Virus record (IMG/VR): IMGVR_UViG_3300045988_134667 | Coordinates: 8,223 to 72,222 of that record | DNA from: a virus | Reading direction: 5' to 3' (one strand) | DNA length: 64,000 nucleotides | Part shown: positions 1 through 64,000 of the stretch, piece after piece | How positions within the stretch are numbered: the stretch's first letter is position 1 | Layout of the letters: each line of letters starts with the position of its first letter | The notes under the pieces: generated by a model | What the model saw: only the letters and a program-made list of their open reading frames with translations | What the model was told of the DNA's origin: nothing | The model's database searches: none | Program-made: the position numbers and the translations under genes

Positions 1-1960
1 ACTGTTTATATTGTCTTTTAGTCTCATCATAAACATAAATCATAAAGTATGGCTTTCTGTATGCGCAAAGCGATTGCAAATATCTATTCTCTCCGCAAGC
101 ACCTAAATTGTACCAACTACTTTCCATTGGTTTTGCAATGATTCCCTTAATTTTGTCCAACTCATTTTGTTGATAGAGCTGACCACATTCTATTCTATAT
201 TCTAATTCTTTATATTCAGATGAATCTTTCTCAAAATGAGATTGAACTTCCATCATAGATGTGACATAATTAGTGATTGTTCCAACTTGATTTCCCATAC
301 CTGCTTTATTTGTTTTTTTAACAGCAGCTTCAGTAACAACAATTTTTTCTGCATTTCGCTGAACACATTCGATAGCAGGTAAATATCTATAACGTCTTTT
401 CATAACTGGATTATTAGTAGAAAAGTTCAGATCCGAGTCCCAATCTTCCCCATTCTCAGCCATACAAAATGAATCCCAACCGTTTATAATCATGATAGTA
501 TTCATATATTGATACCAATACTGACATTCATCCGAATTATTGATATTACACATTCGAATATTATTATGACTTGTCATTGGGCTTCTAAAGAGTACAATTT
601 CATCTTCATTTTTATCAATCCAAAATTTTGAATAACATTCATTTGCTTTTAATAAACCTGTAACTTCCAACCCACAAAGAGATTGCATAAGAGCAAATGG
701 ATCGCCACTTGCAATCTGATAGTTACCTTTTACAAATAATTTACCAATTTTCGCATCATTCATTTTTTTCTTGATATATCTATGTACAGAGTCGATTATA
801 TATGGATCTCCCAACATATATTCGCTTGTATATAAAGCACGTTGCCATGAATTTACATCAGTATTTTCGTTAATACCAAGAAATTTAATAGTAGAAGAGT
901 AGTCACCACACATAGCATCTTTTAAATAGTTGATTGTTGGTGCGCACAATTCCTCAACATCTTCGTCTGTAAATTCATAAGACTGAAGATATTGGTAATT
1001 CAATTCTCTCTGTTCTTCAAGAACATGCGGTGAAATTTTTGTTACAGAAAATCCGTATCCACATTCCTTATATGCATTCACATATTGCTCAATATTATCA
1101 TACGCTCCCCATAATTTAAGAGAAGACTCTGTGACAATCATTTCACATTGACGAATATCTTGCATGTTTCCCCAAATATCTTCAATCATATAATTACCAT
1201 TATTGTATTTTTCAATAAATTCATAAATAGGGAACGGATAGAGCATTCCTTTGAGCCATGCGTTTCTCAAGCACACACCGCCAGGAATATAATCAAGACC
1301 TAAAGATTCAGCTACTCGCTGCATATATTGTATAGTACAAAGATTAAAACCGTCAGATACATTGTTTTCAAGAGCTTTATCTTTAATAATTTCTCTTGTC
1401 GGTTCTTTTGAATCGCCACCATCATCAAGTGATATAACATCTGCAAAATATTGTGTAATACAATCTTTTACAACCAAAATTCCATGTGGATCACAAATCG
1501 GTTGTGATGCAGAACATGTTAATGCTTTGTAAGCTTCGTATTTTGCAGGAACTAATTTAGTATCTGGATTTCTCTTGCATTCACATAATTCATTTAATTT
1601 GTCAATGTACTGTGAATTGCAGAAGAGAAGAGTATTATTTTTTAATCCACCAGTAGTTCCGACAAAGCGTTTATAATTAACACCATTTATGATAACACCT
1701 TTTTTACCAGTCGCTCTTGCAAAATCAGATTTTTTATCAACAACTACCTGCATAAATATCTTTGAAAAATCAATACTCCAAATAGGTTTTTCTAAAATCT
1801 TATTTGCCATTATGCGGAATTCTTGGGCTTCAAACAGTGATATGAGTTCCTGATATTTAAAAGCCTCTTCTTTGGTAATCTGTAAATCCCAATTAGAATA
1901 CTTTAGTTTATTTGTTCCAATTTTAAAAATCTCATATTGAGGTACGCTAATACCAGCCAT
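1..1960 (-). CDS. large Cys-rich hypothetical protein; N-terminal 653 aa present, C-terminus lies beyond the window start
   Basis: Uninterrupted minus-strand frame from ATG at 1958-1960 (SD AGGAGG 4 nt upstream) to the window edge. Begins MAGISVPQYEIFKIG. Contains an LDDGGD segment reminiscent of, but not matching, DxDGD polymerase motifs. No confident family assignment. Confidence 0.7.
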   Translation of the reverse strand, partial: MAGISVPQYEIFKIGTNKLKYSNWDLQITKEEAFKYQELISLFEAQEFRIMANKILEKPIWSIDFSKIFMQVVVDKKSDFARATGKKGVIINGVNYKRFVGTTGGLKNNTLLFCNSQYIDKLNELCECKRNPDTKLVPAKYEAYKALTCSASQPICDPHGILVVKDCITQYFADVISLDDGGDSKEPTREIIKDKALENNVSDGFNLCTIQYMQRVAESLGLDYIPGGVCLRNAWLKGMLYPFPIYEFIEKYNNGNYMIEDIWGNMQDIRQCEMIVTESSLKLWGAYDNIEQYVNAYKECGYGFSVTKISPHVLEEQRELNYQYLQSYEFTDEDVEELCAPTINYLKDAMCGDYSSTIKFLGINENTDVNSWQRALYTSEYMLGDPYIIDSVHRYIKKKMNDAKIGKLFVKGNYQIASGDPFALMQSLCGLEVTGLLKANECYSKFWIDKNEDEIVLFRSPMTSHNNIRMCNINNSDECQYWYQYMNTIMIINGWDSFCMAENGEDWDSDLNFSTNNPVMKRRYRYLPAIECVQRNAEKIVVTEAAVKKTNKAGMGNQVGTITNYVTSMMEVQSHFEKDSSEYKELEYRIECGQLYQQNELDKIKGIIAKPMESSWYNLGACGENRYLQSLCAYRKPYFMIYVYDETKRQYKQ

Positions 1961-2024
1961 AAATCCTCCTTTTATCTTTTATTTATTATGTTTCACTTAT
2001 ATATTCTCCAAATGAAATTTCTAT

Positions 2025-2303
2025 TTACTCACTTTCAGATTTTCCTTCGTTGAAAGCTACAATTCCAAATGTATCAACAGAAATTACCAATCCTATTGTT
2101 CTAATACATAAATTGTCAACCATGATTGCGAAAACAAAAATGAAAGTAATTGATATAAATGTTAGAAATTTATATATTAACTTTTTACGAAATCTCTTTT
2201 TATCAATATAATACTGTTTATCCTTAAATTTCACATACCAGAAATCTTGTGTGTTGCAAAATTGAGGTAATTTATCTTTTAGTTTATTTACAATTTTATT
2301 CAT
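2025..2303 (-). CDS. small membrane protein
   Basis: ORF-track ORF trimmed to ATG at 2303 with SD GGAGGA. Hydrophobic stretch FLTFISITFIFVFAIMV. Confidence 0.5.
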   Translation of the reverse strand: MNKIVNKLKDKLPQFCNTQDFWYVKFKDKQYYIDKKRFRKKLIYKFLTFISITFIFVFAIMVDNLCIRTIGLVISVDTFGIVAFNEGKSESE

Positions 2304-2535
2304 CGTAGTCCTCCATTTCTTTGTATTTAAATCCAAGCCAATTAATTACTCTGTCTGTCCCCAAACATCCAATACAGTCCTCATGCATATATTCTCCGTT
2401 TTCATTATCAAGATAGCGTTCACCTTGATAAATACCTTCGCCACAATAACAGCATAGATACTTTGGATGAGGTGGAGAGTAATAAGGACACCGATAATCA
2501 TGTAGACCGTCATTTCTTCCACATATACTACACAT
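2296..2535 (-). CDS. Cys-rich zinc-ribbon-like small protein
   Basis: ORF-track ORF with CxxC...CPYY...CCYCGEG pattern. Confidence 0.45.
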   Translation of the reverse strand: MCSICGRNDGLHDYRCPYYSPPHPKYLCCYCGEGIYQGERYLDNENGEYMHEDCIGCLGTDRVINWLGFKYKEMEDYDE

Positions 2536-2963
2536 ATAGTTGTTTAATTCTCCTTTAATACAGTTGCTTAATTTTTCAAGTTACAATTTTTAGATGGATA
2601 TTTGTTCACCGAATGGCGTAGAATTTTCTGTACAATGGTGTACATTAGAAATTCTGGTTAGAAATGGTATCTCAGTTAGATTTACTAGCTTGATATTTTC
2701 TCATACGTTCAGCCGCCTGTTTCTTCTGTTCATCTGTAAGTTCACGTTTCTTCGCTCTAAAACTGATTAATGTTTTATCCTTTAATAAATATTTCTTACC
2801 TCTACCAGTATCTTGAATGAGAGAGTACATATCAGGGCTTTACTTACATAATCTATCCAATTTAGTAATATATGTAGAATCTGAAGCATAAATTGTTGCA
2901 AATTTCTCATCACGCATCATATTGATACAAACTTCCTGTTCTTCAATTGAAACTGTCATATTT

Positions 2964-3179
2964 TTATCTGCCATTGTTCATTTTCCTTTCTCTATAACTT
3001 CTAATACTGTTATTCATTTGCTTTTCACATGAGCGATCGAAAGCCCAATCTGCGAAAATCTTATCTGCAATATTTCGAGATCCTTCATAGTCAGTACAAA
3101 AATCTGAAGCACAAATATTTCCTCCGTATGTATTTGCATATTTATAGTTCTTTGATGTAATTGTTACTGTTTTGTTCAT
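2964..3179 (-). CDS. hypothetical protein
   Basis: ORF-track ORF; SD AGGAGA upstream of ATG at 3179. Confidence 0.4.
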   Translation of the reverse strand: MNKTVTITSKNYKYANTYGGNICASDFCTDYEGSRNIADKIFADWAFDRSCEKQMNNSIRSYRERKMNNGR

Positions 3180-3275
3180 TAATTAGTTCTCCTTTTCTGT
3201 TTAAAAATAATTTGTTCATTTTGCATCAGCTCCTTTGAGTGCTGCGTTAATGGTTACATATGTATATTCTCTGTT

Positions 3276-3503
3276 TTATAATTCATTTTCTAATAATTTA
3301 ATTATCTTTGTTTTAACATTATCAGAAAATAAACAATTTTTATCTGACTCCAATAAGTCTAATACGGTCTGATATGATAGGTCGGACGATTTTAGTGTAT
3401 TGATATAATGTTCTTTGTTCTTAAACCATTTTGTACCAATTTTATATAATTGATTTGAGTCACCTATCTCATTTGTTCCTGCGATTTTTACCATTCTTCC
3501 CAT
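3276..3503 (-). CDS. hypothetical protein
   Basis: ORF-track ORF; SD AGGAGG before ATG at 3503. Confidence 0.5.
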   Translation of the reverse strand: MGRMVKIAGTNEIGDSNQLYKIGTKWFKNKEHYINTLKSSDLSYQTVLDLLESDKNCLFSDNVKTKIIKLLENEL

Positions 3504-3505
3504 AT

Positions 3506-4453
3506 TTAATTTTCCTCCTTTGTTATGAAGTCATATTTATCAAATACTCGTATATCACGAATCTTTTCCAAACATGACTCATCATTATTCTTTTTGTAAG
3601 TTGCTTCATATTTGTGATTTTCTTGCAAGACATATGCATAGACTTGTTGGATATCTTCTTCAGAATATTTAAAATCTTTATTTTTACAGATTTGATTATA
3701 CATTTGAGCAAGTCGTCTTTTGGCATTAGCCTTCCTTATATTATTCTCCACATATTTATATGAATCTTTATATTTTCGTTGGCTAATAGCAAAAGCGTCA
3801 ATATACAACTGATCTTCAGGTCTGCCGTATACATTTGGTAAACGAGTTATTTCACCTGAATCTTTATTGATCATAAAATCATTCTGCCTATAAATATAAA
3901 TAAGACCAATGCTTTCTAATATTTTGTTGTAATCAATAATGGATCTTTCTGAAATACCTGAAAGTTGAGATATGTATTCTATAGTAAGATTACCAACAAC
4001 TCGACATTTGTGCTGATATGCGTCTATATATACATCAATCGTTGAACTGATAGTTCCAATAAGGAAGATAAAGTATTTCAACAATAGAAGAGTATTAACA
4101 TCCTTTAGCCGACATATCGTTAAAATCTCTTCGTAGGTAATAATTGTAAAATATTCACCTTCTTCTGTGATAAAAAGATCAGAACAATCTATTATGTCAA
4201 ATTTACCTTTTGATTTAACTCGCTTTATAATACCTTGATCAATTAACTCATCGTAGCCAGTTTTCAAACCAGTATAAAATCTACGTGGATAGTCTAATGA
4301 TTTTGTAAGCTGATATGCTAGTATTTCACAAGATGTACATATTTCTTTTACATCTTCATTAGGCAAAAGGGTTTTTATGGCACAATAGGCTGCTAAGCCA
4401 TATATAGAAAGCTTGTCTGATTTATATATTTTTTCACTTAGCCATAATTGCAT
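3506..4453 (-). CDS. putative DNA-binding or replication-initiation-like protein (winged-helix-like segment)
   Basis: 315-aa ORF with SD GGAAGTG. The segment IEYISQLSGISERSIIDYNKILESIGLI resembles a wHTH. It lies next to iteron-like and repeat boxes. The functional call is inference. Confidence 0.5.
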   Translation of the reverse strand: MQLWLSEKIYKSDKLSIYGLAAYCAIKTLLPNEDVKEICTSCEILAYQLTKSLDYPRRFYTGLKTGYDELIDQGIIKRVKSKGKFDIIDCSDLFITEEGEYFTIITYEEILTICRLKDVNTLLLLKYFIFLIGTISSTIDVYIDAYQHKCRVVGNLTIEYISQLSGISERSIIDYNKILESIGLIYIYRQNDFMINKDSGEITRLPNVYGRPEDQLYIDAFAISQRKYKDSYKYVENNIRKANAKRRLAQMYNQICKNKDFKYSEEDIQQVYAYVLQENHKYEATYKKNNDESCLEKIRDIRVFDKYDFITKEEN

Positions 4454-4542
4454 CTGTTCACTTCCTTTCGCTTATATATTCTCCAACAGGAGTGCAGAAG
4501 AGTAAAACACTTAAAAATCAATGACTATGAATAACCATGGTG

Positions 4543-4615
4543 CAAAAATGTACAAGTTTATGCACGTACACTCCCCAAGTGTAGAGAAAAAATGTGCTCA
4601 AAAATGTACAAATTT
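4543..4615 (+). promoter_or_regulatory. direct repeats CAAAAATGTACAA(G/A)TTT x2 plus a partial third AAAAATGT, upstream of minus-strand gene 3506..4453
   Basis: Boxes at 4543-4559 and 4599-4615, 56 bp apart, each containing the TGTACA palindrome. Candidate operator or initiator-binding sites. Confidence 0.4.
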
Positions 4616-4695
4616 GCAGATAGTTCATTTACTATGATATTCAATTACAATGATTTTAATTAAACTCTTATTTTTTGTTTTACTCTTTCATTTAA

Positions 4696-5121
4696 TTATT
4701 CTCCTTCTGAATTACAATCTGAATTACAATTTTGTTCTAAATCAACATACTTCTCTTTGTAAATATCATCTACAAAGAATACTGGTAATTTATCATGATA
4801 CATTTCATAAAATTCTTCACCTGATATACTTATCCAAAAATTATTTCCTGTTTGTCTTTGTTTCTGTAATACGTCAATTTCTTTCTGATATTTACTATTT
4901 TTAATTATTCCTCCAATTTTTCCACAGATAGTACAATAACTGCTTAATGAAGTATGTATACGTTCTTTTTCTTCTTGAGTAAATGCGTTACTTTTAAAAT
5001 TCCATTTATATTGAATCAAACATTCTTCATAATGATGTTTGTGCTTTGATTTGCGGTTACTCTTTGAGATATTACTTTCTGTTGATTTGAGATATTTTGG
5101 TATTTCATTTTCTTGTATCAT
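4696..5121 (-). CDS. hypothetical protein
   Basis: ORF-track ORF trimmed to the internal ATG (MIQENEIPKY) preceded by a strong SD AGGAGG plus 8 nt. Confidence 0.45.
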   Translation of the reverse strand: MIQENEIPKYLKSTESNISKSNRKSKHKHHYEECLIQYKWNFKSNAFTQEEKERIHTSLSSYCTICGKIGGIIKNSKYQKEIDVLQKQRQTGNNFWISISGEEFYEMYHDKLPVFFVDDIYKEKYVDLEQNCNSDCNSEGE

Positions 5122-5141
5122 ATTTAATTCCTCCTGTTTGA

Positions 5142-5351
5142 TTATTCTGCCCAATAAGAGCATTTGCTGCATAAATCATTCCAATCAGTAATAATTTTAT
5201 TATTTGTTTTGATATTTTCTTTTGTGCATATAAATTCAATTTTGTCTTCGCAGCAATCATAGTGTGCGATTCTGTAATATTCTTTATATGGACACATTCG
5301 ACCTAGTGATTTTTCATTGTTACAAAATTTTATTATTTCTTTTTTATTCAT
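5142..5351 (-). CDS. Cys-rich small protein
   Basis: ORF-track ORF; SD GAAAGGA; multiple Cys pairs. Confidence 0.4.
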   Translation of the reverse strand: MNKKEIIKFCNNEKSLGRMCPYKEYYRIAHYDCCEDKIEFICTKENIKTNNKIITDWNDLCSKCSYWAE

Positions 5352-5936
5352 TGATTGTCCTTTCTCATATTTTCTGATTATATATTCTCTATTTAAAATG
5401 TGATTATATGTCTACCCAAAATTATTTCTTCCTTATGTCAGAAATACCGTCCCTATCAAGGAACTATTTTTATGCTGTCGCCTATATTCATTCTATTTAC
5501 TGTTGTATACGTAATTTTAATAAGTAAAATTTGTTAGGCAAGGAAGTATAGGCTGGTATAGTTTAAATATTCTGTGTACAGTCCAGTTATTAGATTTCTG
5601 GCTAGAAAAGCAATTCTGAAGGTTGAATAGTGTGTTGGTATATTGTTTGAAATAAAAATATTCCTATAAAAGTTACATGGTAAGTTATTAAACGTTTCTG
5701 TTGTAATTAATGTTAAAATGCTCATAATTTCATTCCTTTCTTTTTTATGTTAAATGCGATTTATAAGATTCTGGTTAAATATTCTCTGTTTGATTTTATT
5801 TTTTGCATAAAAATAAGACAGTGTGATTACTGCCGTGATGATTTTGCGTGTAGTTTTATAGTAGCCCCTATGTTGGGGTTATATAATTTGGAATTTTATC
5901 AGAAAAATCGTTATCGGTAAAAGTGCTTATAAATAA

Positions 5937-6145
5937 GGAAGATTTTGGAATTGTGGATGGATTTTTGGTTAGATGGGAGTTTGATTTTTTGGTTGTGAAG
6001 TGACTGAAATGCTTGATTTTAGTGGGTTTTGACGATATGTGGCACGATAAGTGGTTTGAAGGGTGAAATTTTGGATTTTGCTTGATTTTGTTGTGGATTT
6101 TGAAGATTGGGAAGATGGTGGATTTTTGAGTTGGTGTGTGGATGA
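5937..6145. repeat. G+T-rich strand-asymmetric block with at least 8 degenerate copies of G(G)ATTTT(T)G; iteron-like, candidate replication origin
   Basis: Seen directly: GATTTTGG, GGATTTTTGG, GATTTTTTGG, GATTTTAG, GGATTTTG, GATTTTG, GGATTTTG and GGATTTTTG within about 200 bp. It sits in the divergent intergenic region between the minus- and plus-strand modules. Confidence 0.45.
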
Positions 6146-6346
6146 ATCAGCTATATGGTTTACTGCATTTCCAGCCTACCTAATTAGTTTTAACTACCCC
6201 CGGTTAGGCAAAAACAATGGATAATAGATATATATTATACATTCTTTTCGGATAGAACAAATGTTCGATAAAATCAGATCTGAATTATCTAAGTAGAACA
6301 TATGTTTGTATTATAATTTATCGTATTTTTTGAAAAAAAATGATAC

Positions 6347-6393
6347 TTGACTTTAGACAATCCATGTGATAGTATATAGTAAAGTCAAGTGAA
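6347..6393 (+). promoter_or_regulatory. sigma-A-type promoter P1 (TTGACT, 17 bp spacer, TAGTAT) followed by a GTCAAGTGAA box
   Basis: -35 at 6347-6352, -10 at 6370-6375, conserved box at 6384-6393. Confidence 0.6.
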
Positions 6394-6425
6394 CAAACAA
6401 TTTTTAAGAAATTAGAAATTGACTC

Positions 6426-6472
6426 TTGACAAGCAAAAGAACATCTGTTATACTTGTATCAAGTCAAGTGAA
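6426..6472 (+). promoter_or_regulatory. sigma-A-type promoter P2 (TTGACA, 17 bp spacer, TATACT) followed by a GTCAAGTGAA box
   Basis: -35 at 6426-6431, -10 at 6449-6454, box at 6463-6472. Confidence 0.65.
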
Positions 6473-6527
6473 TAACTAGGAAGTAACAAGACTTTAAACT
6501 TCTTTGCAAGCAATCCTAAAACAATAC

Positions 6528-6574
6528 TTGACAACAGACAAGTAACATGATATACTTTAAACAAGTCAAGCGAT
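6528..6574 (+). promoter_or_regulatory. sigma-A-type promoter P3 (TTGACA, 17 bp spacer, TATACT) followed by a GTCAAGCGAT box
   Basis: -35 at 6528-6533, -10 at 6551-6556, box at 6565-6574. Confidence 0.65.
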
Positions 6575-7138
6575 TGACTTAAATGTTCAAACTTATAGCT
6601 TATATATAGGGTAGCAACCTATAAATAGGGTGCAAAGTCTAGCACACCTTACACCCTTACATAGTGGATAGCATGAAACACGCTATACTTAGCAATTTTC
6701 ATTCTAGCATATTTCATGCAAAAATTCCACAAAAAGTTTGCATATCTTCAAAAGTGCCTTTGCGGATAGGTGGCAAGTGTTACGGCACAAACCACACTAC
6801 GAAAATAAGTTACGGCTTGTATTCTAACTATTTGCATTGCAATTCGGGGTGAAAATAGAGTGCCTACGTTCCCCAACTCGTAGGAATTGAATATTGAGGT
6901 CTGTATCTATATCCTAAAGGGGTTAGAGGTCATGAATGCTCAAGACTAAGCATGAATACTCTTTAGGGGCGTACGAAAGTACAACGGTGTGAGGTGCACT
7001 AGGTAAGGTGAGGAGGACGTTATAAAGCTACCAGTCTGCAAAGATTGACAGTTCCAAGTCTGTTAAAAGCTGAGGATAACAACGTACACAATAAAAATAC
7101 ATAGCACCGATTGCGTCAAGTCGGAGAAAGAGAACATT

Positions 7139-7804
7139 ATGAGTAAAACAACAACTAACACAACAGTAGCAACAAACAACGCTAAAGTTGACTTTTTCCA
7201 ATCAGCACGCACATTATCAACACGGACTTCAGAATTTTTCCGTTGTATTATCAAAAAAGCCGAACTCAATACAATCTATAGCTCTAAGATTGATGCTAAT
7301 GAAAAGAGCATTGCAGCCATTGATGACATGCTCGAAAAAGGTACTAACCTTGACGTAACCGTTGAGGATCTGAACCGGATGCGTACTAATTATGTAACTA
7401 TCAATGAAGGCTTAAAGGTTGAGTGGGATAAGTTGCTCAAAGAGCAGGCTTCTTTTGAGTACAACGAACACGACAAAAAATTCCGCAAAGCTATGAAAGA
7501 TGCTAAGTGCTTAGAAGATGTCAAGACAGCAGTAGAAAACTTCTATAAAGCTTATAAACTTAATGTAACAAATACAACATTCGAGACAGCAGTTCTTGAG
7601 TCAATCGGTAAGAAGATTGATACAAAAACCGTTGTAAAATCTAACGGTACAAAAGCTCTTAAGTATGACGTAACAAATGCACTTAAAAACCTTTATGGTG
7701 TAGGCTTTGAGTGGATGGTTGAAGCAGGAACTATCAAACCTGCTGATATTCCTAGTGTATTGACGGACAAATACACAAAGAAATCTAAGAAAAACAACAA
7801 ATAA
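7139..7804 (+). CDS. hypothetical protein (first plus-strand early gene)
   Basis: 221-aa ORF-track ORF downstream of the tandem promoters; SD GGAGAAAGAG. Confidence 0.7.
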   Translation: MSKTTTNTTVATNNAKVDFFQSARTLSTRTSEFFRCIIKKAELNTIYSSKIDANEKSIAAIDDMLEKGTNLDVTVEDLNRMRTNYVTINEGLKVEWDKLLKEQASFEYNEHDKKFRKAMKDAKCLEDVKTAVENFYKAYKLNVTNTTFETAVLESIGKKIDTKTVVKSNGTKALKYDVTNALKNLYGVGFEWMVEAGTIKPADIPSVLTDKYTKKSKKNNK

Positions 7805-7832
7805 TATGCAACCATAAAATGTATAGTTAGAG

Positions 7833-7861
7833 AGGGCAAGGTAAACACTTTGCCCTTTTTA
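7833..7861 (+). terminator. rho-independent terminator
   Basis: AGGGCAAG...CTTTGCCCT stem followed by TTTTTAT. Confidence 0.7.
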
Positions 7862-7894
7862 TAGTGTACATTTTTAATTAAGAAGGAAAACATT

Positions 7895-8035
7895 ATGCAA
7901 AAACTCACATTATTTTTAGGAAATGGAATTATAAGGGAAGTTATCTGCCCTTATTCTGATAAAAACGCAATTAAAGAATGGTTGCGTACTTTTTATCCTG
8001 TAAGTTGTAGATTCTATAGAGAACAGGAGGTATAA
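7895..8035 (+). CDS. small hypothetical protein (46 aa)
   Basis: ATG preceded by AAGGAAAA; frame read manually and ends in TAA. Confidence 0.35.
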   Translation: MQKLTLFLGNGIIREVICPYSDKNAIKEWLRTFYPVSCRFYREQEV

Positions 8036-8039
8036 AATC

Positions 8040-8207
8040 ATGGGAAAAGATAGAAGCATGGCAATAAAACATGCAAAAGCGAAAAAAGAAGCAATGAAAG
8101 AAGTGTTAAACGATCAGAATGACTTTGCACAAACTTCATGGGGACTTACTGACAATATGCGTAAATGGTTCAAGACAAAACCATATGCATTGACATATGG
8201 AAAATAA
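8040..8207 (+). CDS. small basic hypothetical protein (55 aa)
   Basis: SD AGGAGG plus ATG; MGKDRSMAIKHAKAKKEAMKEV. Confidence 0.4.
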   Translation: MGKDRSMAIKHAKAKKEAMKEVLNDQNDFAQTSWGLTDNMRKWFKTKPYALTYGK

Positions 8208-8276
8208 AAATGATAGCACTTGAAAAAAGTCAAATAATATGCTATCTTTGAATATATAAAAGGAGGCAAAAATTAT

Positions 8277-8558
8277 ATGATAGTATATTATAAACTTGAT
8301 ACACTTTTAAGCGAACGCAAAATAACAAAAACACAACTATGTAAAGATACCGGAATTAGCACTAATGTTGTGTCTAAAATAAGTAAAAATGAAGTATTTA
8401 AAACAGATACATTAAATCGTATCTGCGAATATCTCCATGTCCAACCAAGCGAAATCATGGAATGGATACCAGATGCAGAATATAACAAGGCAAATGCTGA
8501 AAAACAAGCTATAGAAGCTCAAATAGCTGAACTTCAAGCGAAACTAAAAACCATGTGA
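8277..8558 (+). CDS. XRE-family helix-turn-helix transcriptional regulator
   Basis: TKTQLCKDTGISTNVVSKISKNE...LNRICEYLHVQPSEI is a classic HTH_3 pattern. SD AAGGAGG. Confidence 0.75.
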   Translation: MIVYYKLDTLLSERKITKTQLCKDTGISTNVVSKISKNEVFKTDTLNRICEYLHVQPSEIMEWIPDAEYNKANAEKQAIEAQIAELQAKLKTM

Positions 8559-8818
8559 GGAGGCAACCAGCCATGACAATAGATGAAATACGTCAAAGCA
8601 TGACAGAAGCGGGAGTATATTCAAAAGCAGACATAGATAAAATCTGCGACTTAGAACAGCAGTATAGAGATGAATGCAAGGAGATAGCTGAACAATGTGA
8701 AGCTGAAGGTTATCCAGCAAACGGAAGTAATTATGAACTCCGTTGTTCAGAAGCTCGTAAGTATTATGACAAGCAGTTTGCAGATATAGACGCAAATTAT
8801 AATTTTGATGAAGAATAA
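8555..8818 (+). CDS. hypothetical protein
   Basis: ORF-track ORF with ATGA overlap with the upstream gene. Confidence 0.55.
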   Translation: MRRQPAMTIDEIRQSMTEAGVYSKADIDKICDLEQQYRDECKEIAEQCEAEGYPANGSNYELRCSEARKYYDKQFADIDANYNFDEE

Positions 8819-8842
8819 TTTGCAAAACACTGCACCAAACAA

Positions 8843-8870
8843 AGCACCCAATTTCCGGGTGCTATTTTTA
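8843..8870 (+). terminator. rho-independent terminator
   Basis: AGCACCC...GGGTGCT stem followed by a T-run. Confidence 0.6.
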
Positions 8871-8902
8871 TACCCAAAAACAATCAGAAAAGGAGAACAA
8901 AT

Positions 8903-9400
8903 ATGAAAAAGAAATTATTATCACTCATTCTTACAACAGTAACAATCCTTACATCCTACACAGTAGGCACAATGCAACCAACGCAAACAGTCAATGCCTC
9001 AACTCCAAAGCAGATCAGTATCACAAATGCAATTCCAATCTGTGACATTGCTGGTTATTTCTATGACAAATATGGATATCTCTGCTTTGAGCTTGGCGAT
9101 ACAACAAAGCAGTTCAATAAGGCAGATGGATATTCATATTCAAAAATCTGTGAGAAACTTCCGCATCTTAAAGATTTAGATGAAAACAAAACATATCCTT
9201 TGACAGCGAAAGTAACAAAGGTAAACAAAAAGAAAAACGTTGTCACTGTACAGGATTATAGCGGAAACAAATGGAAATTTCGTGGCTGTGAAGACTATGA
9301 AGATGGAGATGTAGTATCTATGCTCATGGATAGTAATGGAACAGAAAAGGTAACTGATGATATTATCTTACAGGTCAGATACAGCGGTGCAGAGTGGTAA
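8903..9400 (+). CDS. secreted protein or lipoprotein candidate
   Basis: N-terminal signal-like MKKKLLSLILTTVTILTSYTVG; SD AAAGGAGAA. Confidence 0.6.
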   Translation: MKKKLLSLILTTVTILTSYTVGTMQPTQTVNASTPKQISITNAIPICDIAGYFYDKYGYLCFELGDTTKQFNKADGYSYSKICEKLPHLKDLDENKTYPLTAKVTKVNKKKNVVTVQDYSGNKWKFRGCEDYEDGDVVSMLMDSNGTEKVTDDIILQVRYSGAEW

Positions 9401-9424
9401 ATAATAAGAAAGGAAGTAAAAACA

Positions 9425-9598
9425 ATGTCAGAGAAAGCAAAACAAATTCATGCAACCTATTGTAATTATGAAGTAGCAAAGGCAAGCAAACCATCACGGA
9501 TCTATTCAGTCCGAACAGAAACACGGAAACCACACGGAATAAAAACCCACAATATGAGTAAAGCGATGTTAGCACAGACGTTAGCATCGCTTTTTTAG
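9425..9598 (+). CDS. small hypothetical protein (57 aa)
   Basis: ATG with SD AAGGAAG. The gene end lies inside a terminator hairpin (9562-9597, AGCGATG/CATCGCT plus T6). Confidence 0.4.
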   Translation: MSEKAKQIHATYCNYEVAKASKPSRIYSVRTETRKPHGIKTHNMSKAMLAQTLASLF

Positions 9599-9621
9599 TA
9601 CAGAAGGAGGATGAAAACCAA

Positions 9622-9798
9622 ATGATAATTATCATTAAGGATGGTTATGATGTTATTGATAATCGTCCAGAAGCAGAAATTGCACAGTCAGAGCGTGATT
9701 ACTTTGAGGAGCGTTACAACAGAGACTTAAAACGCAAACTCGAAGCAAATAAGCATCCATTTGCAAAGAAATTATTAGCTGCATGTGGATTATTATAG
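9622..9798 (+). CDS. small hypothetical protein (58 aa)
   Basis: SD GAAGGAGG; frame verified manually and ends in TAG. Confidence 0.4.
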   Translation: MIIIIKDGYDVIDNRPEAEIAQSERDYFEERYNRDLKRKLEANKHPFAKKLLAACGLL

Positions 9799-9815
9799 AA
9801 TGGAGAGTGAAAATC

Positions 9816-9974
9816 ATGGCAAGAACATTACGGGATAATCAGGCATCATGGGACGCATTATTTTATGCAATCATTACAGGATGCACAGCGAAAGACGCAT
9901 TATTAGCTATGGGAATCTGCCCAGATAGCGAAAATAATTTAGCAAGGAGAACAGAAAGAGAGGCGAAAAAATAA
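9816..9974 (+). CDS. small hypothetical protein
   Basis: ORF-track ORF trimmed to an ATG with SD GGAGAGTGA. Confidence 0.4.
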   Translation: MARTLRDNQASWDALFYAIITGCTAKDALLAMGICPDSENNLARRTEREAKK

Positions 9975-10273
9975 ATGAAAGGATATGAAGTACCGGATGG
10001 TTATATGGGACTCGTAGAAGACAGATATATGCTCTTTGCAAGCGAAAGCGATTATAATGAGTATATGCTTCTTCATAAGGAGGTCTAAATGGAAAGAGAA
10101 ATTAAAAACGAATTATTCAATGCATTGTGCAAACGATGCGGAGAACGTAGAACTTGTCATGGGATCTGCGTTGACATGAACAATGCAATGGTAAAGGCAA
10201 ATGAAATTAAAGCGACTGCGAAATAATCTGGTCGCTATTTTATTACAAAAAATATCATAAGGAGGGCACGATT

Positions 10274-11203
10274 ATGTGTAAGAGAGTTTATTTAACAGCA
10301 AAAGAAGCAGAAATGGAAATGCAGGAATCACGGAACGCAGAAGGATTTACTGGCAAAATGGAAACTGATTATATTTCACGGATGATTAAGGACGCAAAAC
10401 GAAACAGTATGGTTGGAGATAAGCTTCAGCTTGTAGTAGATCCAATGTATATCCACATTCCTGAATGGCAGAGAAGATTAAAACTTACAAGAGCATACGC
10501 AATCGGTAATACATATAACAAATACAAATGGGATGTTCCGAAGGTACTGTTCCACAAAGGCAGATTGTATGTTATTGATGGTCAGCACAGAATATATGGC
10601 GCATTTAAGGCGAAAATGGATTCCGTAGTGGTTGAAATCATGGAATGTTCACTCGAAGAAGCAATTGATTTGTTTATCAATCAGTCACAGGATAGAGTGA
10701 AAATGCAGCCTATGGATATTTATAAGGCTGCTATTGCAGGTGGTAAGGGAGATTATGTGAAATTACAGGAAATTTGTCACAAGAATAATGTTGCAGTAAA
10801 AGGAGATGATGATAATGAAAACACAGTAGGAACGCTTACATCTATTTCTGATGGAGTAAAGTTGTCAAAGACAAACCCAGAGCTTCTTGATTCAATGCTT
10901 GCTCTGCTTGGAAAGCTTGGTTGGAACGGATATGCAGATTCTTACAACGGAAAAGCATATACCGCAAAAATTATTCGTGCTTTAAAAGCATTATATGCAT
11001 ACACAGAAGGCAGAACAGATGAAATGGAGAAAGCCTTAATTAAGCATTATAAAGGAACTGAATATTTTGTTGAGAATGTAATGGATAAAACACAAGCACA
11101 AATTTTTGATTATTTGTCTGAAATTGTCCGTTATGAAATGGAAAGTCCATTTACAGATAAAAATAAAACTGCAAAGAAAACAGCAAAAGTAAAAGCAATG
11201 TAA
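10274..11203 (+). CDS. ParB/sulfiredoxin-superfamily nuclease-domain protein with a DGQHR motif (DndB-like)
   Basis: YVIDGQHRIYGAF motif; SD AAGGAGG. Confidence 0.65.
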   Translation: MCKRVYLTAKEAEMEMQESRNAEGFTGKMETDYISRMIKDAKRNSMVGDKLQLVVDPMYIHIPEWQRRLKLTRAYAIGNTYNKYKWDVPKVLFHKGRLYVIDGQHRIYGAFKAKMDSVVVEIMECSLEEAIDLFINQSQDRVKMQPMDIYKAAIAGGKGDYVKLQEICHKNNVAVKGDDDNENTVGTLTSISDGVKLSKTNPELLDSMLALLGKLGWNGYADSYNGKAYTAKIIRALKALYAYTEGRTDEMEKALIKHYKGTEYFVENVMDKTQAQIFDYLSEIVRYEMESPFTDKNKTAKKTAKVKAM

Positions 11204-11322
11204 CAGAGAACAAACAATTAGAAAGCGAGTGATCAATATGAAACATCGGTAAAAGCGAAAATAAGATGCGCTATCAGACTATACGGGCAAACACATTATA
11301 ATAAGGAAAGGATAGATGGATT

Positions 11323-11520
11323 ATGACATATAGAAAGACAAAACAGTTAAGAGAATTCGAACCGATTCTGTTACAGAATGGTTATAGATTTACACGGTGC
11401 AAGGGAAGTCATTTTATTTACATGAATCGAACTTCTCATAAAATCATTGCAGTGAATAAGGATTTAAACAAGATGGTTCGTGGAAGACTTATAAAAGAGA
11501 ATAACTTGGTGGAGGTGTGA
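11323..11520 (+). CDS. hicA: HicA-like mRNA interferase toxin
   Basis: 65 aa. RCKGSHFIYMNRTSHKIIAVNKDLNKMVRGRLIKE contains the YcfA/HicA GSH core. Confidence 0.6.
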   Translation: MTYRKTKQLREFEPILLQNGYRFTRCKGSHFIYMNRTSHKIIAVNKDLNKMVRGRLIKENNLVEV

Positions 11521-11526
11521 TTGATT

Positions 11527-11697
11527 ATGCAGACAAGAAATATTAAAGTGGGAACAAAATTTAAGCATATGAAAGAAGAATGGATCTGTACATCAAATGA
11601 TGGATTCATATTTGAGGCAGATTGTTTAAACAAAAATTGTCCAATGAAAGATTTAATGCTCATAGGATCAAGCGAAGAAGTAGAAGTGATTGAATAA
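11527..11697 (+). CDS. small hypothetical protein downstream of hicA (possible antitoxin partner)
   Basis: 56-aa ORF immediately after the HicA-like gene; no recognisable HicB features. Confidence 0.3.
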   Translation: MQTRNIKVGTKFKHMKEEWICTSNDGFIFEADCLNKNCPMKDLMLIGSSEEVEVIE

Positions 11698-11709
11698 GAG
11701 GTGAGAAAT

Positions 11710-12084
11710 ATGAAATGGATAGAGATTTTACGAAAAGATGACCATGCATTACTGCAAAGCGAAAGTGATACACAGTATGCGGTTGTAAGTGGCTACGATC
11801 CAACACAACCAGAAGATCAGCAGTGGTCAAGTGGAACATATTTTACTTATTGGAATGACGTAAAGCGAAAAGCCGATTGTTTGCAAAATGCTTTAGATTG
11901 TTTCAGAAGTAGAACAGAAGAGAATTATGTAACCAAAGGTCAGAAATACCTTGAAATCTACAGGGAAGATTATAGCGAAGGTACATTCAACGAAATTGTT
12001 ACATCGCTTGGAATTGATAATGACAGAGTTGGAAATTCGATTGGTTGTTATTGCATTGTAGATGAAGAAAGTTTAAAAAGGTAA
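11710..12084 (+). CDS. hypothetical protein
   Basis: ORF-track ORF trimmed to an ATG with SD AAGAGGTGA. Confidence 0.55.
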   Translation: MKWIEILRKDDHALLQSESDTQYAVVSGYDPTQPEDQQWSSGTYFTYWNDVKRKADCLQNALDCFRSRTEENYVTKGQKYLEIYREDYSEGTFNEIVTSLGIDNDRVGNSIGCYCIVDEESLKR

Positions 12085-12107
12085 AAGAATGCGAAGAGGT
12101 ATAGTTC

Positions 12108-12314
12108 ATGCGATTAAGTGATTTATTATCATATATAAGCGAAAATGAAAACGTTTATGTATGGTTGGATGGAAAAATTGTAGCGGAATACAATGGGAGA
12201 GATAGTATTTCTCTTAAATATAATGATTTTGAGGTTGAAAAGGGAAGTCTTAGAAAGTGTGAAAACGGAATCGAAGTTACATTAACAGGAAACTTTATTG
12301 TTCCTAAAAGATAA
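12108..12314 (+). CDS. hypothetical protein
   Basis: ORF track. Confidence 0.45.
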   Translation: MRLSDLLSYISENENVYVWLDGKIVAEYNGRDSISLKYNDFEVEKGSLRKCENGIEVTLTGNFIVPKR

Positions 12315-12398
12315 TGAGCAGGAAGATGTGGATTTTATTATCTCGATGAATGTAATAGCAGAGTAAACAGATATTTCAAGGTAAAAGGAGAATGAACA

Positions 12399-12692
12399 AT
12401 GGTAAGAATTGGTAGTATTGGAATAAATTTGCAGGATGAAACAAAAGAAGTTTCAACCGAAAATAAAGTTTTGAGTTTTCATCTTTTTGGTCAGTGCCCA
12501 AAATGTAAAAGAGAAATAGAACTTGTAGAATCTATGAAAACAGATTCTTGTGAATGCGAAGATTCATATTCATTCACAGGTTGGAGATATAAATGTAAAT
12601 GTGGTCATGTGGTGCAAATTCATGAAGATGCTTTTGATTCTGTCATTGATTCGTTTTATGAAGTTGGATTTGTAGAAGAAAACGCAGAGTAA
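12399..12692 (+). CDS. zinc-ribbon protein
   Basis: CPKCKRE...CECED...CKCGH. Confidence 0.5.
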   Translation: MVRIGSIGINLQDETKEVSTENKVLSFHLFGQCPKCKREIELVESMKTDSCECEDSYSFTGWRYKCKCGHVVQIHEDAFDSVIDSFYEVGFVEENAE

Positions 12693-12724
12693 ATGGATAT
12701 TTCATAAGGAAAGTGAGGAAAATT

Positions 12725-13024
12725 ATGGTAAGAGAATGTTATAAGGAAATTTATAAATTACGGAATTTACTTGATGTAGCAGGCATTCCGTATGTTTTTG
12801 AAAATGGATTTTTAAATGGAGCTGCATTAGCATATCCAAATAGAAATGAAGGAGAGTTTGTTTGTTCTGTAATTGAGCATGATGGAAGTTATGGAAGAAA
12901 CGATGACAAGTTAGAACTTATGGGACTACTTACAAATGAAGAAAGTGAATGTGATGACGTTGTAGGATGGCTTACAGCAGAAGATGCGTTTAACAGAATT
13001 TCTAAACATTATAATGCACAGTAA
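12725..13024 (+). CDS. hypothetical protein
   Basis: ORF track trimmed to an ATG with SD AGTGAGGAAA. Confidence 0.5.
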   Translation: MVRECYKEIYKLRNLLDVAGIPYVFENGFLNGAALAYPNRNEGEFVCSVIEHDGSYGRNDDKLELMGLLTNEESECDDVVGWLTAEDAFNRISKHYNAQ

Positions 13025-13363
13025 ATGCGTGTTTCTTTTGAAAGGAAGGTAGGGAAAATGAAAGGTACGATAAAAGTAAATAAATTAAATAAGTCAGGTC
13101 TGTTTATTTCTGAAGTTGATTGGGATAAATGTTATAAAAGTGAAAGTAATCCTGATGGAAATTTCGTAATGATAATTGAGCCATTGGAGGGATGTGATAA
13201 AGGAATTATTTATTACGAGAAAGTGGATAATGGCTATCTTATAATGGGAGAAGCTTATATTATTCAAAATAAAATTGATAGAATTGAAGCGGAAATACAG
13301 AAATGGAAAGCAGCATATAAAAGTAGACCGTTTAATTATGTAAAAGAAAAATTACACAACTAA
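13025..13363 (+). CDS. hypothetical protein
   Basis: ORF track. The true start may instead be the internal ATG (MKGTIKV). Confidence 0.5.
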   Translation: MRVSFERKVGKMKGTIKVNKLNKSGLFISEVDWDKCYKSESNPDGNFVMIIEPLEGCDKGIIYYEKVDNGYLIMGEAYIIQNKIDRIEAEIQKWKAAYKSRPFNYVKEKLHN

Positions 13364-13401
13364 GAAATTCGCATTTACTAGGGAAATGGAGGACAACAGA
13401 T

Positions 13402-13638
13402 ATGAATATCAATTATTTTAGAGATAAGTATATGAATAAAGAATTTATGATAATTACTAATACTGAACGAACAGTATTAGTAACTGATATTGATGACTTT
13501 TATATGACAGTCAAAGTGACAAAGAATAAATACAGTAGGCAAAACTGTATTGGAAATTATTTTCCGTATGTGGATGATATTGTGAAATATCCTCTCACGG
13601 CATTACCAGTGATGTATGAAGTATCAGAAGGAAACTAA
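13402..13638 (+). CDS. hypothetical protein
   Basis: ORF track; SD GGAAATGGAGGA. Confidence 0.5.
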   Translation: MNINYFRDKYMNKEFMIITNTERTVLVTDIDDFYMTVKVTKNKYSRQNCIGNYFPYVDDIVKYPLTALPVMYEVSEGN

Positions 13639-13664
13639 GATTTCTTAAGAAGTAGTGAAGAGAA

Positions 13665-13856
13665 ATGGCAAAATATACATGTAACAAGACAAAGGATGAA
13701 ATTCTTGAGATTATTGCAGAAGAGTTTAAAAAAGTAAACAGAGATTATGATGATGCAATGCAAAATAACAACGAGAAACTCAAGGTACGGAATCAGGGTA
13801 GATATGCAGCAATGTTTGATTTGTTACATAAGTTAGAGATTTATGAAAAGGAGTGA
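13665..13856 (+). CDS. hypothetical protein
   Basis: ORF track. Confidence 0.45.
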   Translation: MAKYTCNKTKDEILEIIAEEFKKVNRDYDDAMQNNNEKLKVRNQGRYAAMFDLLHKLEIYEKE

Positions 13857-13862
13857 AGAGAA

Positions 13863-14078
13863 ATGACAAGCATTGAAAAGTCAAAAGAGGACGTACGGAA
13901 CTTAAATGAATTCACAAATCATTTGATTAAATTATTTGAATCGGATGACAAGCGGTTCTCATTTGAATTTTGTACATGTGGCACAATGGAGATTTATGAC
14001 AAAGAAAAAGAAATCGGTTATGCAGTTCACATTGCACCGATTGAATATGATGAAGATGGAAACGCAACAAATTTATAA
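13863..14078 (+). CDS. hypothetical protein
   Basis: ORF track. Confidence 0.45.
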   Translation: MTSIEKSKEDVRNLNEFTNHLIKLFESDDKRFSFEFCTCGTMEIYDKEKEIGYAVHIAPIEYDEDGNATNL

Positions 14079-14088
14079 AGGAGACGGA

Positions 14089-14262
14089 ATGAATTACTTA
14101 GAGTATATTATCTATCATAATTGTGATAAAGGCAGAATCGTAGTACGACACACACAAAGATTTTTCACAAGTTATGAAGAAGCGAAAGAAAATGCAAAAC
14201 ATTGGATAGAACAGAATTATCCGAATGAGAATATAAACAATTTTGAAATATATGTTAAATAA
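14089..14262 (+). CDS. small hypothetical protein (57 aa)
   Basis: ATG with SD AAGGAGACGGA. The end coincides with the end of track ORF 13936..14262. Confidence 0.45.
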   Translation: MNYLEYIIYHNCDKGRIVVRHTQRFFTSYEEAKENAKHWIEQNYPNENINNFEIYVK

Positions 14263-14323
14263 GTCAAGGGCAGTTAGGAGAATAAATACCTAGCTGCCTA
14301 TTTTATTACAAGAAAGCGAGAAA

Positions 14324-14599
14324 ATGATTATGAGCAGATGGTTATATGATCCTGAAACGGATTCACGGAATGGAAAAGAGTTTACTTACAATTTGCCAAT
14401 ACATGAAAATGAGGACTTACTTTTAGGTTTTACATATAGGCAAATTATGGACGAAGTGATTGCAAATTACGGTCATAATGTAACAGAAAAAGAAATCAGA
14501 AAACAGGTAAACGAACATCTGGAAATGGTTAAAGAAAATATGGAAGAAAATTTAATGTTGTGTATCGACAGTATGTTGAAAGAAATTAAGGAGGCGTAA
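14324..14599 (+). CDS. hypothetical protein
   Basis: ORF track. Confidence 0.5.
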   Translation: MIMSRWLYDPETDSRNGKEFTYNLPIHENEDLLLGFTYRQIMDEVIANYGHNVTEKEIRKQVNEHLEMVKENMEENLMLCIDSMLKEIKEA

Positions 14600-14601
14600 T
14601 T

Positions 14602-15360
14602 ATGTATAAAATCATTAATCCATGTAAATGTAAGGTTTACACAAGAACAGGAAACGAAGTAGATAGAAATGCATTTGTGAGAATTGAATATAAAGATTCA
14701 AAATTAAGTATGAGTGGTGTAGTTGCGCCATTATCAAATAGAGATTGTCTTGGCTCTTCTGGTCAGTGTGTTGATGAAATCAGAAATGGTTCACCAACAG
14801 ATGAGTGGACAACGGAAATGCTTAACAAATTATGTGATATTTGGGATAGATGGCATTTGAATGATATACGTCCTTATTGTGAACACATGAGAGAACTTGG
14901 ATGGGCAGAGCACACTCAGGATAAAGTTAAAATTGAGAAATGGACTTTGACGAAAGAAGCGTGTCAGAAAAAAGACAACGCAAAGAAAAGAGCGGTGGAG
15001 TGTTTAAAAAATGGAGAACCTTTTTATCCGACAAAAGAAGAAACCGTATATGCAAATATGGAATATTCTATTGATGTTTACAATGATGAAGATATCTTTG
15101 AAAAATATGGAAATTTATATAAAAATGCATACGAATTAAAAGAGAAAGATTGTTTAGGACATTCAAATACAGAATATAAGACAAGAGGTTGGATTTCATA
15201 TAAAGATCACAAACTCGGTTTTATTGGTAGAGAATGTCCAGTGTGCGGCTATAAATACGGAACTGCTTGGAAGATGGAAGAAGTACCACAGGATATAATT
15301 GAGTGGCTGGAAAGTTTACCAGAAACTAAAGTAAAGCCAGCATGGTATAAGGAGGTCTAG
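14602..15360 (+). CDS. hypothetical protein with a C-terminal CPVCGYKYG zinc-ribbon-like element
   Basis: 252-aa ORF; SD AAGGAGG. Confidence 0.6.
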   Translation: MYKIINPCKCKVYTRTGNEVDRNAFVRIEYKDSKLSMSGVVAPLSNRDCLGSSGQCVDEIRNGSPTDEWTTEMLNKLCDIWDRWHLNDIRPYCEHMRELGWAEHTQDKVKIEKWTLTKEACQKKDNAKKRAVECLKNGEPFYPTKEETVYANMEYSIDVYNDEDIFEKYGNLYKNAYELKEKDCLGHSNTEYKTRGWISYKDHKLGFIGRECPVCGYKYGTAWKMEEVPQDIIEWLESLPETKVKPAWYKEV

Positions 15361-15361
15361 T

Positions 15362-15601
15362 ATGAGAGAAATTGAAGTAAACAATGGATGTAAAATTGTA
15401 TTAGAGAATAAATCACAAGGTATAGAAGTTATTCATTGTGACAGTAAGGGAGGTATTGAATATAGTTACAATATTCCTGATGGCGAACTTGTAATGTTGC
15501 TGAATTATTACAGAAACTGTAAGAGTGGCAGAGAAAAATCTGATTATATATTAGAAGGTAAAATTAGAAATACGAACACGGATATCGTTGAATATATATA
15601 G
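15362..15601 (+). CDS. hypothetical protein
   Basis: ORF track. Confidence 0.5.
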   Translation: MREIEVNNGCKIVLENKSQGIEVIHCDSKGGIEYSYNIPDGELVMLLNYYRNCKSGREKSDYILEGKIRNTNTDIVEYI

Positions 15602-15641
15602 TCAAAGGAAATTGTAATTTACTTAGAAGGAGCGTGTTTGT

Positions 15642-15902
15642 ATGGATAAAGAAAGATATCAGAAATATGTAGAAATTGCAAAGAGAGCAGAAAACGAAAA
15701 TCTTTACAGTGGAGAGAGAATAAGTCTGTTAATGGATATTGAAAGTGCGGATCAGAAATTCCATTTAAGATTAGACGATTGGTTGAAGGCAGACGAATTC
15801 AATTTTACTCATGATTTGTATGGAATTATGAATAATATCAATAGAACTGAATTTCCTGCAATAGATTTTGGATTATTTATTCCAAGATTCGCAGGCAAGT
15901 AA
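15642..15902 (+). CDS. hypothetical protein
   Basis: ORF track; SD GAAGGAGCG. Confidence 0.5.
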   Translation: MDKERYQKYVEIAKRAENENLYSGERISLLMDIESADQKFHLRLDDWLKADEFNFTHDLYGIMNNINRTEFPAIDFGLFIPRFAGK

Positions 15903-15967
15903 TACAGAGAATAATAAGGCAGACGCAAACAAATGTGTCTGTCTTATTTATTGGAAAGGAGAGTAAA

Positions 15968-16606
15968 ATGGGACTTTTATATTTAAAGAATGAAGAGAAA
16001 CGGTTGTACAGTGCATACGGATTAACCGTATATGGCAGACAGGATAGATATGAATGGACTATCTACAACAATAAACCAGATGAAAATGTATATACATCAT
16101 TACGGATTGAGCGAAACGGAGAGGAAATCTACAGCAGAAATCTTGGTAATAGATGTATCTTTGAAGAGAATTTCAACAGAACGATTGATAACTTCTTATG
16201 GTGGATTGATAAAGATAATCCTGATGCATATGACATTGATAATGCAGTTATTAAGGATCTGTGTGAAACAAACTCATTATTTAATCATCTGATTGGAAAT
16301 CGTAAGCGAAAAGAACAGACAGAAGCCAATGAGAAAGCAAGGGTTGAAGCAATCAGAGAAGAGGAACAGAGACAGATTGATTTGATCAAGCAGTATTGTG
16401 AAAAGAAAAATCTGTTATTCAAACAGTATTATGAAAAGGTTTATCTGATTAAGCTACACAATAAAGATGTAAGGCAGATGATTGAAAATGCAGACAATAA
16501 GCAGTTTGAAGGATTGAGAGATTTTATGAATGAACATCCTGATAACAAAGAGGCTGTGATTGTAATGAATGGAAACATTGAAGATATAGTAAGGCAGATA
16601 GCATAG
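15968..16606 (+). CDS. hypothetical protein
   Basis: ORF track trimmed to an ATG (MGLLYLK) with SD AAGGAGAG. The upstream ATG lies in a terminator-like hairpin. Confidence 0.55.
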   Translation: MGLLYLKNEEKRLYSAYGLTVYGRQDRYEWTIYNNKPDENVYTSLRIERNGEEIYSRNLGNRCIFEENFNRTIDNFLWWIDKDNPDAYDIDNAVIKDLCETNSLFNHLIGNRKRKEQTEANEKARVEAIREEEQRQIDLIKQYCEKKNLLFKQYYEKVYLIKLHNKDVRQMIENADNKQFEGLRDFMNEHPDNKEAVIVMNGNIEDIVRQIA

Positions 16607-16624
16607 AAAGTGAGGTTGATTGAT

Positions 16625-17008
16625 ATGGAATTAAAATTATCAAATTGTTCAATAGATAAATTTGTGAATTATGCAATAGAGAGAATGAATAAGCATCGTA
16701 TGGATAATAAATACCATTATTCTTACATGACAGAATCACGATTGAGAAAAGTGTTTCAGTATATGTGTGACAGAAAAACAAAATGTTCAGGATCTAATTA
16801 TTATATTTCAGATACAGATGGATTTATTAGTAAATTCTCACAGCCAGAAGAAGAGAAACAGGAGTTAATGGAAGAAATGCTATTCCATGAAGTATGGTGC
16901 AAGTGTGAATGGATTTATAGGATTATTGATAAAGAAAGAGAATTTTATGAATCATTAAAAGGATACGTCGGTGCAAGAAAAGTAAAAGAATTTGAGAATG
17001 TAGCATAG
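16625..17008 (+). CDS. hypothetical protein
   Basis: ORF track trimmed to an ATG (MELKLSN) with SD AAGTGAGG. Confidence 0.55.
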   Translation: MELKLSNCSIDKFVNYAIERMNKHRMDNKYHYSYMTESRLRKVFQYMCDRKTKCSGSNYYISDTDGFISKFSQPEEEKQELMEEMLFHEVWCKCEWIYRIIDKEREFYESLKGYVGARKVKEFENVA

Positions 17009-17021
17009 GAGGTTGAGTAAT

Positions 17022-17720
17022 ATGTATATAGAACATGATTATCATTATATAAATGCAAATGAAAAATTGTTAATAGAAAAAGGTTACGGAAAGATTTCAA
17101 TACATTCTATTCATTTTGATAGACATTATTCAGAAGAACAAAAAGAGAAAAATCGGCAAATCGCAGAAAAGATGACAAAAGAGGAATGGAGTATACATTG
17201 TGAAAAAGTCGCAAAAAGCTTTGCAAAACCATTAAATGATATTCTGAAGCAGTTTATAGACAGATATGATATTCACCAGGTTTCAGAAGAAACAGATACG
17301 ATGGAACATTATAAAAGTGATTGGGATTTATATTTTTGGAGTAATAAAGGATGGAATGGAAAAGATTATATGGACTGTTTCAAACTTGATTTTAACACGA
17401 ACAGAAGTGTAGAAAAGAATATGGCTTTGTTAAATGAAATTATTCCTCTTGTTAAGTCTATGGAATATGAAAACATAGGTTGTCGTATACAATATGATGC
17501 TGTCTTAGACAAAGAAAAAATAGAAAGAGAAGCGAAAGAAATCTGTGAAAAGCTTACAGGAAAATTTATAACATATTGTGGGATTGAAGGAAAAATCAAA
17601 GTTGTGGATGAAGTTAATAACTATAAAACTTATGGATTTTTTAGAAAAGGTGCAAAAAGCAAGTATTATAAAGTATCAAATACAGAAATATTAGCAATGA
17701 AATTACAGGAGGCAATTTAA
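17022..17720 (+). CDS. hypothetical protein
   Basis: ORF track trimmed to an ATG (MYIEHDYHY) with SD AGGAGG. Confidence 0.6.
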   Translation: MYIEHDYHYINANEKLLIEKGYGKISIHSIHFDRHYSEEQKEKNRQIAEKMTKEEWSIHCEKVAKSFAKPLNDILKQFIDRYDIHQVSEETDTMEHYKSDWDLYFWSNKGWNGKDYMDCFKLDFNTNRSVEKNMALLNEIIPLVKSMEYENIGCRIQYDAVLDKEKIEREAKEICEKLTGKFITYCGIEGKIKVVDEVNNYKTYGFFRKGAKSKYYKVSNTEILAMKLQEAI

Positions 17721-17960
17721 TATGGAAGATAAAGTCGTAATTGATATATTAAAGGAACTAAGAAATGAATTTTTACAGAGAGTTGAAGAATTGTAAGATG
17801 CCTATAGAGAATGTGGTCATAATTCAATTTGTAATAGAATCTCACAGTTACATGAAGACATAAATGCAATCGAAAAGAAAATTAAAAGAATTAGTCCTAG
17901 CGATTATAATTGGTAATTCCAAAGGAAAGAACTGTTTATTTAGAAAGTGAGGCAAGTAAA

Positions 17961-18185
17961 ATGGTTGATTATACAAGAATAAATGTGTCAAAAGATGGCA
18001 AATATTTATTCGCAACAGAACAAGGACAGCTTACATACGATTGGGAAGCAAAACGGGTTTACAAATTATTAAAAGAAAAATTTCCAGAAAACGAAGGCTA
18101 CAAAGTTTCTGTAATAGAATGGAGAGCAAGAGGAATTGAACCAGATTGGGCGAAGGAGGTAAACGATAATGAAAACAATAATTGA
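17961..18185 (+). CDS. hypothetical protein
   Basis: ORF track trimmed to an ATG (MVDYTRI) with SD AGTGAGG. Confidence 0.5.
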   Translation: MVDYTRINVSKDGKYLFATEQGQLTYDWEAKRVYKLLKEKFPENEGYKVSVIEWRARGIEPDWAKEVNDNENNN

Positions 18186-18492
18186 TAAAAGTGAATGTAA
18201 ACAATTAAGTGACAATATTGAAGGCAAATTAGTAGTAATTAAACCAGATTTTTTCAAACCAGAGTTTAAAGACGCAAAATATCAAATTGTACTTGCAACT
18301 GGTGGTTTTGGATGTGACGCAGATAAATTTGGAACTGCTGTGTTTGTAACAGAATGTTGTGAAGATCCCGAAGAATATAGGCAAGAAAGATACAATCTTA
18401 TTGGTGAACCTACAAAAGAAATGATTGAGAAATGGAAATCTTTATATGGTGAGTTTAATGAGAAAGTACAGAAAGCATTGGAGGTGCAGTAA
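18169..18492 (+). CDS. hypothetical protein
   Basis: ORF track; overlaps the upstream gene. Confidence 0.55.
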   Translation: MKTIIDKSECKQLSDNIEGKLVVIKPDFFKPEFKDAKYQIVLATGGFGCDADKFGTAVFVTECCEDPEEYRQERYNLIGEPTKEMIEKWKSLYGEFNEKVQKALEVQ

Positions 18493-18494
18493 TT

Positions 18495-18665
18495 ATGATG
18501 ACAGAAGAGAGATTCAAAGAGACTAATTATAAAATGAGTTACGAGGAATACAAGAAATGCTGTTGCCAAAGATGTATGAAGGAAGATTGCATTCATAGAG
18601 ATGCATATAGAAGATTGCCTGAAATTGATGGTGGTCTTGGTTTGTGTCCTAATTTGAAAGGATAG
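18495..18665 (+). CDS. small Cys-rich protein (56 aa, CCCQRC...C...C)
   Basis: SD GGAGGTG; frame read manually. Confidence 0.4.
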   Translation: MMTEERFKETNYKMSYEEYKKCCCQRCMKEDCIHRDAYRRLPEIDGGLGLCPNLKG

Positions 18666-18673
18666 TGATTAGT

Positions 18674-18862
18674 ATGAGAGATTTAAAACCTGGTGATGTT
18701 GTTCATGTTCAAGGAATTGTTTGTGAGATTGCAGAAATTGCATGGCAAGAGCCTTGGGATCGGAGAGAGGCATATTACTTAGAGTTTAGAGATACAAATG
18801 GAATATACAGAAGTTGGAAACAAAATTTCGATGGTGGTTATGCTGAGTTGAAGGGAGAGTGA
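18674..18862 (+). CDS. hypothetical protein
   Basis: ORF track trimmed to an ATG (MRDLKPGD). Confidence 0.5.
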   Translation: MRDLKPGDVVHVQGIVCEIAEIAWQEPWDRREAYYLEFRDTNGIYRSWKQNFDGGYAELKGE

Positions 18863-18866
18863 TTAA

Positions 18867-19058
18867 ATGGAAGAATTACTAAACAAATTAACAGAAGAAC
18901 AGAAAACAGAGTTGAGTAATCTGTGCCAAAAAATTAATGATATTTTTGAGGAAAATGATAACTTTACTGAAGATGATGTAGATAAATATGTAGGTACTTC
19001 ATTGCAAAAGGGAATTTACCAAGTAATGAATGAGTTAGGCTTATGGTGTACTATATAA
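18867..19058 (+). CDS. hypothetical protein
   Basis: ORF track. Confidence 0.5.
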   Translation: MEELLNKLTEEQKTELSNLCQKINDIFEENDNFTEDDVDKYVGTSLQKGIYQVMNELGLWCTI

Positions 19059-19229
19059 GCTGTCTGGTGAAAATAAAGGTAATTTAGACCACGAAGAAAT
19101 GTTCAATACCAAATAGCAGATGGACAAAAGATATGATGAATTGTTCAAAAAAGGATTTGTATGGCTTAAATCCTACGGCATGGAAACAGATTGATGAGAA
19201 CAGATGGTGTCGATTGGAGGGATATTAAA

Positions 19230-19451
19230 ATGAAAATAAGAACATATCAAAACAAGAGAAATAAACGAAAATACATCGAAGTGCATAATGATGGACATCA
19301 TCATAATTCTGTTCGTCAGTATATACAGCACGATCAGAAAATTGCAGGTCATAAAGTTGGAGTTGTTAGAAATTATACTGGCGATGGAAAACTTCATCGG
19401 TGGAGAAAAGGTAACTTAAATGAGCTATTGGAAGATTACAAAGAGGTGTGA
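19230..19451 (+). CDS. His-rich small protein
   Basis: ORF track trimmed to an ATG (MKIRTYQ) with SD TGGAGGGA; HNDGHHHNS. Confidence 0.5.
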   Translation: MKIRTYQNKRNKRKYIEVHNDGHHHNSVRQYIQHDQKIAGHKVGVVRNYTGDGKLHRWRKGNLNELLEDYKEV

Positions 19452-19807
19452 GTATGAAATATCAGCATATAGAATTTATTGATGGTAGCAATCCTTATAT
19501 CAGCAAAACGGAAAAGGATTTCAAATGGATGTGTGAACATTATGTTCTCATTCCGATTGCAGAAAATTTCTGGAAGGCAACCGATAGAATTTATTATAAA
19601 GTAGTTGGTTTTGTAGATAAAGACAAGAGAGCTACTTTTAACAGAAATTACAAGTCAAAAGTAGGTGCAATGAGAGTAATTCGCAAGGCAATTAAAGAGA
19701 ATAAATTTGAATGTATTATACTTAGAAAAGAAGTTGAAGATTTACGGAATGATGAACACTTTGATATTTCAGTAAGTACACCTATTAAAACATGGAATTT
19801 GGTATAG
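19448..19807 (+). CDS. hypothetical protein
   Basis: ORF track. Confidence 0.55.
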   Translation: MSMKYQHIEFIDGSNPYISKTEKDFKWMCEHYVLIPIAENFWKATDRIYYKVVGFVDKDKRATFNRNYKSKVGAMRVIRKAIKENKFECIILRKEVEDLRNDEHFDISVSTPIKTWNLV

Positions 19808-19962
19808 ATTGGAGTGATGAAAATGAAAAACAATGATTATCCAATATATTTTAAGAGTAAAGATAATGATATATATGCAAGCTATGATGGTGTGCGATGG
19901 TTTTGGTATGGAAATATGGAATGTTGTTAGTAAGAAATAGCAATTTCAAAGGAGTTGATTCA

Positions 19963-20169
19963 ATGGAAATTAGAGTAATTGATTGTGATGCAATCGTAGG
20001 CTTTGTTGATTATGGAACTATTGATAGTGAAAAGAATGGTGGTTGGTCAACGAAGATGAGATGTAAAAAATGCGGCGCAGCATGGTTAGCAGAAAATTAT
20101 ATAAATGGAATTGAAACATGTCCAAAGTGTAACGCAACGGGTAAAAAATATGTTATTTCAGTAAATTAG
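19963..20169 (+). CDS. zinc-ribbon protein
   Basis: Trimmed to an ATG (MEIRVIDCD) with SD AAAGGAG; CKKCGAAW...CPKCN. Confidence 0.5.
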   Translation: MEIRVIDCDAIVGFVDYGTIDSEKNGGWSTKMRCKKCGAAWLAENYINGIETCPKCNATGKKYVISVN

Positions 20170-20181
20170 AAAGGACGGTTG

Positions 20182-20568
20182 ATGATTATGTTAAAAGCAA
20201 TAAATATTAAATGGGACACAGATGGAAACAAGGATATATTCAATGAACTTCCAACGGAAATGATTATTCCAAATGAATTGGAAGAACTGTACAAGAAAGA
20301 TAGAGAATACGCACTTGAAGAGATCTCAGATTGGCTATCAGATGAGACAGGATTTTGTCATGACGGATTCAAAGTTGTAATGGAAATCACAAGACAATCT
20401 GTTGAGAACGAATTGTTTGATTTCTTCAATGACAAAATGAAAACTGGCAATGCACCTGAAATTAAAAGAGTTGGTCGTTATCCGGAAGAATATATCACAA
20501 TAGATAGCGGAATTGTTATTGATTGTATAGGTGGAAAGCAGATCAGATTGATTATTCAGGTAGATTAA
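20182..20568 (+). CDS. hypothetical protein
   Basis: ORF track trimmed to an ATG. Confidence 0.5.
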   Translation: MIMLKAINIKWDTDGNKDIFNELPTEMIIPNELEELYKKDREYALEEISDWLSDETGFCHDGFKVVMEITRQSVENELFDFFNDKMKTGNAPEIKRVGRYPEEYITIDSGIVIDCIGGKQIRLIIQVD

Positions 20569-20581
20569 GGAGTGATGATTT

Positions 20582-20917
20582 ATGAATTATATTTATTTTG
20601 GAAACAGAATTGAAAGAAGCCCATTAGGGAATATGGGGTTACAGTTATTAGAAGCTCAAGAGAAATTAGTTTCTCAGGAATACGAAGTTGAGAATCTTAG
20701 AATTAAAGCAGCTATGTATAAAGCATATTTCTTTCGTAATTTTTCATTAGCAGAAAAATTACGAAAACAAAGTGAAGAAAACGGAGATGCACTTATTGGA
20801 GAGTTTGATGGTTTTTCATATGCAAGTTGGAGAGCAAACGCTGTATATAGAACGCTTGAAGATATGTGCGATGAAGGACTATTAACTGAAAAAGAATATA
20901 GAGAATGCAAAGTATGA
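20582..20917 (+). CDS. hypothetical protein
   Basis: ORF track. Confidence 0.5.
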   Translation: MNYIYFGNRIERSPLGNMGLQLLEAQEKLVSQEYEVENLRIKAAMYKAYFFRNFSLAEKLRKQSEENGDALIGEFDGFSYASWRANAVYRTLEDMCDEGLLTEKEYRECKV

Positions 20918-20950
20918 AACAAGAGTTTCTTTAGAAGAATGGAGGCAGAC

Positions 20951-21181
20951 ATGGAAAAAATTGATAATAATATTCAGTTAGCTTTCTTAGGTGGTATGAA
21001 AGCTGGATTAGAAGCATTAATTCATGGACTTGAAGTAGTAGCAGAGAATAATAATGGGCAAGTATCATTTGAGTTTGTTAAAATGGTTTCTGCTAGTACG
21101 ATAGCTGATGTAGAATTAAAATTATCTAGTATAGAGAACGGGAAAGGTCTTATAGATGCTTTAAATAATAAAAGCAAATGA
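20951..21181 (+). CDS. hypothetical protein
   Basis: Trimmed to an ATG with SD GGAGG. Confidence 0.5.
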   Translation: MEKIDNNIQLAFLGGMKAGLEALIHGLEVVAENNNGQVSFEFVKMVSASTIADVELKLSSIENGKGLIDALNNKSK

Positions 21182-21228
21182 AAGATAATTTACAATGCTC
21201 AGGATTTGTTATAAAGGAGAGATGTATT

Positions 21229-21420
21229 ATGGTAAGAATTAAAGATGGAAATTATATAGCAATATTCCACGATAGAATGATTGAAGTAAAAGCAGATTCA
21301 AAAAAAGATGCTTATAATAAAGCAAAAAGATATTTTGAATCAAGAGAACATAGAGAATTATTTGATGGCGAACTAAAAGTGTGTCAGATACCATCTATGA
21401 TAGGTGTTCTGGATGAGTGA
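21229..21420 (+). CDS. hypothetical protein
   Basis: Trimmed to an ATG (MVRIKDG) with SD AAGGAGAG. Confidence 0.5.
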   Translation: MVRIKDGNYIAIFHDRMIEVKADSKKDAYNKAKRYFESREHRELFDGELKVCQIPSMIGVLDE

Positions 21421-21460
21421 AATAAATAGAAAAATATTTATTGGAAAGTAAGGTGGCTAC

Positions 21461-21631
21461 ATGAATATTGTATTAGAAATGGAAATTTGGATTGTTAATG
21501 ATGAGTATTTTATCACACAAGGACTAAACGGATATGAAGTGTATGATTGTGGCGATGATACAAAAGAAGCAAAAGACTTATATACGGGTACATTTGAAGA
21601 ATGTTTGACTTGGATATGGAATAGTATCTAA
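21461..21631 (+). CDS. small hypothetical protein (56 aa)
   Basis: ATG with SD AAGGTGG; frame read manually and ends in TAA. Confidence 0.35.
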   Translation: MNIVLEMEIWIVNDEYFITQGLNGYEVYDCGDDTKEAKDLYTGTFEECLTWIWNSI

Positions 21632-21678
21632 GTCGAATGAAAGGATGATTTCTTGTTTTAGAAATGGAGGAAATAATT

Positions 21679-21939
21679 ATGAGCCAAACAGTATTTGATG
21701 AGAATGATTTTATAAAACGAGTACCAAAAAAGATTTTGGAACGTACAAGAGAAAATATGGAAGTGTATCATATGGATTTAGCAGATTCATTTCAGGAAGC
21801 AACAAGGGAATTAGCAAAGAAAGGTACAACTTTGTGGAAAGCATGGTATTATGATGATTTTAGAGAATATGTACCATGTATTTACTGCCCAGAATATTTG
21901 GATTTATCAAAATATCCATTAAAATACAAAGGGAAATAA
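21679..21939 (+). CDS. hypothetical protein
   Basis: Trimmed to an ATG (MSQTVFDEN) with SD GGAGG. Confidence 0.5.
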   Translation: MSQTVFDENDFIKRVPKKILERTRENMEVYHMDLADSFQEATRELAKKGTTLWKAWYYDDFREYVPCIYCPEYLDLSKYPLKYKGK

Positions 21940-22026
21940 TTCAATGAATCGGAAATTTACTTGGAGAATATGTAAGAGGTTGGAATATTCAATCTCTTAT
22001 TTTTATGGAGAGGAATGATAATTACT

Positions 22027-22251
22027 ATGTTTAATTACAAAGAATTTAAGAAGGAAATGTCTAAAAGATGGCATGAAGTACATAAGAATGGAAAGTATCT
22101 TACAATTATTCCTAATAATAATTACGAGGGATACAGTAAAGGATTTTTGTTTGCAACGGATATCATTAAAGGTTTTGAGAATGTATTAAAGTTACTAAAT
22201 ATGGATCATTTTAATACTTGGATATATAGTGCAAAATTTAAAGTCATGTGA
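22027..22251 (+). CDS. hypothetical protein
   Basis: Trimmed to an ATG (MFNYKEF). Confidence 0.45.
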   Translation: MFNYKEFKKEMSKRWHEVHKNGKYLTIIPNNNYEGYSKGFLFATDIIKGFENVLKLLNMDHFNTWIYSAKFKVM

Positions 22252-22300
22252 TAAAATTATAGTAATGATATTCAATAGTTGGAAAACGGAGGTAATTGTT

Positions 22301-22453
22301 ATGGCACAGTTAATCGGATTTTTAATTGCAGGATATTTATGTATTTATCTTCCTTGGAAAGCGCACCAAAAGGAAGAATCTCGTAAGAGGCAAGATATGT
22401 ATGATAACCTTAATAAGAAGTCTGTTGATGAAATGGAAAAGTGGAGAAAATAG
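22301..22453 (+). CDS. small membrane protein
   Basis: Trimmed to an ATG (MAQLIGFLIAGYLCIYLPW) with SD GGAGG. Confidence 0.45.
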   Translation: MAQLIGFLIAGYLCIYLPWKAHQKEESRKRQDMYDNLNKKSVDEMEKWRK

Positions 22454-22484
22454 TAATATAAAATAAGAAGGGTGGTTGATGATT

Positions 22485-23105
22485 ATGTTCGGAGGACTAT
22501 TAGCGTTCTTAGGAATTTATGCAGGAAGTGCTGCAAAGGCAACTTACGACAATTATGACATGAAGAAAACTACTCGTACAGTTGATAAAGATGGAAATGT
22601 TCATTACATGGACAGGTTATGTAATGATTATATCAATGGAGAGCGAGTAAAGAGGGTTGAAACTACTGATAAAAATGGAGTTAAATTGTATTCTACAGTT
22701 GGTGTGAATAGCAGTAAAGTGTATGACACTTCTTACGGAAGAGGTACACAGCAGTTATTCGAAATGAGTGAACATGATAAACAGGAAAATCTAAAATACG
22801 GGAAAAATGTATATAGTCAATACAATCCATATTTCGGAAAAACTGTTACAACTGAAATTAGTTCAGGCAGAACAATTACCTGTTTGTTTAGCGGTAAAAA
22901 TAGTAAGACTGGTAAAGAGTTCTATAGAGTATGGTATTTCCGTCCAGAATGTCAAGGAAAGCTTGATTACAATACTACTGTTGATGGCGATATGGGAATT
23001 GAAATTACAAAAGAAGAATTTAATAAGTTGAATTTTGGAGCTTTGACATGTACATGTATGCCAAGTGATTATGATGTAGTCCATGCATTATGGGGTGATA
23101 GGTAA
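22485..23105 (+). CDS. secreted or membrane-anchored protein
   Basis: N-terminal hydrophobic MFGGLLAFLGIYAGSAAKA; SD GAAGGGTGG. Confidence 0.55.
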   Translation: MFGGLLAFLGIYAGSAAKATYDNYDMKKTTRTVDKDGNVHYMDRLCNDYINGERVKRVETTDKNGVKLYSTVGVNSSKVYDTSYGRGTQQLFEMSEHDKQENLKYGKNVYSQYNPYFGKTVTTEISSGRTITCLFSGKNSKTGKEFYRVWYFRPECQGKLDYNTTVDGDMGIEITKEEFNKLNFGALTCTCMPSDYDVVHALWGDR

Positions 23106-23353
23106 TGAATAAACAGAGAAGAGAAAAGATAAAGCAACTCAAAACTCAAATTGATTTGATTCAAACCGATTTGAAGAAAGTTTCAAGCGAGTTATCTTCT
23201 ATATTAAGTGAAGAACAGGATGCATTTGATAACATGCCAGAAGGACTACAAAGCAGTTATAGAGGAATGTGTTCTGAAGATGCAATTGACAGTATGGAAG
23301 AAGCAAGTGAGAAACTTGACGAAGTGATTGAGTTGTTGGATGATATTGTGTAG
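23105..23353 (+). CDS. acidic coiled-coil small protein
   Basis: ORF track. Confidence 0.5.
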   Translation: MNKQRREKIKQLKTQIDLIQTDLKKVSSELSSILSEEQDAFDNMPEGLQSSYRGMCSEDAIDSMEEASEKLDEVIELLDDIV

Positions 23354-23510
23354 AATGGAAGGAGCAATAAATAATAGTTTCATTGGAAAATTCAATCAAT
23401 ATATTGTGATTGAATAATGCACTAACTACAATATATAGTACATAAAGAGATGGCTGTTGGTACGAAATGTACTAGCAGCTATTTTATTTAAAAAAATATC
23501 AAAAAGCTAA

Positions 23511-23539
23511 TTGACAAACTAGCAAATAAATGATAATAT
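23511..23539 (+). promoter_or_regulatory. sigma-A-type promoter (TTGACA, 17 bp spacer, TAATAT)
   Basis: -35 at 23511-23516 and -10 at 23534-23539, 25 nt upstream of the RHH gene. Confidence 0.6.
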
Positions 23540-23563
23540 AACTAACATAAGGAGGTAAAGCAA

Positions 23564-23752
23564 ATGAAAAAAACTTTTGCTACTCCTATTGATGAAGAAT
23601 TGCAGAATGAATTTAAAGCCAAATGTAAACAGGAAGGATATAAAATGAATGAAGTAGTAGAAATCCTTATGAATGGTTATATTAATGGTCAAATTCAAAT
23701 TGAGAAAGAAATTTCTTATAAAATTCATCAATCAGGAAAATAAAATAGTGTA
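23564..23752 (+). CDS. ribbon-helix-helix (Arc/CopG-like) DNA-binding protein
   Basis: 62 aa; SD AAGGAGG. KKTFATPIDEELQNEFKAKCKQEGYKMNEVVEILM shows the beta-strand plus two-helix pattern of RHH proteins. Followed by a GTGTAGGTT/AACCTACAC hairpin. Confidence 0.5.
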
Positions 23753-24017
23753 GGTTCTCCACCGACCAAAGCGAAAACCTACACCATCAGCACTTGAACC
23801 TAAGTCCTAGTCGTTACATATTATATCGTATTTTCTGGACTTATTCAAGTCACATTTTCCAAACAAAAATTGCGTACTTTGAAAATTAAATAACAGATTG
23901 GCTATCTGTAAAAGCTGTCGTAATGGAGTTGGAATACTCTCGATAATGTGCGAGCAAAATGGAGAATAAAACATTAGAACATTATCAACAAATTTATATA
24001 AGAAAGGAAGATATAAT

Positions 24018-24974
24018 ATGCGATTAACAAAAGAGCAGAACGAAACAGCAAATCCATTACTTGATAATAGACAACTTAGGGATAAGTGTGTCGGAAGATA
24101 TGAAGTATTGGAACAGGTAAAAACATTGTTACTTTTACCAGATAATGAAACGGCAACGGTAAAACAAATTGCTGAATATTATTCATCAATTAGGACAGAT
24201 GAAGAGAAAGCATTGGGTAAGAAAGATATTATTATTTCAGAAGATGCTATTCAAAAAATTTATCAAAGAAACAAAGAAGAGTTTTCCAATGATGGCGTAA
24301 TGGTTAAAAAGTCTAAAGATTTTTTGAATTGGACAAAGTGTCCAAGTCAAAGAGGAAGTATTACGATGCAATTTGATAGTGGAAAGATACTAACAATATC
24401 AAACGCAGGAATCAAAGTATTTCCTAAAAGAGCAATTCTCAGAATTGGAATGCTTTTAACTGGATCAGAGGTTAGTTCTGAAATCCGTTCACAGCTTCTT
24501 AATATAGAAGAAAAGACTTCAACGGAAATCAAAACAGAAGACATTGAAGAAGAACAGAAGTTAATGCTTAGTGTCGGAATGGCTGTAGCAAGTGGAGATG
24601 CAAATGCGGTTGCTATAGCATCGGCAAATCTTGTAGCATTTAAGAATAGGCATATTGAAAAGTTACAGAATGATAATAAAGCATTAGCAGGTGAAATTCT
24701 TTCATGGTCTGATAGAAAGAAATTGAATGCAGGTGTTAGACAGTTAGCTGCTGTGACAGGTATCCCATTTGGGAATATGTGGAATGAACTTTATAAGAAC
24801 CTTCAGTATAAATATGGAATCTGCTTAAAACAGAGAGGTGAAAAACCATTTATTCAGTGGGTTGATGAAAGTGAATGGGAGAATGTTATCAAGACGTTCT
24901 GTGCAATGTGTGAGGCATATGACCAGTCACCAACAGAGATGTTTCAGCAGACTACACCGAAGATTAAAGCATAA
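24018..24974 (+). CDS. putative phage regulatory or antirepressor-like protein
   Basis: 318-aa ORF; SD AAGGAAG. The family call is a weak inference from overall resemblance to phage Ant/KilA-C-type proteins. Confidence 0.35.
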   Translation: MRLTKEQNETANPLLDNRQLRDKCVGRYEVLEQVKTLLLLPDNETATVKQIAEYYSSIRTDEEKALGKKDIIISEDAIQKIYQRNKEEFSNDGVMVKKSKDFLNWTKCPSQRGSITMQFDSGKILTISNAGIKVFPKRAILRIGMLLTGSEVSSEIRSQLLNIEEKTSTEIKTEDIEEEQKLMLSVGMAVASGDANAVAIASANLVAFKNRHIEKLQNDNKALAGEILSWSDRKKLNAGVRQLAAVTGIPFGNMWNELYKNLQYKYGICLKQRGEKPFIQWVDESEWENVIKTFCAMCEAYDQSPTEMFQQTTPKIKA

Positions 24975-25056
24975 TTACATAACTTCCACGCTGTATATGT
25001 GATGGAAACTGTCTTATACTTTCCAGTTCAAAGAAAGTAGTTTTATAAAGATTGGA

Positions 25057-25650
25057 GTGATGAATATGCCATATATTATATGCAATAATGATAATTATTT
25101 AGCACAGGACATAAAGAATGGATTTTCGATTGTACATAGCGAAGAAGAAGCTTTTAAGTGGCAGAAAATTGACAAGGCAAACAATGTTTGTAAAAAATAT
25201 TGCCAAACTAATAAGCAAGTAAAGAAATATCATTTAGAGGTAAAGTATGTATCTCAAGAGAATAAGGTTTTGAATCCAGTTGCGAAGCCTATTGAATTAG
25301 GGTATGATATTCTTGATAAGGTCAAAGAGATTTCTACATTCACAAAGGAAATCGAAGATAGAAGATTGTATCTAATGGAAATGTTACATAATATAGACTT
25401 GGAAATTGTTGATATTGAACATGCTGCTGAGTTTTATACATTAAATGCTTCTCAGGGATATAAACTATATAAAATGTTACATGATGCACGAATTCAGAGA
25501 AGATCATATAAAGACGAACTTGAAAAGATTAACTTGTCATTGGGAACTTCTATAAGAAGTGCAAATATGGAAAATCTCGAAAAGAGCATTGTAGGAATGG
25601 AACACAGGAAATATGAACCGAGAGTAAATAAGGAATTATTTGGAGTGTAA
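25057..25650 (+). CDS. hypothetical protein; intact paralog of the TAG-interrupted gene at 32213..32829
   Basis: Its C-terminus MEHRKYEPRVNKELFGV matches MDKRTYEPRVMNELFDL in the paralog, and similarity runs along the whole length. Confidence 0.6.
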   Translation: MMNMPYIICNNDNYLAQDIKNGFSIVHSEEEAFKWQKIDKANNVCKKYCQTNKQVKKYHLEVKYVSQENKVLNPVAKPIELGYDILDKVKEISTFTKEIEDRRLYLMEMLHNIDLEIVDIEHAAEFYTLNASQGYKLYKMLHDARIQRRSYKDELEKINLSLGTSIRSANMENLEKSIVGMEHRKYEPRVNKELFGV

Positions 25651-25702
25651 AAAGCCAAGTAAACCAAGTTTTCTTGTGGAATGAAAAGGAGAATAATAGT
25701 GT

Positions 25703-25891
25703 ATGAAAATTAAAGATTTTCTTGAAAATTTTAATGGAGATAATCATATTAAAATTTACGATAGTTATGATTTTAGCACACATAGATATAATCATGTACA
25801 GGAAGCAATTTCTTCCTATGGATATTTCACAGTTAAGAGCTGGGATATTGCAGATGGTGTATTAAAGATAACAATTCGGTCGCAGTTTTAA
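25703..25891 (+). CDS. hypothetical protein
   Basis: ORF track. Confidence 0.45.
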   Translation: MKIKDFLENFNGDNHIKIYDSYDFSTHRYNHVQEAISSYGYFTVKSWDIADGVLKITIRSQF

Positions 25892-25924
25892 TACTAAGAA
25901 ATCTAAGTTTTAGGAGGTATTATT

Positions 25925-26197
25925 ATGACGGTAAAAGATATTTTAACAATAACAGGTGGAAATACAAGATTTTATATTCAAGGAACAACAGAAAAAGACG
26001 AAATTGTTCAGTTAGCATATGGAAAAGTTGACGATATTAAATTCCCGTTAATTCCCTATGGAAAATATGAAGTACAACACATTTCAGTAGATGAAAATTA
26101 TTTATATATTTGCATAGATGATAATATTAGCTTTGCACAAATAAATCCAGAATTAACAGATATTACTTGCGGTGGGTTTACAGGCTATATAATATAA
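25925..26197 (+). CDS. hypothetical protein
   Basis: ORF track; SD AGGAGG. Confidence 0.5.
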   Translation: MTVKDILTITGGNTRFYIQGTTEKDEIVQLAYGKVDDIKFPLIPYGKYEVQHISVDENYLYICIDDNISFAQINPELTDITCGGFTGYII

Positions 26198-26234
26198 AAA
26201 TACCAAGTAAATTTAACTTTCCTTTGGTATAGAA

Positions 26235-26525
26235 ATGGAGAATATTATGTTGAGAAGAAATTTATTTATAGGCATTCCAAATGATAAACTGAAGGAGTGC
26301 TATGAAAGTTATAAGCGTGTTAGTTGTAAAATGGAAGAAGAAAAGGAATTATTTTCTGATCTTGTAACAGAATATAAGACTTTTGTGGAAAGCGAACATC
26401 CAAAAGCAGCAGAAGCAGTTTGTCAGGCTGATATGTTTAATGAGATTGCACATAGATTTTTCAAAATTGTAGAAGTAATTAAGGATAAAGAATTTTGTGA
26501 GATTATGGGAATTGAGGTGAAGTAA
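26235..26525 (+). CDS. hypothetical protein
   Basis: ORF track. Confidence 0.5.
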   Translation: MENIMLRRNLFIGIPNDKLKECYESYKRVSCKMEEEKELFSDLVTEYKTFVESEHPKAAEAVCQADMFNEIAHRFFKIVEVIKDKEFCEIMGIEVK

Positions 26526-26720
26526 ATGGAAAATAGAAATGTAATTGAAACAGTAGTACATACGGCATTAACGAAAAGAGAATTGATTGATTTGATTAAC
26601 AAATCTTTTCCTGATGAAGAGGTTGGTAATCACGGACAGATAGCACAGCTTTCCACAACAACTATGTCAGATGGAACAAAAATGCAGAATGTTTGCTTTG
26701 GCAAGATATTAAAAGTTTAA
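26526..26720 (+). CDS. hypothetical protein
   Basis: ORF track. Confidence 0.45.
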   Translation: MENRNVIETVVHTALTKRELIDLINKSFPDEEVGNHGQIAQLSTTTMSDGTKMQNVCFGKILKV

Positions 26721-26770
26721 TAGCAAGATGAATGAATGATTTGCTTGGAAGATTAGAAGAGGTAATATAA

Positions 26771-26953
26771 ATGAAACAGTATGAAAAATTACAAACAGAT
26801 ATGCAACAGAATTTATCAATAGATGAAATATCTGGGTATTTATTTGCATTAAAAGATGAATATGTTGCATATTGCAATCAAAATGATAAAAGAGTTGATG
26901 ATATATATTCATTGGCTTCATTTTTAGACACTGAGTACAAAGAGGTACAATAA
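26771..26953 (+). CDS. hypothetical protein
   Basis: ORF track. Confidence 0.45.
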   Translation: MKQYEKLQTDMQQNLSIDEISGYLFALKDEYVAYCNQNDKRVDDIYSLASFLDTEYKEVQ

Positions 26954-27353
26954 ATAATGGAACAATGGGATATTACATGCTGTAGATGTGGAAAGTTTAT
27001 TCTGACAGAGCAAAGAGAATCATTTTCTGGAAATATAAAATGTGTCAGAGGTAGTTATGACAATGGATTCTATAATGGAATTGAGGATCGGTTTTATTGT
27101 AAAAAATGTGCTGATAAATTAGGATTGGGGTGATATAGTGTACGAATTTTCAAAAGAGATTATCGAAAAAATCAATGCAGCAAAATGTCTTACTTTAAAA
27201 GAATTAAGGATAACCGAACTTGCATTAAGAATGTATGAAGTAAATGAAGATATTTTAGATGAATCTACTGGCTTATCGAATAATGATAAATACGAACTAA
27301 AATATAACTGTTAAAATAAATGATTTATTGGGAATATTGGAAGAGGTGATATA

Positions 27354-27617
27354 ATGAGCCGAATTAATAAAACGCAAAATAACTTAGATACCGTGTGGAA
27401 TAATTTGGATTTAGCTTATGAACATATGGAAAGAGCTATTGAGGATTTGTCACAAATGACTGGATTATCTGATGAATTAGAGAGAATGGTTGATCAGTAT
27501 GATTTGTCGGAAATAAGTATAATGAAGCAGGAAGTTGAAGAATTGATGTTTAACGCTGATGGAACGCAAAGAACCACTAAAATAGAAGATTATAGAAGTG
27601 GTAAAATTCCACTGTAA
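27354..27617 (+). CDS. hypothetical protein
   Basis: ORF track. Confidence 0.5.
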   Translation: MSRINKTQNNLDTVWNNLDLAYEHMERAIEDLSQMTGLSDELERMVDQYDLSEISIMKQEVEELMFNADGTQRTTKIEDYRSGKIPL

Positions 27618-28028
27618 ATGACGATTTCTTATGGAGGATTTGGAGGTAATAATATGAAGGTGCTTGGAAGCTTTGTAGATTGTGTTTATGAGTCACATTT
27701 ATACAAAGAGGATATTGGAGATATTAGAACAAAACTTATAAGTAGATTACCAGATAAAAGAATCTGTGAAATGGCAAGTGTACTTATAATCGACACAAAA
27801 TATGATGCGTATGTTGTGAAAATACGAAGACCTGAGTTGAATAGTAACGGATTCGTTGACATAGAAAAGACTCATAAGAAAATTTACGAAACTGATTTTA
27901 TTGAAATTTCAAAGCGTGATTATAATGGATTAGATTGGAAAGAAGCTGTTAAGAAAACAGATGAATTAATGAAACCAAGCTCGTTTGTTATTTTCAAAAC
28001 AGATATTGATGTAGATACATTAATCTAA
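27618..28028 (+). CDS. hypothetical protein
   Basis: ORF track. Confidence 0.5.
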   Translation: MTISYGGFGGNNMKVLGSFVDCVYESHLYKEDIGDIRTKLISRLPDKRICEMASVLIIDTKYDAYVVKIRRPELNSNGFVDIEKTHKKIYETDFIEISKRDYNGLDWKEAVKKTDELMKPSSFVIFKTDIDVDTLI

Positions 28029-28037
28029 TGAAAAGAA

Positions 28038-28343
28038 TTGTTTCAAAAGAAAGGATATGATATTATGGTTAAGTTGAAAGTTGGAAGAAATATATTAGAC
28101 ATAAGTGAAAATGATTTGATACTTGATAATGGAGCTTGTTATCAAATTGTAACACAAAAAATTGGATATGGATTCAACAAAGCAGTTCCTAAAATGAGCA
28201 AGAAATTATTTAGCGATTTAAAAAACACAGGGTTAATTTTTACAAATGATGAGTTAAGACAGGCTGCCATAAAGAGATATGGAAATATTGTTGAAACATA
28301 TTGGAAATTTAATATAGAAAGTATGAAAAAATTGGGATATTAA
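28038..28343 (+). CDS. hypothetical protein
   Basis: ORF track. Confidence 0.5.
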   Translation: MFQKKGYDIMVKLKVGRNILDISENDLILDNGACYQIVTQKIGYGFNKAVPKMSKKLFSDLKNTGLIFTNDELRQAAIKRYGNIVETYWKFNIESMKKLGY

Positions 28344-28446
28344 ACCTAAAGAAAAATTGCTTTCAAGTGGAGGCAGATGTGTTATATAATATTGGTGATA
28401 AATTGAAATGTAAACATGAATTTAGCGGTGAAACCGAGGAGCAGCA

Positions 28447-28713
28447 ATGATTAATTTGAATTGGTTGAAAAATAAGATATGTGAAAAAGAGATTGTTTGG
28501 GATAAAATCCGAATGTACGGAGAGGAGGAACATCAATTCAGCTATTGGATAATGGCAGTCATCTCCACCGATAATAAGATAGAATGGTATGTAAAAAATA
28601 CAGCTATTAACGAAGTTATTTTCGAAGGAAATACATATGAATCCTGTGTTAATTTTCTTGAAACACTTATAAATAAGTTGGTTGAAACTGGAAAATATAA
28701 ATATTTGGAATAA
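28447..28713 (+). CDS. hypothetical protein
   Basis: ORF track. Confidence 0.5.
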   Translation: MINLNWLKNKICEKEIVWDKIRMYGEEEHQFSYWIMAVISTDNKIEWYVKNTAINEVIFEGNTYESCVNFLETLINKLVETGKYKYLE

Positions 28714-28763
28714 ATGAAAGTAGAAGCAGAATAAACTGCTTCTTTTTTAATGCAGAAAACGAG

Positions 28764-29039
28764 GTGATAATAATGAATATGGGAAATCCAAAAAGAGCAT
28801 CAAGATTTTTATGTCTTCACTGTATGAAAATTAATCAGTTAGGAAGTGGTATACAGAGAAATGGAAATCAGCGTAAGAAGAAACATATCAAAGACTTAAC
28901 ATGTTTTAATGAAGGCTGTAATGGAGAAATCACGAAAAACGTAGAAATTCGTTGGTGTGACGATTATCTGGAAATGTTGGATTATGCTCAACGAATTAGA
29001 TCACGTTATTATACGGATAAAGTAGAGAATAATATGTAG
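28764..29039 (+). CDS. zinc-binding small protein
   Basis: CLHC...CFNEGC pattern. Confidence 0.45.
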   Translation: MIIMNMGNPKRASRFLCLHCMKINQLGSGIQRNGNQRKKKHIKDLTCFNEGCNGEITKNVEIRWCDDYLEMLDYAQRIRSRYYTDKVENNM

Positions 29040-29043
29040 GAAG

Positions 29044-29325
29044 GTGGAATATAGTATGGAAAATTATAAAATTAGTTATAATGGTGATACTCAAATTAAA
29101 AATATTCACCATATAGGTGTTGATTATAATGGAAATTATTATAGCGTGATTTTCGGAGAATATGTAAATGGAGGATTCTTTAGTATTCCGAACTGGAATT
29201 GCGGTGGTGAGTTAGCTGGGCTTAGTGATGTGTTTTGGAATACAGAATCTATTCAGAAATCATTAAAAAGTAAAAGAGCAGCTAAAGCTATTGCAAAAGC
29301 GATAGAAGATTACACAAAGGAGTGA
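29044..29325 (+). CDS. hypothetical protein
   Basis: ORF track. Confidence 0.5.
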   Translation: MEYSMENYKISYNGDTQIKNIHHIGVDYNGNYYSVIFGEYVNGGFFSIPNWNCGGELAGLSDVFWNTESIQKSLKSKRAAKAIAKAIEDYTKE

Positions 29326-30326
29326 TGATTATGTGTTACAAAATAGAAGTACAAAACAAAAATGCTGAAAAGCTTAATAGGAAGTTGGATGAGTTAAACG
29401 CACCACAGTTTTTAAGAGATTACTTGAATGAGTTGGAAAGCAAGAACGGAGCGTTAAATTATCTAGTGGCAATTAAAGATTTTTTACAGTGGTTGATTGA
29501 AAGCAATATTATTAATAAGAAATCAATTTCTGAAATAGAAGTTTCTGATTTTAGTGACTTGCGACCACAAAATATTAGTTCATACCTTAGATACAAGGAA
29601 ACAAATGGAATGTCGCCAACCACAACGGAGACAAGAAAAAATATCATTAAAAGTTTCATACAGGATATTTATTCATACAGAGAATGTTTATTAAGAGAAA
29701 TTTATAGCAACATAGAAGATTTTTACAAAATGATTAAATATAAAGGAATCCCATCTGGTAATAACTTGACTAAAAAACTTCCAACAGAAAAGCAGCTTAA
29801 TGATATGGAAGAGAAAATAATGTGGAAGAAAGATGAATGTGTGAGGAATAGGAATATTGCTATCTTTCGAGTTTTAAGAGGAACTGGAATAAGAGAATCT
29901 GAACTTGCCGGTTTGGATTTATCAGATTTACATTTAGATGAAGAAATGCCATATATTACTATTCTTGGTAAAGGTGTGTACAGAGAAATGCAAAACAGAA
30001 CTGTATATCTTAGCGGATCTGCTCTGAAGGCATTAAGAGAATGGTTAGAATACAGAAGTACCTTAGATAATATTGTAGATACGGAAGCAGTTTTTGTAAA
30101 TAAAAACGGTACACGTACAACAGAAAGAAATATCAAACAGATATTTGAAAATTATGGCAATGGAATTACACCACATATGATGAGACATTATTATGCTAGT
30201 GTAATGAATCAGAATGGGAATCTTGCATTTGTACAACAGCAGCTTGGGCATAGTAGTGTGAATACAACGGTTAATAATTATGCAAACGGAGCTGTTGGAA
30301 TGAAAGAAAAATTAATGGAGATGTGA
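29325..30326 (+). CDS. int: tyrosine recombinase / phage integrase
   Basis: C-terminal catalytic signature RGTGIRESEL ... HMMRHYYAS ... LGHSSVNTTVNNY (R, H-x-x-R and the Tyr nucleophile). Confidence 0.8.
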   Translation: MIMCYKIEVQNKNAEKLNRKLDELNAPQFLRDYLNELESKNGALNYLVAIKDFLQWLIESNIINKKSISEIEVSDFSDLRPQNISSYLRYKETNGMSPTTTETRKNIIKSFIQDIYSYRECLLREIYSNIEDFYKMIKYKGIPSGNNLTKKLPTEKQLNDMEEKIMWKKDECVRNRNIAIFRVLRGTGIRESELAGLDLSDLHLDEEMPYITILGKGVYREMQNRTVYLSGSALKALREWLEYRSTLDNIVDTEAVFVNKNGTRTTERNIKQIFENYGNGITPHMMRHYYASVMNQNGNLAFVQQQLGHSSVNTTVNNYANGAVGMKEKLMEM

Positions 30327-30328
30327 TT

Positions 30329-30523
30329 ATGGTTGAATATATTGGAAATAAAATCAGAACTGAAAAGAGAATAACAGTAAGAGGACTGGCAAAAGCTGCC
30401 GAAGTTGCTCCAAGTACGATTAGCAAGTGGGAAAATGGAAGTGCTGTTCCTGACTTAGCTGTACTTGATTTGGTTGCCAAAGCTATGAAAGTGCAACCAT
30501 TTGATCTTGTTAAATTTGTGTAA
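30329..30523 (+). CDS. XRE-family HTH regulator
   Basis: ITVRGLAKAAEVAPSTISKWENGSAVPDLAVLDLVAKAM. Confidence 0.65.
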   Translation: MVEYIGNKIRTEKRITVRGLAKAAEVAPSTISKWENGSAVPDLAVLDLVAKAMKVQPFDLVKFV

Positions 30524-30536
30524 TATGTATACGACA

Positions 30537-30755
30537 CTATTTCTTAGTGTCGCAGATAAAAATATCGTTTGGTGTACAATTTAACGCCTGGCATATTTTC
30601 TCGATAGTATCAAAACGAATGCTTTTTGTTTTTTCATTACAAATGTCACCAATATTATTACTAGAAATTCCAGTAGTTTTAGATAACCAATACTGTGTTT
30701 TCTTTTGATCTGCAAGAATTTGTTTGAGGTTTATTCTCATATTATATTCCTCCAT
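30537..30755 (-). CDS. XRE-family HTH regulator (repressor-like, divergent from the toxin operon)
   Basis: KKTQYWLSKTTGISSNNIGDICNEKTKSIRFDTIEKICQAL. Confidence 0.65.
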   Translation of the reverse strand: MEEYNMRINLKQILADQKKTQYWLSKTTGISSNNIGDICNEKTKSIRFDTIEKICQALNCTPNDIFICDTKK

Positions 30756-30810
30756 ATAAATTATTTAAAAATATAATACCAAAAAATATCATATTTTTCA
30801 ATAATATATC

Positions 30811-30839
30811 TTGACATATGATATGCATGGGTATATAAT
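30811..30839 (+). promoter_or_regulatory. consensus promoter TTGACA, 17 bp spacer, TATAAT, with flanking inverted repeat ATATCATAT / ATATGATAT
   Basis: -35 at 30811-30816 and -10 at 30834-30839. The operator-like inverted repeat straddles the -35, in the divergent region between the two HTH genes and the toxin gene. Confidence 0.65.
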
Positions 30840-30911
30840 GCAAAGCATAAGAAGTAAACAAGAAGCAAACAAAACGTAGGACATTACATAAGAAGAAAGG
30901 AGGTAAAAGGA

Positions 30912-31277
30912 ATGACTGTAAACTTTGGGTATGTTATGATGATTGACTTTGGAGAAGATAAAATTAATTCAGTTCAAGTAGGAGTAAGACCGGGCGTAAT
31001 CATTCAGAACGACATCGGGAACAAATATTCTCCGACCTCAATAGCTGTTCCTTTGACCAGTGAAATCAAGAAATTAAATATGCCATGTCATAAAGTCCTA
31101 CATATGAACGAACAAAATGGCTTGACGGAAGATTCAATGGTGCTTGGAGAGCAAGTAAGGGTAATTGACAAAAATTCGATATTATACAAAATGGGCACTT
31201 TAAACGATGGTGAATGTGATCTTGTCGTTAAAGCATATTTTGCAAATATACCTAGAAGGAGGGTTAATTGTGGCTGA
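30912..31277 (+). CDS. MazF/PemK-family endoribonuclease toxin-like protein
   Basis: GYVMMIDFGEDKINSVQVGVRPGVIIQNDIGNKYSPTSIAVPLTSEI. RPGVIIQND is the PemK/MazF fold signature. SD AAAGGAGG. Confidence 0.65.
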   Translation: MTVNFGYVMMIDFGEDKINSVQVGVRPGVIIQNDIGNKYSPTSIAVPLTSEIKKLNMPCHKVLHMNEQNGLTEDSMVLGEQVRVIDKNSILYKMGTLNDGECDLVVKAYFANIPRRRVNCG

Positions 31278-31572
31278 ATATAAGAGTATTACAAAGAAAG
31301 AATTGACAGAATTACTTGATAAATATCCAGAAGATAAAGAGTTTAGTATTATCCAAACTCAACTTGGAATGACAATTATTCCATTAGGAGAGCGGATAGC
31401 AAATAAAGTAGATATTTTGGAAATTGCGAATGCAGCAAAAACAATGATTTATTCAGAGAATAAATTCATGTCACAAGTTGATATGCACAGCGTAAGGCAA
31501 GATATATTTAATATAGAAAGAAATGGAATAATGGATACGTTGTTGCTACCTAGATTTTCTAATAAAGAATAA
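31270..31572 (+). CDS. hypothetical protein co-transcribed with the MazF-like gene (possible cognate partner)
   Basis: GTG start with SD AGGAGGG; overlaps the toxin gene by 8 nt. Confidence 0.45.
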   Translation: MAEYKSITKKELTELLDKYPEDKEFSIIQTQLGMTIIPLGERIANKVDILEIANAAKTMIYSENKFMSQVDMHSVRQDIFNIERNGIMDTLLLPRFSNKE

Positions 31573-31653
31573 CTTTAGTGTCCTATAATTAGGACACCAT
31601 ACATATTAGAATGAAAACATGAACAAGAAATCGAACAAGTGTTTGTTTTATAC

Positions 31654-31682
31654 TTGACACAAACATATGTTTGGACTATGAT
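31654..31682 (+). promoter_or_regulatory. promoter TTGACA, 17 bp spacer, TATGAT, with the 14-bp palindrome CAAACATATGTTTG in the spacer; likely drives the tRNA cluster
   Basis: -35 at 31654-31659 and -10 at 31677-31682; a perfect palindromic operator sits inside the spacer. Confidence 0.55.
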
Positions 31683-31881
31683 TATTATTGTAAGAGAAAT
31701 AATGGAAATAAAAAACAGTCCGAATGACGTGGCTGCAACCACATATGTCATTCAGACTGTAACTCAACCAACCAAGATTAAGTCATTACATATTTTGGCA
31801 TAATTTTCCAGTTATGTCAAGTTCAGTATGGCTAAAATCATAGCCTGTTTCCAATATTTTATCAAAATTTAATAATTTTAT

Positions 31882-31954
31882 AGGGCATTCGCCAAGTGGT
31901 AAGGCACAGGATTTTGATTCCTGCATTACATCAGTTCGAATCTGATATGCCCTG
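31882..31954 (+). tRNA. tRNA-Gln (anticodon UUG)
   Basis: Cloverleaf with acceptor AGGGCAT/ATGCCCT, D-arm GCCAAGTGGTAAGGC, anticodon stem CAGGA/TCCTG with loop TTTTGAT, and T-loop TTCGAAT. Architecture is nearly identical to E. coli tRNA-Gln. Confidence 0.8.
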
Positions 31955-32113
31955 CTTTGTGACATTCCACCCGGTATGTTACAGAACGCAAGTGATTTCC
32001 TTGTAAGAGCAAAATGTGTAGTTGCTATAGTTCTACCATAGTTTAATCCACTAACGGATTACAAGCTGATACTATAGAACTTCCTGATAAACTTGCGATA
32101 GTGTCAGCTACTT

Positions 32114-32187
32114 GGATCATTAGCACAATTGGTTAGTGCATTCGGCTCATAACCGAAAGGCTCAGAGTTCAAGTCTCTGATGATCCA
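32114..32187 (+). tRNA. tRNA-Met or initiator/Ile-lysidine type (anticodon CAU)
   Basis: Acceptor GGATCAT/ATGATCC, D-arm GCACAATTGGTTAGTGC, anticodon stem TTCGG/CCGAA with loop CTCATAA, T-arm CAGAGTTCAAGTCTCTG. Confidence 0.8.
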
Positions 32188-32212
32188 TTGCTAAATCAAA
32201 CAAAGAGAGGAG

Positions 32213-32829
32213 ATGATTACGTTGGCACAATATGTAATTACAGACGGTTCTCGTTGGATTATGAGAAATCGTAATGGTAAATATGTTCCAACATCTTGCG
32301 AGGCATTGGCTGATACATTTTCAAATAAAGCAGCCAATAATCTATATAATAACTCGCTACCCAAAGCCTTGAAATCAGTATTTCATATCCAGAAAATTGA
32401 TACCCCACCAGATAATGTAAAGCAGATTACACAATCAGAAGTGGAAAATAATACCGAAAAAGTTATGGTTGCTGAAAATATCTAGAAATGGATTGACAAA
32501 ATAACTGATCTTAATGGATTAGCAACAGATGCATTACATAGAAAAGAAGAGCTGTGTGAAGAACTTAGCTTTGTAGACAGGGAATTATCTGATATCAATC
32601 ATTATATAGAATTTTGTAATCTTAATGCAGCACAAGGATGGAAGGCATATAAGATGATAAAGGAACGGAGAATAAAAAGAAGAAGTATCAAAAATGAGAT
32701 ACAAATTCTTAACATTATTCTTGATAAAAAGATTTCTGACACAGTTACAAATGAGATTTTGGAATCCATGTCGAAAATGGATAAGCGTACATATGAACCA
32801 CGAGTAATGAACGAGTTGTTTGATTTGTA
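32213..32829 (+). CDS. paralog of the 25057..25650 product, interrupted by an in-frame TAG at 32483-32485 (pseudogene or amber read-through)
   Basis: Track ORF 32213..32485 ends in TAG. The same frame continues without further stops to TAA at 32827-32829, with no start codon until a late ATG. Homology to the intact paralog spans both sides of the TAG. Confidence 0.5.
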
Positions 32830-32845
32830 AAGGAAGGATATACAT

Positions 32846-33025
32846 ATGGTGATTTGTAAAAGGTGTTATACACCTATGGTTGGTGTTATGTCATTCTCAA
32901 AGAACAAGCATGAGAAATTCTGTCGTTGTCCGAAGTGTTGTTCAGAGACACGGCATATAAAAATCAATGATAACGAGTTGAGTTTTGGAGAGATATTACA
33001 TAGAGAAATCAAGAAGGGAAAGTAA
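32846..33025 (+). CDS. zinc-ribbon small protein (59 aa)
   Basis: SD AAGGAAGGA; MVICKRCYTPM...CRCPKCC. Confidence 0.5.
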   Translation: MVICKRCYTPMVGVMSFSKNKHEKFCRCPKCCSETRHIKINDNELSFGEILHREIKKGK

Positions 33026-33032
33026 TTACATA

Positions 33033-33593
33033 ATGGAAATACAACAAATATTGGAATGGTACTGTGATAATGAAATGTATCAGTTAAAAAAGATGTGTTA
33101 CCCAATGTTGATAAAGATTGGAGGTATATCTGACAAAGATTATGACGACTTTTACAGTATCGCTTTAAGTGTATTATCAGACACCGCATTAAGATTTGAT
33201 TCAGAAAAAGAAATAGATTTTGATTCATTCTTAGCCAGTAACATTAAGCGAAAGTTTAAAACCGAGATTCGTGATCGTAATCGTGAAAAACGTATTCCTG
33301 CTAAGAAAATTGAGAGTACAAGTAATCTTGTTACAGAAGATGGACTGGAACTTGGAGAAACCATTCCATCAAAGTTTGATACATATGAAACTGCTTGTGA
33401 GTATTTGTTTGAAGGTACTAAGATCCAAAGATATTTGGATAAGTTATCATATACACAACGCAAAATCGTTTCGCTATTATCTAATGGATATAAAGCAAAA
33501 GAAATCAGAGAATTATTACATATGGATAGCAAACAATATTCTAATAATCTTGCAGCTATTCAAGCATATGAAAATGTAAAAATTTTAATGTAA
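33033..33593 (+). CDS. sigma-70-family RNA polymerase sigma factor (phage-encoded, ECF/late-sigma-like)
   Basis: Region-2-like YDDFYSIALSVLSDTALRFD and region-4 HTH LSYTQRKIVSLLSNGYKAKEIRELL. Confidence 0.7.
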   Translation: MEIQQILEWYCDNEMYQLKKMCYPMLIKIGGISDKDYDDFYSIALSVLSDTALRFDSEKEIDFDSFLASNIKRKFKTEIRDRNREKRIPAKKIESTSNLVTEDGLELGETIPSKFDTYETACEYLFEGTKIQRYLDKLSYTQRKIVSLLSNGYKAKEIRELLHMDSKQYSNNLAAIQAYENVKILM

Positions 33594-33612
33594 ACATAAG
33601 GAGGAAATAGTC

Positions 33613-35049
33613 ATGGCAAAGAAGGTAAGAGAAGAAAATATTCCATTGATTAACTATACCAGTGAGGTAAAAGATGGAGATGTTAATGACAATCAGGATG
33701 TACAGAGATATTTCTGTAGTGACAAGCCATTCGTTAATGGAATTGGTGTTACGATTCTAACTGGCGACTATCTTCCACCTTTAATTTTAGCTGAAGTTCC
33801 TTTAAATGAGGATATTGTACAAAAATATATTGTAGATGGTCTTCAGAGAACAACCGCATTAATGCAGATTAGATATGGGAATCATAAATTTACTGGTGCT
33901 ATTGAAGATAGTGAAATTGAGTACCAAGAAAAGCAGGTAGATGAAAATGGAAAATTTTTAAAAGATGAAGATGGGAATTTTGTATGGGAAAAGAAAACAT
34001 TTGATATTAAAAATAAAACATATGATGATTTTCCAAAAGAACTGAAGAAACGATTTGACAACTATCAGCTCAGAATTGCCACATATCAAAATTGTGATAT
34101 GAAAAAGGTAAGCAAATTGGTAAGAAAGCTGAATGTACAAAGAGGAATGAATACAAGTCAGAGAGCATTGACTTGGATTCCTACATATGCAAGAAAAATT
34201 AAAAATATTGCTGATGAAGGATTTTTTAAAAATAGTATTGAGTATTCTGACACTGCTAGGAAAAATGGAGAATATATGCAGAGCGTATGCCGATCTGTTA
34301 TGAATGTTTTTCATTTTGATGACTACAAACGTGGTGCAAAAGAAATATGTGATTATCTCGAAGATAATAGTAACATTGAAGAATTCAATACAGTCCATGA
34401 ATATTTTCAAAGAATCGAAGCAGCTTGTAAAGATACTTGTAAAGATATTCTTGTTAAAAAAGATATTCCTGTATGGCTGACGGTATTTAGTAGATTTGTG
34501 AAAAGTGGTTTACAAGATAGTAAATTTGCTGATTTTATTCATGAGTTGTCAGGAAAATTGCATAGTACGGATGTTAATGGCGTTAGTTACGATTCATTAA
34601 ATAAGGAGTCTGGTACTACGGATAAAAAACTTGTAGTTGCTAAAATTAATACATATACAGCTTTGATGAATGAATTTTTACATATTGATACAAGAGAAGT
34701 AAATGACACAGAATTGGAGAATAACAATACGGAAGAAAGTGCTGAAGAAAATACGGAAGAAAGTGTTCTTTCCTTTGTTCAAGAAAATACGAATCCAAAT
34801 GTGACGGACGAAGATATAAACCTTTACACAGACATGGTAGAAGATTGTGTGAAGATTGATGATCCCGTTTATAAAGAGTGTGGAATGGCATTAGTAGCAC
34901 TCATGGCTTATGCTTGTCAGAATGACAAGGATCAAGATTTTGAAAGATGGATTGAAAATTATCGCAATAAATCCGAATTTAGTCCATCGCAGAAAGTTAA
35001 TTATACATATATGAAACGCAGTTTTGATAATTTCGTAGCAAATGCGTAA
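33613..35049 (+). CDS. DUF262-like (ParB/GmrSD N-terminal nuclease-domain) protein with an acidic C-terminal region
   Basis: VDGLQRTTAL resembles the DGQQR motif of DUF262. 478 aa; SD AAGGAGG; forms an operon with the sigma factor. Confidence 0.55.
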   Translation: MAKKVREENIPLINYTSEVKDGDVNDNQDVQRYFCSDKPFVNGIGVTILTGDYLPPLILAEVPLNEDIVQKYIVDGLQRTTALMQIRYGNHKFTGAIEDSEIEYQEKQVDENGKFLKDEDGNFVWEKKTFDIKNKTYDDFPKELKKRFDNYQLRIATYQNCDMKKVSKLVRKLNVQRGMNTSQRALTWIPTYARKIKNIADEGFFKNSIEYSDTARKNGEYMQSVCRSVMNVFHFDDYKRGAKEICDYLEDNSNIEEFNTVHEYFQRIEAACKDTCKDILVKKDIPVWLTVFSRFVKSGLQDSKFADFIHELSGKLHSTDVNGVSYDSLNKESGTTDKKLVVAKINTYTALMNEFLHIDTREVNDTELENNNTEESAEENTEESVLSFVQENTNPNVTDEDINLYTDMVEDCVKIDDPVYKECGMALVALMAYACQNDKDQDFERWIENYRNKSEFSPSQKVNYTYMKRSFDNFVANA

Positions 35050-35085
35050 TCAATTTGGTAATAAGCAATAGCTTTTACATAAAAA

Positions 35086-35126
35086 AGATGGACAACGATG
35101 TGTCGTGAAGTTCCTGTTGTCCATCT
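35086..35126. terminator. strong 11-bp-stem hairpin (AGATGGACAAC / GTTGTCCATCT); candidate terminator or RNA stabiliser
   Basis: Perfect stem preceded by an A-run, so it would be rho-independent if read from the minus strand. No T-run on the plus side. Confidence 0.45.
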
Positions 35127-35262
35127 CTCATATCAAACTAAAGGAATAATCCAAAAGTCGATATACATATATTGTAATCTTTTCTTAAGGTTAAATCAAC
35201 AACCAAATTGACATTCTTCTCGTTCTGAGTTGGATTATTCCATTATTAAAAGAGGAGGTTTT

Positions 35263-35634
35263 ATGATAGTAAAAGATTTAGAACAGGAATCATTTCGTCA
35301 GATCAGGCAGAAATTATCTGGTTTTGATGACAATTCAAGCAATGAAGAAATTGCAGGACATGTTAAAGGTGTAGTTGATCTCGAAAGTGCATTATATAGT
35401 AAGTTAGATACTGAGAATAATTCACCTAATATTCCAGTTTTAGATAACGAACAAGAAGGAGATACAGAAGACGATGAATCAAAATCGCAGAAAATTATAA
35501 ATGAATTATTTGCTGTTGTAACAGAATTTAATGTAAGAAACACAAGTTACAATAAGACGGTTAACAAAACATGGGATGAATTGTGTGATATGGGAATAGA
35601 CTTGTTCCAAAAATTGAAGAATGTTGATGACTAA
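35263..35634 (+). CDS. acidic hypothetical protein
   Basis: SD AGGAGG; trimmed from the track ORF. Confidence 0.55.
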   Translation: MIVKDLEQESFRQIRQKLSGFDDNSSNEEIAGHVKGVVDLESALYSKLDTENNSPNIPVLDNEQEGDTEDDESKSQKIINELFAVVTEFNVRNTSYNKTVNKTWDELCDMGIDLFQKLKNVDD

Positions 35635-35670
35635 ATATAACAAAAGATATATTCTACAAAGGTGAAAAAG

Positions 35671-35982
35671 ATGAAGATAACAGGAATAATTCGGAGAGTC
35701 GATGATTTAGGTCGAATAGTAATTCCAAAGGAAATTAGAAGACAAGTGTTTGGAAAAACAGACGCATCTGGTGAGCCAATGGAAATATTTATTGACGGAG
35801 AAAATATTGTACTCCGAAGATATGAGGAAATACAAACATGTAAATGGATAAAATATGATTATAGAACGATTTGCCCTAAAGAACACGATGCAGGTAATCT
35901 ATATTGGAGAATACCCGAAGATATGGATAAGATAAAATATTGTCCTTATTGTGGCAAAGAAATAGTTATTGTAGATGAGTAA
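35671..35982 (+). CDS. AbrB/MazE/SpoVT-family DNA-binding domain fused to a C-terminal zinc ribbon
   Basis: RRVDDLGRIVIPKEIRRQV swapped-hairpin motif, followed by CPKEHD...CPYCGKE. Confidence 0.65.
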   Translation: MKITGIIRRVDDLGRIVIPKEIRRQVFGKTDASGEPMEIFIDGENIVLRRYEEIQTCKWIKYDYRTICPKEHDAGNLYWRIPEDMDKIKYCPYCGKEIVIVDE

Positions 35983-36024
35983 TAAATAAAATTCTCTTTC
36001 TTTGGAAAATTAGGAGGTTTGCAG

Positions 36025-36357
36025 ATGGAAATGTTGAAAGAATATTCAGAAAAATATGGATTAAAAGAAGTGGTAAATGATTATGGAGAGTGTCGTCATA
36101 CAAGTGATAGAAGCATTGTATTTCCGAATGGATGGGTTGCTTCTATTGTAGAAAATAATGGTGTTGATACATATAAGCCAAACGGAGAACACATAAAAGA
36201 ATTTAAGTCGAATAAGAACTATTCTGTTGCAATGTGTGATTGCAATGGGTATTTCGATTGGGATATTCTTAATAAATATGGAGCAATTGATGGATGCATT
36301 TATTGCGACACAGAACTTGAACTACTGATTGCTTGTGAGACAATCAGGAGATTATAG
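36025..36357 (+). CDS. hypothetical protein
   Basis: Trimmed to an ATG with SD AGGAGG. Confidence 0.5.
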   Translation: MEMLKEYSEKYGLKEVVNDYGECRHTSDRSIVFPNGWVASIVENNGVDTYKPNGEHIKEFKSNKNYSVAMCDCNGYFDWDILNKYGAIDGCIYCDTELELLIACETIRRL

Positions 36358-36392
36358 GAGTGTGTGATTTTCTTTGGAAGGAAGGTGAGAAG

Positions 36393-36764
36393 ATGCAAAT
36401 AAATATTAGTTATACATTATATACAGACGGTGATTACAGTTTAAGGAATGCCGAAGATTTTGGCTGTACTAATAGGGACGTAGTAGTTGATGATTTTGAA
36501 CATTACGATTACATAGGTTTTGTGGAATTTAAAAATGAAGAAGATTGGCGTTGTAAAAGCGAAGCGAAAAATTTTCTTTGGAGATTTTTATGTGATGGAA
36601 TTCATATATCTTATACGCATCCTTGGCTACTTAAAGATTTTTATGACATTATGAAATCTTTAGAGAATGTCATTAATGAATATAAAGAGGGAATATCTGT
36701 ATCCAAAAAGCATATAACAGGTAACTATGAAGGAACAGAAATTAAAATAGAAATATCACAGTAA
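36393..36764 (+). CDS. hypothetical protein
   Basis: Trimmed to an ATG (MQINISY) with SD GGAAGGTGAGAAG. Confidence 0.5.
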   Translation: MQINISYTLYTDGDYSLRNAEDFGCTNRDVVVDDFEHYDYIGFVEFKNEEDWRCKSEAKNFLWRFLCDGIHISYTHPWLLKDFYDIMKSLENVINEYKEGISVSKKHITGNYEGTEIKIEISQ

Positions 36765-36801
36765 TGTTCGATTTCATAGGAAAGTGAGGAGAAAATAATT
36801 T

Positions 36802-37164
36802 ATGAATGGTATACAAATTATATCGCAAGAAGCAATGACAACACTCAGAGTTATACCAGCTATCTTATTGGTATTATCAATGTTTATAATCTTACCAATA
36901 ACATTCCGTATTGGAAATAAAACGAATAATTGGAAGTTGGCATTTAAGTTTGAAATAATATCTGGAATAATATATGGAATTATAATTATAACGATTTTAT
37001 TTTTAGGATTGTTTGATAAGCCAACAGGCTATTATAAATACACTGTAAAAATTTCTAATGAATGTAGTTTATTGGAATTTAACGAACAATACAAAATTAT
37101 CAAAGAAAATAGAGACGGAACATATGTTATTACTGATGATTTAGATTATGAAAATGGAAGATAA
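36802..37164 (+). CDS. membrane protein (two predicted TM segments)
   Basis: LRVIPAILLVLSMFIILPI and IISGIIYGIIIITILFLGLF. Confidence 0.55.
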   Translation: MNGIQIISQEAMTTLRVIPAILLVLSMFIILPITFRIGNKTNNWKLAFKFEIISGIIYGIIIITILFLGLFDKPTGYYKYTVKISNECSLLEFNEQYKIIKENRDGTYVITDDLDYENGR

Positions 37165-37206
37165 AGCCAAGTAAAACTTCGTTTCATTAGAAATTTGGAA
37201 GGAGAC

Positions 37207-37521
37207 AATGTGTTAAATATAGGAGATTGTGTAGGGCAGATTAACAAAGATTCATCTGGTGTATGGAAGTTATATAAGGATAAGATAAATAAAATCACGA
37301 TAACAAAGAAATATGGTAGAAGATATTTTACAAAGGCAGTGTTTTATCCATTAGACGCAGACGATGTAGATAACAATACAAAAGATATGGAAGAGTCGAT
37401 TGGCAAAGGATATATCATTGTAAGAGAAGTATTTGGGTTAAATGATAAGACTGAACCTTATGCTGAAAGATGGATAAAATGGGCTAATGAGAATCAAGAT
37501 AAGGCAACTGGTTTGATATAA
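37207..37521 (+). CDS. hypothetical protein
   Basis: GTG start with SD GGAAGGAG. Confidence 0.45.
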   Translation, partial: NVLNIGDCVGQINKDSSGVWKLYKDKINKITITKKYGRRYFTKAVFYPLDADDVDNNTKDMEESIGKGYIIVREVFGLNDKTEPYAERWIKWANENQDKATGLI

Positions 37522-37584
37522 ACGGAGAATATAACGGTAGAAACAATTAACAAAAATAAATATAAGAAAGAATAGGTACAAAAT

Positions 37585-39642
37585 ATGGATGGATTTATGA
37601 TGTTTAAGAAGGCTTTACAGAAGCACTTCAATGAAATGCAGAAAGAGGCAACACATTTATTTGAGGTAAATGTAGATAAGGATGAATTATGGAATACATA
37701 TCTTGATAGCTTCCCTGCTGGTACAAATAATATTTTCAGAGAGCGTAGGGAACATGATTGTAGTTGTTGTAGACAGTTTATTAAGAATATTGGTTCTGCT
37801 GTCACCATCAAAGATAATCAGATTCACACAATTTGGGAACTGAATCTTGGCGATACAACATACCAGCCAGTGTGCGATGCACTTGACGCTTTTGTAAAGG
37901 CTCATACAGTTACAGATATTTATACAACTAAGTTCCCTAAAATTGGTACAGATTTTAACTTTGAGGAAATCAATGGAAAATCTCATCAGTGGGATCATTT
38001 CTTCTTAGAGCTTCCAAGCAAATTCGTAAATAGAAGTAGTCGTTCTAATGAGGAAGTTAAAGGACAGTTCAGAGATACAAGAAATGTATTTAAGCGTTCT
38101 CTTGATGAAATCACAATGGATGCGCTTGATACGATTCTTGAACTGATTAATTCCAATACGCTTTATAAGGGTGAAGAATGGAAGACTGTGCTCACAGAGT
38201 TTAAAAAGTACAAGAAAGAATATGATAAGTTGACATCTGAATCTGATAAGGAATTGTACGCTTGGGAGAAGTCTGTAACAGCAGGTATTGCAATTGGCAG
38301 AATTAGAAATCATTCTATTGGAACACTCCTTGTAAATGTGAGCGAAGATATGGATTTGGATACTGCTGTTAGAAAATATGAGCAGATTGTAGCACCGAGC
38401 AACTATAAAAGACCCAAGGCCATTTTCACAAAGAAGATGCTTGAGGACGCAAAGAAGACAATTACAGAACTGGGATATATGGATTCATTGCAGCGAAGAT
38501 TTGCTACTTTGAATGATATTACAGTCAATAATGTATTGTTCTCTAATAAGAGTGCTGCAAGAAGAATGAATGGTGCAAATGATATTTTTGGACAGATGGA
38601 AAAGGATGTTGTTGTAAGCCCTAAGAAGTTTTCTAAGGTCGAAGAGATTTCAGCACAGGATTTTATTGATAAGGTACTTCCAACTGCAAAAGAGATTGAA
38701 GCTTTTGTAGAAAATAAACATGAGAAGAACTTTGTTTCTATGATTGCACCTGTTAATCCAGACGCTAAGACAATGTTCAAATGGAATAATGGATTATCTT
38801 GGGCTTATTCAGGAAACATTACTGACTCTGATATGAAGCAGAATGTAAAAGCTGCTGGCGGTAATGTCGATGGTGTACTCAGATTTTCAATTCAGTGGAA
38901 CGAAGATGGACATGACAATTATGACCTTGATGCACATTGTGTTGAGCCAAATGGAACAGAAATCTATTATGGTAGTTACAAAGCACCAAGAATTACTTCT
39001 ATGGGCGGTCAGTTAGATGTTGATGTTATTAATCCATGTGGAAAAGTTGCAGTAGAGAATATTACATGGCAGGATTTATCAAGAATGAGACCAGGAACAT
39101 ATAGATTATTTGTACATCAGTATTCAGGTGCAGTAAGGCATGGATTCAGAGCAGAAGTTGAGTTCAATGGAGAGATTTATTCATTTGATTATAGTAACCC
39201 TATGAGAACTGGCGAGAATGTTCAGGTGGCAGAAGTTACACTTGATGAGAATGGCAACTTCTCAATTAAGGAAAAGCTGTCTGGAAGTTCATCTATTTCA
39301 AGTCGTGAGATTTGGGGTGTAAATACAAATCAGTTTGCTCCTGTATCAGTAATTAGTTACAGTCCAAACTATTTTGATGAACAGGATGGAATTGGTCATA
39401 GACATTTATTCTTCTTCCTGAAGGATTGTGTAAATAGTGAAGAGCCTAATGGATTCTATCTTGAGTTTCTTGACAATGATTTAATGAAGCATAAGAGAGT
39501 ATTTGAGGCTTTAGGTGCTAAGTGTCATGTAGAAGATACTGATGATCAGCTTTCAGGAATTGGATTCTCTATGACAAAGAGAGCAGATTTAGTTGTTAAG
39601 GTTAAGGGCGCAACAGAGCGTATAATGAAGATTAAGTTTTAA
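37585..39642 (+). CDS. large hypothetical protein (685 aa), no recognisable domain
   Basis: Longest ORF in the window; contains REHDCSCCRQF; followed directly by the 39663 gene. Confidence 0.7.
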   Translation: MDGFMMFKKALQKHFNEMQKEATHLFEVNVDKDELWNTYLDSFPAGTNNIFRERREHDCSCCRQFIKNIGSAVTIKDNQIHTIWELNLGDTTYQPVCDALDAFVKAHTVTDIYTTKFPKIGTDFNFEEINGKSHQWDHFFLELPSKFVNRSSRSNEEVKGQFRDTRNVFKRSLDEITMDALDTILELINSNTLYKGEEWKTVLTEFKKYKKEYDKLTSESDKELYAWEKSVTAGIAIGRIRNHSIGTLLVNVSEDMDLDTAVRKYEQIVAPSNYKRPKAIFTKKMLEDAKKTITELGYMDSLQRRFATLNDITVNNVLFSNKSAARRMNGANDIFGQMEKDVVVSPKKFSKVEEISAQDFIDKVLPTAKEIEAFVENKHEKNFVSMIAPVNPDAKTMFKWNNGLSWAYSGNITDSDMKQNVKAAGGNVDGVLRFSIQWNEDGHDNYDLDAHCVEPNGTEIYYGSYKAPRITSMGGQLDVDVINPCGKVAVENITWQDLSRMRPGTYRLFVHQYSGAVRHGFRAEVEFNGEIYSFDYSNPMRTGENVQVAEVTLDENGNFSIKEKLSGSSSISSREIWGVNTNQFAPVSVISYSPNYFDEQDGIGHRHLFFFLKDCVNSEEPNGFYLEFLDNDLMKHKRVFEALGAKCHVEDTDDQLSGIGFSMTKRADLVVKVKGATERIMKIKF

Positions 39643-39662
39643 TTAGAAAAAGGAGATTACTA

Positions 39663-40439
39663 TTGTTAGAAGATTTTGAATTAAAGAAAAATATGTCAAA
39701 AAAATTTTTTAATGGTTCAAAATGGGTTTCTAAAAAATCTGGTGAGTTTGAAATTATAGGTAATTTAAATAAGCCAATTTATGATAAAAAGGGTGTTCCA
39801 TCATATCCGTACTATTTGTGTAGATTTAATGACGGTACAATTGTGATATCAAATAGAAACGTTATTAAAAGTGGTGGAACACACAACCCTAATACTCCTA
39901 CTGTATGTGGTGTTGGTTATCTTGGTATTGGAAAATGGAAAGCGACACAAAATGGAGAAAATACAAAGGAGTATACGTTATGGTCTGGAATGCTATATAG
40001 ATGTTACTGCAATTCGAAATACAGGTATAATTTTAAAACATATGAGAAATGCACCGTAGATTCATCGTGGCATAATTTTCAAACATTCTGCGAAGATATT
40101 ACATCTTTAACAAATTATCAACATTGGAAAAATGAAGAAAATTGGCAACTTGATAAAGATAGTATCGTTCATGGAAATACAATATATAGCAAGGAAACTT
40201 GTATGTTTTTACCACTGATTGATAATGTAAAAGAAATGAATGATAGAACACGAAAAAATCGGCTGACGGGTTTAACATATGTTGCATACTCACCAGATGG
40301 TTTAAGGATAGAATTTAAAAATCAGACTCAATTTGCAAAAGAAAATAATTTAGAAGGTTCATCAATTTGGAAATGTTTAAATGGATCATTAAATACACAT
40401 AAAGGTTGGCGTTTTAAGATTAAAAATAAAGGAGAATAA
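39663..40439 (+). CDS. putative DNA-binding or endonuclease-associated protein (W/Y-rich WSGMLYRCY...Y..Y...C.V...W..F..F motif)
   Basis: TTG start with SD AGGAGA plus 7 nt. The motif resembles those in phage HNH/AP2-type proteins; low confidence. Confidence 0.45.
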   Translation: MLEDFELKKNMSKKFFNGSKWVSKKSGEFEIIGNLNKPIYDKKGVPSYPYYLCRFNDGTIVISNRNVIKSGGTHNPNTPTVCGVGYLGIGKWKATQNGENTKEYTLWSGMLYRCYCNSKYRYNFKTYEKCTVDSSWHNFQTFCEDITSLTNYQHWKNEENWQLDKDSIVHGNTIYSKETCMFLPLIDNVKEMNDRTRKNRLTGLTYVAYSPDGLRIEFKNQTQFAKENNLEGSSIWKCLNGSLNTHKGWRFKIKNKGE

Positions 40440-40443
40440 AAAA

Positions 40444-40830
40444 ATGAAAGAAAAATTATTTATTGATGCAACTCGTAATAACTATCAGTTCCCATTTAGA
40501 GGAATGATTAACGTAATTGATTTGTGGGATTTGTCTCTCACAAATCTGGACTCAGTGTTTAAAACACTCAATGCAGAAGCAAAGAAGTCTGAGGAAGAAA
40601 GTCTTCTGAATACTAAGTCAAAGGAAGATGAGGAGGTTTCTAATAAGATTGAAATTGTCAAGTATATTGTTGGCGTGAAACTGGATGAGAAGAAGAAGAG
40701 AGAAGACGCTAAGAAGAATGCTGAGATGAGACAGAGGTTGCTTGAAATCAAGGCTAAGAGACAGGATGCAGCACTTGAAAATATGTCTGATGAGGATCTG
40801 GATAAGGCACTTGCAGAATTAGGAGAATAA
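40444..40830 (+). CDS. Lys/Glu-rich coiled-coil protein
   Basis: ORF track; followed by an AGGTCGGT/ACCGACCT hairpin at 40838-40862. Confidence 0.55.
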   Translation: MKEKLFIDATRNNYQFPFRGMINVIDLWDLSLTNLDSVFKTLNAEAKKSEEESLLNTKSKEDEEVSNKIEIVKYIVGVKLDEKKKREDAKKNAEMRQRLLEIKAKRQDAALENMSDEDLDKALAELGE

Positions 40831-40889
40831 GATAATTAGGTCGGTTGATAAATGACCGACCTTAATATAAAAGAAAAGGAGACAAAAAG

Positions 40890-42467
40890 ATGAGTAGTAT
40901 TTTAAGCAACTTAGGAATGGTAATTCCGATTGTAGCAATTGTATTAGTTGTAGTTGGTTTGTTAGTAGCAGGTTATGTAAAGGCTTCACCTGATAGAGCA
41001 TACATAATTTCTGGACTTAGGAAAGAACCAAAGGTGTTAATTGGTAAAGCTGGAATCAAGATTCCGTTTTTAGAAAAGAAAGATGAGCTGAATTTGCAGT
41101 TGATTCCAATTGATGTAAAGACAAGTAGTGCAGTTCCAACAGCAGATTATATTAATATTAATGTAGATGCTGCGGTCAACATAAAGGTAAGTTCAGACAA
41201 TACAAGATTACAGCTTGCAGCTCAAAACTTCTTAAATAAGCCAGTTGATTATATTGGAAGGGTGGCAAGAGAAGTTCTCGAAGGAAATATGAGAGAAATT
41301 GTTGGCAAGATGAATTTAGAGGAAATGGTTTCAGATAGACAGAAATTTGCCGAACTTGTAAAAGAGAATGCAGAACCAGATCTTGCAGCTATGGGACTTG
41401 ACATTGTAAGTTTCAATGTACAGAACTTTGTTGATGAAAATGGTGTTATTGAGAACCTTGGCGTAGATAATATTGTTAAGATTCAGAAAAATGCAGCTAT
41501 CTCAAGAGCCGAAAGTGAAAAAGAGATTGCAAAAGCAAGAGCTATCGCAAAGAAGGAAGCAAACGATGCGGAAGTAAGTTCTGAATTAGAAATTGCAAAT
41601 GCACAGGCTGAAGCTCAGAAGAAGAAAGCAATCGTCCAGGCTAATGCTAATAGAGAATCACAGGAAGCTCAGATTGAAGCAGATACTCTTATTGCACAGA
41701 AAGAGAATGAACTTGCAATTAAAAAGGCAGAATTACAGAAAGATGCTGATACAAAGAAAGCAAGTGCAGATGCAGCATATAATATTCAGCAGGAAACAGA
41801 GAGAAAGACAGTTGAGATTGCAACTGCTGATGCAAATCTTGCCCGTCAGGAAAAGGCTATTACTTTAAAAGAGAAAGAAGTAGAACTTACAGAGAGAACT
41901 CTTGAGGCAACAGTAAAGAAACAGGCAGAGGCAGATAAATACGCAAAACAGCAGGAAGCAGATGCTAAGTTATACGAAACTCAGAGACAGTCAGAAGCAA
42001 AACTTTTCGAGAGGCAGAAGAATGCTGAAGCAGAAAAGTTTGAGCAGGAAAAGAAAGCAGAAGCTGAAAAAGCAACAGCAGATGCCAACAGATATACAAT
42101 GGAACAGGAGGCAGAAGGTATTCGCAGCAAAGGACGGGCAGAAGCGGATGCGATTAAAGCAAAAGCATTAGCAGAAGCAGAAGGTATTGAAAAGAAAGCA
42201 GAAGCCATGAAACAGATGGGCGAAGCTGCGGTATTAGAGATGTACTTCAAAGCGATGCCTGAGATTGCGAAGAATATTGCAGAACCGCTTGCGAAGGTTG
42301 ATAAGATTACAATGTACGGTGATGGAAATTCATCTAAACTGATGAAAGATATTATGAATACTCTTAACCAGGTAACAGATGGAATGAAAGAATCTACTGG
42401 CATTGATCTTAGTTCTGTACTTGCTGGTTTTGCAGGTGCAAAGATTGCTGACAAAACACAGAAATAA
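40890..42467 (+). CDS. flotillin / SPFH (band-7) family membrane protein (FloT/YuaG-like)
   Basis: N-terminal TM segment (VIPIVAIVLVVVGLLVAGYV), an SPFH core, a long Ala/Glu/Lys-rich flotillin-repeat region (EAQKKKA, AEAEK), and a 525-aa length typical of bacterial FloT. Confidence 0.75.
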   Translation: MSSILSNLGMVIPIVAIVLVVVGLLVAGYVKASPDRAYIISGLRKEPKVLIGKAGIKIPFLEKKDELNLQLIPIDVKTSSAVPTADYININVDAAVNIKVSSDNTRLQLAAQNFLNKPVDYIGRVAREVLEGNMREIVGKMNLEEMVSDRQKFAELVKENAEPDLAAMGLDIVSFNVQNFVDENGVIENLGVDNIVKIQKNAAISRAESEKEIAKARAIAKKEANDAEVSSELEIANAQAEAQKKKAIVQANANRESQEAQIEADTLIAQKENELAIKKAELQKDADTKKASADAAYNIQQETERKTVEIATADANLARQEKAITLKEKEVELTERTLEATVKKQAEADKYAKQQEADAKLYETQRQSEAKLFERQKNAEAEKFEQEKKAEAEKATADANRYTMEQEAEGIRSKGRAEADAIKAKALAEAEGIEKKAEAMKQMGEAAVLEMYFKAMPEIAKNIAEPLAKVDKITMYGDGNSSKLMKDIMNTLNQVTDGMKESTGIDLSSVLAGFAGAKIADKTQK

Positions 42468-42483
42468 TTATGAAATGTTTATG

Positions 42484-42520
42484 GGTTGGTTGGTTCTATA
42501 GCCAATCAGCCCTATTATTA
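42484..42520 (+). terminator. terminator-like hairpin GGGTTGGTTGG / CCAATCAGCCC followed by a T-rich tract
   Basis: Stem with one G-U pair, followed by TATTATTAT. Confidence 0.5.
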
Positions 42521-42578
42521 TACATAATTAAAACAATAGAAAGAACGCACATTTTATATGGGATTTTTGAGGTAATAC

Positions 42579-42758
42579 ATGAATATTTTAAACATTATTT
42601 TATTGATTATTGGAATTTTTAACCTTATTGTTGGTATAGCATGGACGAAAAAGAATATTATCAACCTTGTGTTCAAATTACTGTTCTTGGCAGGTGGTGG
42701 ATATTTAGTATTCTATGCTTTATATTCAAGTAACATTCTAATTGCTTTAAACAAGTAA
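42579..42758 (+). CDS. small two-TM membrane protein (59 aa) immediately downstream of the flotillin gene
   Basis: MNILNIILLIIGIFNLIVGIAW...LLFLAGGGYLVFYALY; frame verified manually. Confidence 0.45.
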   Translation: MNILNIILLIIGIFNLIVGIAWTKKNIINLVFKLLFLAGGGYLVFYALYSSNILIALNK

Positions 42759-42773
42759 TAGGAGAAGAATATA

Positions 42774-43328
42774 ATGTCAAACCTATATGTATATTTAATG
42801 CGTTCTCGTAACAAGGATAATAAGGATATTCCAATTTTTAAGGAACGATCCGAAACAATCCTTGCATATAGAGAAAATGAAGATAAGGTGATTGATGCTT
42901 TTAAGAGTTTTGCAGCTAAAGGAGTTCCTGGTGAACAGACAAGATTATATAGGTCGGTCAATTCTAGGAATGAAGAAAAAATCAGAGAAGAATTTATTAT
43001 CCGTCTGTTGAGAGATAAACCAAGTATGACACAGCTTAATCGCACATTGGCATCCGTTGCACAACAGGTACAAAATCGTGATGAGAGTAAATGGCTGTTT
43101 GATTTTGATGTGGATGATAGAGAAATGGCAGCTAATTTTCTTTCCGACATTAACCATTTTTCGGGAATTAAGCTCATTGATATGAAATGCCATAAGACTC
43201 CACACGGATATGCAATCATTGTTCCGCATGGTTTCGACACAAGAGAACTTATAGAGAAGTGGAAAGATTATGATGTCACATTGAAGAAAGATAGGCTGTT
43301 GTTTTTGGATATGATAACGAATGAGTGA
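42774..43328 (+). CDS. hypothetical protein
   Basis: ORF track; SD GGAGAAGAA. Confidence 0.55.
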   Translation: MSNLYVYLMRSRNKDNKDIPIFKERSETILAYRENEDKVIDAFKSFAAKGVPGEQTRLYRSVNSRNEEKIREEFIIRLLRDKPSMTQLNRTLASVAQQVQNRDESKWLFDFDVDDREMAANFLSDINHFSGIKLIDMKCHKTPHGYAIIVPHGFDTRELIEKWKDYDVTLKKDRLLFLDMITNE

Positions 43329-43337
43329 GGTTAGAAT

Positions 43338-43547
43338 ATGAAAATTATTGTAGATAAAATGCCAGATGAACCAAAAGAATGTATCTTTTCTGAATGTACA
43401 AATCAGTTGCGTGGTAATTATGCATGTAATTTATACCAAGGAAGAGGATGTGAACCTAATAGATGTGATTTTTTAAAGCCAATTATGGATTATCATGCGG
43501 TTGAACATATGGGTGATAATGTGGTAAAGATGATTCCAATAGAGTGA
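43338..43547 (+). CDS. Cys-rich small protein
   Basis: CIFSEC...CNLYQGRGCEPNRC. Confidence 0.45.
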   Translation: MKIIVDKMPDEPKECIFSECTNQLRGNYACNLYQGRGCEPNRCDFLKPIMDYHAVEHMGDNVVKMIPIE

Positions 43548-43557
43548 GGTATAAAAT

Positions 43558-44331
43558 ATGGCAGTATTTGTAACAGGCGATACACATGGAAATCCTACAC
43601 GATTAAGTAAAGATAGTTTCTATGAACAGAAAGATTTCTCTGGTAATAGAGATGAAAATACTGTAATTATTTTAGGAGATTTCGGTCTTGTATGGAACAG
43701 AGATGGCGAAAGTAAACAGGAAAAATATTGGTTGGATTGGTTAAATCAGAAACCATTCACAACAGTATTTATTGATGGAAATCATGAGAATCATAAAAGA
43801 CTTGCAACTTATCATATAAAAGAATGGTGTGGCGGTAAGGTTCATGAAGTTAGATCTAATGTATTACATTTAATGCGTGGTGAAGTGTTTACCATTAAAG
43901 ATAAGAAATTCTTTGCATTTGGTGGTGCATCAAGTCATGATATTCAGGATGGCATTCTTGATTACAATGACGAAGATTGGAGAGAGAAAGCCAAGAAGCT
44001 TGATAAGCAAGGCAAGTATATGTATCGTATTAATGGCTTATCTTGGTGGAAAGAAGAATTGCCGACAGATGAAGAAATGCAGCATGGACTAGATATGTTG
44101 AATGAAAACAATAATATAGTTGATTATATTATCACACATAGTCCTTCTACATCAGAGTTATATCTTATGGGCGGTAAAGGGTTGTATGAACCAGATGTGT
44201 TGACTAATTATTTGGAAGAAGTGAAAGCTGCAACTGAATATAAAAAGCATTTGTTTGGACATATGCATGTAAATAAGGCAATCAACGACAAAGATATTTG
44301 TTTGTATGAACAGATTATTAGGATATTGTAG
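43558..44331 (+). CDS. calcineurin-like metallophosphoesterase (phage Ser/Thr phosphatase-like)
   Basis: GDTHG, ILGDFG and GNHEN metal-binding motifs. Confidence 0.75.
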   Translation: MAVFVTGDTHGNPTRLSKDSFYEQKDFSGNRDENTVIILGDFGLVWNRDGESKQEKYWLDWLNQKPFTTVFIDGNHENHKRLATYHIKEWCGGKVHEVRSNVLHLMRGEVFTIKDKKFFAFGGASSHDIQDGILDYNDEDWREKAKKLDKQGKYMYRINGLSWWKEELPTDEEMQHGLDMLNENNNIVDYIITHSPSTSELYLMGGKGLYEPDVLTNYLEEVKAATEYKKHLFGHMHVNKAINDKDICLYEQIIRIL

Positions 44332-44346
44332 AGTGAGGTGAGATGA

Positions 44347-44820
44347 ATGTTTTTAAGCAACATAGATAAATTTGGATATCCAGTTGGCACATTTAAACTT
44401 GGTCAAAAAATATATCATATTAAGGACAAGGAACACAGATTTAAATTTCATAAAAAGTGTGAATATTGTGAAAGTACAGGACGTGTATTGATAAAAGGTA
44501 AAGAATTTATATGTCCTGCTTGTAAAGGCGAGTACATGTATAAGGAGATAGTTGAAAAGATTATTGACGATTATGATATAAGAATTGGCGGCATCATTAG
44601 TCTTCAAAATAAGAAAAACGCTTATGAATATTATTCCACTGGTTCAGATAGTTATGGTTTGCAAATCCAAAAATGCGGTGATGGTAGTAATACATATTTT
44701 GGAACAAAAGAGGAAGCTCAAGAAGCTTGTGAAAAGTTCAATAAAGAACATAATGTTGATTTATATTTGGAAGAATATAATCGTGCAAGTCTTAAAGAAA
44801 GCATAATAGATGGATTCTAA
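44347..44820 (+). CDS. zinc-ribbon-containing hypothetical protein
   Basis: CEYCESTGRV...CPACKGEY. Confidence 0.5.
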   Translation: MFLSNIDKFGYPVGTFKLGQKIYHIKDKEHRFKFHKKCEYCESTGRVLIKGKEFICPACKGEYMYKEIVEKIIDDYDIRIGGIISLQNKKNAYEYYSTGSDSYGLQIQKCGDGSNTYFGTKEEAQEACEKFNKEHNVDLYLEEYNRASLKESIIDGF

Positions 44821-45223
44821 GCGAGGTGAGAGAGTGAAATTAAAAGATCAAATACGAAATAAATTAAGAACTTGGTTATTTGAGACTGAATTAAAGGACT
44901 TACAAAAATCTACCATACAGATGCAAATGGCACGAAATCAATATTCAGACGCATATAGATTAGTCAATGACTGTCATCAATTAATGAATTCAATGATGGA
45001 TGTCGGAACTGATATTCATTTACATAGTGACCATTCTTGGGCGGTTGTATGTATTAAAGGTCATCCAGAGTACGTATCATTTATGCCATTGTCATTTGAT
45101 GATGCTCGTAATGTAATCAGATTTTTACAACGATTTAAATATTCAAATAGGGTGATTGATTCACCTTTTGGATTTAAAAATATGATTAATGATAATATTA
45201 TGGATAATCCATTTGTAAAGTAG
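44810..45223 (+). CDS. hypothetical protein
   Basis: ORF track. Confidence 0.5.
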   Translation: MDSKRGERVKLKDQIRNKLRTWLFETELKDLQKSTIQMQMARNQYSDAYRLVNDCHQLMNSMMDVGTDIHLHSDHSWAVVCIKGHPEYVSFMPLSFDDARNVIRFLQRFKYSNRVIDSPFGFKNMINDNIMDNPFVK

Positions 45224-45412
45224 AGAATAATCTAATATAGAAGTAATTCTATTCAAGGGCTGATCAGCCAAATTTTCCAAATAAAAGTAACAAAAAATAT
45301 TTTTTTCTTTATTCTCTGTCAAAATCCTTTAATCTACAGAGATTGCGCAATCATTTTTACCTAGGAGTTACTGTTAAATCCTTTCTTCTTACTTATTTTG
45401 TTGTAAAATTCT

Positions 45413-46933
45413 ATGGAATTAACACGTCTGCTAAAACCATAGGAAAAAAATAATTATTGTGAGTTAAGTGTAATTGAGCTTTGTAGTGGTATTGGTGCGC
45501 AGATGAAGGGAATTGATAATACTCATCTATTTAATGCAAATATGATTGCAACAGCAGATTTAGACAAAGAAGTAGTAGTTAGTTATGCTGCAATGCATTG
45601 TGGTTTGACTAATGAGATGATTGAAAACTATGAAGATTATCCAAGCAAAGAAGAAATGGTAAGACAGCTTACAGATAAGAGACTTGGATATGATTTTAAG
45701 AAAGATGTTCCGTATGATTGGGAAAAACTTTCACGAAAGAAGAACAAGACAAAAGGTATTGAGAAATATTGGTTAGCAGACCATATTTCACATAATCTTG
45801 GCGATATGATGCAGATTGAGTCACTGCCATATAGTGATTTACTTACATACTCGACTCCATGCACAGATTTGTCAATCGCCGGTAAACAGGAAGGATTAAA
45901 GTGGACATGTCATGATTGTGGTTGTGAATATGATCCATCAGAATTAGATGTAGATACTCGTTATACTTGCCCTAATTGTGGCAGTCACAACATTAAATCA
46001 ACTCGTTCAGGTTTATTGTATGAAGTTGAGAGACTTCTTGTAAAAGCAAAAGAGAATAATACATTACCAAAGTATTTGCTTATGGAGAATGTAGATGCTC
46101 TTGTATCAAAGAAGTATATTGACAGTTTTAAGGATTGGCTGATTCGACTTGATAATTTGGGATATAACTCATATTATCAGACAATCAATGCAAAGAATAC
46201 AGGTATTCCACAGAATCGAAATAGAATCTTCTGTATCTCTATTCGTAAGGATATTGATACCAAGTCTTTTGAATTTCCACAGCCTTTTGATACAGGAATC
46301 AGATTAAAGGATTTATTAGAAACAGATAGCAGTGTTTTGGAGAAATATTTCTTATCTGATGAAGTACAGAAAAGACTTCAGATAACAGATCCAAAATTTG
46401 AAAAGAATATTGTTGGTACTACAAAACCTGAATTCAGAACTATCGGTCAGAGAGATTTAGTTTATCAGCAGGATTCAGTAATGGGTACTTTAGTGGCAAC
46501 TGATTATAAACAACCAAAACAGATTCTTGCCAATTCAAATAATATAAATAGACTTTTTAATATTTATGGTGAAAATAAAGGAACTGGATTTGCAGGAAAT
46601 GTTTGGGATAAAGATTATATTTCTCCAACAATAACAACATGTCAAGGAGGAAATCGGCAACCAATGGTCGAAGAAGAGAGAGACAATTTGAGAGTTGTGA
46701 GAAAGCTTACGCCAAAAGAGTGCCATAGGCTTATGGGATTCGATGATGTTGATTATGAGAACTGTAAAGCAGTTGGAATGTCTGATACTCAGGGATATAA
46801 ACAAAGCGGTAACAGTATAGTAACAACTTGCATCTCTTTGTTGATTGAGCATTTATATAAGGCTCAGTATGACAATACATATATTTGTACAGATGAGAAG
46901 ATGGTAAATTTTCATCAGCCACAAGCGGATTAA
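45413..46933 (+). CDS. DNA (cytosine-5)-methyltransferase with a zinc-ribbon insertion. Motif I is encoded upstream of the track ORF start (45503), separated from a possible ATG (45413) by an in-frame TAG (45440-45442).
   Basis: Within track ORF 45503..46933: motif IV STPCTDLS, motif VI LLMENVDAL, motif VIII GIPQNRNRIF, motif X GNSIVTT, and an inserted CHDCGC...CPNCGSH. Motif I (IELCSGIGAQ) is read at 45473-45502 in the same frame, with no ATG, GTG or TTG between the TAG and 45503. Confidence 0.7.
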
Positions 46934-46939
46934 GTTCTG

Positions 46940-47780
46940 CTTGTGGTAATAAATGTACTGATATAAATGATTTTGAATTAACAAGAAGTAAATGGGTTAA
47001 TGACAAGTATAAAAAATTTTATGAAGAAAAAGGTTATCTTCCCAAATATTTCGATGTTTATAACGGAACAGAAGTGAAAGATTTTGCTCCTACAATATCA
47101 ACAAGAAGTAATGGAGCTATGGGAAGTGGGACTTTGCTTGTATATGATAATGTAAATTTTAATTTACCCTCTATTCAAAATGTAACTTATGAAAACGATG
47201 TTCAAAGAGTTGGAACTGTAAGTGAGAATAGTCTTATTGGCGGTAGAGTTATTGGAATAGAGGGTATTTGTTTCACATTAATGGCTTGCACTCATGGTTA
47301 TGGTATGGGAAACATTTATGACAATAGAAAGTTGGTGTTAGATGAAAAATTCAGAAAATACACCGAATGAATTGATTTTTGTTGGTGGTATAGATGGTAA
47401 CTTATGGTTGGATAACGGCAAACAACTATCTAGGAACTTTAAACAAGGATATAGAGCTTATAGCAGCGAAGGGATTGCCTGTTCTATTACGACAAATGGT
47501 GGATGTATAGGCGGTTGCACTGGACTCTATCTTATAGAAAGAGAGAATAATGAATAAGGATATACAATTTGAATTAACTTCAAGCAATTATGTTAATAAA
47601 AAATATACTGAATTTTACAAGAAACATGGATATATTCCAAAAATGTTCAATCCATATAATTGCAGTGAAATTACAGATATTGCACCAACTCTTACTACTC
47701 AATGCGGAAGCATGACAAGTAGTAGTTCTATCTGCATTATTGAAGAAATCCCACAAGAAAAGGATATACACAGAGAATAA
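46940..47780 (+). pseudogene. fragmented C5-methyltransferase-like C-terminal segments (three short ORFs 47074..47370, 47342..47557, 47550..47780)
   Basis: APTISTRSNG and IAPTLTTQCGS segments resemble the PTITT region (YISPTITTCQGG) of the upstream MTase. Only the C-terminal-like part is present, abutting the IS element. Confidence 0.35.
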
Positions 47781-49140
47781 TACAATAGAGAGTCAGTTAT
47801 TGACTCTCTATAACAGAGGAGGTGAAACAATATAAATAAAGCGGAAAGACATGTAATAAACAAAAACCATCCAATGTATTTAGCTTGTGATAACTTATGT
47901 TTTCTGGCAAAGAATATGTATAATTTATGCAATTATACAATTCGCCAAGAATTCTTTGAGACAAAGAAAGTTAAGAAGTATGGTGACTTAAATAAGGAAC
48001 TAAAACATACAGATGCTTTTATGGAACTTGGATCAAATGCAGCACAGATGGTTACAAAAGCATTGTGTAAGTCTTGGAAATCATTTCTTGTATCAGTTAA
48101 AGATTATACTATTCATCCAGAAAAGTATTTGGGAAAACCTAAGATACCAGCTTATAAAAAGAAAGACGGTAGATTTGTTTGTACTTTAACTAATATGCAG
48201 ACTAAAGTGAAAGATGGTTATTTGTATTTTGCTTTTAAGAGAATGAAAGAGTATAACAATTTAATTCTCACAAAAGTTACAGGTCATCATTTGTCTACGA
48301 GAATTGTTCCAAAAGGTGGTTGTTATATTATTGAAATTGTTTATGACGATGAAAAGCAATGTAAAAGTGAATTGGATAGAAACAGAATTGCTTCGATTGA
48401 TTTAGGTGTAAATAACTTTGTAACAATGGTAAATAACATAGGAGAATCTTCTATTGTTATAAATGGCAAAGGAATTAAATCTTATAATCAGTATTGGAAT
48501 AAAAAGGTTTCTAAATTAAGAAGTATTGCGAAAACCGTAAATGGATCTGATTGGACTAAACAGATGCAGAGCCTTACAAATAAAAGATATTTCAAGATGG
48601 AGTATTTCATGCATTGTGCGAGCAAATGGATTGTTAGTTATTGTGTGAAACATAATATTGGAACACTTGTTATTGGTAAGAATGATGGTTGGAAACAGAA
48701 AACAAATATGTGTAAAATTACAAATCAGACTTTTACTCAAATACCATACGAAAGTTTTCTTGAAAAGCTTGGATATAAGTGTGAAGAAACTGGTATAGAT
48801 TTGATTAAAACAGAAGAAGCTTATACTTCAGGAACTTCTTTCTTAGACAATGAGTTACCTGTTAAAGAAAATTATAACAAGTCAAGAAGAGTTTATAGAG
48901 GATTATTTAAAAGCAACAACGGAGAATATATAAATGCCGATGTTAATGGTGCATTTCAAATAATGCGTAAAGTATTCTCAAATGTAAAAGCAGATGAGAT
49001 AGTGGGTGCATATTCACACCCTGTAATTATAAATTTGTAATTGTAAATGGAAAATAAAAAGCCAATGAATGCCAAGATTGATTCAATGCATGAGAAAAAT
49101 CTGTTTAAATTACAGCCAATGCCAAGTTTTGTGTATCAGG
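47781..49140 (+). mobile_element. IS200/IS605-family element carrying tnpB only (IS1341-like); right boundary approximate
   Basis: Perfect subterminal hairpin ATAGAGAGTCA-gttat-TGACTCTCTAT at 47785-47811, immediately upstream of tnpB. Repeated GCCAATG(A)ATGCCAAG segments lie downstream of tnpB, in the expected right-end / guide-RNA region. Confidence 0.55.
47874..49040 (+). CDS. tnpB: TnpB (IS605 OrfB-type RuvC-like RNA-guided nuclease family)
   Basis: RuvC-I IASIDLGVNNF, RuvC-II IGKNDGW, RuvC-III ADVNGAFQIMRKV. The usual CxxC zinc finger appears to be replaced. Confidence 0.7.
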   Translation: MYLACDNLCFLAKNMYNLCNYTIRQEFFETKKVKKYGDLNKELKHTDAFMELGSNAAQMVTKALCKSWKSFLVSVKDYTIHPEKYLGKPKIPAYKKKDGRFVCTLTNMQTKVKDGYLYFAFKRMKEYNNLILTKVTGHHLSTRIVPKGGCYIIEIVYDDEKQCKSELDRNRIASIDLGVNNFVTMVNNIGESSIVINGKGIKSYNQYWNKKVSKLRSIAKTVNGSDWTKQMQSLTNKRYFKMEYFMHCASKWIVSYCVKHNIGTLVIGKNDGWKQKTNMCKITNQTFTQIPYESFLEKLGYKCEETGIDLIKTEEAYTSGTSFLDNELPVKENYNKSRRVYRGLFKSNNGEYINADVNGAFQIMRKVFSNVKADEIVGAYSHPVIINL

Positions 49141-49151
49141 CGTAAATGAAA

Positions 49152-49196
49152 TACTATATATAGTGTTTATAGAAAATATAGGCACTATATATAGTG
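49152..49196 (+). promoter_or_regulatory. pair of perfect palindromes (C)ACTATATATAGT(G), 31 bp apart
   Basis: Core sites at 49153-49164 and 49184-49195, upstream of gene 49241. Confidence 0.55.
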
Positions 49197-49240
49197 GTAT
49201 TTTTACCAAGAAACATAGATTTCCTTCGGGATGAAAAGAG

Positions 49241-49570
49241 GTGAAGTTTTTGAAAATCGTACAGAATAAATCACATTATGATTTTAGAATAAAAATCGGA
49301 AATAACTATGTAACTGTTGCAACGCTTCATCCGTGGTTATTCAGTAAACATAATCATAAATACAGTCTGTATTTTTATTATTATGGAGCTGAATATGAAG
49401 AAGGAACGTATGCTTGTTGTCATAGAAATGGAAATGAAAAGATGACGGTATATGAACAAGAAAATGAACTTCATAAAGAATTTCTTGAAAGAGTGAGAAG
49501 AATAGTTTCAAAGAAACTGTATGTCATAGGAAGTTCGATCTTGGAAGAAATAAAGTATATTGAAGATTAG
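49241..49570 (+). CDS. hypothetical protein
   Basis: ORF track. Confidence 0.55.
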   Translation: MKFLKIVQNKSHYDFRIKIGNNYVTVATLHPWLFSKHNHKYSLYFYYYGAEYEEGTYACCHRNGNEKMTVYEQENELHKEFLERVRRIVSKKLYVIGSSILEEIKYIED

Positions 49571-49597
49571 GAGAATATATTAGCAGGAGGTGATGCG

Positions 49598-50281
49598 ATG
49601 AGCAAGATATACGATTATGAAGAATATCAAAATCAACGAGTAAAAGTTACATATACTGATAAAAGAAAATACAGAGAAGAAAACATTGTTGGTCTATATG
49701 GACAAGTTATTAAGACTACAAGTGGATCAATAGCGGTTCAGATTGATGGAATGTATAATGCAGCAAGCTCCAATGGATTATATTGGTTTAAAAGAAGTGA
49801 ATTGGATATTATTAGAGATGGAAGTGAGGATAATAAAATGACAGGATTTAATAAAGTGGCGATTGTAAATTTGGTAGATGATTACAATAAGAAGGATTAT
49901 GGATTTGCTTTATATGATGAAGATATGAATGAAATTGTTAAGTACGATACAAACCATCCGTTATATGTGATTGTAAATGCAAGAGGAAAAGATAATAGAG
50001 TCCTTGGAATTTTAAAAGAAGTAAAGTCAGTAGAAGCATATGGCAAGTGCGTAACGGCACAGGTCGTTGGAGTTGTTAATATGAATGCATACAATGCAAG
50101 AATTGATGAGGAAAATCGTCAGAAAGAAATTGCAAAGCAGAAAGCTTCTATTGAGAAGGAGTTAAAGTCTGAGATTGAAAAGATGAATAATATTGCTTTA
50201 TATGAAAAGATGGCAAAGGAGCATCCTGAGAATCCAAGACTCGCTGAACTTGTTAATGCACTGAAAGAGTTAGGAGAATAA
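49598..50281 (+). CDS. hypothetical protein
   Basis: ORF track; SD AGGAGGTGA. Confidence 0.6.
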   Translation: MSKIYDYEEYQNQRVKVTYTDKRKYREENIVGLYGQVIKTTSGSIAVQIDGMYNAASSNGLYWFKRSELDIIRDGSEDNKMTGFNKVAIVNLVDDYNKKDYGFALYDEDMNEIVKYDTNHPLYVIVNARGKDNRVLGILKEVKSVEAYGKCVTAQVVGVVNMNAYNARIDEENRQKEIAKQKASIEKELKSEIEKMNNIALYEKMAKEHPENPRLAELVNALKELGE

Positions 50282-50285
50282 ATAT

Positions 50286-50765
50286 ATGAAGATAGAATTA
50301 ATCAAATTAAAATTCAATGATACTCATTCTTATAAGCATAAGCCATTTACATATTGCTGTGATGAAATTCAAAATGATAAGGCTATTGTATTTACAGGTG
50401 AAGATTTGGTATGCAACGATACTTTTGGATTAGTAGTAAGAGATTCAGATGATAATATAATTCCTCAATTTTGTAATTCATACACCGAAACATTTAACTC
50501 TTGGGGTGATGAGTATGAGCAGACAGATAATTATCCAATTCAATTTTGCCCTCACTGCGGAGAGAAGATTGAGATTTCAGTCGTAGAAGAGATTGATGTA
50601 TCGGATAAATATGAAGAATTAACTAAGCAGCGTGATGAATTATGGAAGAGGTGTCAGAGAACAGACAGTAAGAAAGAAGAGAGTGAGTTGAGAAACAAGG
50701 TTAGAAAGCTGGATGACCAGATAAACGATTTCTATGAATTGTGTGAGTGGAAAGGAGAATATTAA
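50286..50765 (+). CDS. zinc-ribbon-containing protein
   Basis: FCPHCGEKI. Confidence 0.5.
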   Translation: MKIELIKLKFNDTHSYKHKPFTYCCDEIQNDKAIVFTGEDLVCNDTFGLVVRDSDDNIIPQFCNSYTETFNSWGDEYEQTDNYPIQFCPHCGEKIEISVVEEIDVSDKYEELTKQRDELWKRCQRTDSKKEESELRNKVRKLDDQINDFYELCEWKGEY

Positions 50766-50766
50766 A

Positions 50767-51087
50767 ATGGAGAATAGATTATTGTTTGAGAAAGATGTTA
50801 TTAGAGCAGTTGATAAACATACAAAAGATGATGATCGGCTGGACGATGATATTAGTTGTATTCTTGAAGAAATTACTTCACCAATTCAAGTCGGCTCAAT
50901 AATAATAGAGGATAATCCAATACAGAAACAGAGACGAATATTATTATTCGAGAATGAGAATCTTGACTTAGAGCAGCGTGGTAACAGATATTATTTATCA
51001 CTTTATGATAAGGAAGGAAAATTTCAGAGAGAAGTAACCATTGATGTAAAGGACGACTATAAAGTTGGACTTGGGAATGGTAAGTAG
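50767..51087 (+). CDS. hypothetical protein
   Basis: Trimmed to an ATG (MENRLLF) with SD GGAAAGGAGAA. Confidence 0.5.
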   Translation: MENRLLFEKDVIRAVDKHTKDDDRLDDDISCILEEITSPIQVGSIIIEDNPIQKQRRILLFENENLDLEQRGNRYYLSLYDKEGKFQREVTIDVKDDYKVGLGNGK

Positions 51088-51096
51088 AGGAGCTTT

Positions 51097-51285
51097 ATGA
51101 GATCAGAGATTAAAAGACGACAATTTTCTGAAAATCATCAATCTTGGTTCTCTCATGATTGTGCTTGTTGGGCAAATAATCACAATGGTTGGAGAAAGAT
51201 GAAAAAGAAGAATCGTAGATTATTTAAAAAGAAGTATAGAAGAGAAGTTGAAAATGATATTAATAAAGAATTGAATGATATGTAA
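51097..51285 (+). CDS. basic small protein
   Basis: ORF track. Confidence 0.45.
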   Translation: MRSEIKRRQFSENHQSWFSHDCACWANNHNGWRKMKKKNRRLFKKKYRREVENDINKELNDM

Positions 51286-51365
51286 TAACAGTAAATTCAG
51301 GTTTCTTTTGGACGCAAGGAGAGAATATATTAACAGATAAAGAAAACACAGAAAGGAATAAAATT

Positions 51366-52466
51366 ATGAAAATTATTGAAACAGGAACTACGTATAAGGT
51401 GTATGGTGAAGATTTAGTCGTATTAGACAATCTACCAGCCCAGACATACAAAGTCGGATTTGGTCAGTTCACAGGTTTCTTCTTAGAGAAGCAGAATGAA
51501 TTAGAGATTAAAGAGGATAAAATCTACGGAGTTCACGAAGAAAAAGCGAATAAGGTATTGAACAGATTTGAGAAGTCACGCAAAAATTTAGGTGTAATTC
51601 TCAGTGGGGATAAAGGGATTGGAAAGTCATTGTTTGCAAGATTATTGGCACAGAAAGCAATTCAGAATGGTATTCCTGTTATCTTAGTCGATGATTTTAT
51701 TCCTGGTATTGATGATTTCTTAAATGATATTAAGAATGAAGTGCTCGTGTTATTTGATGAATTTGATAAAACTTTCGCTAGAAGTAAAGACAACGATCCA
51801 CAGTCAAAAATGCTTTCCTTATTTGATGGTACAAGTTCAGGTAAGAAGTTATTTGTCGTTACATGCAATAATTATAGGAATTTGAACGAGTATCTTATTA
51901 ATAGACCAGGAAGATTTCATTTCCACTTCAGATTTGAGTATCCAACGGCAGATGAAGTAAAGGATTATTTGAGAGATAAGCTTAATGAGAAATACCATTC
52001 TGAAATCAATAAAGTAGCTTCATTCTCAAGAAAGATTAAGCTTAATTACGATTGTTTATCAGCTATCGCACTTGAATTAAATGAGGGCGAAACATTTGAG
52101 GATGCTATTAAGGATCTGAATATTGTTAAGTCCGAAGGACAGAATACATACAAACTTACATTGTTTACAGATGAAGGTGTTGTATTCAGTTCAAATGATG
52201 TAAGAATTGATTTATTCAGTGGAGAAAATAACAATATCTGGGTTGAAGATTCAGCAGATAATGGTATTTACATCAACTTCAAGGGTAACAGCGCAGTATT
52301 TAATAATAAGACCAATTCATTTGTTTTACCAAATGACAAAATTAAGGTTGATTATGATGAGGATTATATTGATGAAAAGCTGAGAGATATGTATAAAAAT
52401 CTGCATTATACTTATGCTGAGATTACATTGAATTATGGTAATCGCATTCACTATAACTTAGTGTAA
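51366..52466 (+). CDS. AAA+ ATPase
   Basis: Walker A GDKGIGKS, Walker B VLVLFDEFD, sensor VVTCNN, arginine-finger region RPGRF. Confidence 0.75.
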   Translation: MKIIETGTTYKVYGEDLVVLDNLPAQTYKVGFGQFTGFFLEKQNELEIKEDKIYGVHEEKANKVLNRFEKSRKNLGVILSGDKGIGKSLFARLLAQKAIQNGIPVILVDDFIPGIDDFLNDIKNEVLVLFDEFDKTFARSKDNDPQSKMLSLFDGTSSGKKLFVVTCNNYRNLNEYLINRPGRFHFHFRFEYPTADEVKDYLRDKLNEKYHSEINKVASFSRKIKLNYDCLSAIALELNEGETFEDAIKDLNIVKSEGQNTYKLTLFTDEGVVFSSNDVRIDLFSGENNNIWVEDSADNGIYINFKGNSAVFNNKTNSFVLPNDKIKVDYDEDYIDEKLRDMYKNLHYTYAEITLNYGNRIHYNLV

Positions 52467-52509
52467 CTTCACAGGAAAGCAACAACTCATCTGATTTTTA
52501 TGAAAAGAG

Positions 52510-53088
52510 GTGATAATTATAGCAGGCGGTAAAAAGAAAGGAAATAATTATATAGTAGATGAAGAACACCAAATAGCAAAAATCGAATTACAAAGAAGAA
52601 ATGGCAAAGAAAGTCTTTGGACAATTATAGATTTAGAAGATTTGGAAAGAGTAATTAATTTTCCATATACATGGTATTCAAGATATTTAAAAAATACTAA
52701 AAGCTATTATGTATTTGCAACCGTTTATTTAGGTGGTAAAAACGGACAACCAAGAAATAAAATAGTATCATTACATCAATTCATAATGAATACTACAAAA
52801 TATGTAGATCATATCGAACATAATACTCTTGATAATAGAAAGTCTAAACTTAGAATAATTTCCAATAAAAACAACTTAACGAACAGAAAAGGAAAGAACA
52901 TAAATAATACTTCTGGTTATAGAAATGTATCTTGGAACAAAGAGATGCAAAAATGGACAGTGCAAATACAAATAAATAAAAAATGTGTCGTTTTAGGAAC
53001 TTTCCCTAAAGAGCAACTTGAAGAAGCTGGAAAGTTTGCAGAAGAAATGAGACAGAAATATTATGGAGAATTTGCAGGTGTCGGATAA
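52510..53088 (+). CDS. HNH homing endonuclease with a C-terminal AP2-like DNA-binding domain
   Basis: HNH core LHQFIMN...VDHIEHNTLDNRKSKLRI, AP2-like SGYRNVSWNKEMQKWTVQIQINKKCVVLGTFPKEQLEEAGKFAEE. The start codon is uncertain (GTG inside the SD). Confidence 0.7.
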   Translation: MIIIAGGKKKGNNYIVDEEHQIAKIELQRRNGKESLWTIIDLEDLERVINFPYTWYSRYLKNTKSYYVFATVYLGGKNGQPRNKIVSLHQFIMNTTKYVDHIEHNTLDNRKSKLRIISNKNNLTNRKGKNINNTSGYRNVSWNKEMQKWTVQIQINKKCVVLGTFPKEQLEEAGKFAEEMRQKYYGEFAGVG

Positions 53089-53111
53089 CATATACGAAAG
53101 GATGAGTATAA

Positions 53112-53594
53112 ATGAATTTGAAAAAGATTAGAAGTGAAGATTTGGTTTTCAGTAATGAAATTGAAGATGATAGAACCAATACATACCTCACATTGAACGA
53201 TTATGATTGGATGAATTATAATCTGTCTACTCGTTTTAAGACAGAAGAGATGGGAGTATTAGAAATTGAGTTTGAATATTTCGGTATAGTTACTTCACAG
53301 ATGAATGTAAAACAGACATTAAACGGCAAGGTATATGAAATTACATATGAATATCCAACAGATATTTTCAGTAAAAATTTGATTAAGTTCTTAGAAAAAC
53401 ATATCAGACACTGGAATGAAAAATACACATTTAATGGCGAAGAAGAAGTTATAGATTTCTTTAATGAAGTTCTCGATAAAGGGACTGTTAAAGATGTTGC
53501 TGAAATCAATAAAGATGACAACAGACCACAATGCTGCATAGACCATGATAAATATTTTTCAACATGTGACACTTGTGAGTTTGGAGGTGATTAA
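53112..53594 (+). CDS. hypothetical protein
   Basis: ORF track. Confidence 0.55.
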   Translation: MNLKKIRSEDLVFSNEIEDDRTNTYLTLNDYDWMNYNLSTRFKTEEMGVLEIEFEYFGIVTSQMNVKQTLNGKVYEITYEYPTDIFSKNLIKFLEKHIRHWNEKYTFNGEEEVIDFFNEVLDKGTVKDVAEINKDDNRPQCCIDHDKYFSTCDTCEFGGD

Positions 53595-54071
53595 GTGTTA
53601 GTACCTGCAATTTTATACAAAGAACAGATCAAGAAAGAATTTCAGAAATATTACTATACAACAGATATGATGTATGAAACTGGTTGTATGTGCAATTGGA
53701 GTCCTGAAATTGCAGAATGTCCAAATGAGAGTCAATTCCAATATGCAATAGTTGATAAGAACGAAAAACTCATTGGCTATTTAGGATATTCCGTTGATTG
53801 GTATGTATCTAAAGCATATAACTTTGGATTGTTCTCATTTGACAGAGGAAATATCTTGGTTGGTAGGGACGTATTCGATAAATTAGAAGAACTGATTAAA
53901 ACATTACATAGAGTTGAATGGAGAGCTGTTGGTGGAAATCCTGCTTGTAGAGGTTACGATAACTTTATCGAGAGACATAATGGAATGAAACATGTTCTGA
54001 AAGATTCAATTAAAGATAAGAGTGGTAAATATCACGATGATATTATTTATGAGATTGTGAGTGGAGAATAA
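53595..54071 (+). CDS. hypothetical protein
   Basis: ORF track. Confidence 0.55.
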   Translation: MLVPAILYKEQIKKEFQKYYYTTDMMYETGCMCNWSPEIAECPNESQFQYAIVDKNEKLIGYLGYSVDWYVSKAYNFGLFSFDRGNILVGRDVFDKLEELIKTLHRVEWRAVGGNPACRGYDNFIERHNGMKHVLKDSIKDKSGKYHDDIIYEIVSGE

Positions 54072-54221
54072 TACATTGGAGGTGAAAACATAATGGGAAT
54101 GTATACAGAGATTAATGTGTGTTTTGATTTGTTAAGGAACACACCGAAAGAAATTGTAGATATTTTACATTGTTTTGTAGAAGGAACAGATGTTGAATAA
54201 ATTTAAAGGAGAATATTAAAC

Positions 54222-54533
54222 ATGGAAACAATTTTAAGATTATTAGCAGAGAATCCAGAAAGTTTAGGAGCGGTAGTAAAGACATACATTACAAAGTACA
54301 AAGAGCCTGTATATGATATTTTGAAGGAACTTATGATTATTGCAAAGGATTATTCTGAGAATACTGAATATCCTGCAATTCAAGCGAGAACTAAGAAAAA
54401 TATGTTTGATGCATATATAAATGTTGGATTTACAGAGGATCAGGCATTAGCACTTATGATTAACGATAATATTCAGCTTATGAAGAATATTCAGAAGTCA
54501 GTTAATAATACTCCTGTAAAAAAGAGCAAGTAG
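54222..54533 (+). CDS. hypothetical protein
   Basis: ORF track. Confidence 0.5.
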   Translation: METILRLLAENPESLGAVVKTYITKYKEPVYDILKELMIIAKDYSENTEYPAIQARTKKNMFDAYINVGFTEDQALALMINDNIQLMKNIQKSVNNTPVKKSK

Positions 54534-54563
54534 TGGTTTCGAAGTAAACCAATCTTTCTTTTG
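54534..54563 (+). terminator. rho-independent terminator
   Basis: TGGTTT-cgaagt-AAACCA followed by ATCTTTCTTTTG. Confidence 0.6.
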
Positions 54564-54679
54564 AAAATTTTTAATCATATCTAAGCCATTCGGCTATGGG
54601 AATCCCAGTAAATAAGAGAATATAGATACGAAAGGAGCAATAAGTGTCGGCTTAAACTTGCAAGGCTTCTATTAGTAAA

Positions 54680-55246
54680 ATGAATAAAAAATATAATATT
54701 ATTTATGCTGATCCACCTTGGGATTATGGAAATACTAAAAATCTCAACGGAGAATTTTGGGGAATGGCAGATAAACATTACGAGGTAATGAAATTTAAAG
54801 ATTTATGTAATTTACCAATCGGTAATATTGCAGCAGATGATTGTTTTTTATTTTTATGGGTTACATCGCCATTCCTTGAAAAAGGATTTGAACTTATAAA
54901 ATCATGGGGATTTAAATATGCAACTGTTGGTTTTGTATGGGTAAAGATGAAAAATGATATGTCAGAAGTTAGAAAAGATGGATTGGGCAAATATACTATC
55001 TCAAATGCGGAATATTGTCTAATAGCACGAAAAGGTAAATATTGGCGTGAAGCGAGAAATGTACAACAGATTATAGAATATCCCAAAACAGAACATTCTG
55101 AAAAGCCAAAAGAAATAAGAGACAGAATAGTATCTTTATGTGGTAATTTGCCAAGAGTAGAATTATTTGCAAGAGATTTATGTGAAGGTTGGGATTCTAT
55201 TGGCAATGAAATTGACGGAAGAGATATTAGAGATGTAATTAAGTAA
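54680..55246 (+). CDS. MT-A70-family N6-adenine DNA methyltransferase (orphan)
   Basis: Catalytic DPPW motif (IIYADPPWDYGN); about 190 aa, typical of phage MT-A70 MTases. Confidence 0.75.
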   Translation: MNKKYNIIYADPPWDYGNTKNLNGEFWGMADKHYEVMKFKDLCNLPIGNIAADDCFLFLWVTSPFLEKGFELIKSWGFKYATVGFVWVKMKNDMSEVRKDGLGKYTISNAEYCLIARKGKYWREARNVQQIIEYPKTEHSEKPKEIRDRIVSLCGNLPRVELFARDLCEGWDSIGNEIDGRDIRDVIK

Positions 55247-55270
55247 CAAGAAATTTTTCTTTCTTGGGAG

Positions 55271-55462
55271 GTGATTAATATATTTCATATAGAGAGAACT
55301 AAAGTCGAAAATGGATGCGATTGTTGGGGAAGACCAGAATATGATGATGTATACGAAGTTTATTGTAATGATGAGTTTATATGTCGTATGTCAAGTGATC
55401 CAACCGTATTAGTTGATAAGATAAATGATGTTTTAATTAATTATAGGAGAATAATTATATAG
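55271..55462 (+). CDS. hypothetical protein
   Basis: ORF track; start uncertain. Confidence 0.4.
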   Translation: MINIFHIERTKVENGCDCWGRPEYDDVYEVYCNDEFICRMSSDPTVLVDKINDVLINYRRIII

Positions 55463-55507
55463 GACAGCTAATTGATAAAACAGTATTATGAAAATCGGAG
55501 GAAAAGA

Positions 55508-55702
55508 ATGAAAAGAGGAGATATTATTGAATTAATTGAGGATACAACATTTTATAAAAAAGGTAAGAAGGCTTATTTTATTGGTAGGTCAAATACTAAT
55601 CCCAATAATATCGAAATTGTTTGGGTTGGTGAAGAACAGTCTTATAAAGATGGCGATATAGATGAATTTCCAGCTAGATTATTTTTAAATAGTGGAGAAT
55701 AA
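55508..55702 (+). CDS. hypothetical protein
   Basis: Trimmed to an ATG (MKRGDIIEL) with SD GGAGGAAAAGA. Confidence 0.5.
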   Translation: MKRGDIIELIEDTTFYKKGKKAYFIGRSNTNPNNIEIVWVGEEQSYKDGDIDEFPARLFLNSGE

Positions 55703-55706
55703 TTTT

Positions 55707-55901
55707 ATGAACAATGGAGTAAATTACACAATCATCAGTAGACCTTCTTATATTACATTTGAGTGCCCATTTTGCCATGAAGAAGTTGAAGTGAATTTTG
55801 ATAAAGTTGATTTCAATAGTGATTATTGGGGAGATGGTGCTTGGTGTGATTGTCCTAAATGTGGTGAGGAAGTGGAACTTGATGATTATGAGTACGATTA
55901 G
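55707..55901 (+). CDS. zinc-ribbon protein
   Basis: CPFCHEE...CDCPKCGEE. Confidence 0.5.
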   Translation: MNNGVNYTIISRPSYITFECPFCHEEVEVNFDKVDFNSDYWGDGAWCDCPKCGEEVELDDYEYD

Positions 55902-55955
55902 GAGAATAATATTATGAAGGGCAAATATAAAAGTTGCGACATAGAGTAGAACGAG

Positions 55956-56342
55956 GTGATTAATATTTCAGAATTACATGATAAATTTGAAAAAATAAGT
56001 GATGCTATAAAAGTCTTAATGGTTAGTAAGCAGATGGACGCAATAGGGAAAATGATAAGTGCAATGTCAGAAGCTCAAATACAAAATGAACTTGAACAAA
56101 AATATAAAGACTTAGGCATACAGGTACAAGAAGATCCGATTGCAAAGCTTCTTGAAACAATTAATGAAATGCATTTTGGCGATAATTTTCCTATTGAATG
56201 CCTTGAACCTCCAAAACAAGAGTTATCTACTCTTAAAAAGAGAATAAAGTATTGTAAGAATCCTATGGAGAAAAAGAAATTAGAGCAGGAATTAAATGCT
56301 TTATATAAAGAACATAAAAGAAATAGGAGAATAATATCATGA
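55956..56342 (+). CDS. hypothetical protein preceded by a disrupted copy of the MKGKYK... gene start
   Basis: Track ORF begins at a GTG that abuts a GAGG. The ATG (about 55913) and SD belong to a roughly 60-bp segment duplicated at 56322-56386. Confidence 0.5.
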   Translation: MINISELHDKFEKISDAIKVLMVSKQMDAIGKMISAMSEAQIQNELEQKYKDLGIQVQEDPIAKLLETINEMHFGDNFPIECLEPPKQELSTLKKRIKYCKNPMEKKKLEQELNALYKEHKRNRRIIS

Positions 56343-56533
56343 AAGGTAAATATAAAGGTTGTGACATAGAAGTAGAACGAGGTGGTTCAGAGTTCTTGAC
56401 CTTTGCAGTATTCGATAATGGATATGAAGTGACAAGTGGATTTTCTGAAAGTAGCGACACTGTAAGAGATTATTATAGCTATATGAAAAGTGTAGTAGAT
56501 GACTATAAAGAACATCCAGAAGATTACGAATAG
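56339..56533 (+). CDS. hypothetical protein (intact copy of the MKGKYKGCDIEVERGG N-terminus)
   Basis: ORF track. Confidence 0.5.
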   Translation: MKGKYKGCDIEVERGGSEFLTFAVFDNGYEVTSGFSESSDTVRDYYSYMKSVVDDYKEHPEDYE

Positions 56534-56545
56534 GAGGATAACTAT

Positions 56546-57289
56546 ATGGATAATTTAACATACAGAGAAGAAGTAAATCTTTATGAAACAATTCAAAAAT
56601 CGTTTCCTAAAATTCTAATCAAGGATCTTACAGAATACGAAAGAATTTGTCCTGTCTGCAATGGTCTTGGAATGAGAATAGAAGACAATATTTATGGAAT
56701 CAAAGGCGATAGTTCTGAAGCTGGTAGAAAATATCATTTTCCATACAAGCATCAAGCACTTTCATTTTGTCAGAGTTGTTTTAATGGAGTACAGCAATTA
56801 TGTCCTTATTGTGGACAGTCTTATAAGAATCAGGGATATATGCATTGTGATTGTGAAGGACAGAAGAAAGCTGACGAAGAAGAGAGGATAAAGAAGTGGA
56901 GTGATAAAGTATCTAAAGCAGTTCCAGTTGATGAAAAAGATGTAAACACGATGCTTTACTGTGAAGAGTTTGACGAGTATTACGATACTGTTGATGATTT
57001 CTTTGACGATTATTTTGGGCGTTATACAGATGAAGAATTTAATAATGATGGCAGACCTGAGAGATTATGGGTGTGCAGCGTGGAGAAGATTCATATTGAT
57101 GCTGATAATGTAGTTGATAATGCTTGCGAAGAGTTACATGAAGATGCTTATGAACAGTGTGATATTGGTGGTCTGCAAAATTTGTTAGATACCTGGTGTA
57201 AGGATCAGACAGGAGCTACTACATATTATCCATGTTATAAGCAGTATGTAGAAATTGATTGGAGTGAATATGAAGATTATAGCAGGTAA
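56546..57289 (+). CDS. multi-zinc-finger protein
   Basis: CPVCNGLG, CQSCFNG, CPYCGQS, HCDCEGQ. Confidence 0.6.
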   Translation: MDNLTYREEVNLYETIQKSFPKILIKDLTEYERICPVCNGLGMRIEDNIYGIKGDSSEAGRKYHFPYKHQALSFCQSCFNGVQQLCPYCGQSYKNQGYMHCDCEGQKKADEEERIKKWSDKVSKAVPVDEKDVNTMLYCEEFDEYYDTVDDFFDDYFGRYTDEEFNNDGRPERLWVCSVEKIHIDADNVVDNACEELHEDAYEQCDIGGLQNLLDTWCKDQTGATTYYPCYKQYVEIDWSEYEDYSR

Positions 57290-57494
57290 TTATTTTGGTA
57301 AAAATATTCAGTTTGTATGTAGAAGCTATAACTGTGTATATGAAGTTGAATCAAAGGATGATTGGAATATTCGAATGGTATTTCCTAACTATTGTAGTTT
57401 TAAATATAAAGTTCCTGAATATGAAGTAGTTTGTCCTAATTGTGGTCATAGAGAATATCTTGGTTGTGATCAAGATGACTTAATAGGGGACTGA
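57270..57494 (+). CDS. zinc-ribbon protein
   Basis: CPNCGHREY; trimmed to an ATG. Confidence 0.45.
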   Translation: MKIIAGNYFGKNIQFVCRSYNCVYEVESKDDWNIRMVFPNYCSFKYKVPEYEVVCPNCGHREYLGCDQDDLIGD

Positions 57495-57604
57495 ATCTGA
57501 AAATTTGCATTGTCCTTGGATTCCTCTATTAAAGAAGAGAGAAGATTGGAATGAACGATATAGGGTTGAGCCAATAAGAGAATAAACATAAGGAGAATAA
57601 TTAT

Positions 57605-57895
57605 ATGTACGAAATTGTAGAAGATGAATATAACCAGTTTTTACAAGATATAGCAGACGGTTCAATGATATTCGGAAAATATATTAATGAATCAGAATAC
57701 GAAGATGAATATTCTCACAATGATATTGACGAAGCACAAGATAAATTTATTGAAAAAGTCAGAGAATACCTACATGAAAACTATCCTGGTAAATATATAG
57801 TGTCAGGCAGTTGGTGTGTATTTGTTATGACACCTGATAGAGCGAGAGAAGGTCATATATCAGAGAGAACAATAGAGCTGTTTACAGTGAAATAA
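57605..57895 (+). CDS. acidic hypothetical protein
   Basis: ORF track. Confidence 0.5.
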   Translation: MYEIVEDEYNQFLQDIADGSMIFGKYINESEYEDEYSHNDIDEAQDKFIEKVREYLHENYPGKYIVSGSWCVFVMTPDRAREGHISERTIELFTVK

Positions 57896-57963
57896 GAAAT
57901 CAAGAAAGATTCGTTTCTTGCGGAAATTTAAAAGGAGAATATAAGAGTAGGAGGTAAAATTAA

Positions 57964-58545
57964 ATGCATTATTGCGTTCATTTACTCACAAAAGAATTAC
58001 CAAGTGAGAATAAAATTGCAACAATTATGAAGCCATACAATTCAGAACTTGTATATGGCTCAGATGATGAAGAAGACAAACAGATTAATTATCCAGTTTT
58101 TACATGGGATTACTATCGAATCGGTGGCAGGTACAAGGCTGAATTAAAACTAAAAGTAGATAAAGGAGGATCGGCAAATAGTGAATATTATAATTGGGGT
58201 TATTATGACAGACAAGATAGAAACGGCAGATTGTTTTGGTCAAGTCTTTTATCAACATTAAAAGAGAATATTGCACCTGAATGGATGTATCATGAGGAAG
58301 ATTGGTTTATGAATATGGGTTTTGGCGATGGATATATTCTTGTTGATGGAGCAAAACAAAGCGATGTTTTAAATATTAACAAGCTTGGATGTTACATATG
58401 TATTCTTCCTGACGGTTCAGCTATTGCAAGAGATTCATGGGATGGTAAAGATATTATCAAAGATGAAAAATTTGATGAAAAATATAAACAGGCTATAACA
58501 GATAATATGGATGGATTTATTACAGTGCTTGATATCCATGATTAA
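57964..58545 (+). CDS. hypothetical protein
   Basis: ORF track; SD AGGAGG. Confidence 0.55.
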   Translation: MHYCVHLLTKELPSENKIATIMKPYNSELVYGSDDEEDKQINYPVFTWDYYRIGGRYKAELKLKVDKGGSANSEYYNWGYYDRQDRNGRLFWSSLLSTLKENIAPEWMYHEEDWFMNMGFGDGYILVDGAKQSDVLNINKLGCYICILPDGSAIARDSWDGKDIIKDEKFDEKYKQAITDNMDGFITVLDIHD

Positions 58546-58641
58546 GAATGAATATATTTTATTTTAAAGATAGGAGTGATATAAACGAGAGTATATAAAG
58601 ATAAACAGTATCTCATTTTTGATTATGAAGATGGACGTACT

Positions 58642-59715
58642 GTGAAATATGATTTCGCAACAAAGACTGCTATTGGAATTAAAGGTAAACCAGTAAAAAA
58701 TCTATGTAGTCAACTAAGTGGCTTTACCTTAAATGAGTTATTTGATTGTTGTGATGATGAAAAGTATGCAAAGTTTTTACGATTTATTAGAAATTCAGAA
58801 ACATACTCATATTCAATAAGCAACATAGGAACAATTCTTGATAGAGTTCCAAGATATGATAGATTTGAACAAATCTTTTCAGCAGGATTTGATGACATTA
58901 TCAAAGATGGTTATCGGTTCAAGTATTCTATAAATGAGATTCCAAAATCTCTAATCAAATTATGTCGTAAATATCCCATTAAATTATCAAATAATACTGT
59001 TAAGTATTATAAAGAAAATCAAGATGCGCATTACATAGCTTATAACTTGGATTATCTAAGTTTAGATTCTGATGATATTTATATCGTTTGGAATACAGAA
59101 ACATGGGATAGAGTTGATGGTGCTTGTATTTATTATTCTTTTTTCAATGAATTAGTGAATGAATTTGGATATAACGCAAAGGATTTATGGTTGTATCTGG
59201 ATAGAATCAAGACATTTGAGGCAGTTGAAGATATGGGTTTCTTAATTCGTGAATTGTACGATTATGCTAATATGATGAATCAACTTAGCCCAAAGTATGA
59301 AAAATATCCAAGACATTTCCTTACTACACATAGAATTGCTTGTAGAAATTACAATCGAATGAAGAAAGAATTCTCAGAAGAGTTATTTAAAAAGAGAATA
59401 AATAAACAGTACGAATGCTCTTTTGGTGATTACATATTTATTTATCCAGAATCTACACAGGATATTAAAGATGAAGCGACAATGCAAAACAACTGCGTAG
59501 CATCATACATAGATAAGGTTATTGATGGCGAATGTCACATTCTTTTCTTGAGAAAGAAGAATAAACCAGATGAGAGTTTGGTAACGATTGAAGTAAGAAA
59601 TAACCATATTGTACAAGCTAGACGAAGATTCAATGATGAAGTAACAGCAGAGGATCAGAAAGCTATTGATGCGTTTAATAAAAAGTTTGCAAATAAGGAG
59701 GATAAAGCAGCATGA
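58642..59715 (+). CDS. PcfJ-like protein
   Basis: C-terminal MQNNCVASYIDKVIDGECHILFLR...VTIEV resembles the PcfJ-domain signature; assigned from memory of the family. Confidence 0.45.
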   Translation: MKYDFATKTAIGIKGKPVKNLCSQLSGFTLNELFDCCDDEKYAKFLRFIRNSETYSYSISNIGTILDRVPRYDRFEQIFSAGFDDIIKDGYRFKYSINEIPKSLIKLCRKYPIKLSNNTVKYYKENQDAHYIAYNLDYLSLDSDDIYIVWNTETWDRVDGACIYYSFFNELVNEFGYNAKDLWLYLDRIKTFEAVEDMGFLIRELYDYANMMNQLSPKYEKYPRHFLTTHRIACRNYNRMKKEFSEELFKKRINKQYECSFGDYIFIYPESTQDIKDEATMQNNCVASYIDKVIDGECHILFLRKKNKPDESLVTIEVRNNHIVQARRRFNDEVTAEDQKAIDAFNKKFANKEDKAA

Positions 59716-60152
59716 TTAAAGGTGATCGAATTAAATTAGTTAAGAAGATGGGTGTGTTTGATAACATCGGTGAGATTTGTGAAGTAACTGATATTCAGGA
59801 AGGTGGAGTAATCTGCTTTAAGTTTGGTGGTTGCCATCTTGGTTGTATGTCATATGACGAGTATGAAAAGTATTTTGAAAAGGTTGAGACACCTGTAAAG
59901 AGAACTTGGAGTGAGTGGAGTTTGGCACACGAACTTACTTTTATTGATATTAGGGGTGATGAAAAGACCATTAAATATCAGTATAGAGATAATGGTAGGA
60001 GAGTCCAGGTTAGAAGTGGTGCTTTGAAAGCAGGTTCGTCTTGCTATGACGAGGATGAATTTAGTCTTAGTAGTGGTTTGGAATTGGCAGAGATGAGATT
60101 GGTTGTAAAATATCTCAACAATCAGGTTAAGTCGATTGCAAAGGCGATGTAA
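59712..60152 (+). CDS. hypothetical protein
   Basis: ORF track. Confidence 0.5.
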   Translation: MIKGDRIKLVKKMGVFDNIGEICEVTDIQEGGVICFKFGGCHLGCMSYDEYEKYFEKVETPVKRTWSEWSLAHELTFIDIRGDEKTIKYQYRDNGRRVQVRSGALKAGSSCYDEDEFSLSSGLELAEMRLVVKYLNNQVKSIAKAM

Positions 60153-60167
60153 GAGGAGAATAAATAT

Positions 60168-60689
60168 ATGAAAACAAAAATTATTAGTGCATTCCCTGCT
60201 TGTGGTAAGACATATGCTTTTAAAAAACTAAATGAGAAAGGCTACAAGATTCTTGATAGTGATAGCAGTCAGTTTAGTTGGTGCTATGATTATAATCCAG
60301 TTAATTCAGATAAAATTGAAAGGTATCGCAATCCTGAATTTCCAAAAAATTATATTCAGCATATTAAAGAGAACATTGGAAAAGTTGATTATATCTTTGT
60401 AAGCAGCCATAAAGAAGTTAGAGACGCTTTGATTGAGAATGGAATTTATTTCACATTAGTTTATCCTGGCAGAAAGATGAAAGCTGAATGGGTTGGTAGA
60501 TGCTTCTTGCGTGGAAGTGGCGAAGAGTTCTGTCAGCTCATTGCAGACAATTGGGACAAATGGATTGATGAAATGGAAGAAGTAGAAGATTGTGATAGAT
60601 ATATTCTTGGTGAAGATGATTCTATTGATCCAGATGACTTAGATAGATATTACTACTTAGGAGAATTAATCGAAAAAGGATTGGTTTAA
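60168..60689 (+). CDS. P-loop NTPase / small nucleotide-kinase-like protein
   Basis: Walker A SAFPACGKTYAF close to the N-terminus. Confidence 0.55.
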   Translation: MKTKIISAFPACGKTYAFKKLNEKGYKILDSDSSQFSWCYDYNPVNSDKIERYRNPEFPKNYIQHIKENIGKVDYIFVSSHKEVRDALIENGIYFTLVYPGRKMKAEWVGRCFLRGSGEEFCQLIADNWDKWIDEMEEVEDCDRYILGEDDSIDPDDLDRYYYLGELIEKGLV

Positions 60690-60728
60690 AGAACAAATAA
60701 CAATATATAGAAAAATTAAAAAATAATA

Positions 60729-60773
60729 CACTATATATAGCGGTTAAATAAAATAAAACTACTATATATAGTA
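60729..60773 (+). promoter_or_regulatory. pair of palindromes CACTATATATAGCG / TACTATATATAGTA, 31 bp apart
   Basis: Sites at 60729-60742 and 60760-60773, upstream of gene 60828. Confidence 0.55.
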
Positions 60774-60827
60774 ACAAAATGGACAAGAAATATCGGTTTC
60801 ATGCGAAGTTTAGAAAGAGAGAAAAAT

Positions 60828-61169
60828 ATGAAAATTTTAGAAGGACACGAAAAAGAATACAAGGATTGGTACGACAAGAATAGTGACGGATACAGCAGAG
60901 CTTGCTTCACTTATGCTGAAAGGTGGGCTGAACTGCTAGAAGCAGAAATTGACAAGGGCAATGATGTTATGAAGTGCTTTGTTGATAATGCAGACAGATT
61001 GAGCCGTGAAGCAGACACAGAGGGTATAACAGGGTTTATGTACGGATGTGCAGTTAGTATTCTTTCACAGTGTTGGAAGTATGGAGAATATCTTAGAAAG
61101 TGGCACAATAAGGAATACAGCTATGATGGTGATGGTGTTGTGAATCCAGCAATTTTAACAATTGGTTAA
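60828..61169 (+). CDS. hypothetical protein
   Basis: Trimmed to an ATG (MKILEGH). Confidence 0.5.
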   Translation: MKILEGHEKEYKDWYDKNSDGYSRACFTYAERWAELLEAEIDKGNDVMKCFVDNADRLSREADTEGITGFMYGCAVSILSQCWKYGEYLRKWHNKEYSYDGDGVVNPAILTIG

Positions 61170-61201
61170 GAGAATATAAAGCAAAGGAGATTTAAAAAAG
61201 A

Positions 61202-61492
61202 ATGAATTTTGGACAGGCAATTGAAGCTTTAAGGAACGGTAAAAAGGTAGCAAGAGTTGGGTGGAACGGTAAAGGTATGTTTTTGTATATGACAACAGGA
61301 AGTGTTGTTCATTTAGATGAAATGAAATCAGAAACAGCAAATTATTTAAGAAGTTTTTGTAAAGATAAAGGTATGGACGAAATTGAAATTTGTCCACATA
61401 TTGATATGAAGACAGCAGACAATAAGTTAGTTATTGGATGGCTTGCGAGTCAGACAGATATGCTTGCAGAAGATTGGGACGTGGTAGAATAA
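61202..61492 (+). CDS. DUF2829-family protein (Thoeris anti-defence Tad2-like candidate)
   Basis: N-terminus MNFGQAIEALRNGKKVARVGWNGKGMF matches the characteristic DUF2829 opening (M.FGEA.EALK.GKKV.R.GWNGKG). Confidence 0.55.
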   Translation: MNFGQAIEALRNGKKVARVGWNGKGMFLYMTTGSVVHLDEMKSETANYLRSFCKDKGMDEIEICPHIDMKTADNKLVIGWLASQTDMLAEDWDVVE

Positions 61493-61499
61493 AATAATA

Positions 61500-61544
61500 T
61501 ACTATATATAGTTTACACTAAATAAATGCACACTACATATAGTG
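61500..61544 (+). promoter_or_regulatory. pair of palindromes TACTATATATAGTT / CACTACATATAGTG, 31 bp apart
   Basis: Sites at 61500-61513 and 61531-61544, upstream of gene 61597. Confidence 0.5.
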
Positions 61545-61596
61545 ATAAAAGTACCAAGAATTTTCGATTTCTTTTAGAGAATATACATAAGGAGGA

Positions 61597-62457
61597 TTGA
61601 TACATACGAATTTAATACAAGCATTAGAAAAGCAGATTGAGTTCTGTAATCAATATACAAGATATAAATGTGGGGTATTTGTAAGAACAAAAGAACAATG
61701 CGAGATTGTAATGAAATGCATTTCAAACTTATTGTTAGATCAAAGCAATACTCAATTAAAAAATTATGCATGGAAGTTAAGTTGCTATTGGAATAATGGT
61801 AATTGTATTGAAGTATTGTCTGTAAATGATTCCATACGAGGATATAAATTTAATGGTGTAATAATTGAAAATGAAATCGAAAGAGATGTTGTTAATTCTT
61901 TGATTATGCCATATTTAATGGTAAGGACTGATTCTACTGGACATAAAATTGAAGAATTTAATAATGTTAAAGAGAGAATATTTACAGTAGATATTAGCAA
62001 GAGTGATATCACCGAAAGTAAAAATCGTTCAATTTATATTTCGACTGGTTGGCAGAGAAATATATTAAGTAGAAGATTGAGAAGTTCAAATATATTTATT
62101 GATGAAAGTTTTAAGAAGGAGTATACATGTATGTTTAATAATCACACAGCAGCTTTTAGAGTTGCACAGGTAGGAACAGATAAGATTTATGTTTACAATG
62201 CAATTGGTATTCCAAAGGAGAATATTAAATATGAGACAGAGTTTGTCAATAGAACCAAGGAAACTTATCTAAATATCAAAGGTGAACATAAAGTTGAAGG
62301 TATTGGATTTGAGAATGAAATAGATGTTCATTTGCTTATTGATACTAATGTATATGATAAGTATGAAGTTGATTTCCATGATGGTCTTGTTTTTGTTTTT
62401 TTACATGAAATTATCAATGAGAAGCCTGTTTTAGAGGATGTTTCAAAGAATAGTTAA
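61597..62457 (+). CDS. hypothetical protein upstream of the Thg1-like gene
   Basis: ORF track. The TTG start directly abuts the SD, so the true start is uncertain. Confidence 0.5.
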   Translation: MIHTNLIQALEKQIEFCNQYTRYKCGVFVRTKEQCEIVMKCISNLLLDQSNTQLKNYAWKLSCYWNNGNCIEVLSVNDSIRGYKFNGVIIENEIERDVVNSLIMPYLMVRTDSTGHKIEEFNNVKERIFTVDISKSDITESKNRSIYISTGWQRNILSRRLRSSNIFIDESFKKEYTCMFNNHTAAFRVAQVGTDKIYVYNAIGIPKENIKYETEFVNRTKETYLNIKGEHKVEGIGFENEIDVHLLIDTNVYDKYEVDFHDGLVFVFLHEIINEKPVLEDVSKNS

Positions 62458-62490
62458 GAGAGAATAATATATTAAAAGAGAGGTACATAT

Positions 62491-63348
62491 ATGCCAGTAC
62501 ATGATGATTTAGGCGTTAGGATGAAGACATTTTATGAGCAGATCCCAAAGACAAAACTGATGAGAAGGTGTCCAGTTGCTATCCGCATTGATGGAAAAGC
62601 GTTTCACACATTCACAAGAGGATTCCAGAAACCGTTTGATGAAGTGTTAATTAAGTCTATGCAGGAAACAATGAAATACTTATGTGAGAATATTCAGGGC
62701 TGTGTTCTTGGTTACACGCAGTCAGATGAGATTACACTAATTCTTATTGATTATAAGAAGCTCACATCTTCCGCATGGTTTGATTATGAAGTGCAAAAGA
62801 TTTGTAGTATTGCTGCAAGTATGGCTACGATGGCATTTAATACATTCTTTGCTAAAAATGTTTATTTTACTGATAAGTTTGATGAACATGGGAATATCAT
62901 TGACGAAGAATATGTTTCTATTCATTTAGCCCATGTCAAAGCAGTTGACAAAGGTGCAATGTTCGATGCTCGTTGTTTCAATATTCCAAAAGAAGAAGTG
63001 ACAAATCTCATATATTGGAGACAATTAGACGCTTCTCGTAATTCAATTCAGATGGTAGGTCAAGCCAATTTTTCACACAAGGAATTACAGAATAAGTCAT
63101 GTAATGATATTCAAAACATGCTTATGACTCAGAAAGATATTAACTGGAACGATTTACCGACTTATCAGAAGAGAGGAAGCTGTTGTGTAAAAATGTATCA
63201 GACTGCTAATGGTGTTTTTGAAAGTCATGCAGAAGATGAATTAGTCGAAAATGGCAGGACATATTGGAGTATTGATACAAATATCCCTATTTTCAAGGGC
63301 GAAGGTAGAGAATATATTGATAGGTTAGTATTCGTTGGTGAAGAGTAA
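62491..63348 (+). CDS. Thg1-like protein (tRNA-His guanylyltransferase / 3'-5' nucleotidyltransferase family)
   Basis: VAIRIDGKAFHTFTRGFQKPFDEVLIKSM resembles the Thg1 N-terminal catalytic-core segment. MFDARCFNIPKEEVTNLIYWRQLD matches the downstream Thg1 WRQ region. Confidence 0.6.
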   Translation: MPVHDDLGVRMKTFYEQIPKTKLMRRCPVAIRIDGKAFHTFTRGFQKPFDEVLIKSMQETMKYLCENIQGCVLGYTQSDEITLILIDYKKLTSSAWFDYEVQKICSIAASMATMAFNTFFAKNVYFTDKFDEHGNIIDEEYVSIHLAHVKAVDKGAMFDARCFNIPKEEVTNLIYWRQLDASRNSIQMVGQANFSHKELQNKSCNDIQNMLMTQKDINWNDLPTYQKRGSCCVKMYQTANGVFESHAEDELVENGRTYWSIDTNIPIFKGEGREYIDRLVFVGEE

Positions 63349-63369
63349 ATAAAAAAGGAAAATATATAG

Positions 63370-63591
63370 ATGAGTAATTTAAAAGAAAAATTAGCAAAAG
63401 GTGGAGTAACAGCAATTATTGTCATTACAATTTTAGCTGTATGCTATGGACTTAGTTGGATTGTTACATGTGGAATAATCAAGCTTATTACAATGTGTTT
63501 TGGTTTGACATTTAAATGGTCTATTGCAACTGGTATTTGGCTGATTATCTGCATTTTAAAGTCAGTTTTTAATGTAACAGCGAAGAAATAG
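63370..63591 (+). CDS. small two-TM membrane protein (holin-like candidate)
   Basis: GVTAIIVITILAVCYGLSWIV and IATGIWLIICIL with a charged C-terminus. Confidence 0.4.
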   Translation: MSNLKEKLAKGGVTAIIVITILAVCYGLSWIVTCGIIKLITMCFGLTFKWSIATGIWLIICILKSVFNVTAKK

Positions 63592-63839
63592 AGTCGAAGG
63601 AAACTGACATTTCTTTGGCTTTACAAACCTAGTGTTTATAAGGGTTTCAGAGGTCAAAAATTTCAAAAATGCTCAAATCGAGCAAAATCCCTAATTTTCA
63701 ATGATTTTTAGAGAATAACAAAAATGAGGTGCTGAAAACCCTTATAAATCAAGGGTTTTACAGTATCAATATCAAGAAACAGAGAATATAAGAATAGCAA
63801 GAAATCACTGTTTCATGTGAATTTTGAGGAGGTGAGAAA

Positions 63840-64000
63840 GTGACAGAATTTAGATTTAATGAAGACTTTGCAAATAATTGGAAGTCAGGGCAGACAGTTA
63901 CTTGTGAAGAAAAAGAGGATGGTTACTTAGTTGATAAGGTGGCACTGATTGAAAAGGACGAACTTTTAAAACATGGTGAATTTATCACAATGAATGTTGA
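63840..64000 (+). CDS. hypothetical protein, 5' portion (continues beyond the window end)
   Basis: GTG start with SD GGAGGTGAGAAA; open to the window edge. Confidence 0.35.
   Translation, partial: MTEFRFNEDFANNWKSGQTVTCEEKEDGYLVDKVALIEKDELLKHGEFITMNV

Follow-up and report, generated by a model that had tools for sequence, protein, structure and literature searches.

A divergent sigma factor and a DUF262 protein of the ParB/Srx fold are encoded side by side in a phage genome and as one open reading frame (ORF) in many of its relatives, and on balance we favour the reading that they make up an early-expressed phage transcription module, in two parts here and in one part elsewhere. The window analysed, a stretch of 64,000 nucleotides of viral DNA (IMG/VR record IMGVR_UViG_3300045988_134667), contains at positions 32846-35049 three tightly packed genes on the + strand, encoding a zinc ribbon, a sigma factor and a 478-aa protein (table 1). 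The link between sigma factor and DUF262 protein recurs in hundreds of protein clusters defined at 50% identity; its carriers are abundant phages of 150-190 kb of human-gut Lachnospiraceae, in which the module lies in the early regulatory region.

Sigma factors and the nucleotide switches of the ParB family are among the best-studied modules of bacterial DNA transactions, and we found no report in the searchable literature of a sigma factor paired with, or working as a unit with, a ParB/DUF262 protein. If the favoured reading is true, it would represent a new form of sigma-factor control, exerted by NTP-dependent binding or sensing of DNA, it would give DUF262 a role beyond restriction and defence, and it would provide a handle on the transcription programme of uncultured gut phages.

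Table 1. Features of the sigma-DUF262 locus, in window coordinates.
Feature	Position	Strand	Details
Host sigma-A-type promoter, near-consensus	31654..31682	+	TTGACA-17-TATGAT; 11/12 match
tRNA-Gln(TTG)	31882..31955	+	ARAGORN; between promoter and operon genes
tRNA-Met(CAT)	32113..32188	+	ARAGORN; weak blastn match to phage tRNA
p205, conserved gene of ~205 aa upstream of zinc ribbon	32213..32830	+	Intact protein of 202-206 aa in relatives
Zinc-ribbon protein, 59 aa	32846..33025	+	C5-x2-C8 ... C28-P-K-C31; ribosome-binding site AAGGAAGG
Alternative sigma factor, 186 aa	33033..33593	+	sigma2 and sigma4 only; conserved EDG-containing linker
478-aa protein: ParB/Srx-fold DUF262 domain, aa 1-190	33613..34182	+	QR (31-32), DGLQR (75-79), N174
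478-aa protein: all-helical middle domain, aa 191-356	34183..34680	+	ParBDB equivalent; ~8 main helices, pLDDT >90
478-aa protein: acidic disordered linker, aa 357-385	34681..34767	+	pLDDT <50 over residues 362-381
478-aa protein: C-terminal five-helix domain, aa 386-478, plus stop codon	34768..35049	+	pLDDT ~90
Stem-loop after operon	35086..35126	+	12-bp stem, 17-nt loop, no U-tract

Promoter, operon and accessory genes

The promoter lies 5′ of the two tRNA genes and the operon, in a region that adjoins a cI/Cro-like switch. Most of the loci sampled from related phages have a promoter in the syntenic place that matches the consensus at 11-12 of 12 positions, and the copy in the window is probably the early promoter of the operon; it is this conserved, consensus host-type promoter upstream that places the sigma/DUF262 operon among the early genes. 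The treatment of the three genes as one operon in the initial annotation is supported. Genes 3′ of the operon are small, variable and unrelated (DUF5839 and unknowns), none of them a conserved effector. The locus also adjoins a region with an integrase, a repressor and PemK, and several DNA methyltransferase genes are located further downstream in the window. A search of an annotated phage collection returned no useful DNA relatives of the window, near or distant.

Homologues of p205, for which family searches gave no match, sit 5′ of split as well as fused sigma-DUF262 genes. The copy in the window is interrupted by a single in-frame TAG (32483-32485), where each of 12 relatives checked has the glutamine codon CAG. 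Stop-codon recoding was considered and rejected, as reading TAG or TGA as sense brings no systematic lengthening of ORFs and the p205 TAG corresponds to CAG in relatives.

The zinc ribbon likewise has no significant match in profile and family searches, and its cysteines are conserved (four of four) across about 40 distinct homologues. With a homologue at 80 of the 117 loci, and directly 5′ of the fused genes in L097 and in loci of the L106 type, it is a frequent yet facultative member of the module. Assignment to the zinc-binding anti-sigma (ZAS) proteins was rejected: these are defined by HxxxCxxC, and the pattern here is CxxC...CPKC with no conserved histidine.

The sigma factor

The sigma gene was listed as an ORF from a TTG at 32985, but the supported start is the ATG at 33033, because it is preceded by the ribosome-binding site GAAGGGAAAG and gives a product of 186 aa that fits the homologue clusters (184-186 aa). 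The protein is homologous to region 2 and to the helix-turn-helix (HTH) region 4 of the sigma-70 family, as the initial annotation had correctly called, and it has the folds of both sigma2 and sigma4, with residues of region 2 conserved; in most lineages its gene is free-standing. The window protein scores below the curated cut-offs of Pfam (Sigma70_r2, 18.9 against 24; r4_2, 13.1 against 25.7) and of the NCBIfam extracytoplasmic function (ECF) model TIGR02937 (34.7 against 42.9), and its assignment rests on profile and structure evidence. It is a divergent member of the sigma-70 family, a placement that is secure only at the level of family and structure.

The 478-aa ParB/DUF262 protein

The gene for the 478-aa protein (33613-35049) begins 19 nt past the sigma stop codon, behind the ribosome-binding site AAGGAGG. 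DUF262 domains are defined by motifs I (QRxxxW), II (DGxQR) and III (FxxxN) (PMC12065111), and all three can be followed in this family. For motif II, D75 is invariant in an alignment of 63 sequences and G76 and R79 are nearly so; in an alignment of 26 closer relatives D75, Q78 and R79 never vary and G76 almost never does. Motif I corresponds to Q31-R32, of which R32 is invariant; the tryptophan is present in many relatives, and the window clade has S36. In motif III, N174 is invariant and V or I replaces F. In the predicted model, DGLQR sits where strand 68-73 passes into helix 78-88, the location expected of the ParB/Srx nucleotide site, and the fold resembles that of ParB. The conservation of the motifs suggests that the domain may bind or hydrolyse NTP.

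The match of the window protein to GmrSD_N (PF03235; residues 47-161, E = 2e-4) reaches 22 bits, below the cut-off of 33.2, and DGLQR falls inside it; 47 of the 63 family members match PF03235 (best E 2.8e-14), and fused relatives reach 38.1 bits. The N-terminal domain of DGxQR ParB/GmrSD type had thus been recognized rightly, and it is at the level of family and structure alone that the DUF262/ParB assignment is secure. Sequence searches of solved structures with DUF262 profiles or with a fused protein gave nothing significant. Two further descriptions have to be revised. The 478-aa product had been called a nuclease-domain protein, wrongly, because no DUF1524/HNH or other nuclease domain is present in the 63 family members. 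It had also been given an acidic tail; the acidic stretch is an internal disordered linker (around residues 357-385), because a confidently folded five-helix domain comes after it.

Beyond DUF262, a DNA-binding domain termed ParBDB is found in NsnA, DndB, GmrSD and SspE (PMC12065111). The PADLOC model of NsnA (385 positions) spans both the DUF262 and the middle domain in one fused relative (P0241, residues 206-594, E = 3e-11). The acidic linker differs in length and sequence among relatives. Alleles of the C-terminal domain form a mosaic across relatives. The domain is also conserved in fused proteins, and hhalign aligns its split and fused versions with a probability of 100% (E = 5e-38); comparison with known sigma and anti-sigma domains revealed no sequence similarity.

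Adjacency and fusion in related phages

For all 116 related loci whose upstream DNA is present, the sigma gene is located 5′ of the DUF262-like gene, nearly always directly, or is fused to it; the split order was seen in every one of L001-L095 that has upstream DNA, in L099-L105 and in the distant L013 and L015. Split pairing persists down to about 34% DUF262 identity. One of the distant loci, L015, is a non-phage element in a Lachnospiraceae genome with the order RadC, sigma, DUF262, recombinase. Sigma and partner alleles have been shuffled by recombination while the gene order is unbroken, and within this phage group the module is part of the conserved core, not of a variable island.

Fusion was seen at L096, where a single sigma-DUF262 ORF encodes 765 aa, and at further loci (L097, L098 and L106-L117). 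The fused proteins range from 670 to 780 aa; clusters of 751-766 aa number more than 120 and come from independent contigs. A search of 1.84 billion proteins yielded 747 family matches, and among the best 150 of these 747 cluster representatives (50% identity) about 55 are fused, about 48 full-length and 7 truncated. The N-terminal extensions of fused proteins are sigma-like in nine of the ten tested. Two distant fused representatives, P0400 and P0423, are on contigs of about 3 kb. Fused ORFs are unlikely to be assembly artefacts, as they recur on hundreds of independent contigs. Scans with two distant unfused proteins found nothing, and the AlphaFold model of a fused protein (pTM 0.57) carries no confidence in the arrangement of domains relative to each other.

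The pairing is not due to chance. The sampled lineages are all related Firmicutes gut elements, so that co-occurrence is in part shared ancestry; the fusions and the context at L015 argue that it is more than that. The initial annotation had regarded the pairing as unusual. This view is supported, and the pairing is functionally meaningful: both genes are present in each of the relatives examined, in many of them as a fusion. The annotation had also named beforehand two outcomes that would speak against it, and the opposite was found for each: DGLQR lies within the GmrSD_N match, at the expected nucleotide site, and the gene pair co-occurs in relatives.

Pairwise covariation of the DUF262 protein with sigma region 4 gives a Mantel r of 0.58 for the C-domain and 0.34 for the N-domain. 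The former value is suggestive of co-evolution but is contradicted by individual loci (L001, 97% in region 4 and 56% in the C-domain; L002, 58% and 78%), and it is not used here as evidence for the module.

Hairpin, palindromes and searches for target sites

The hairpin reported after the operon exists at 35086-35126, and the 181-nt intergenic fold that contains it has z = -3.7. It occurs only in the window and in the closest relatives, of L016 type, with one compensatory A-T to G-C change; being confined to these, it is neither part of the module, as had been supposed, nor a conserved terminator or site. The palindromes of sequence ACTATATATAGT are well above expectation in the window (8 matches against 0.38 expected) and form three 83-nt elements, in each of which two palindromes stand 31 nt apart. 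They had been put forward as cognate sites, a suggestion that does not survive: their distance downstream is 14-28 kb, and none of 96 related loci has them. On these grounds they are rejected as part of the module. A search for cognate promoters by k-mer enrichment in the 38 intergenic regions of the window recovered only ribosome-binding sites and TATATAGT. Near the module, no palindrome that could represent a parS-like site is common to more than 7 of 24 diverged loci.

Proposed mechanism and alternative explanations

The favoured transcription module, to which we give somewhat better than even odds, would work as follows. Host RNA polymerase would transcribe the operon from the consensus sigma-A promoter, and the 186-aa sigma factor, through sigma2 and sigma4, would steer the core polymerase of the host to promoters of the phage. 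Its dedicated partner would be the 478-aa protein, with a nucleotide-binding DUF262 domain, a helical ParBDB-like DNA-binding domain and no nuclease, and with the small C-terminal domain hanging from the flexible acidic linker. Sigma factor and partner would act as one unit; in sister phage lineages the two form a single polypeptide. The DUF262 half may bind or sense DNA in an NTP-dependent manner and so tether, target or gate the sigma half. Middle or late transcription that relies on the sigma factor would then depend on whether phage DNA is present or on its state. Frequent accessory members would be the zinc ribbon and p205.

This reading builds on what was observed: homology and fold, a gene adjacency that is obligate, the fusion of the two genes, and a promoter upstream. 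We infer that the proteins interact physically, bind DNA and bind or hydrolyse NTP, and likewise which promoters are targeted and whether the regulation activates or inhibits. That the two proteins act together is very probable because they are fused in many related phages. A role in transcription is favoured because there is neither a nuclease or effector domain nor a conserved effector gene downstream, and that of an early regulator fits because a consensus sigma-A promoter lies upstream, beside the cI/Cro-like switch region. KorB, a ParB-family protein, also controls transcription, and further precedents for such control are DndB and, among ParB-like clamps and regulators, BisD and HerB.

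A more specific form of the transcription module, which we think unlikely, is an NTP-gated initiation factor loaded on DNA. Here phage DNA would be loaded with, or scanned by, the DUF262-ParBDB half, which might also read how that DNA is modified and which would bring the sigma factor to promoters or let it go there. Sigma activity would depend on a ParB-type nucleotide switch, in parallel to the sliding-clamp activation of late transcription in phage T4 but with unrelated parts. If this is true, large phages of gut Firmicutes would commonly carry such factors.

The DUF262 protein could instead be a negative partner of anti-sigma type, from which NTP or DNA binding would free the sigma factor; only the sign of regulation separates this from the favoured module, and we hold it to be improbable. 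Inhibition would perhaps be exerted by the tethered C-terminal domain, and the fused forms would be auto-inhibited sigma factors, similar to ECF sigma factors with regulatory extensions, for which cis-acting C-terminal extensions are established. A small helical domain borne on a flexible acidic linker is consistent with this role, as is the closer tracking of sigma region 4 by the C-domain than by the N-domain that is physically adjacent to it. Yet this covariation is not strict, and in sequence the C-domain resembles no known domain of anti-sigma or sigma type.

Less probable again is a device for defence, superinfection exclusion or anti-defence, the last of which the initial annotation had raised. 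In such a device the DUF262 protein would sense modified or foreign DNA, as in GmrSD, SspE and Menshen NsnA, and the ‘sigma’ would be an added HTH sensor domain or an output that starts an abortive or protective programme. DUF262 is the DNA sensor of several defence systems, and about 23% of NsnA proteins have extra N-terminal DNA-binding domains (PMC12065111). Relatives match the PADLOC NsnA model (E = 3e-11 to 8e-16), the integrase/repressor/PemK surroundings are a frequent home of prophage accessory genes, and the downstream methyltransferases would suit such a device. Against this, the window proteins have no PADLOC match, and no nuclease, NsnB, NsnC or conserved downstream effector accompanies them. 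The sigma2 and sigma4 folds with their conserved region-2 residues, in a gene that is mostly free-standing, and the position of the module in the conserved core also argue against such a device. Finally, inherited synteny without functional coupling, in which the DUF262 protein would serve partition, replication or packaging and the sigma factor would be independent, accords with the ParB-like fold and with the origin of every sampled locus from related gut Firmicutes elements, but is very improbable: it is strongly disfavoured because of the widespread and diverse in-frame fusions, which keep all domains, and is further opposed by the pair being kept in the different element context of L015, by an order that survives allele shuffling, and by the finding of no ParA-type gene among the called neighbours and no parS-like palindrome.

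Comparison with known systems

GmrSD, BrxU and SspE combine DUF262 with DUF1524 in type IV restriction or phosphorothioate-sensing enzymes. The 478-aa protein lacks DUF1524/HNH, has another C-terminal domain on an acidic linker, is encoded by a phage and is paired with or fused to a sigma factor. Assignment as a GmrSD-type type IV restriction endonuclease was rejected, the DUF1524 nuclease being absent from the window protein and from the 63 members alike.

Among DUF262 proteins, DndB offers a precedent for action as a DNA-binding regulator. It shares with NsnA of the Menshen system, and with the 478-aa protein, a nuclease-less core of two domains (ParB-DUF262 and ParBDB), and the PADLOC NsnA model finds matches across its whole length in relatives of the 478-aa protein. 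The differences are the extra C-terminal domain of the 478-aa protein and a neighbourhood with no NsnB ATPase, NsnC effector or dnd genes. Menshen (NsnABC) itself was rejected, as no AAA_15/DUF3696 ATPase is encoded downstream of the NsnA-like gene. The partner here is a complete sigma2-sigma4 factor, which is absent from the catalogued N-terminal domains of NsnA; that catalogue holds only folds resembling sigma region 1.1 (PMC12065111).

Mobile elements encode KorB, BisD, VirB and HerB, CTP-dependent nucleotide switches of the ParB fold that regulate transcription and bind DNA, as is proposed here. They are canonical ParB proteins with an HTH and a GERR motif, acting alone or with KorA or BisC, whereas the window protein belongs to the DUF262 branch; for none of the four is a pairing or fusion with a sigma factor reported. 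Assignment as a canonical ParB was rejected: the window protein has DGxQR in place of GERRxRA and a ParBDB-like domain in place of the HTH, and there is no ParA-type gene among the called neighbours and no conserved palindrome near the module. The ECF41 and ECF42 sigma factors follow the same logic as the fused relatives, a sigma2-sigma4 core and then a regulatory domain in one polypeptide, although to our knowledge DUF262-ParBDB-CTD (~520 aa) is not a described type of ECF extension.

Phages T4 (gp55, gp33 and gp45) and SPO1 (gp28 and gp33/34) likewise use an early, small phage sigma factor to redirect host RNA polymerase. The T4 sigma factor requires the DNA-tracking gp45 clamp for the activation of late promoters (PMC2988020). 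The DUF262 partner is unrelated to gp33 and gp45 in sequence or fold; gp45 provides a working analogy for a putative DNA-bound, NTP-dependent partner of a sigma factor.

Organization of the sigma–DUF262 operon

Three tightly packed open reading frames (ORFs) identified by ORF calling at window positions 32846–35049 bear out, with corrections, the arrangement proposed in the initial annotation: a zinc ribbon, a sigma factor and a DUF262-like protein (see table). Because homologue clusters of the sigma factor are 184–186 aa long and share the N-terminus MEIQ..., its start is placed at the ATG rather than at the TTG from which the ORF is listed. The sigma stop is separated from the 478-aa gene by a 19-nt gap. 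Four cysteines of the zinc ribbon (C5, C8, C28 and C31) are conserved, and a homologue is found in 80 of 117 loci, in some directly upstream of fused sigma–DUF262 genes, and is missing from others.

Coordinates of the operon and of other features in the window
Feature	Position	Strand	Remarks
DUF6551 gene, possibly ParB-related	10274–11203		E = 5.7e-7; 22 kb upstream of module
Second sigma-A promoter	30811–30839		TTGACA-17-TATAAT; at HTH/PemK switch
Promoter	31654–31682		Near-consensus sigma-A, TTGACA-17-TATGAT; upstream of tRNAs and operon
tRNA-Gln(TTG)	31882–31955		Between promoter and operon genes
tRNA-Met(CAT)	32113–32188		Between promoter and operon genes
~205-aa gene	32213–32830		In-frame TAG at 32483–32485
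59-aa protein (zinc ribbon)	32846–33025	+	Strong ribosome-binding site in front
Sigma gene	33033–33593	+	186 aa; ATG at 33033 after GAAGGGAAAG; ORF listed from TTG 32985
478-aa ORF (DUF262-like)	33613–35049	+	Strong ribosome-binding site in front
Stem-loop	35086–35126		3′ of 478-aa gene; 12-bp stem, 17-nt loop, no U-tract
106-aa AbrB/MazE-type protein	35662–35982		Just 3′ of module
Cargo: DUF8224/PHROG_1735, SPFH/flotillin, IS605-type TnpB-like transposase, Thg1-like	37585–39642, 40890–42467, 47874–49040, 62491–63348		Unusual cargo
83-nt intergenic element	49144–49226, 60721–60803, 61492–61574		Three copies

Domain structure of the two proteins

Taken alone, the window sigma factor lies under the cut-off for Pfam Sigma70_r2 (E = 1.4e-3) and r4_2 (E = 0.077) and for TIGR02937 (E = 1.3e-8, 34.7 bits; cut-off 42.9), and it is matched by PHROG_351, 'RNA polymerase sigma factor' (E = 1.1e-8). 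A profile built from 18 homologues matched the sigma-H structure 3mzy_A across regions 2 to 4 (E = 1.3e-8), followed by dozens of SigA chains. On these profile comparisons, the protein is predicted to be a divergent yet genuine two-domain member of the sigma-70 family.

The Pfam GmrSD_N (DUF262) match to the 478-aa protein is likewise sub-threshold (E = 2e-4; 22 bits versus a cut-off of 33.2); the domain matches 47 of 63 family members (best E 2.8e-14), which share no other recurrent domain family. AlphaFold models the protein with confidence (mean pLDDT 89.8), and its top Foldseek match is BrxU (E = 5e-4), ahead of CDP-bound ParB, Noc, PadC, sulfiredoxin and KorB. All three DUF262 motifs, as defined in PMC12065111, are recognisable: in alignments of relatives, Q31–R32 is present with R32 invariant, D75 of D75-G-L-Q-R79 is invariant and G76 and R79 are nearly so, and N174 is invariant. 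DGLQR is modelled where strand 68–73 meets helix 78–88, the place taken by the nucleotide-binding loop in a ParB/Srx-type fold. Residues 191–356 form a helical counterpart of the DNA-binding domain termed 'ParBDB' in NsnA, DndB, GmrSD and SspE; in relatives, the PADLOC NsnA model spans DUF262 and this domain. Residues ~357–385 are acidic, variable and disordered (pLDDT <50 over 362–381), and residues 386–478 form a confidently modelled five-helix domain.

The domain calls of the initial annotation, and the significance it gave to the pairing, are upheld by family profiles, fold, obligate adjacency and fusions, while four of its details fall away. Domain searches found no DUF1524/HNH nuclease in the 478-aa protein, so it is neither a 'nuclease-domain protein' nor a GmrSD-type enzyme; its 'acidic tail' is a linker, since a folded domain lies beyond it; and neither the stem-loop nor the ACTATATATAGT palindromes belong to the module.

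The C-terminal domain (aa 386–478) is mosaic among relatives, with near-identical C-domains on N-domains only ~55% identical and the reverse also seen, which indicates within-gene recombination at the acidic linker.

Adjacency and fusion in relatives

Comparison of the window proteins with 95 related loci by tblastn showed that, in every locus having upstream DNA, the DUF262 homologue is preceded by a sigma homologue, nearly always directly; the flanking genes vary. How similar each protein is to its window counterpart varies independently (94% for sigma and 52% for DUF262 in one locus, 36% and 55% in another); their alleles are shuffled while gene order is kept. The pair is still present in the most distant copies, L013 (45% and 39%) and L015 (34% and 40%), the latter a different type of element in a Lachnospiraceae genome that carries RadC, sigma, DUF262, toxin–antitoxin-like genes and a recombinase. 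Among additional IMG/VR loci, L099–L105 have split, adjacent genes and L106–L117 are fused.

In the 176-kb phage record MT835469.1, sigma and DUF262 form a single 765-aa ORF, in the order sigma2, sigma4, DUF262, helical domain, acidic linker and C-domain. Assembly error was rejected as its source: more than 120 clusters of 751–766 aa are spread over many independent contigs. An exhaustive HMM search of 1.84 billion protein representatives gave a DUF262-like family of 747 members. The best 150 of these include ~48 full-length proteins of 670–934 aa in which the DUF262 match starts at residue ~212–277 (447 in one 898-aa exception), and another 7 that appear to be truncated fusions. Nine of ten long proteins scanned have a sigma-type match (Sigma70_r2 in 8, r4 or GerE in 3). 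By hhalign, the C-terminal domain of the split forms is homologous to that of the fused ones (probability 100%). A neighbour-joining tree of 113 DUF262 parts groups the two forms into two main clades and has five or more changes between split and fused. A conserved fusion between full-length partners is a classic sign of joint action, and the fusions make it very unlikely that the adjacency is mere synteny.

In L013, a Lachnospiraceae MAG, the DUF262 gene is truncated at 366 aa and adjoins host rimP-nusA-infB. Divergently oriented next to the pair is the gene of an 884-aa protein (2458–5112, minus strand) that carries an FDVDGD motif and belongs to the RdRP/YonO-like family of single-subunit RNA polymerases (PF05183, E = 3.6e-11), and a link between the module and YonO-like polymerases is possible.

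Genomic setting and promoters

Window G+C is ~32%. From ~6 kb on, transcription is almost wholly on the plus strand and GC skew is strongly positive; near 5–6 kb both flip sign (positions 1–6000 versus 6000–64000), minus-strand genes giving way to nearly all plus, and this switch may correspond to an origin or terminus of replication, or to a boundary between divergent transcription units. The close relatives are metagenome contigs and viral contigs in IMG/VR, the latter ~90–190 kb long; one source labels a homologue 'RNA polymerase sigma factor [Bacteriophage sp.]', and distant copies occur in three GTDB genomes, two of them Lachnospiraceae. We take the window to belong to a large phage of Lachnospiraceae in the gut.

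Directly upstream of the module lie a tyrosine recombinase, two HTH regulators (one divergent), a PemK-type toxin, the two tRNAs and the ~205-aa gene, which is kept across phage lineages, fused ones included, and whose product had no match in family and domain searches. Its in-frame TAG is CAG (Gln) in 12 of 12 relatives checked, and the window shows no sign of general TAG recoding; the TAG arose by a C-to-T nonsense mutation in the window genome or reflects a sequencing variant there. Two sigma-A promoters, matching the consensus perfectly or nearly so, flank the PemK gene pair in what looks like an early-promoter and immunity-switch region, and each is found at the syntenic position in most of the related phage loci sampled. 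Because one of them precedes the operon, host polymerase in its unmodified form most likely transcribes the operon early. Motif and palindrome searches found neither a cognate promoter for the sigma factor nor a parS-like site.

Each 83-nt intergenic element contains two ACTATATATAGT palindromes 31 nt apart, then CAAGAA...TTTC (8 near-matches to ACTATATATAGT observed versus 0.38 expected). The element is found in none of 96 related sigma-module loci and probably serves a different regulator as operator or promoter.

Downstream genes match PHROGs for an HNH endonuclease, DNA methyltransferases, an ATPase and PHROG_1735, and others match SPFH/flotillin, MT-A70, PcfJ and Thg1. Within the cargo, the 685-aa DUF8224/PHROG_1735 protein is kept across relatives, and the Thg1-like gene is of the tRNA-His guanylyltransferase type; in the equivalent variable positions, relatives carry SIR2, Tpt1, TerD and a P-type ATPase. 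The 106-aa protein, with an AbrB/MazE-type sequence at its N-terminus (PHROG antitoxin, E = 6e-17) and a CxxC zinc ribbon at its C-terminus, recurs in relatives at variable position. Given the DUF6551 gene and, in the related locus L008, a further GmrSD_N protein of 266 aa encoded upstream of the integrase (2745–3545), these phages may encode several ParB/DUF262-type proteins.

A proposed role and its alternatives

The homology and fold of both proteins, the retained nucleotide-site motifs with no nuclease or other effector, obligate adjacency and fusion, and a host-type promoter upstream form the basis for a model. We favour, by a modest margin of belief, the sigma factor and the DUF262-like protein constituting one transcription unit. 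The sigma factor would redirect host core polymerase to later phage genes, and the DUF262–ParBDB protein would bind or sense DNA under nucleotide control and thereby target, tether or gate the sigma factor. Within the ParB family, KorB acts in transcription control. BisD, HerB and DndB are precedents for such a role among ParB/DUF262-family proteins, and T4 late transcription illustrates that a phage sigma factor can depend on a DNA-tracking partner (PMC2988020). Sigma region 4 correlates moderately with the C-domain (Mantel r 0.58, compared with 0.34 for the N-domain next to it), which hints at contact between the two, although individual loci contradict it.

That the partner is an anti-sigma-type inhibitor is less likely; such a role differs from the favoured one in sign of regulation only. 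The earlier suggestion of a defence or anti-defence device is weakened: the locus lacks both an effector and a Menshen partner gene, the sigma gene is complete and usually free-standing, and the module sits in the conserved core of the phage group.

Comparison with known systems

The 478-aa protein shares its ParB–DUF262 and ParBDB core with NsnA, DndB, GmrSD, BrxU and SspE. It differs from GmrSD in lacking the defining DUF1524, its locus differs from Menshen in lacking NsnB and NsnC, and the GERR motif, HTH domain, ParA and parS of canonical ParB systems are all absent. Among NsnA N-terminal domains, the Menshen survey catalogued only sigma region-1.1-like folds, and full-text literature searches found no description of DUF262 or ParB associated with a sigma factor. 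Because the defining features of GmrSD, Menshen and canonical ParB are lacking and no such description was found, we class the module as a phage sigma factor whose dedicated partner, fused to it in some cases, is of a new type.

Follow-up and report, generated by a model that had tools for sequence, protein, structure and literature searches.

The window (the whole 64,000-nucleotide stretch of viral DNA analysed here, positions 8,223 to 72,222 of IMG/VR record IMGVR_UViG_3300045988_134667) carries an intact gene for a full-length flotillin of 525 amino acids (aa), which lies in a discrete cassette between two resident phage genes and which, judged by sequence comparison, was captured from a Lachnospiraceae chromosome by an ancestor of the phage. 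The reading we favour, and hold to be rather likely, is that this host-captured cassette occupies an insertion hotspot, is kept there by selection, and adds flotillin scaffold to the membrane of the infected or lysogenic cell. The features concerned are listed in Table 1.

Table 1. Features of the flotillin locus and of the integrase region upstream of it, in window coordinates
Feature	Position	Strand	Description and basis
Tyrosine integrase	29322-30326		Domain match; ~10 kb upstream of flotillin
Cro/C1-type HTH gene, divergent	30537-30755	-	Domain match
PemK/MazF toxin	30912-31277		Domain match
Resident 128-aa phage gene (phrog_2018)	40444-40830	+	PHROG E=3.3e-36; stop codon is the left insertion border
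Cassette 5' flank	40831-40889	+	Hairpin 40838-40862; strong Shine-Dalgarno AAAGGAGA (40875-40882), 8 nt from the ATG
Flotillin gene, 525 aa	40890-42467	+	Pfam Band_7 and Flot; TM helix, SPFH domain, long E/A-rich helices, Flot C-terminal region
Cassette 3' flank with terminator-like hairpin 42483-42512	42468-42532	+	Terminator scan; folding energy
Resident 59-aa two-TM phage gene	42579-42758	+	Neighbour of flotillin, apparently unrelated to it

The 525-aa product matches two Pfam models, Band_7 (PF01145; E=3.1e-22, 79.9 bits against a cut-off of 23.6 bits, residues 35-211) and Flot (PF15975; E=2.1e-9, 38 bits against a cut-off of 27 bits, residues 416-482), and a sequence search of the PDB with it finds human flotillin-1 at E=1e-49. 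On these profile matches it is a member of the flotillin family, in the SPFH / Band 7 superfamily. A preliminary description of this DNA had called it a full-length phage-encoded flotillin and had proposed looking for a Band_7/flotillin profile match; that search was run, the match is present, and both domains score above their Pfam cut-offs. The N-terminal transmembrane (TM) segment of that description corresponds to a single strongly hydrophobic segment at about residues 8-28 (Kyte-Doolittle values in 19-residue windows reach up to 3.1 across residues 1-35), and its long EA-repeat region to residues 201-450, which are rich in E and A (36-44% E+A; 56-70% E+A+K+Q). Its comparison 'as in bacterial FloT' holds at the level of the family but not of the equivalog: the NCBIfam FloT equivalog model NF058507 gives 271.4 bits, below its cut-off of 700, which argues that the protein belongs to the flotillin family but is not a FloT equivalog.

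The AlphaFold monomer model of the flotillin (mean pLDDT 61, pTM 0.32; of moderate confidence and read for architecture only) consists of a helix at residues 2-27, in agreement with the hydrophobic segment, an alpha/beta core at about residues 66-190 (pLDDT 75-86), and helices over residues 192-468. With this model Foldseek returns the flotillin complexes 9l3g and 9bq2 as top matches, followed by HflK/C, stomatin and prohibitin, and the modelled alpha/beta core compares with stomatin and flotillin SPFH structures at a target-normalised TM-score of 0.7-0.8. The phage protein keeps every column that is invariant in a 25-sequence alignment, and neither the Pfam search nor sequence comparison revealed a domain added to it relative to the housekeeping host flotillin. 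The PADLOC defence models gave no match at E<=0.01 to the flotillin or four neighbours.

Where did the gene come from? The closest chromosomal flotillins, P0003 and P0074, have 91% and 89% amino-acid identity to it and lie on contigs of 160-254 kb and 34% GC (the P0003 contig is 160 kb), with genes for an ECF transporter, TruA, DAHP synthase, DAP dehydrogenase and ribosomal proteins L13/S9 as neighbours. A search of reference genomes gave >534 matches, nearly all titled Lachnospiraceae, and the best flotillins among the matches listed are those of Bariatricus and Catenibacillus (MAGs; 87-88% identity), again with housekeeping neighbours. In a bootstrapped neighbour-joining tree the flotillins of the window, of the sister phage L004 and of P0001 form a clade with 100% bootstrap support that is nested, also with 100% support, in a Lachnospiraceae subclade, and this nesting argues for transfer from bacterium to phage; bootstrap values within the subclade are low (22-56%), and the donor can be placed no more exactly than in this subclade. 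A low-GC lineage of Lachnospiraceae is the probable host.

The capture is old, since synonymous sites are saturated (dS) between the phage flotillin and the bacterial genes. The phage gene has 81% DNA identity to the P0003 gene, with homology limited to the coding sequence, and a recent host transfer is ruled out by this identity to the nearest chromosomal gene together with the saturated dS. The 55 amino-acid differences from P0003 are clustered in the TM anchor (18 of them) and the C-terminal tail, and the core of the protein (residues ~30-500) is ~95% identical to this chromosomal Lachnospiraceae flotillin.

Around the flotillin gene lie small genes that run in one direction and match PHROG families, and >50 IMG/VR contigs, each about 150-160 kb in length, have this neighbourhood in common. 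A megablast search of GenBank phages with the region found nothing. From domain matches ~10 kb upstream to an integrase, a Cro/C1-type HTH gene and a PemK toxin, we take the phage to be probably temperate. The 685-aa upstream gene (phrog_1735, PF26675 DUF8224) has 61% identity to genes of Herelleviridae Bacillus phages, for example TsarBomba, and this, like the PHROG matches and the shared contigs, speaks for a phage setting. An idea that SPFH genes are a fixed companion of a module of this gene and the 128-aa gene arose from three arrangements near the 685-aa/128-aa pair and from the SPFH 'lipoproteins' of Vi01-like phages. We rejected it on finding that TsarBomba has an AAA ATPase at that place and pCD1602_4 has RtcB.

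The cassette itself is 1.7 kb long (40831-42532) and is built of a hairpin, a ribosome-binding site, the gene and a second hairpin. The 5' hairpin folds at -13.7 kcal/mol (z=-4.8). The terminator-like hairpin that had been noticed earlier 3' of the flotillin gene is indeed there, with 13 pairs at -21.3 kcal/mol (z=-3.7), though without a clean T-run, its tail being TATTATTATA. Between the window and the sister phage L004 the 5' flank of 59 nt is unchanged (100% identity), against ~91% identity in the surrounding DNA, which suggests that this flank has a conserved regulatory role. The promoter scan called no sigma-70-type promoter in the 59 nt; a TTGATA (40845-40850) / TATAAA (40866-40871) pair with a 15-nt spacer, at which that scan is negative, can be read there by eye only. 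When the source of the non-coding flanks of the cassette was sought in bacterial loci and in the rest of the window, the matches found were in sister phages only.

The borders of the cassette are set by comparison with relatives in which the site is empty. Homology to these ends at 40830 and resumes at 42533-42544, and in place of the cassette they have ~70 nt that fold into a hairpin of 18 bp, rich in AT and with a short T-run after it (-20.7 kcal/mol, z=-4.7); the flotillin cassette has replaced this terminator-like element. Forty-three relatives have both flanking genes; their junction is a spacer of 108-117 nt in 35, carries other unrelated small cargo ORFs (54-127 aa) in seven, and holds flotillin, as it does in the window, in one (L092, which is the same contig as L004). 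We read the junction between the 128-aa and 59-aa genes as an insertion hotspot. The same cassette junctions recur in many independent assemblies, and a discrete insertion that some relatives have and others lack, the genes to either side being direct neighbours where it is missing, fits a phage moron or host-derived accessory gene.

Comparison of the window flotillin with that of L004 gives dN=0.005 and dS=0.21 (dN/dS=0.023), and within the phage lineage the gene is under strong purifying selection. At least 119 index blocks hold a 99%-identical protein (P0240), whose gene stands 3' of the DUF8224 and 129-aa genes every time; contigs of 250-600 kb carry it. The exact window protein is also on another ENA contig. 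P0240 has already been deposited in NCBI as DAH04704.1, 'MAG TPA: flotillin [Bacteriophage sp.]', so the flotillin annotation itself is not new. Most close IMG/VR relatives are without flotillin, which argues that the gene is dispensable.

Flotillins are present in other phages as well, and at least four or five other large gut-phage lineages have acquired them separately. A viral group of ~160 kb has a 486-aa flotillin that is ~69% identical to the window's and forms its own clade; its nearest bacterial relatives (Longibaculum, Coprobacillus) reach ~71% at most, and its gene is located after NAD-salvage genes. In a 105-205-kb group (L005, L034, L040, L191) the flotillin is beside PF21825 'Sequestin', with DnaB, AAA_24 and DUF2828 further downstream, and the flotillins of L006, of the L032-L042 group, of L041 and of GenBank MT835492 are separate again. 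No conserved partner gene was found beside these other phage flotillins, whose neighbours are NAD-salvage genes, 'Sequestin', the 685-aa gene or unannotated ORFs. Among 50,697 GenBank phage records 10 match flotillin, mostly as fragments. A search of a literature collection for a functionally studied phage flotillin returned passing annotations only, plus phage Perkons: phage SPFH genes are mentioned in passing, with their function called 'unclear' (PMC13239085, PMC13384950), and Perkons integrates into the host floA gene (PMC13245101).

The above comparisons describe a conserved gene of bacterial ancestry in a phage, but what would the phage gain from it? Its most likely role would be to supply flotillin scaffold to the membrane of the infected or lysogenic cell. 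The protein would be made in the lysogen or during infection, would insert in the host membrane by its N-terminal helix, and would assemble there into cages, either by itself or together with the near-identical host protein. The extra phage copy could in this way raise or maintain the flotillin dosage, and that dosage could preserve the organisation, fluidity and integrity of the membrane and the membrane complexes that depend on it, to the benefit of the phage or the lysogen. That flotillin dosage matters in infection or lysogeny is suggested by a near-host-identical copy under strong selection and by independent acquisition in several lineages. The identity to the host flotillin fits interference with host assemblies equally well as supplementation.

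The gain might lie in superinfection exclusion or counter-defence, in that a remodelled membrane blocks DNA entry by competing phages, or resists pore-forming abortive-infection effectors or premature lysis; we think this unlikely, although several observations fit it. Exclusion, lysis timing and defence interference were the roles that the preliminary description had put forward as possible. Exclusion and anti-defence functions are common among the accessory genes at hotspots of temperate phages, and in another phage lineage the flotillin adjoins 'Sequestin' (PF21825). Indirect links come from B. subtilis, in which membrane-surveillance proteins that are genetically linked to flotillin influence the outcome of phage infection (PMC8844932), and from the phage-shock protein PspA, which is recruited by SPFH proteins (PMC8581546). 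Against exclusion or counter-defence stand the lack of a PADLOC match and the character of the protein itself, which is near-identical to a housekeeping host flotillin and has no extra domain.

We give still less credence to the idea that the phage copy co-assembles with the host flotillin and perturbs regulation of the FtsH protease, signalling or sporulation entry, thereby redirecting host physiology. The ~95% core identity does make mixed oligomers plausible, in which the TM anchor and C-tail of the two proteins would differ, and HflK/C is among the fold matches; in the E. coli HflK/C structures SPFH cages enclose FtsH. Flotillin overproduction alters differentiation and shape in B. subtilis, in so far as this result is relayed by the paper that cites it (Mielich-Suss 2013, cited in PMC13245101). 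However, all invariant columns of the 25-sequence alignment are kept, and the dN/dS is as low as in a normally functioning protein. The divergence of the anchor also weighs little in favour of interference, as TM segments diverge fast in general and would do so anyway.

The preliminary description had paired the flotillin with the small membrane protein encoded downstream, which it thought could be an NfeD-like partner. The 59-aa ORF is present, with two hydrophobic segments as that description had it, and these, with TKKN between them, make up almost the whole product. It is a real gene, since its frame of 59 codons is kept at 45 related loci (full-length copies) with pN/pS ~0.20; it has its own GAGG ribosome-binding site and is found, 83-90% identical, in 52 viral contigs. 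NfeD proteins anchor or regulate SPFH proteins, as in YuaF-FloT and YbbJ-QmcA, and a two-gene SPFH-NfeD-like module, with the 59-aa protein in that role as the flotillin's dedicated partner, would agree with the adjacency of the two genes on one strand, with the membrane nature of both products, and with the joint presence of both genes in the sister phages L004, L193 and L195.

We nevertheless reject such a module, because both tests that define it, an NfeD domain and co-occurrence in an operon, fail. The 59-aa protein has no match in Pfam, PHROG, PADLOC or NCBIfam; at E<=10 Pfam gives no NfeD/OB-fold domain (PF01957) and only a chance DUF6552 (E=0.16), and 59 aa are too short for an OB fold. 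The co-occurrence analysis proposed for the small membrane protein was run, and 51 of the 52 contigs that bear its gene have no flotillin within the flanks examined, the gene in these usually lying directly 3' of the 128-aa gene; conversely, in the flotillin-bearing relatives L194 and L196 the 59-aa gene is absent or truncated. In the window a stable hairpin stands between the two genes, the second of which has the ribosome-binding site of its own mentioned above. Neither an NfeD gene nor a 59-aa homologue is near the flotillin in the five distinct bacterial contexts examined, and no 59-aa homologue was found beside the flotillins of other phage lineages. DUF3784, a small membrane protein encoded 3' of one bacterial flotillin, was tried as a relative of the 59-aa protein and set aside, as there was no Pfam signal. 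The 59-aa gene is best read as an unrelated resident phage gene and not as a partner of the flotillin, and the module is very improbable.

The remaining explanation, that the flotillin is a neutral passenger or an assembly artefact (either a chimeric contig or host DNA that hitch-hiked in recently and has no role in the phage), would suit its absence from most IMG/VR relatives but is hardly credible in view of the recurrence of P0240 and the exact ENA copy, identical junctions across many independent assemblies, a dS of 0.21 against a dN of 0.005 between phage copies, an old capture (saturated dS against bacterial genes) whose frame is still intact, and independent acquisition by several phage lineages.

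The flotillin, which we prefer to see as a supplied membrane scaffold, looks like an ordinary host-derived phage accessory gene, and what lends it some modest interest is its independent recurrence under strong constraint. We put forward only tentatively, and think it less probable than not, the wider idea that repeated flotillin capture by large, probably temperate gut-Firmicutes phages reflects a general phage strategy of taking over the host membrane-microdomain scaffold. If this were true, such a strategy could serve to make the membrane more stable to the pore formers of abortive infection or to premature lysis, to exclude competing phages, or to organise membrane-bound phage processes. 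The role of bacterial flotillins is debated (raft scaffold, fluidity regulator, or chaperone of protease or secretion complexes), and phage flotillins would then be a natural gain-of-function handle on it. The 91% chromosomal match, moreover, suggests Lachnospiraceae as the host of an uncultured gut phage family of ~150 kb, and the tempting annotation of a two-gene 'module' turns out to be wrong.

Among known systems the nearest are the Lachnospiraceae chromosomal flotillins (annotated as 'flotillin family protein' or 'YqiK'), which have the same length and architecture and 87-91% identity; the phage copy differs from them in its unrelated flanks and in its diverged N-terminal TM helix and last ~25 residues. 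At the two nearest of these loci the flotillin is solitary: an intergenic gap separates it from the next gene on either side, and NfeD is not among its neighbours. The phage protein resembles B. subtilis FloT (YuaG), E. coli YqiK and flotillin-1/2 (9bq2, 9l3g) in its Band_7 and Flot pair and its long E/A-rich helical region, but unlike B. subtilis FloT, of which it is no equivalog, it has no yuaF-type NfeD gene in its operon. In phages, DAH04704.1 (99% identical) is essentially the same gene as that of the window. The 'flotillin family protein' of Vibrio phage KIT04 is a phage SPFH-family gene with 25% identity over 28% of the query, and the SPFH 'lipoproteins' (phrog_200) of Vi01-like, GIB1, X1 and Erwinia jumbo phages are also phage-borne members of the SPFH family; these short lipoproteins are without the Flot region and match weakly (phrog_200, E=2.5e-5). 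Like phage morons, the flotillin is a single host-derived gene with its own ribosome-binding site, bounded by hairpins, that lies between two conserved genes and is variably present. It departs from them in that the scan called no promoter in its cassette, and from morons and auxiliary genes alike in its cargo, which is a membrane scaffold and not a metabolic enzyme, a toxin or a surface-modification gene.

The flotillin gene is preceded in the window by two phage genes, encoding proteins of 685 and 128 aa, and the homing endonuclease gene that lies between them is an insertion too. Most relatives are without it, the copy in one related contig (L108) is 100% identical, and four others (L065, L077, L081 and L094) have ~48%-identical variants in its place. 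A conserved homologue of the 685-aa protein was found in 556 GenBank phage records, with coverage of 80% or more in 459 of them; its carriers include phages of Bacillus, Salmonella, Klebsiella, Caulobacter and Vibrio. On the other side of the flotillin gene, the conserved two-TM 59-aa gene is likely under-annotated in databases, since automatic gene callers missed it in some assemblies (L190:2873-3178 and L194:11582-12095).

Coordinates of features in the window and in related contigs
Feature	Location	Match or remark
685-aa neighbour	window 37585-39642	phrog_1735 / DUF8224
HNH / I-HmuI-like homing endonuclease	window 39663-40439	phrog_2081, E=8e-55
Tyrosine integrase, divergent Cro/C1 HTH gene, PemK/MazF toxin (lysogeny-like module)	window 29322-31277	
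tRNA-Gln and tRNA-Met	window 31882-32188	after lysogeny-like module
DNA methyltransferase	window 45503-46933	upstream of TnpB-type gene
TnpB-type gene	window 47874-49040	OrfB_IS605 and Cas12f1-like TNB domains
Second, shorter SPFH protein (289 aa)	L196:5055-5924	Band_7, E=2.6e-25
NAD-salvage cluster near flotillin	L194:19514-21581; L196:15858-20297; L007:3331-5588	related phages
Gene directly 3' of flotillin	L191:10650-11114; L192:9472-9936	PF21825 'Sequestin'

One sister phage (L196) has two SPFH genes, the second lying ~4 kb upstream of its flotillin gene; a counterpart of this second gene is absent from the window. The NAD-salvage cluster found near flotillin in three related contigs comprises NAMPT/NAPRTase, NAD synthase, NADAR, an isochorismatase-family gene and a PRPP-synthase-like gene, and the phages in which a 'Sequestin' gene adjoins flotillin belong to a different, ~179-kb flotillin-bearing lineage. 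Elsewhere in the window, the TnpB-type gene is located within the phage accessory region. Coding strand and GC skew both switch near position 6000: in positions 1-6000 the ORFs are on the minus strand and the skew is negative, and from there on the window has plus-strand genes and positive skew.

The window flotillin has 99%-identical counterparts (proteins P0240-P0244; loci L193 and L195) on contigs of 250-606 kb, which far exceed the ~150-kb viral contigs in length; these long contigs could be integrated prophages, or else concatemeric or mis-joined assemblies. Judged from its gene content, the lysogeny-like module (integrase, Cro/C1 HTH and PemK/MazF genes) followed by the two tRNA genes suggests a temperate lifestyle for this ~150-kb phage, a relative of the Herelleviridae-type myoviruses.

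Follow-up and report, generated by a model that had tools for sequence, protein, structure and literature searches.

The multispecific C5-methyltransferases of Bacillus phages (SPR, phi3T, and rho11s) carry several TRD modules of ~50 aa per catalytic core, and split C5-methyltransferases such as M.AquI and M.EcoHK31I are also known, the latter with a small accessory polypeptide encoded in another frame. In the phage tail chaperones (gpG/gpGT) and dnaX, a heptamer of the type X_XXY_YYZ, a short spacer, and a stem-loop give rise to two isoforms that share one start and differ at their C-termini. Among TnpB proteins, the alternative-Glu ('RIIr' and 'pro-Fanzor') and NADxN clades have been linked to IS607 and to viruses, with G/AG-rich TAMs (PMC10691335, PMC10711439, PMC11061315, PMC10690162).

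The window considered here, a 64,000-nt stretch of the IMG/VR virus record IMGVR_UViG_3300045988_134667 (positions 8,223 to 72,222), touches on all of these themes, as it probably contains a TnpA-less, IS607-lineage TnpB/omega-RNA unit beside frameshift-appended or free-standing TRD modules that would serve the methyltransferase encoded upstream (Table 1). Both systems lie in a hypervariable accessory region belonging to a family of large gut phages/prophages. Relative to SPR, phi3T, rho11s, M.AquI, and M.EcoHK31I, the extra TRDs are found after motif X (as an extension and as small ORFs) and not between motifs VIII and IX; to our knowledge, no structural precedent exists for a TRD in that position. 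Compared with gpG/gpGT and dnaX, the gene is that of a DNA methyltransferase, and its extension is exchanged modularly between relatives.

The TnpB unit resembles the IS607 systems described for ISFba1 and CboIStron TnpB in encoding a RuvC nuclease of ~390 aa whose relatives lie downstream of a serine-recombinase TnpA, in being devoid of inverted repeats, terminal hairpins, and target-site duplications, and in combining a purine-rich flank motif, from which the right end differs by one change, with a structured 3' region that overlaps the end of the ORF (PMC11061315, PMC10690162). It departs from them in having no TnpA, no RAGATH-18 match, no zinc-finger cysteines, and a relocated catalytic Glu; only 31 nt follow its stop codon, as against ~75-85 nt in bacterial relatives, and its right end finishes ...ATG, whereas IS607 ends are reported to finish GG. 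Likewise, the motif proposed here is AAAG, as opposed to AGGAG, GAGGG, or TGGG (PMC11061315, PMC10690162). With the 'RIIr' (some of which are virus-enriched), 'NADxN', and 'pro-Fanzor' clades it shares a Glu six residues before the zinc-finger position, an NADVN RuvC-III motif, an association with IS607, and relatives in cyanobacteria, archaea, and viruses (PMC10691335, PMC10711439). With IS200/IS605 elements (ISDra2 and IS608) it has in common a tnpB homologue and a candidate omega-RNA derived from the right end, whereas their Y1 HUH TnpA, subterminal hairpins at both ends, and AT-rich target motifs are absent or contradicted in the window.

Table 1. Features of the methyltransferase-tnpB region (window coordinates).
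Feature	Position	Strand	Details
Invertible segment 5' of methyltransferase	45290..45460	.	imperfect inverted repeats 45290-45307, 45443-45460
C5-cytosine DNA methyltransferase ORF	45443..46933	+	PF00145 1.9e-46; TIGR00675 1.9e-40
Candidate -1 frameshift cassette	46906..46947	+	heptamer A_AAT_TTT 46906-46912, 5-nt spacer, 12-bp stem-loop
ORF1, candidate -1-frame extension	46906..47370	+	no start codon; Ser/Gly-rich linker, then two TRD-like modules
ORF2, 71-aa free-standing TRD-like protein	47342..47557	+	ATG within last 29 nt of ORF1; ACSITTNGG
ORF3, 76-aa free-standing TRD-like protein	47550..47780	+	ATG overlaps ORF2 stop (ATGAATAA); APTLTTQCG
Perfect hairpin, left flank of tnpB unit	47785..47811	.	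11-bp stem, 5-nt loop; outside conserved unit
TnpA-less TnpB unit, assigned to IS607 lineage	47820..49071	+	left end AGGTGAAAC..., right end ...GCCAATGAATG
tnpB coding frame	47832..49040	+	402 codons from ATA 47832, or 388 aa from ATG 47874
Candidate omega-RNA scaffold, 3' part	48976..49071	+	three stems, then AATGAATG; covariation
NAD synthase gene, last 25 codons	49072..49145	+	KIDSMHEKNLFKLQPMPSFVYQA, then stop; 49072-49091 = predicted guide region

The tnpB gene is intact, and its frame begins 14 codons 5' of the first ATG, where the window has ATA and two other copies (L002 and L011) have ATG. Its ORF matches NF040570 'guided_TnpB' (152.5 bits, cutoff 100), PF01385 (4.6e-15; 56.3 bits, threshold 30.5), and PF07282 (2e-9; 37.9 bits, threshold 26.3). 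The initial annotation had recognized all three RuvC motifs, and the D-E-D triad is indeed present (402-aa numbering): D190 in the IDLG of RuvC-I (48399-48401), E328/329 in the TEEAYTS of RuvC-II (48813-48818), and D370 in the NADVNG of RuvC-III (48939-48941), with D190, E329, and D370 invariant across 13 homologues and E328 nearly so. The Glu occupies an alternative position adjoining the lost zinc finger; the canonical RuvC-II site reads IGKNDGW, and SFLD...GLFK stands in place of the zinc-finger cysteines. Judged by these motifs, the protein is a member of the derived 'NADxN' clade, in which the RuvC-II Glu is relocated and the zinc-finger cysteines are lost. The alternative Glu is all that it has in common with pro-Fanzors, whose hallmarks, a DPG (here DLG) in RuvC-I and a C4 (CxxC...CxxC) zinc finger, are absent. 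Compared with six other phage copies, the gene has a dN/dS of 0.11-0.22; this purifying selection and the intact triad together argue for an active nuclease. Sequence and profile searches of the PDB returned only distant Cas12f-type chains, and among GenBank phages the gene is shared with only one record, MT835469 (80% identity, in another context).

More than 546 genomic relatives were found, among them cyanobacteria, archaea, and viruses. A same-strand ORF of ~200 aa lies directly 5' of tnpB in ~20 of the 80 bacterial and archaeal loci examined, and nine of ten tested upstream ORFs of tnpB homologues are resolvases (PF00239), some with an HTH domain. Since a position directly downstream of a serine-recombinase TnpA marks IS607 and not IS605, the unit probably belongs, on the evidence of its relatives, to the IS607 (serine-recombinase) lineage, and the IS605 assignment of the initial annotation is not supported. 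The serine-recombinase TnpA is absent from the window and from all 30 phage tnpB copies; occurring beside homologues and at none of the phage copies, it supports membership in the lineage while implying that the phage unit is non-autonomous. Neither a Y1 transposase nor a resolvase was found among the 59 ORFs of the window, the sole tyrosine recombinase of which lies at 29322-30326. Neither the window, searched at E up to 1, nor 16 related bacterial loci matched RAGATH-18 or any other Rfam family, and an IStron or group I intron was rejected, there being no Rfam match. The left flanks of tnpB copies end in AAAAG, GTAAG, AATAG, or AGAGG and are not TTAC/TTGAT-like.

The ends of the unit were delimited by comparison of copies. 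Homology among tnpB copies in other contexts is limited to 47819-49071, and the left end coincides with the unit's own ribosome-binding site (AGGTGAAA). Public assemblies contain the exact TnpB protein of the window in 62 indexed blocks. Eight of the contigs that encode it were compared: their left flanks are identical, and their right flanks, of at least five kinds, diverge after ...AATGAATG CGGAATTTCTT. The conserved phage leader CGGAATTTCTT follows the right end in the closest copies. The motif ATGAAT-N5-WTTTY was considered as a right-end tip or footprint and rejected, as it is absent from the window and as identical copies with different flanks place the end at ...AATGAATG; by the same comparison, it is a phage leader motif beyond ...AATGAATG, outside the unit. 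Repeat searches and flank comparison revealed no terminal inverted repeats or target-site duplication at the unit.

The "perfect left-end hairpin" of the initial annotation is real as a structure (-15.5 kcal/mol, z = -4.2; none of 200 shuffled sequences was as stable), but it sits 8 nt beyond the shared unit, in the closest copies only, and is absent from copies of 68-91% identity in other contexts. With its exact pattern in just two contigs in a search of IMG/VR, it was rejected as a conserved element end. A matching right-end hairpin, set beforehand as a test of the IS605 reading, does not exist: a repeat search of the window disclosed no counterpart. In one relative (L027), the hairpin comes after the stop codon of another methyltransferase gene, and the left flank (the hairpin and AACAGAGG) travels with the tnpB sublineage of the window. 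Comparisons of filled and empty sites gave imprecise left junctions (L001 vs L257 and L003 vs L124). Given the absence of TnpA and a left flank that travels with the sublineage, the unit has perhaps spread by general recombination and not by transposition.

At the 3' end, three scaffold stems are predicted (48976-48980/48995-48999, 49004-49008/49017-49021, and 49048-49050/49062-49064), with compensatory changes in five of ten predicted pairs, and covariation between subfamilies is seen in the terminal stem (GGTAT/ATACC, GGGG/CCCC, GGC/GCC, CGTA/TACG, and CAACT/AGTTG). Such a covarying, conserved 3' region, overlapping the 3' end of the ORF and followed by a variable flank, is consistent with an omega-RNA. 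The suggestion that 49041-49140 might furnish an omega-RNA thus holds in kind but not in extent, for the candidate scaffold comprises the 3' end of the ORF plus the 31 nt beyond it (~48976-49071), and most of 49041-49140 is a remnant of a NAD synthase gene (the intact gene of L035 matches PF02540 at 4.1e-50). The 3'-flank repeat consists of GCCAATG(AATG)CCAAG (~49061-49076), which is the element end plus the junction, and GCCAATGCCAAG (~49115-49127), which is coding sequence of the NAD synthase remnant; this pair is not among the repeats listed by the repeat search of the window.

The right end ...GCCAATGAATG directly abuts the last 25 codons of the NAD synthase gene; in sibling phages, the corresponding point of the gene comes immediately after a TAM-like AAAAG, so that the predicted guide matches their NAD synthase gene (19 of 20 positions identical to the relatives' GTAAAAG followed by CTAAGATTGATTCAATGCAT). 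The sequence CGGAATTTC is preceded by AAAG in 59 of 66 distinct contexts that are devoid of tnpB and by GAATG in 6 of 6 tnpB contexts; the right end ...GAATG mimics the (A)AAAG motif with one change (GAATG vs GAAAG). Left flanks end in (G)AAAAG in L002, L010, L024, and L028, and in both deletion variants (L265 and the window) the missing stretch begins at the right end and stops 3' of AAAAG. As (A)AAAG precedes insertion points and targets alike, we infer from these comparisons that the TAM is the purine-rich (A)AAAG. The window's own left flank ends CAGAGG, not AAAG. Its right junction has no match in IMG/VR or in JGI metagenomes and hence appears to be a private variant, perhaps a dead end whose guide is orphaned.

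Upstream, motif I of the methyltransferase (ELCSGIGAQ) precedes the first ATG of the frame (45503), which in the window orientation is closed by a TAG at 45440-45442. The missing parts are held by the invertible core, namely a promoter (TTGACA-17-TATTTT, on the minus strand in the window, 45322-45294), a start codon, and an MTENKEKN leader. Seven related loci have the core in the window orientation; in 47 it is inverted relative to the window, and the methyltransferase ORF there has a start codon and spans 500-502 aa. Near-identical genomes occur in both orientations (L113, 99% identity, OFF; L112, L115, and L116, 100%, ON). By these comparisons, the promoter/start-codon switch is an inverton, and the window carries it in the OFF orientation.

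The methyltransferase stop codon, TAA 46931-46933, lies in the loop of the candidate frameshift stem (46918-46929/46936-46947), which has a predicted stability of -20.8 kcal/mol (z = -6.9) in the window, z-scores of -4.4 in L113 and -3.9 in L124, the latter with a compensatory A:T to G:C change, and a weak counterpart in L003 (z = -0.6). The heptamer, in its zero-frame register, is invariant in 52 loci (23 distinct sequences), and the base before AAT TTT is always A despite a varying codon (GTA, GCA, or ATA). The -1 frame is closed by a TGA only three codons 5' of the heptamer and then stays open for 63-154 codons in 21 of the 23 distinct sequences (chance ~0.5% for 66 codons); module swaps and indels all preserve it, and the start-less stretch, which lies ahead of any start codon, has a pN/pS of 0.10. 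In L146, the spacer is longer by 1 nt, and the same extension is fused in frame with the methyltransferase. ORF1, called at 47074-47370 in a frame open from 46897 and carrying APTISTRSNG, thus appears to be appended to the upstream methyltransferase by programmed -1 ribosomal frameshifting, which in the ON orientation would yield an isoform of ~620 aa (junction peptide ...EKMVNFSSATSGLSSACGNK) beside the 502-aa product. Literature searches turned up no frameshift-dependent C5-methyltransferase.

The three short ORFs upstream of tnpB, in three frames, carry PT(I/L)(S/T)T-type motifs and had been read as pieces of a second C5-methyltransferase. Their kinship to TRDs is borne out by direct searches, in which they match TRDs inside real C5-methyltransferases (E down to 1e-21): ORF2 and the variable region of P0005, a PF00145 protein, are 77% identical over 47 aa, and ORF3 and the TRD of P0014, likewise a PF00145 protein, are 51% identical over 53 aa. 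The profile search proposed as a refuting test missed them, Pfam and NCBIfam giving no match for ORF1-3 and PHROGs only weak matches of ORF2 to two unannotated families. Catalytic motifs I, IV, VI, VIII, IX, and X of PF00145 were not found in ORF1-3, which contain variable-region (TRD) modules only. In their own frames, pN/pS, computed as pairwise sums over related sequences and not as independent events, is 0.07-0.18 (ORF2 0.18; ORF3 0.07 against L150), and in the other frames it exceeds 1, except for one ORF1b off-frame at 0.22. The same ORFs occur in the same frames in relatives that have no tnpB, contrary to the idea that the insertion accompanied the decay of a methyltransferase gene. The short ORFs are, on this comparative evidence, conserved and selected TRD modules and not decay products.

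In the proposed mechanism, a deletion would have run from the exact right end of the unit to the point exactly 3' of AAAAG in the NAD synthase gene, with the consequence that the guide region is now NAD synthase sequence. The ribonucleoprotein would cut sibling phages that retain the NAD synthase gene, and such cutting would favor inheritance of the tnpB allele by recombination. ORF1 would be a C-terminal extension of the methyltransferase, reached through A_AAT_TTT and the stem-loop, ORF2 and ORF3 would be translationally coupled small TRD proteins, and the long isoform and these proteins may alter or broaden target recognition. A more speculative version, somewhat doubtful at present, adds control of methylation at two levels (inversion, together with frameshift isoforms and TRD mini-proteins) and a TnpB that acts against siblings as an RNA-guided weapon or gene drive. 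Inversion would move the promoter, start codon, and first eight codons, and frameshifting would append exchangeable TRDs after motif X, making methylation phase-variable with a specificity tuned by the isoform ratio; the right end of the TnpB unit would have recombined at a TAM-like site, so that its guide is now aimed at the siblings' NAD synthase gene.

The view closest to the initial annotation, in which an IS200/IS605 element with a left-end hairpin was mobilized by a Y1 TnpA and inserted in or next to a second C5-methyltransferase gene that is now breaking down into three pieces, could appeal to the name of the matched profile (PF01385, 'OrfB_IS605'), to the strong hairpin 8 nt 5' of the unit, to the methyltransferase relationship of the short ORFs, and to L003, where tnpB is separated from an ORF2-like TRD by what remains of motifs IX-X of another methyltransferase. 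It is scarcely credible, and the data at hand already contradict it: no Y1 TnpA was found in the window, relatives have serine recombinases as partners, the hairpin is rare, missing from the 68-91% identical copies elsewhere, and unpaired at the right end, the flanks are purine-rich, and the short ORFs predate tnpB and are under purifying selection. It is unlikely, though less so, that tnpB is an immobile, free-standing phage gene (moron- or homing-endonuclease-like) with a non-functional guide, shuffled only by general recombination at conserved gene-boundary sequences, namely the ribosome-binding site GGAGGTGAAA on the left and the 5'-leader motif GAA(A/T)G-N5-ATTTC on the right, so that the AAAG regularity would reflect boundary motifs and not a TAM. 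The left end is indeed a generic ribosome-binding site of these phages, GAA(A/T)G-N5-ATTTC recurs at at least ten tnpB-less intergenic sites, and the imprecise left junctions, the lack of TnpA, and the uniqueness of the window junction fit this view too. Such a gene would not lead one to expect two independent deletions that begin at the same right-end base and finish exactly after AAAAG, nor strong purifying selection together with an intact catalytic triad, nor a right end one base off the flanking motif (6/6 vs 59/66 contexts), as in IS607 (TGGG vs TCGG; PMC10690162).

For the short ORFs, it is improbable that ORF1 is reached without frameshifting (by readthrough or TGA recoding from TTG 46885, or from a non-canonical start) or that all three are untranslated relics. 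Public gene callers do translate the region with TGA as Trp (P0001-P0003), in-frame ATA codons are available, and in L123 the start-less stretch is interrupted by a TAG. Recoding of stop codons (codes 4 and 15) was nevertheless rejected: standard-code ORFs fill ~53 of 64 kb, TGA terminates eight long ORFs on the plus strand, no suppressor tRNA is present in the window, and the ORFs would not be joined by recoding in any case. The -1 frame that opens just before the heptamer, its preservation through swaps and indels, the constant A, the compensatory change in the stem, the fusion in L146, and selection ahead of any start likewise speak for frameshifting.

The tnpB part of this account is a refinement of ordinary annotation, albeit one suggesting that compact, TnpA-less IS607-lineage TnpB units with definable ends, an inferable TAM, and guides matching sibling alleles circulate among large gut phages, so that RNA-guided homing or exclusion among phages can be put to a direct test. 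Of greater consequence is the methyltransferase part: isoforms that depend on recoding and TRD proteins encoded on their own, if real, would be a new phage route for diversifying or regulating DNA methylation specificity in the face of host restriction systems, on top of control by a DNA-inversion switch. In automated annotation, the locus is broken up into small 'hypothetical' ORFs or mistranslated, TGA being read as Trp.

The more interesting half of this locus, beside the tnpB unit, is a C5-methyltransferase that is probably extended by frameshifting, is accompanied by target-recognition domains (TRDs) and is switched by inversion. The short ORF1 that follows the methyltransferase has no start codon and lies in the -1 frame relative to it; this frame is closed by a TGA three codons 5' of the heptamer A_AAT_TTT (46906-46912) and is open thence to 47370. 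A 12-bp stem-loop lies 5 nt past the heptamer with the methyltransferase stop codon in its loop (-20.8 kcal/mol, z = -6.9), and the stem of the related locus L124 carries a compensatory A:T to G:C change. The heptamer never changes across 52 loci (23 distinct sequences), although the codon before it does (GTA, GCA, ATA, with A always as the last base), and the -1 frame is kept through every module swap and indel. The -1 ORF spans 63-154 codons, comprising a Ser/Gly-rich linker and then one or two TRD modules, and pN/pS for the start-less stretch of ORF1 is 0.10 when read in frame -1, versus 1.15 and 2.41 in the others. The most telling evidence for the putative frameshift comes from L146, in which the spacer is one base longer and the equivalent extension is fused in frame (...EKMINF-INPTSGLDSVCGNHKPILVGGIGEINFGKQFRQGNRVYD...). 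A C5-methyltransferase that depends on frameshifting was not encountered in the literature searched. The public gene calls P0001-P0003, which span the 3' end of the methyltransferase and ORF1, read TGA as Trp; the resulting 154-170-aa proteins are artefacts and hide the frameshift architecture.

The initial annotation, which as a whole held up in part, had described three short ORFs with PT(I/L)(S/T)T motifs as apparent pieces of a second methyltransferase, perhaps in decay. All three are present, and their kinship with methyltransferases stands: profile libraries did not detect them as methyltransferase-related, and a search of 5.8 billion proteins found their counterparts in variable regions of true PF00145 enzymes (P0005 at 1.4e-21, P0009, P0010, P0012 and P0014). 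ORF2 shares 77% identity over 47 aa with residues 327-373 of P0005, and ORF3 51% over 53 aa with residues 291-343 of P0014, just ahead of motif IX of that protein. ORF1-ORF3 are devoid of catalytic motifs and are, judging by these matches, TRD modules. Decay is contradicted by tnpB-less relatives (L150, L136, L138, L141 and L122), which carry equivalents with all three frames kept and show the ORFs to be older than tnpB, and by pN/pS values of 0.11, 0.18 and 0.07 in the ORFs' own frames (other frames exceed 1, except one ORF1b off-frame at 0.22). ORF2 and ORF3 each start with an ATG that overlaps the end of the ORF before it, which suggests translational coupling. A related locus, L003, has at 2610-2940 an ORF2-like TRD, a single TGA and then a motif IX-X remnant (..RLQTLPDNY..) in the same frame, with the corresponding GNGWTVSVISHILSFIK* ending in another frame; this remnant, directly 5' of tnpB, is what is left of the C-terminus of an L027-type methyltransferase.

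An invertible segment holds the promoter and start codon of the methyltransferase together with its first eight codons (MTENKEKN leader). The window has this segment in the OFF orientation, with the leader joined to a 53-aa minus-strand ORF (45322 to 45161). The switch is also seen in related loci L112-L157; 47 relatives have it ON and seven OFF. Its invertase may be the window's single tyrosine recombinase, which could alternatively be the prophage integrase. In L027, an equivalent switch drives a different, 328-aa C5-methyltransferase.

Coordinates of features in the window and, where a locus is named, in related loci
Feature	Position	Remark
Tyrosine recombinase	29322-30326 (+)	PF00589 at 1e-28
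tRNAs (two)	31882-31955 and 32113-32188	
Invertible segment	45290-45460	inverted repeats 45290-45307 / 45443-45460
C5-methyltransferase	45503-46933	CxxC...CxxC zinc-ribbon insertion between motifs IV and VI (residues about 112-167), weak HypA-like match
Hairpin	47785-47811	11-bp stem, 5-nt loop, z = -4.2
Putative tnpB unit	47820-49071 (+)	
Predicted guide	49072-49091	
NAD synthase gene, last 25 codons	49072-49145	right of tnpB unit
Palindrome	49142-49206	30-nt arms, ACTATATATAGTG twice; terminator-like with T-run; 91-97% conserved in relatives
Hypervariable accessory region	between C5-methyltransferase module and 49598-50281	contains tnpB and short ORFs
Conserved 227-aa gene	49598-50281	right border of hypervariable accessory region
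MT-A70 N6-methyltransferase	54680-55246	
Leader-motif examples	L118:5771, L150:6387, L140:6361; also L025:2377, L037:5954, L039:8703	
Fused gene in L033, L041, L089, L093	about 110 nt before homologue of window 49074	

An intact tnpB was rightly recognized, its product matching NF040570 at 152.5 bits (cutoff 100) as well as PF01385 and PF07282, with a dN/dS of 0.11-0.22 against six other phage copies. In the numbering of the 402-aa version, D190, E329 and D370 are invariant and E328 nearly so among 13 homologues of 44-91% identity. The catalytic Glu sits in TEEAYTS, six residues ahead of the expected first zinc-finger cysteine, the canonical RuvC-II site reads IGKNDGW, and all four zinc-finger cysteines are lost, a combination that fits literature descriptions of an "alternative Glu" or "RIIr" rearrangement and of "NADxN", a derived RuvC-III clade (PMC10711439, PMC10691335, PMC13565253). 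The proposed IS605 family is not upheld: the window encodes no Y1 transposase; nor does it encode a resolvase. A genome-wide scan returned more than 546 TnpB relatives from Clostridia, Bacilli, cyanobacteria and Asgard archaea; about 20 of 80 examined loci have an ORF of ~200 aa immediately 5' on the same strand, and of ten such ORFs checked, nine encode a serine recombinase (PF00239, in some cases plus an HTH domain), which argues for IS607, not IS200/IS605, as the lineage.

Copies in unrelated contexts match the window solely over 47819/47838-49071 (BLAST, 30 phage loci), from which the limits of the tnpB unit are inferred. The perfect hairpin reported as the element's left end does exist; it lies outside this shared unit, is carried only by the closest copies (L012, L027, L258-L265) and is missing from copies of 68-91% identity, so that it is not an element end, and no matching right-end hairpin was found, an absence that the initial annotation had itself named as counting against its reading. 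Its exact sequence occurs in only two IMG/VR contigs, and in L027 it comes after the stop codon of the 328-aa methyltransferase. In L012, an inverted tnpB 3' end (2326-2610) is joined to a window-like 47476-48700 segment (2603-3831), as a result of inverted duplication or of chimeric assembly. The tnpB frame continues 14 codons 5' of the annotated ATG with mostly synonymous substitutions, to a conserved start position (47832) that falls 7-8 nt past the RBS and reads ATG in L002, L011 and L021-L031, ATA in the window, L001, L004, L015, L016 and L018, and ATC in L010; the ATA/ATC copies rely either on weak non-canonical initiation or on translation from the internal Met15.

Eight contigs with identical TnpB share an identical left flank (ORF3, hairpin, then AACAGAGG|AGGTGAAAC); on the right, five or more different flanks occur, diverging past ...GCCAATGAATG CGGAATTTCTT. 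The latter is a conserved noncoding phage sequence, which in relatives without tnpB separates the methyltransferase module from the variable genes; the tetranucleotide directly 5' of it is AAAG in 59 of 66 distinct contexts lacking tnpB, versus AATG in all six cases after tnpB. Left flanks of independent tnpB subfamilies read (G)AAAAG|AGGTGAAA (L002, L010, L024, L028), GTAAG| (L031), AATAG| (L004, L005) or AGAGG| (window). In the IS607 CboIStron, the right end copies the TAM, the motif 5' of the TnpB target, with one change (TGGG versus TCGG; PMC10690162). The phage tnpB would follow this logic, its right end being a putative one-change TAM mimic, and a TAM of about (G/A)AAAG is inferred for the window TnpB. 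Both TAM and unit limits are supported by two deletions, in L265 (AATGAATG|AGGTAACAAAATG versus GAAAAG|AGGTAACAAAATG in L258) and in the window (AATGAATG|CCAAGATTG... versus GTAAAAG|CTAAGATTGATTCAATGCAT in 17 relatives), which begin precisely at the right end and stop precisely 3' of AAAAG. A leader motif, (G/T)AAAG-CGGAATTTCTT or the broader GAA(A/T)G-N5-ATTTC, occurs at many intergenic sites, 5-25 nt 5' of ribosome-binding sites, and tnpB units invariably lie directly 5' of a motif of either type. Palindromes resembling that of the window precede the leader motif in L055, L063 and L150.

The window has lost an NAD salvage and synthesis cluster, which in relatives (L035:3186-5890) comprises NAPRTase, NMNAT-like, NAD synthase and often nicotinamidase genes; of the NAD synthase gene, intact in more than 20 relatives beside the NAPRTase and NMNAT-like genes, it keeps only the last 25 codons. 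Because the deletion joins the right end to this remnant, the predicted guide matches the siblings' NAD synthase gene (19/20 identical, beside a TAM-like motif). The junction, for which IMG/VR and JGI metagenomes gave no match, may have arisen through recombination via TnpA in trans or through microhomology-mediated repair. In L033, L041, L089 and L093, the NAD synthase remnant is joined to a gene that ends ...CCSGKQKTCKGFVWNYK and resembles NUMOD-type homing endonucleases at its C-terminus. The joint falls no more than 1-2 nt from that in the window, which suggests a recombination hot spot.

The omega-RNA suggested for the 3' flank is probable, with covarying stems around the ORF 3' end, and matches no Rfam family. 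The final ~70 nt of the tnpB ORF are almost invariant in nucleotide sequence among copies only 80% identical elsewhere, RNAalifold places two stems in the 3' region with compensatory changes in five of ten pairs, and a third stem, from the stop codon to AATGAATG, covaries freely among subfamilies. In bacterial relatives, the 3' region is far longer than in the phage unit.

The window (32% GC, standard genetic code) derives from a family of large gut phages or prophages of about 90-200 kb with dozens of relatives in IMG/VR; public assemblies have the exact TnpB protein indexed in 62 blocks, and one of the contigs is a scaffold of 1.28 Mb. The window additionally encodes a Tad4-like Thoeris inhibitor, MazE, MazF, a Thg1-like protein and an I-HmuI NUMOD-like endonuclease domain.
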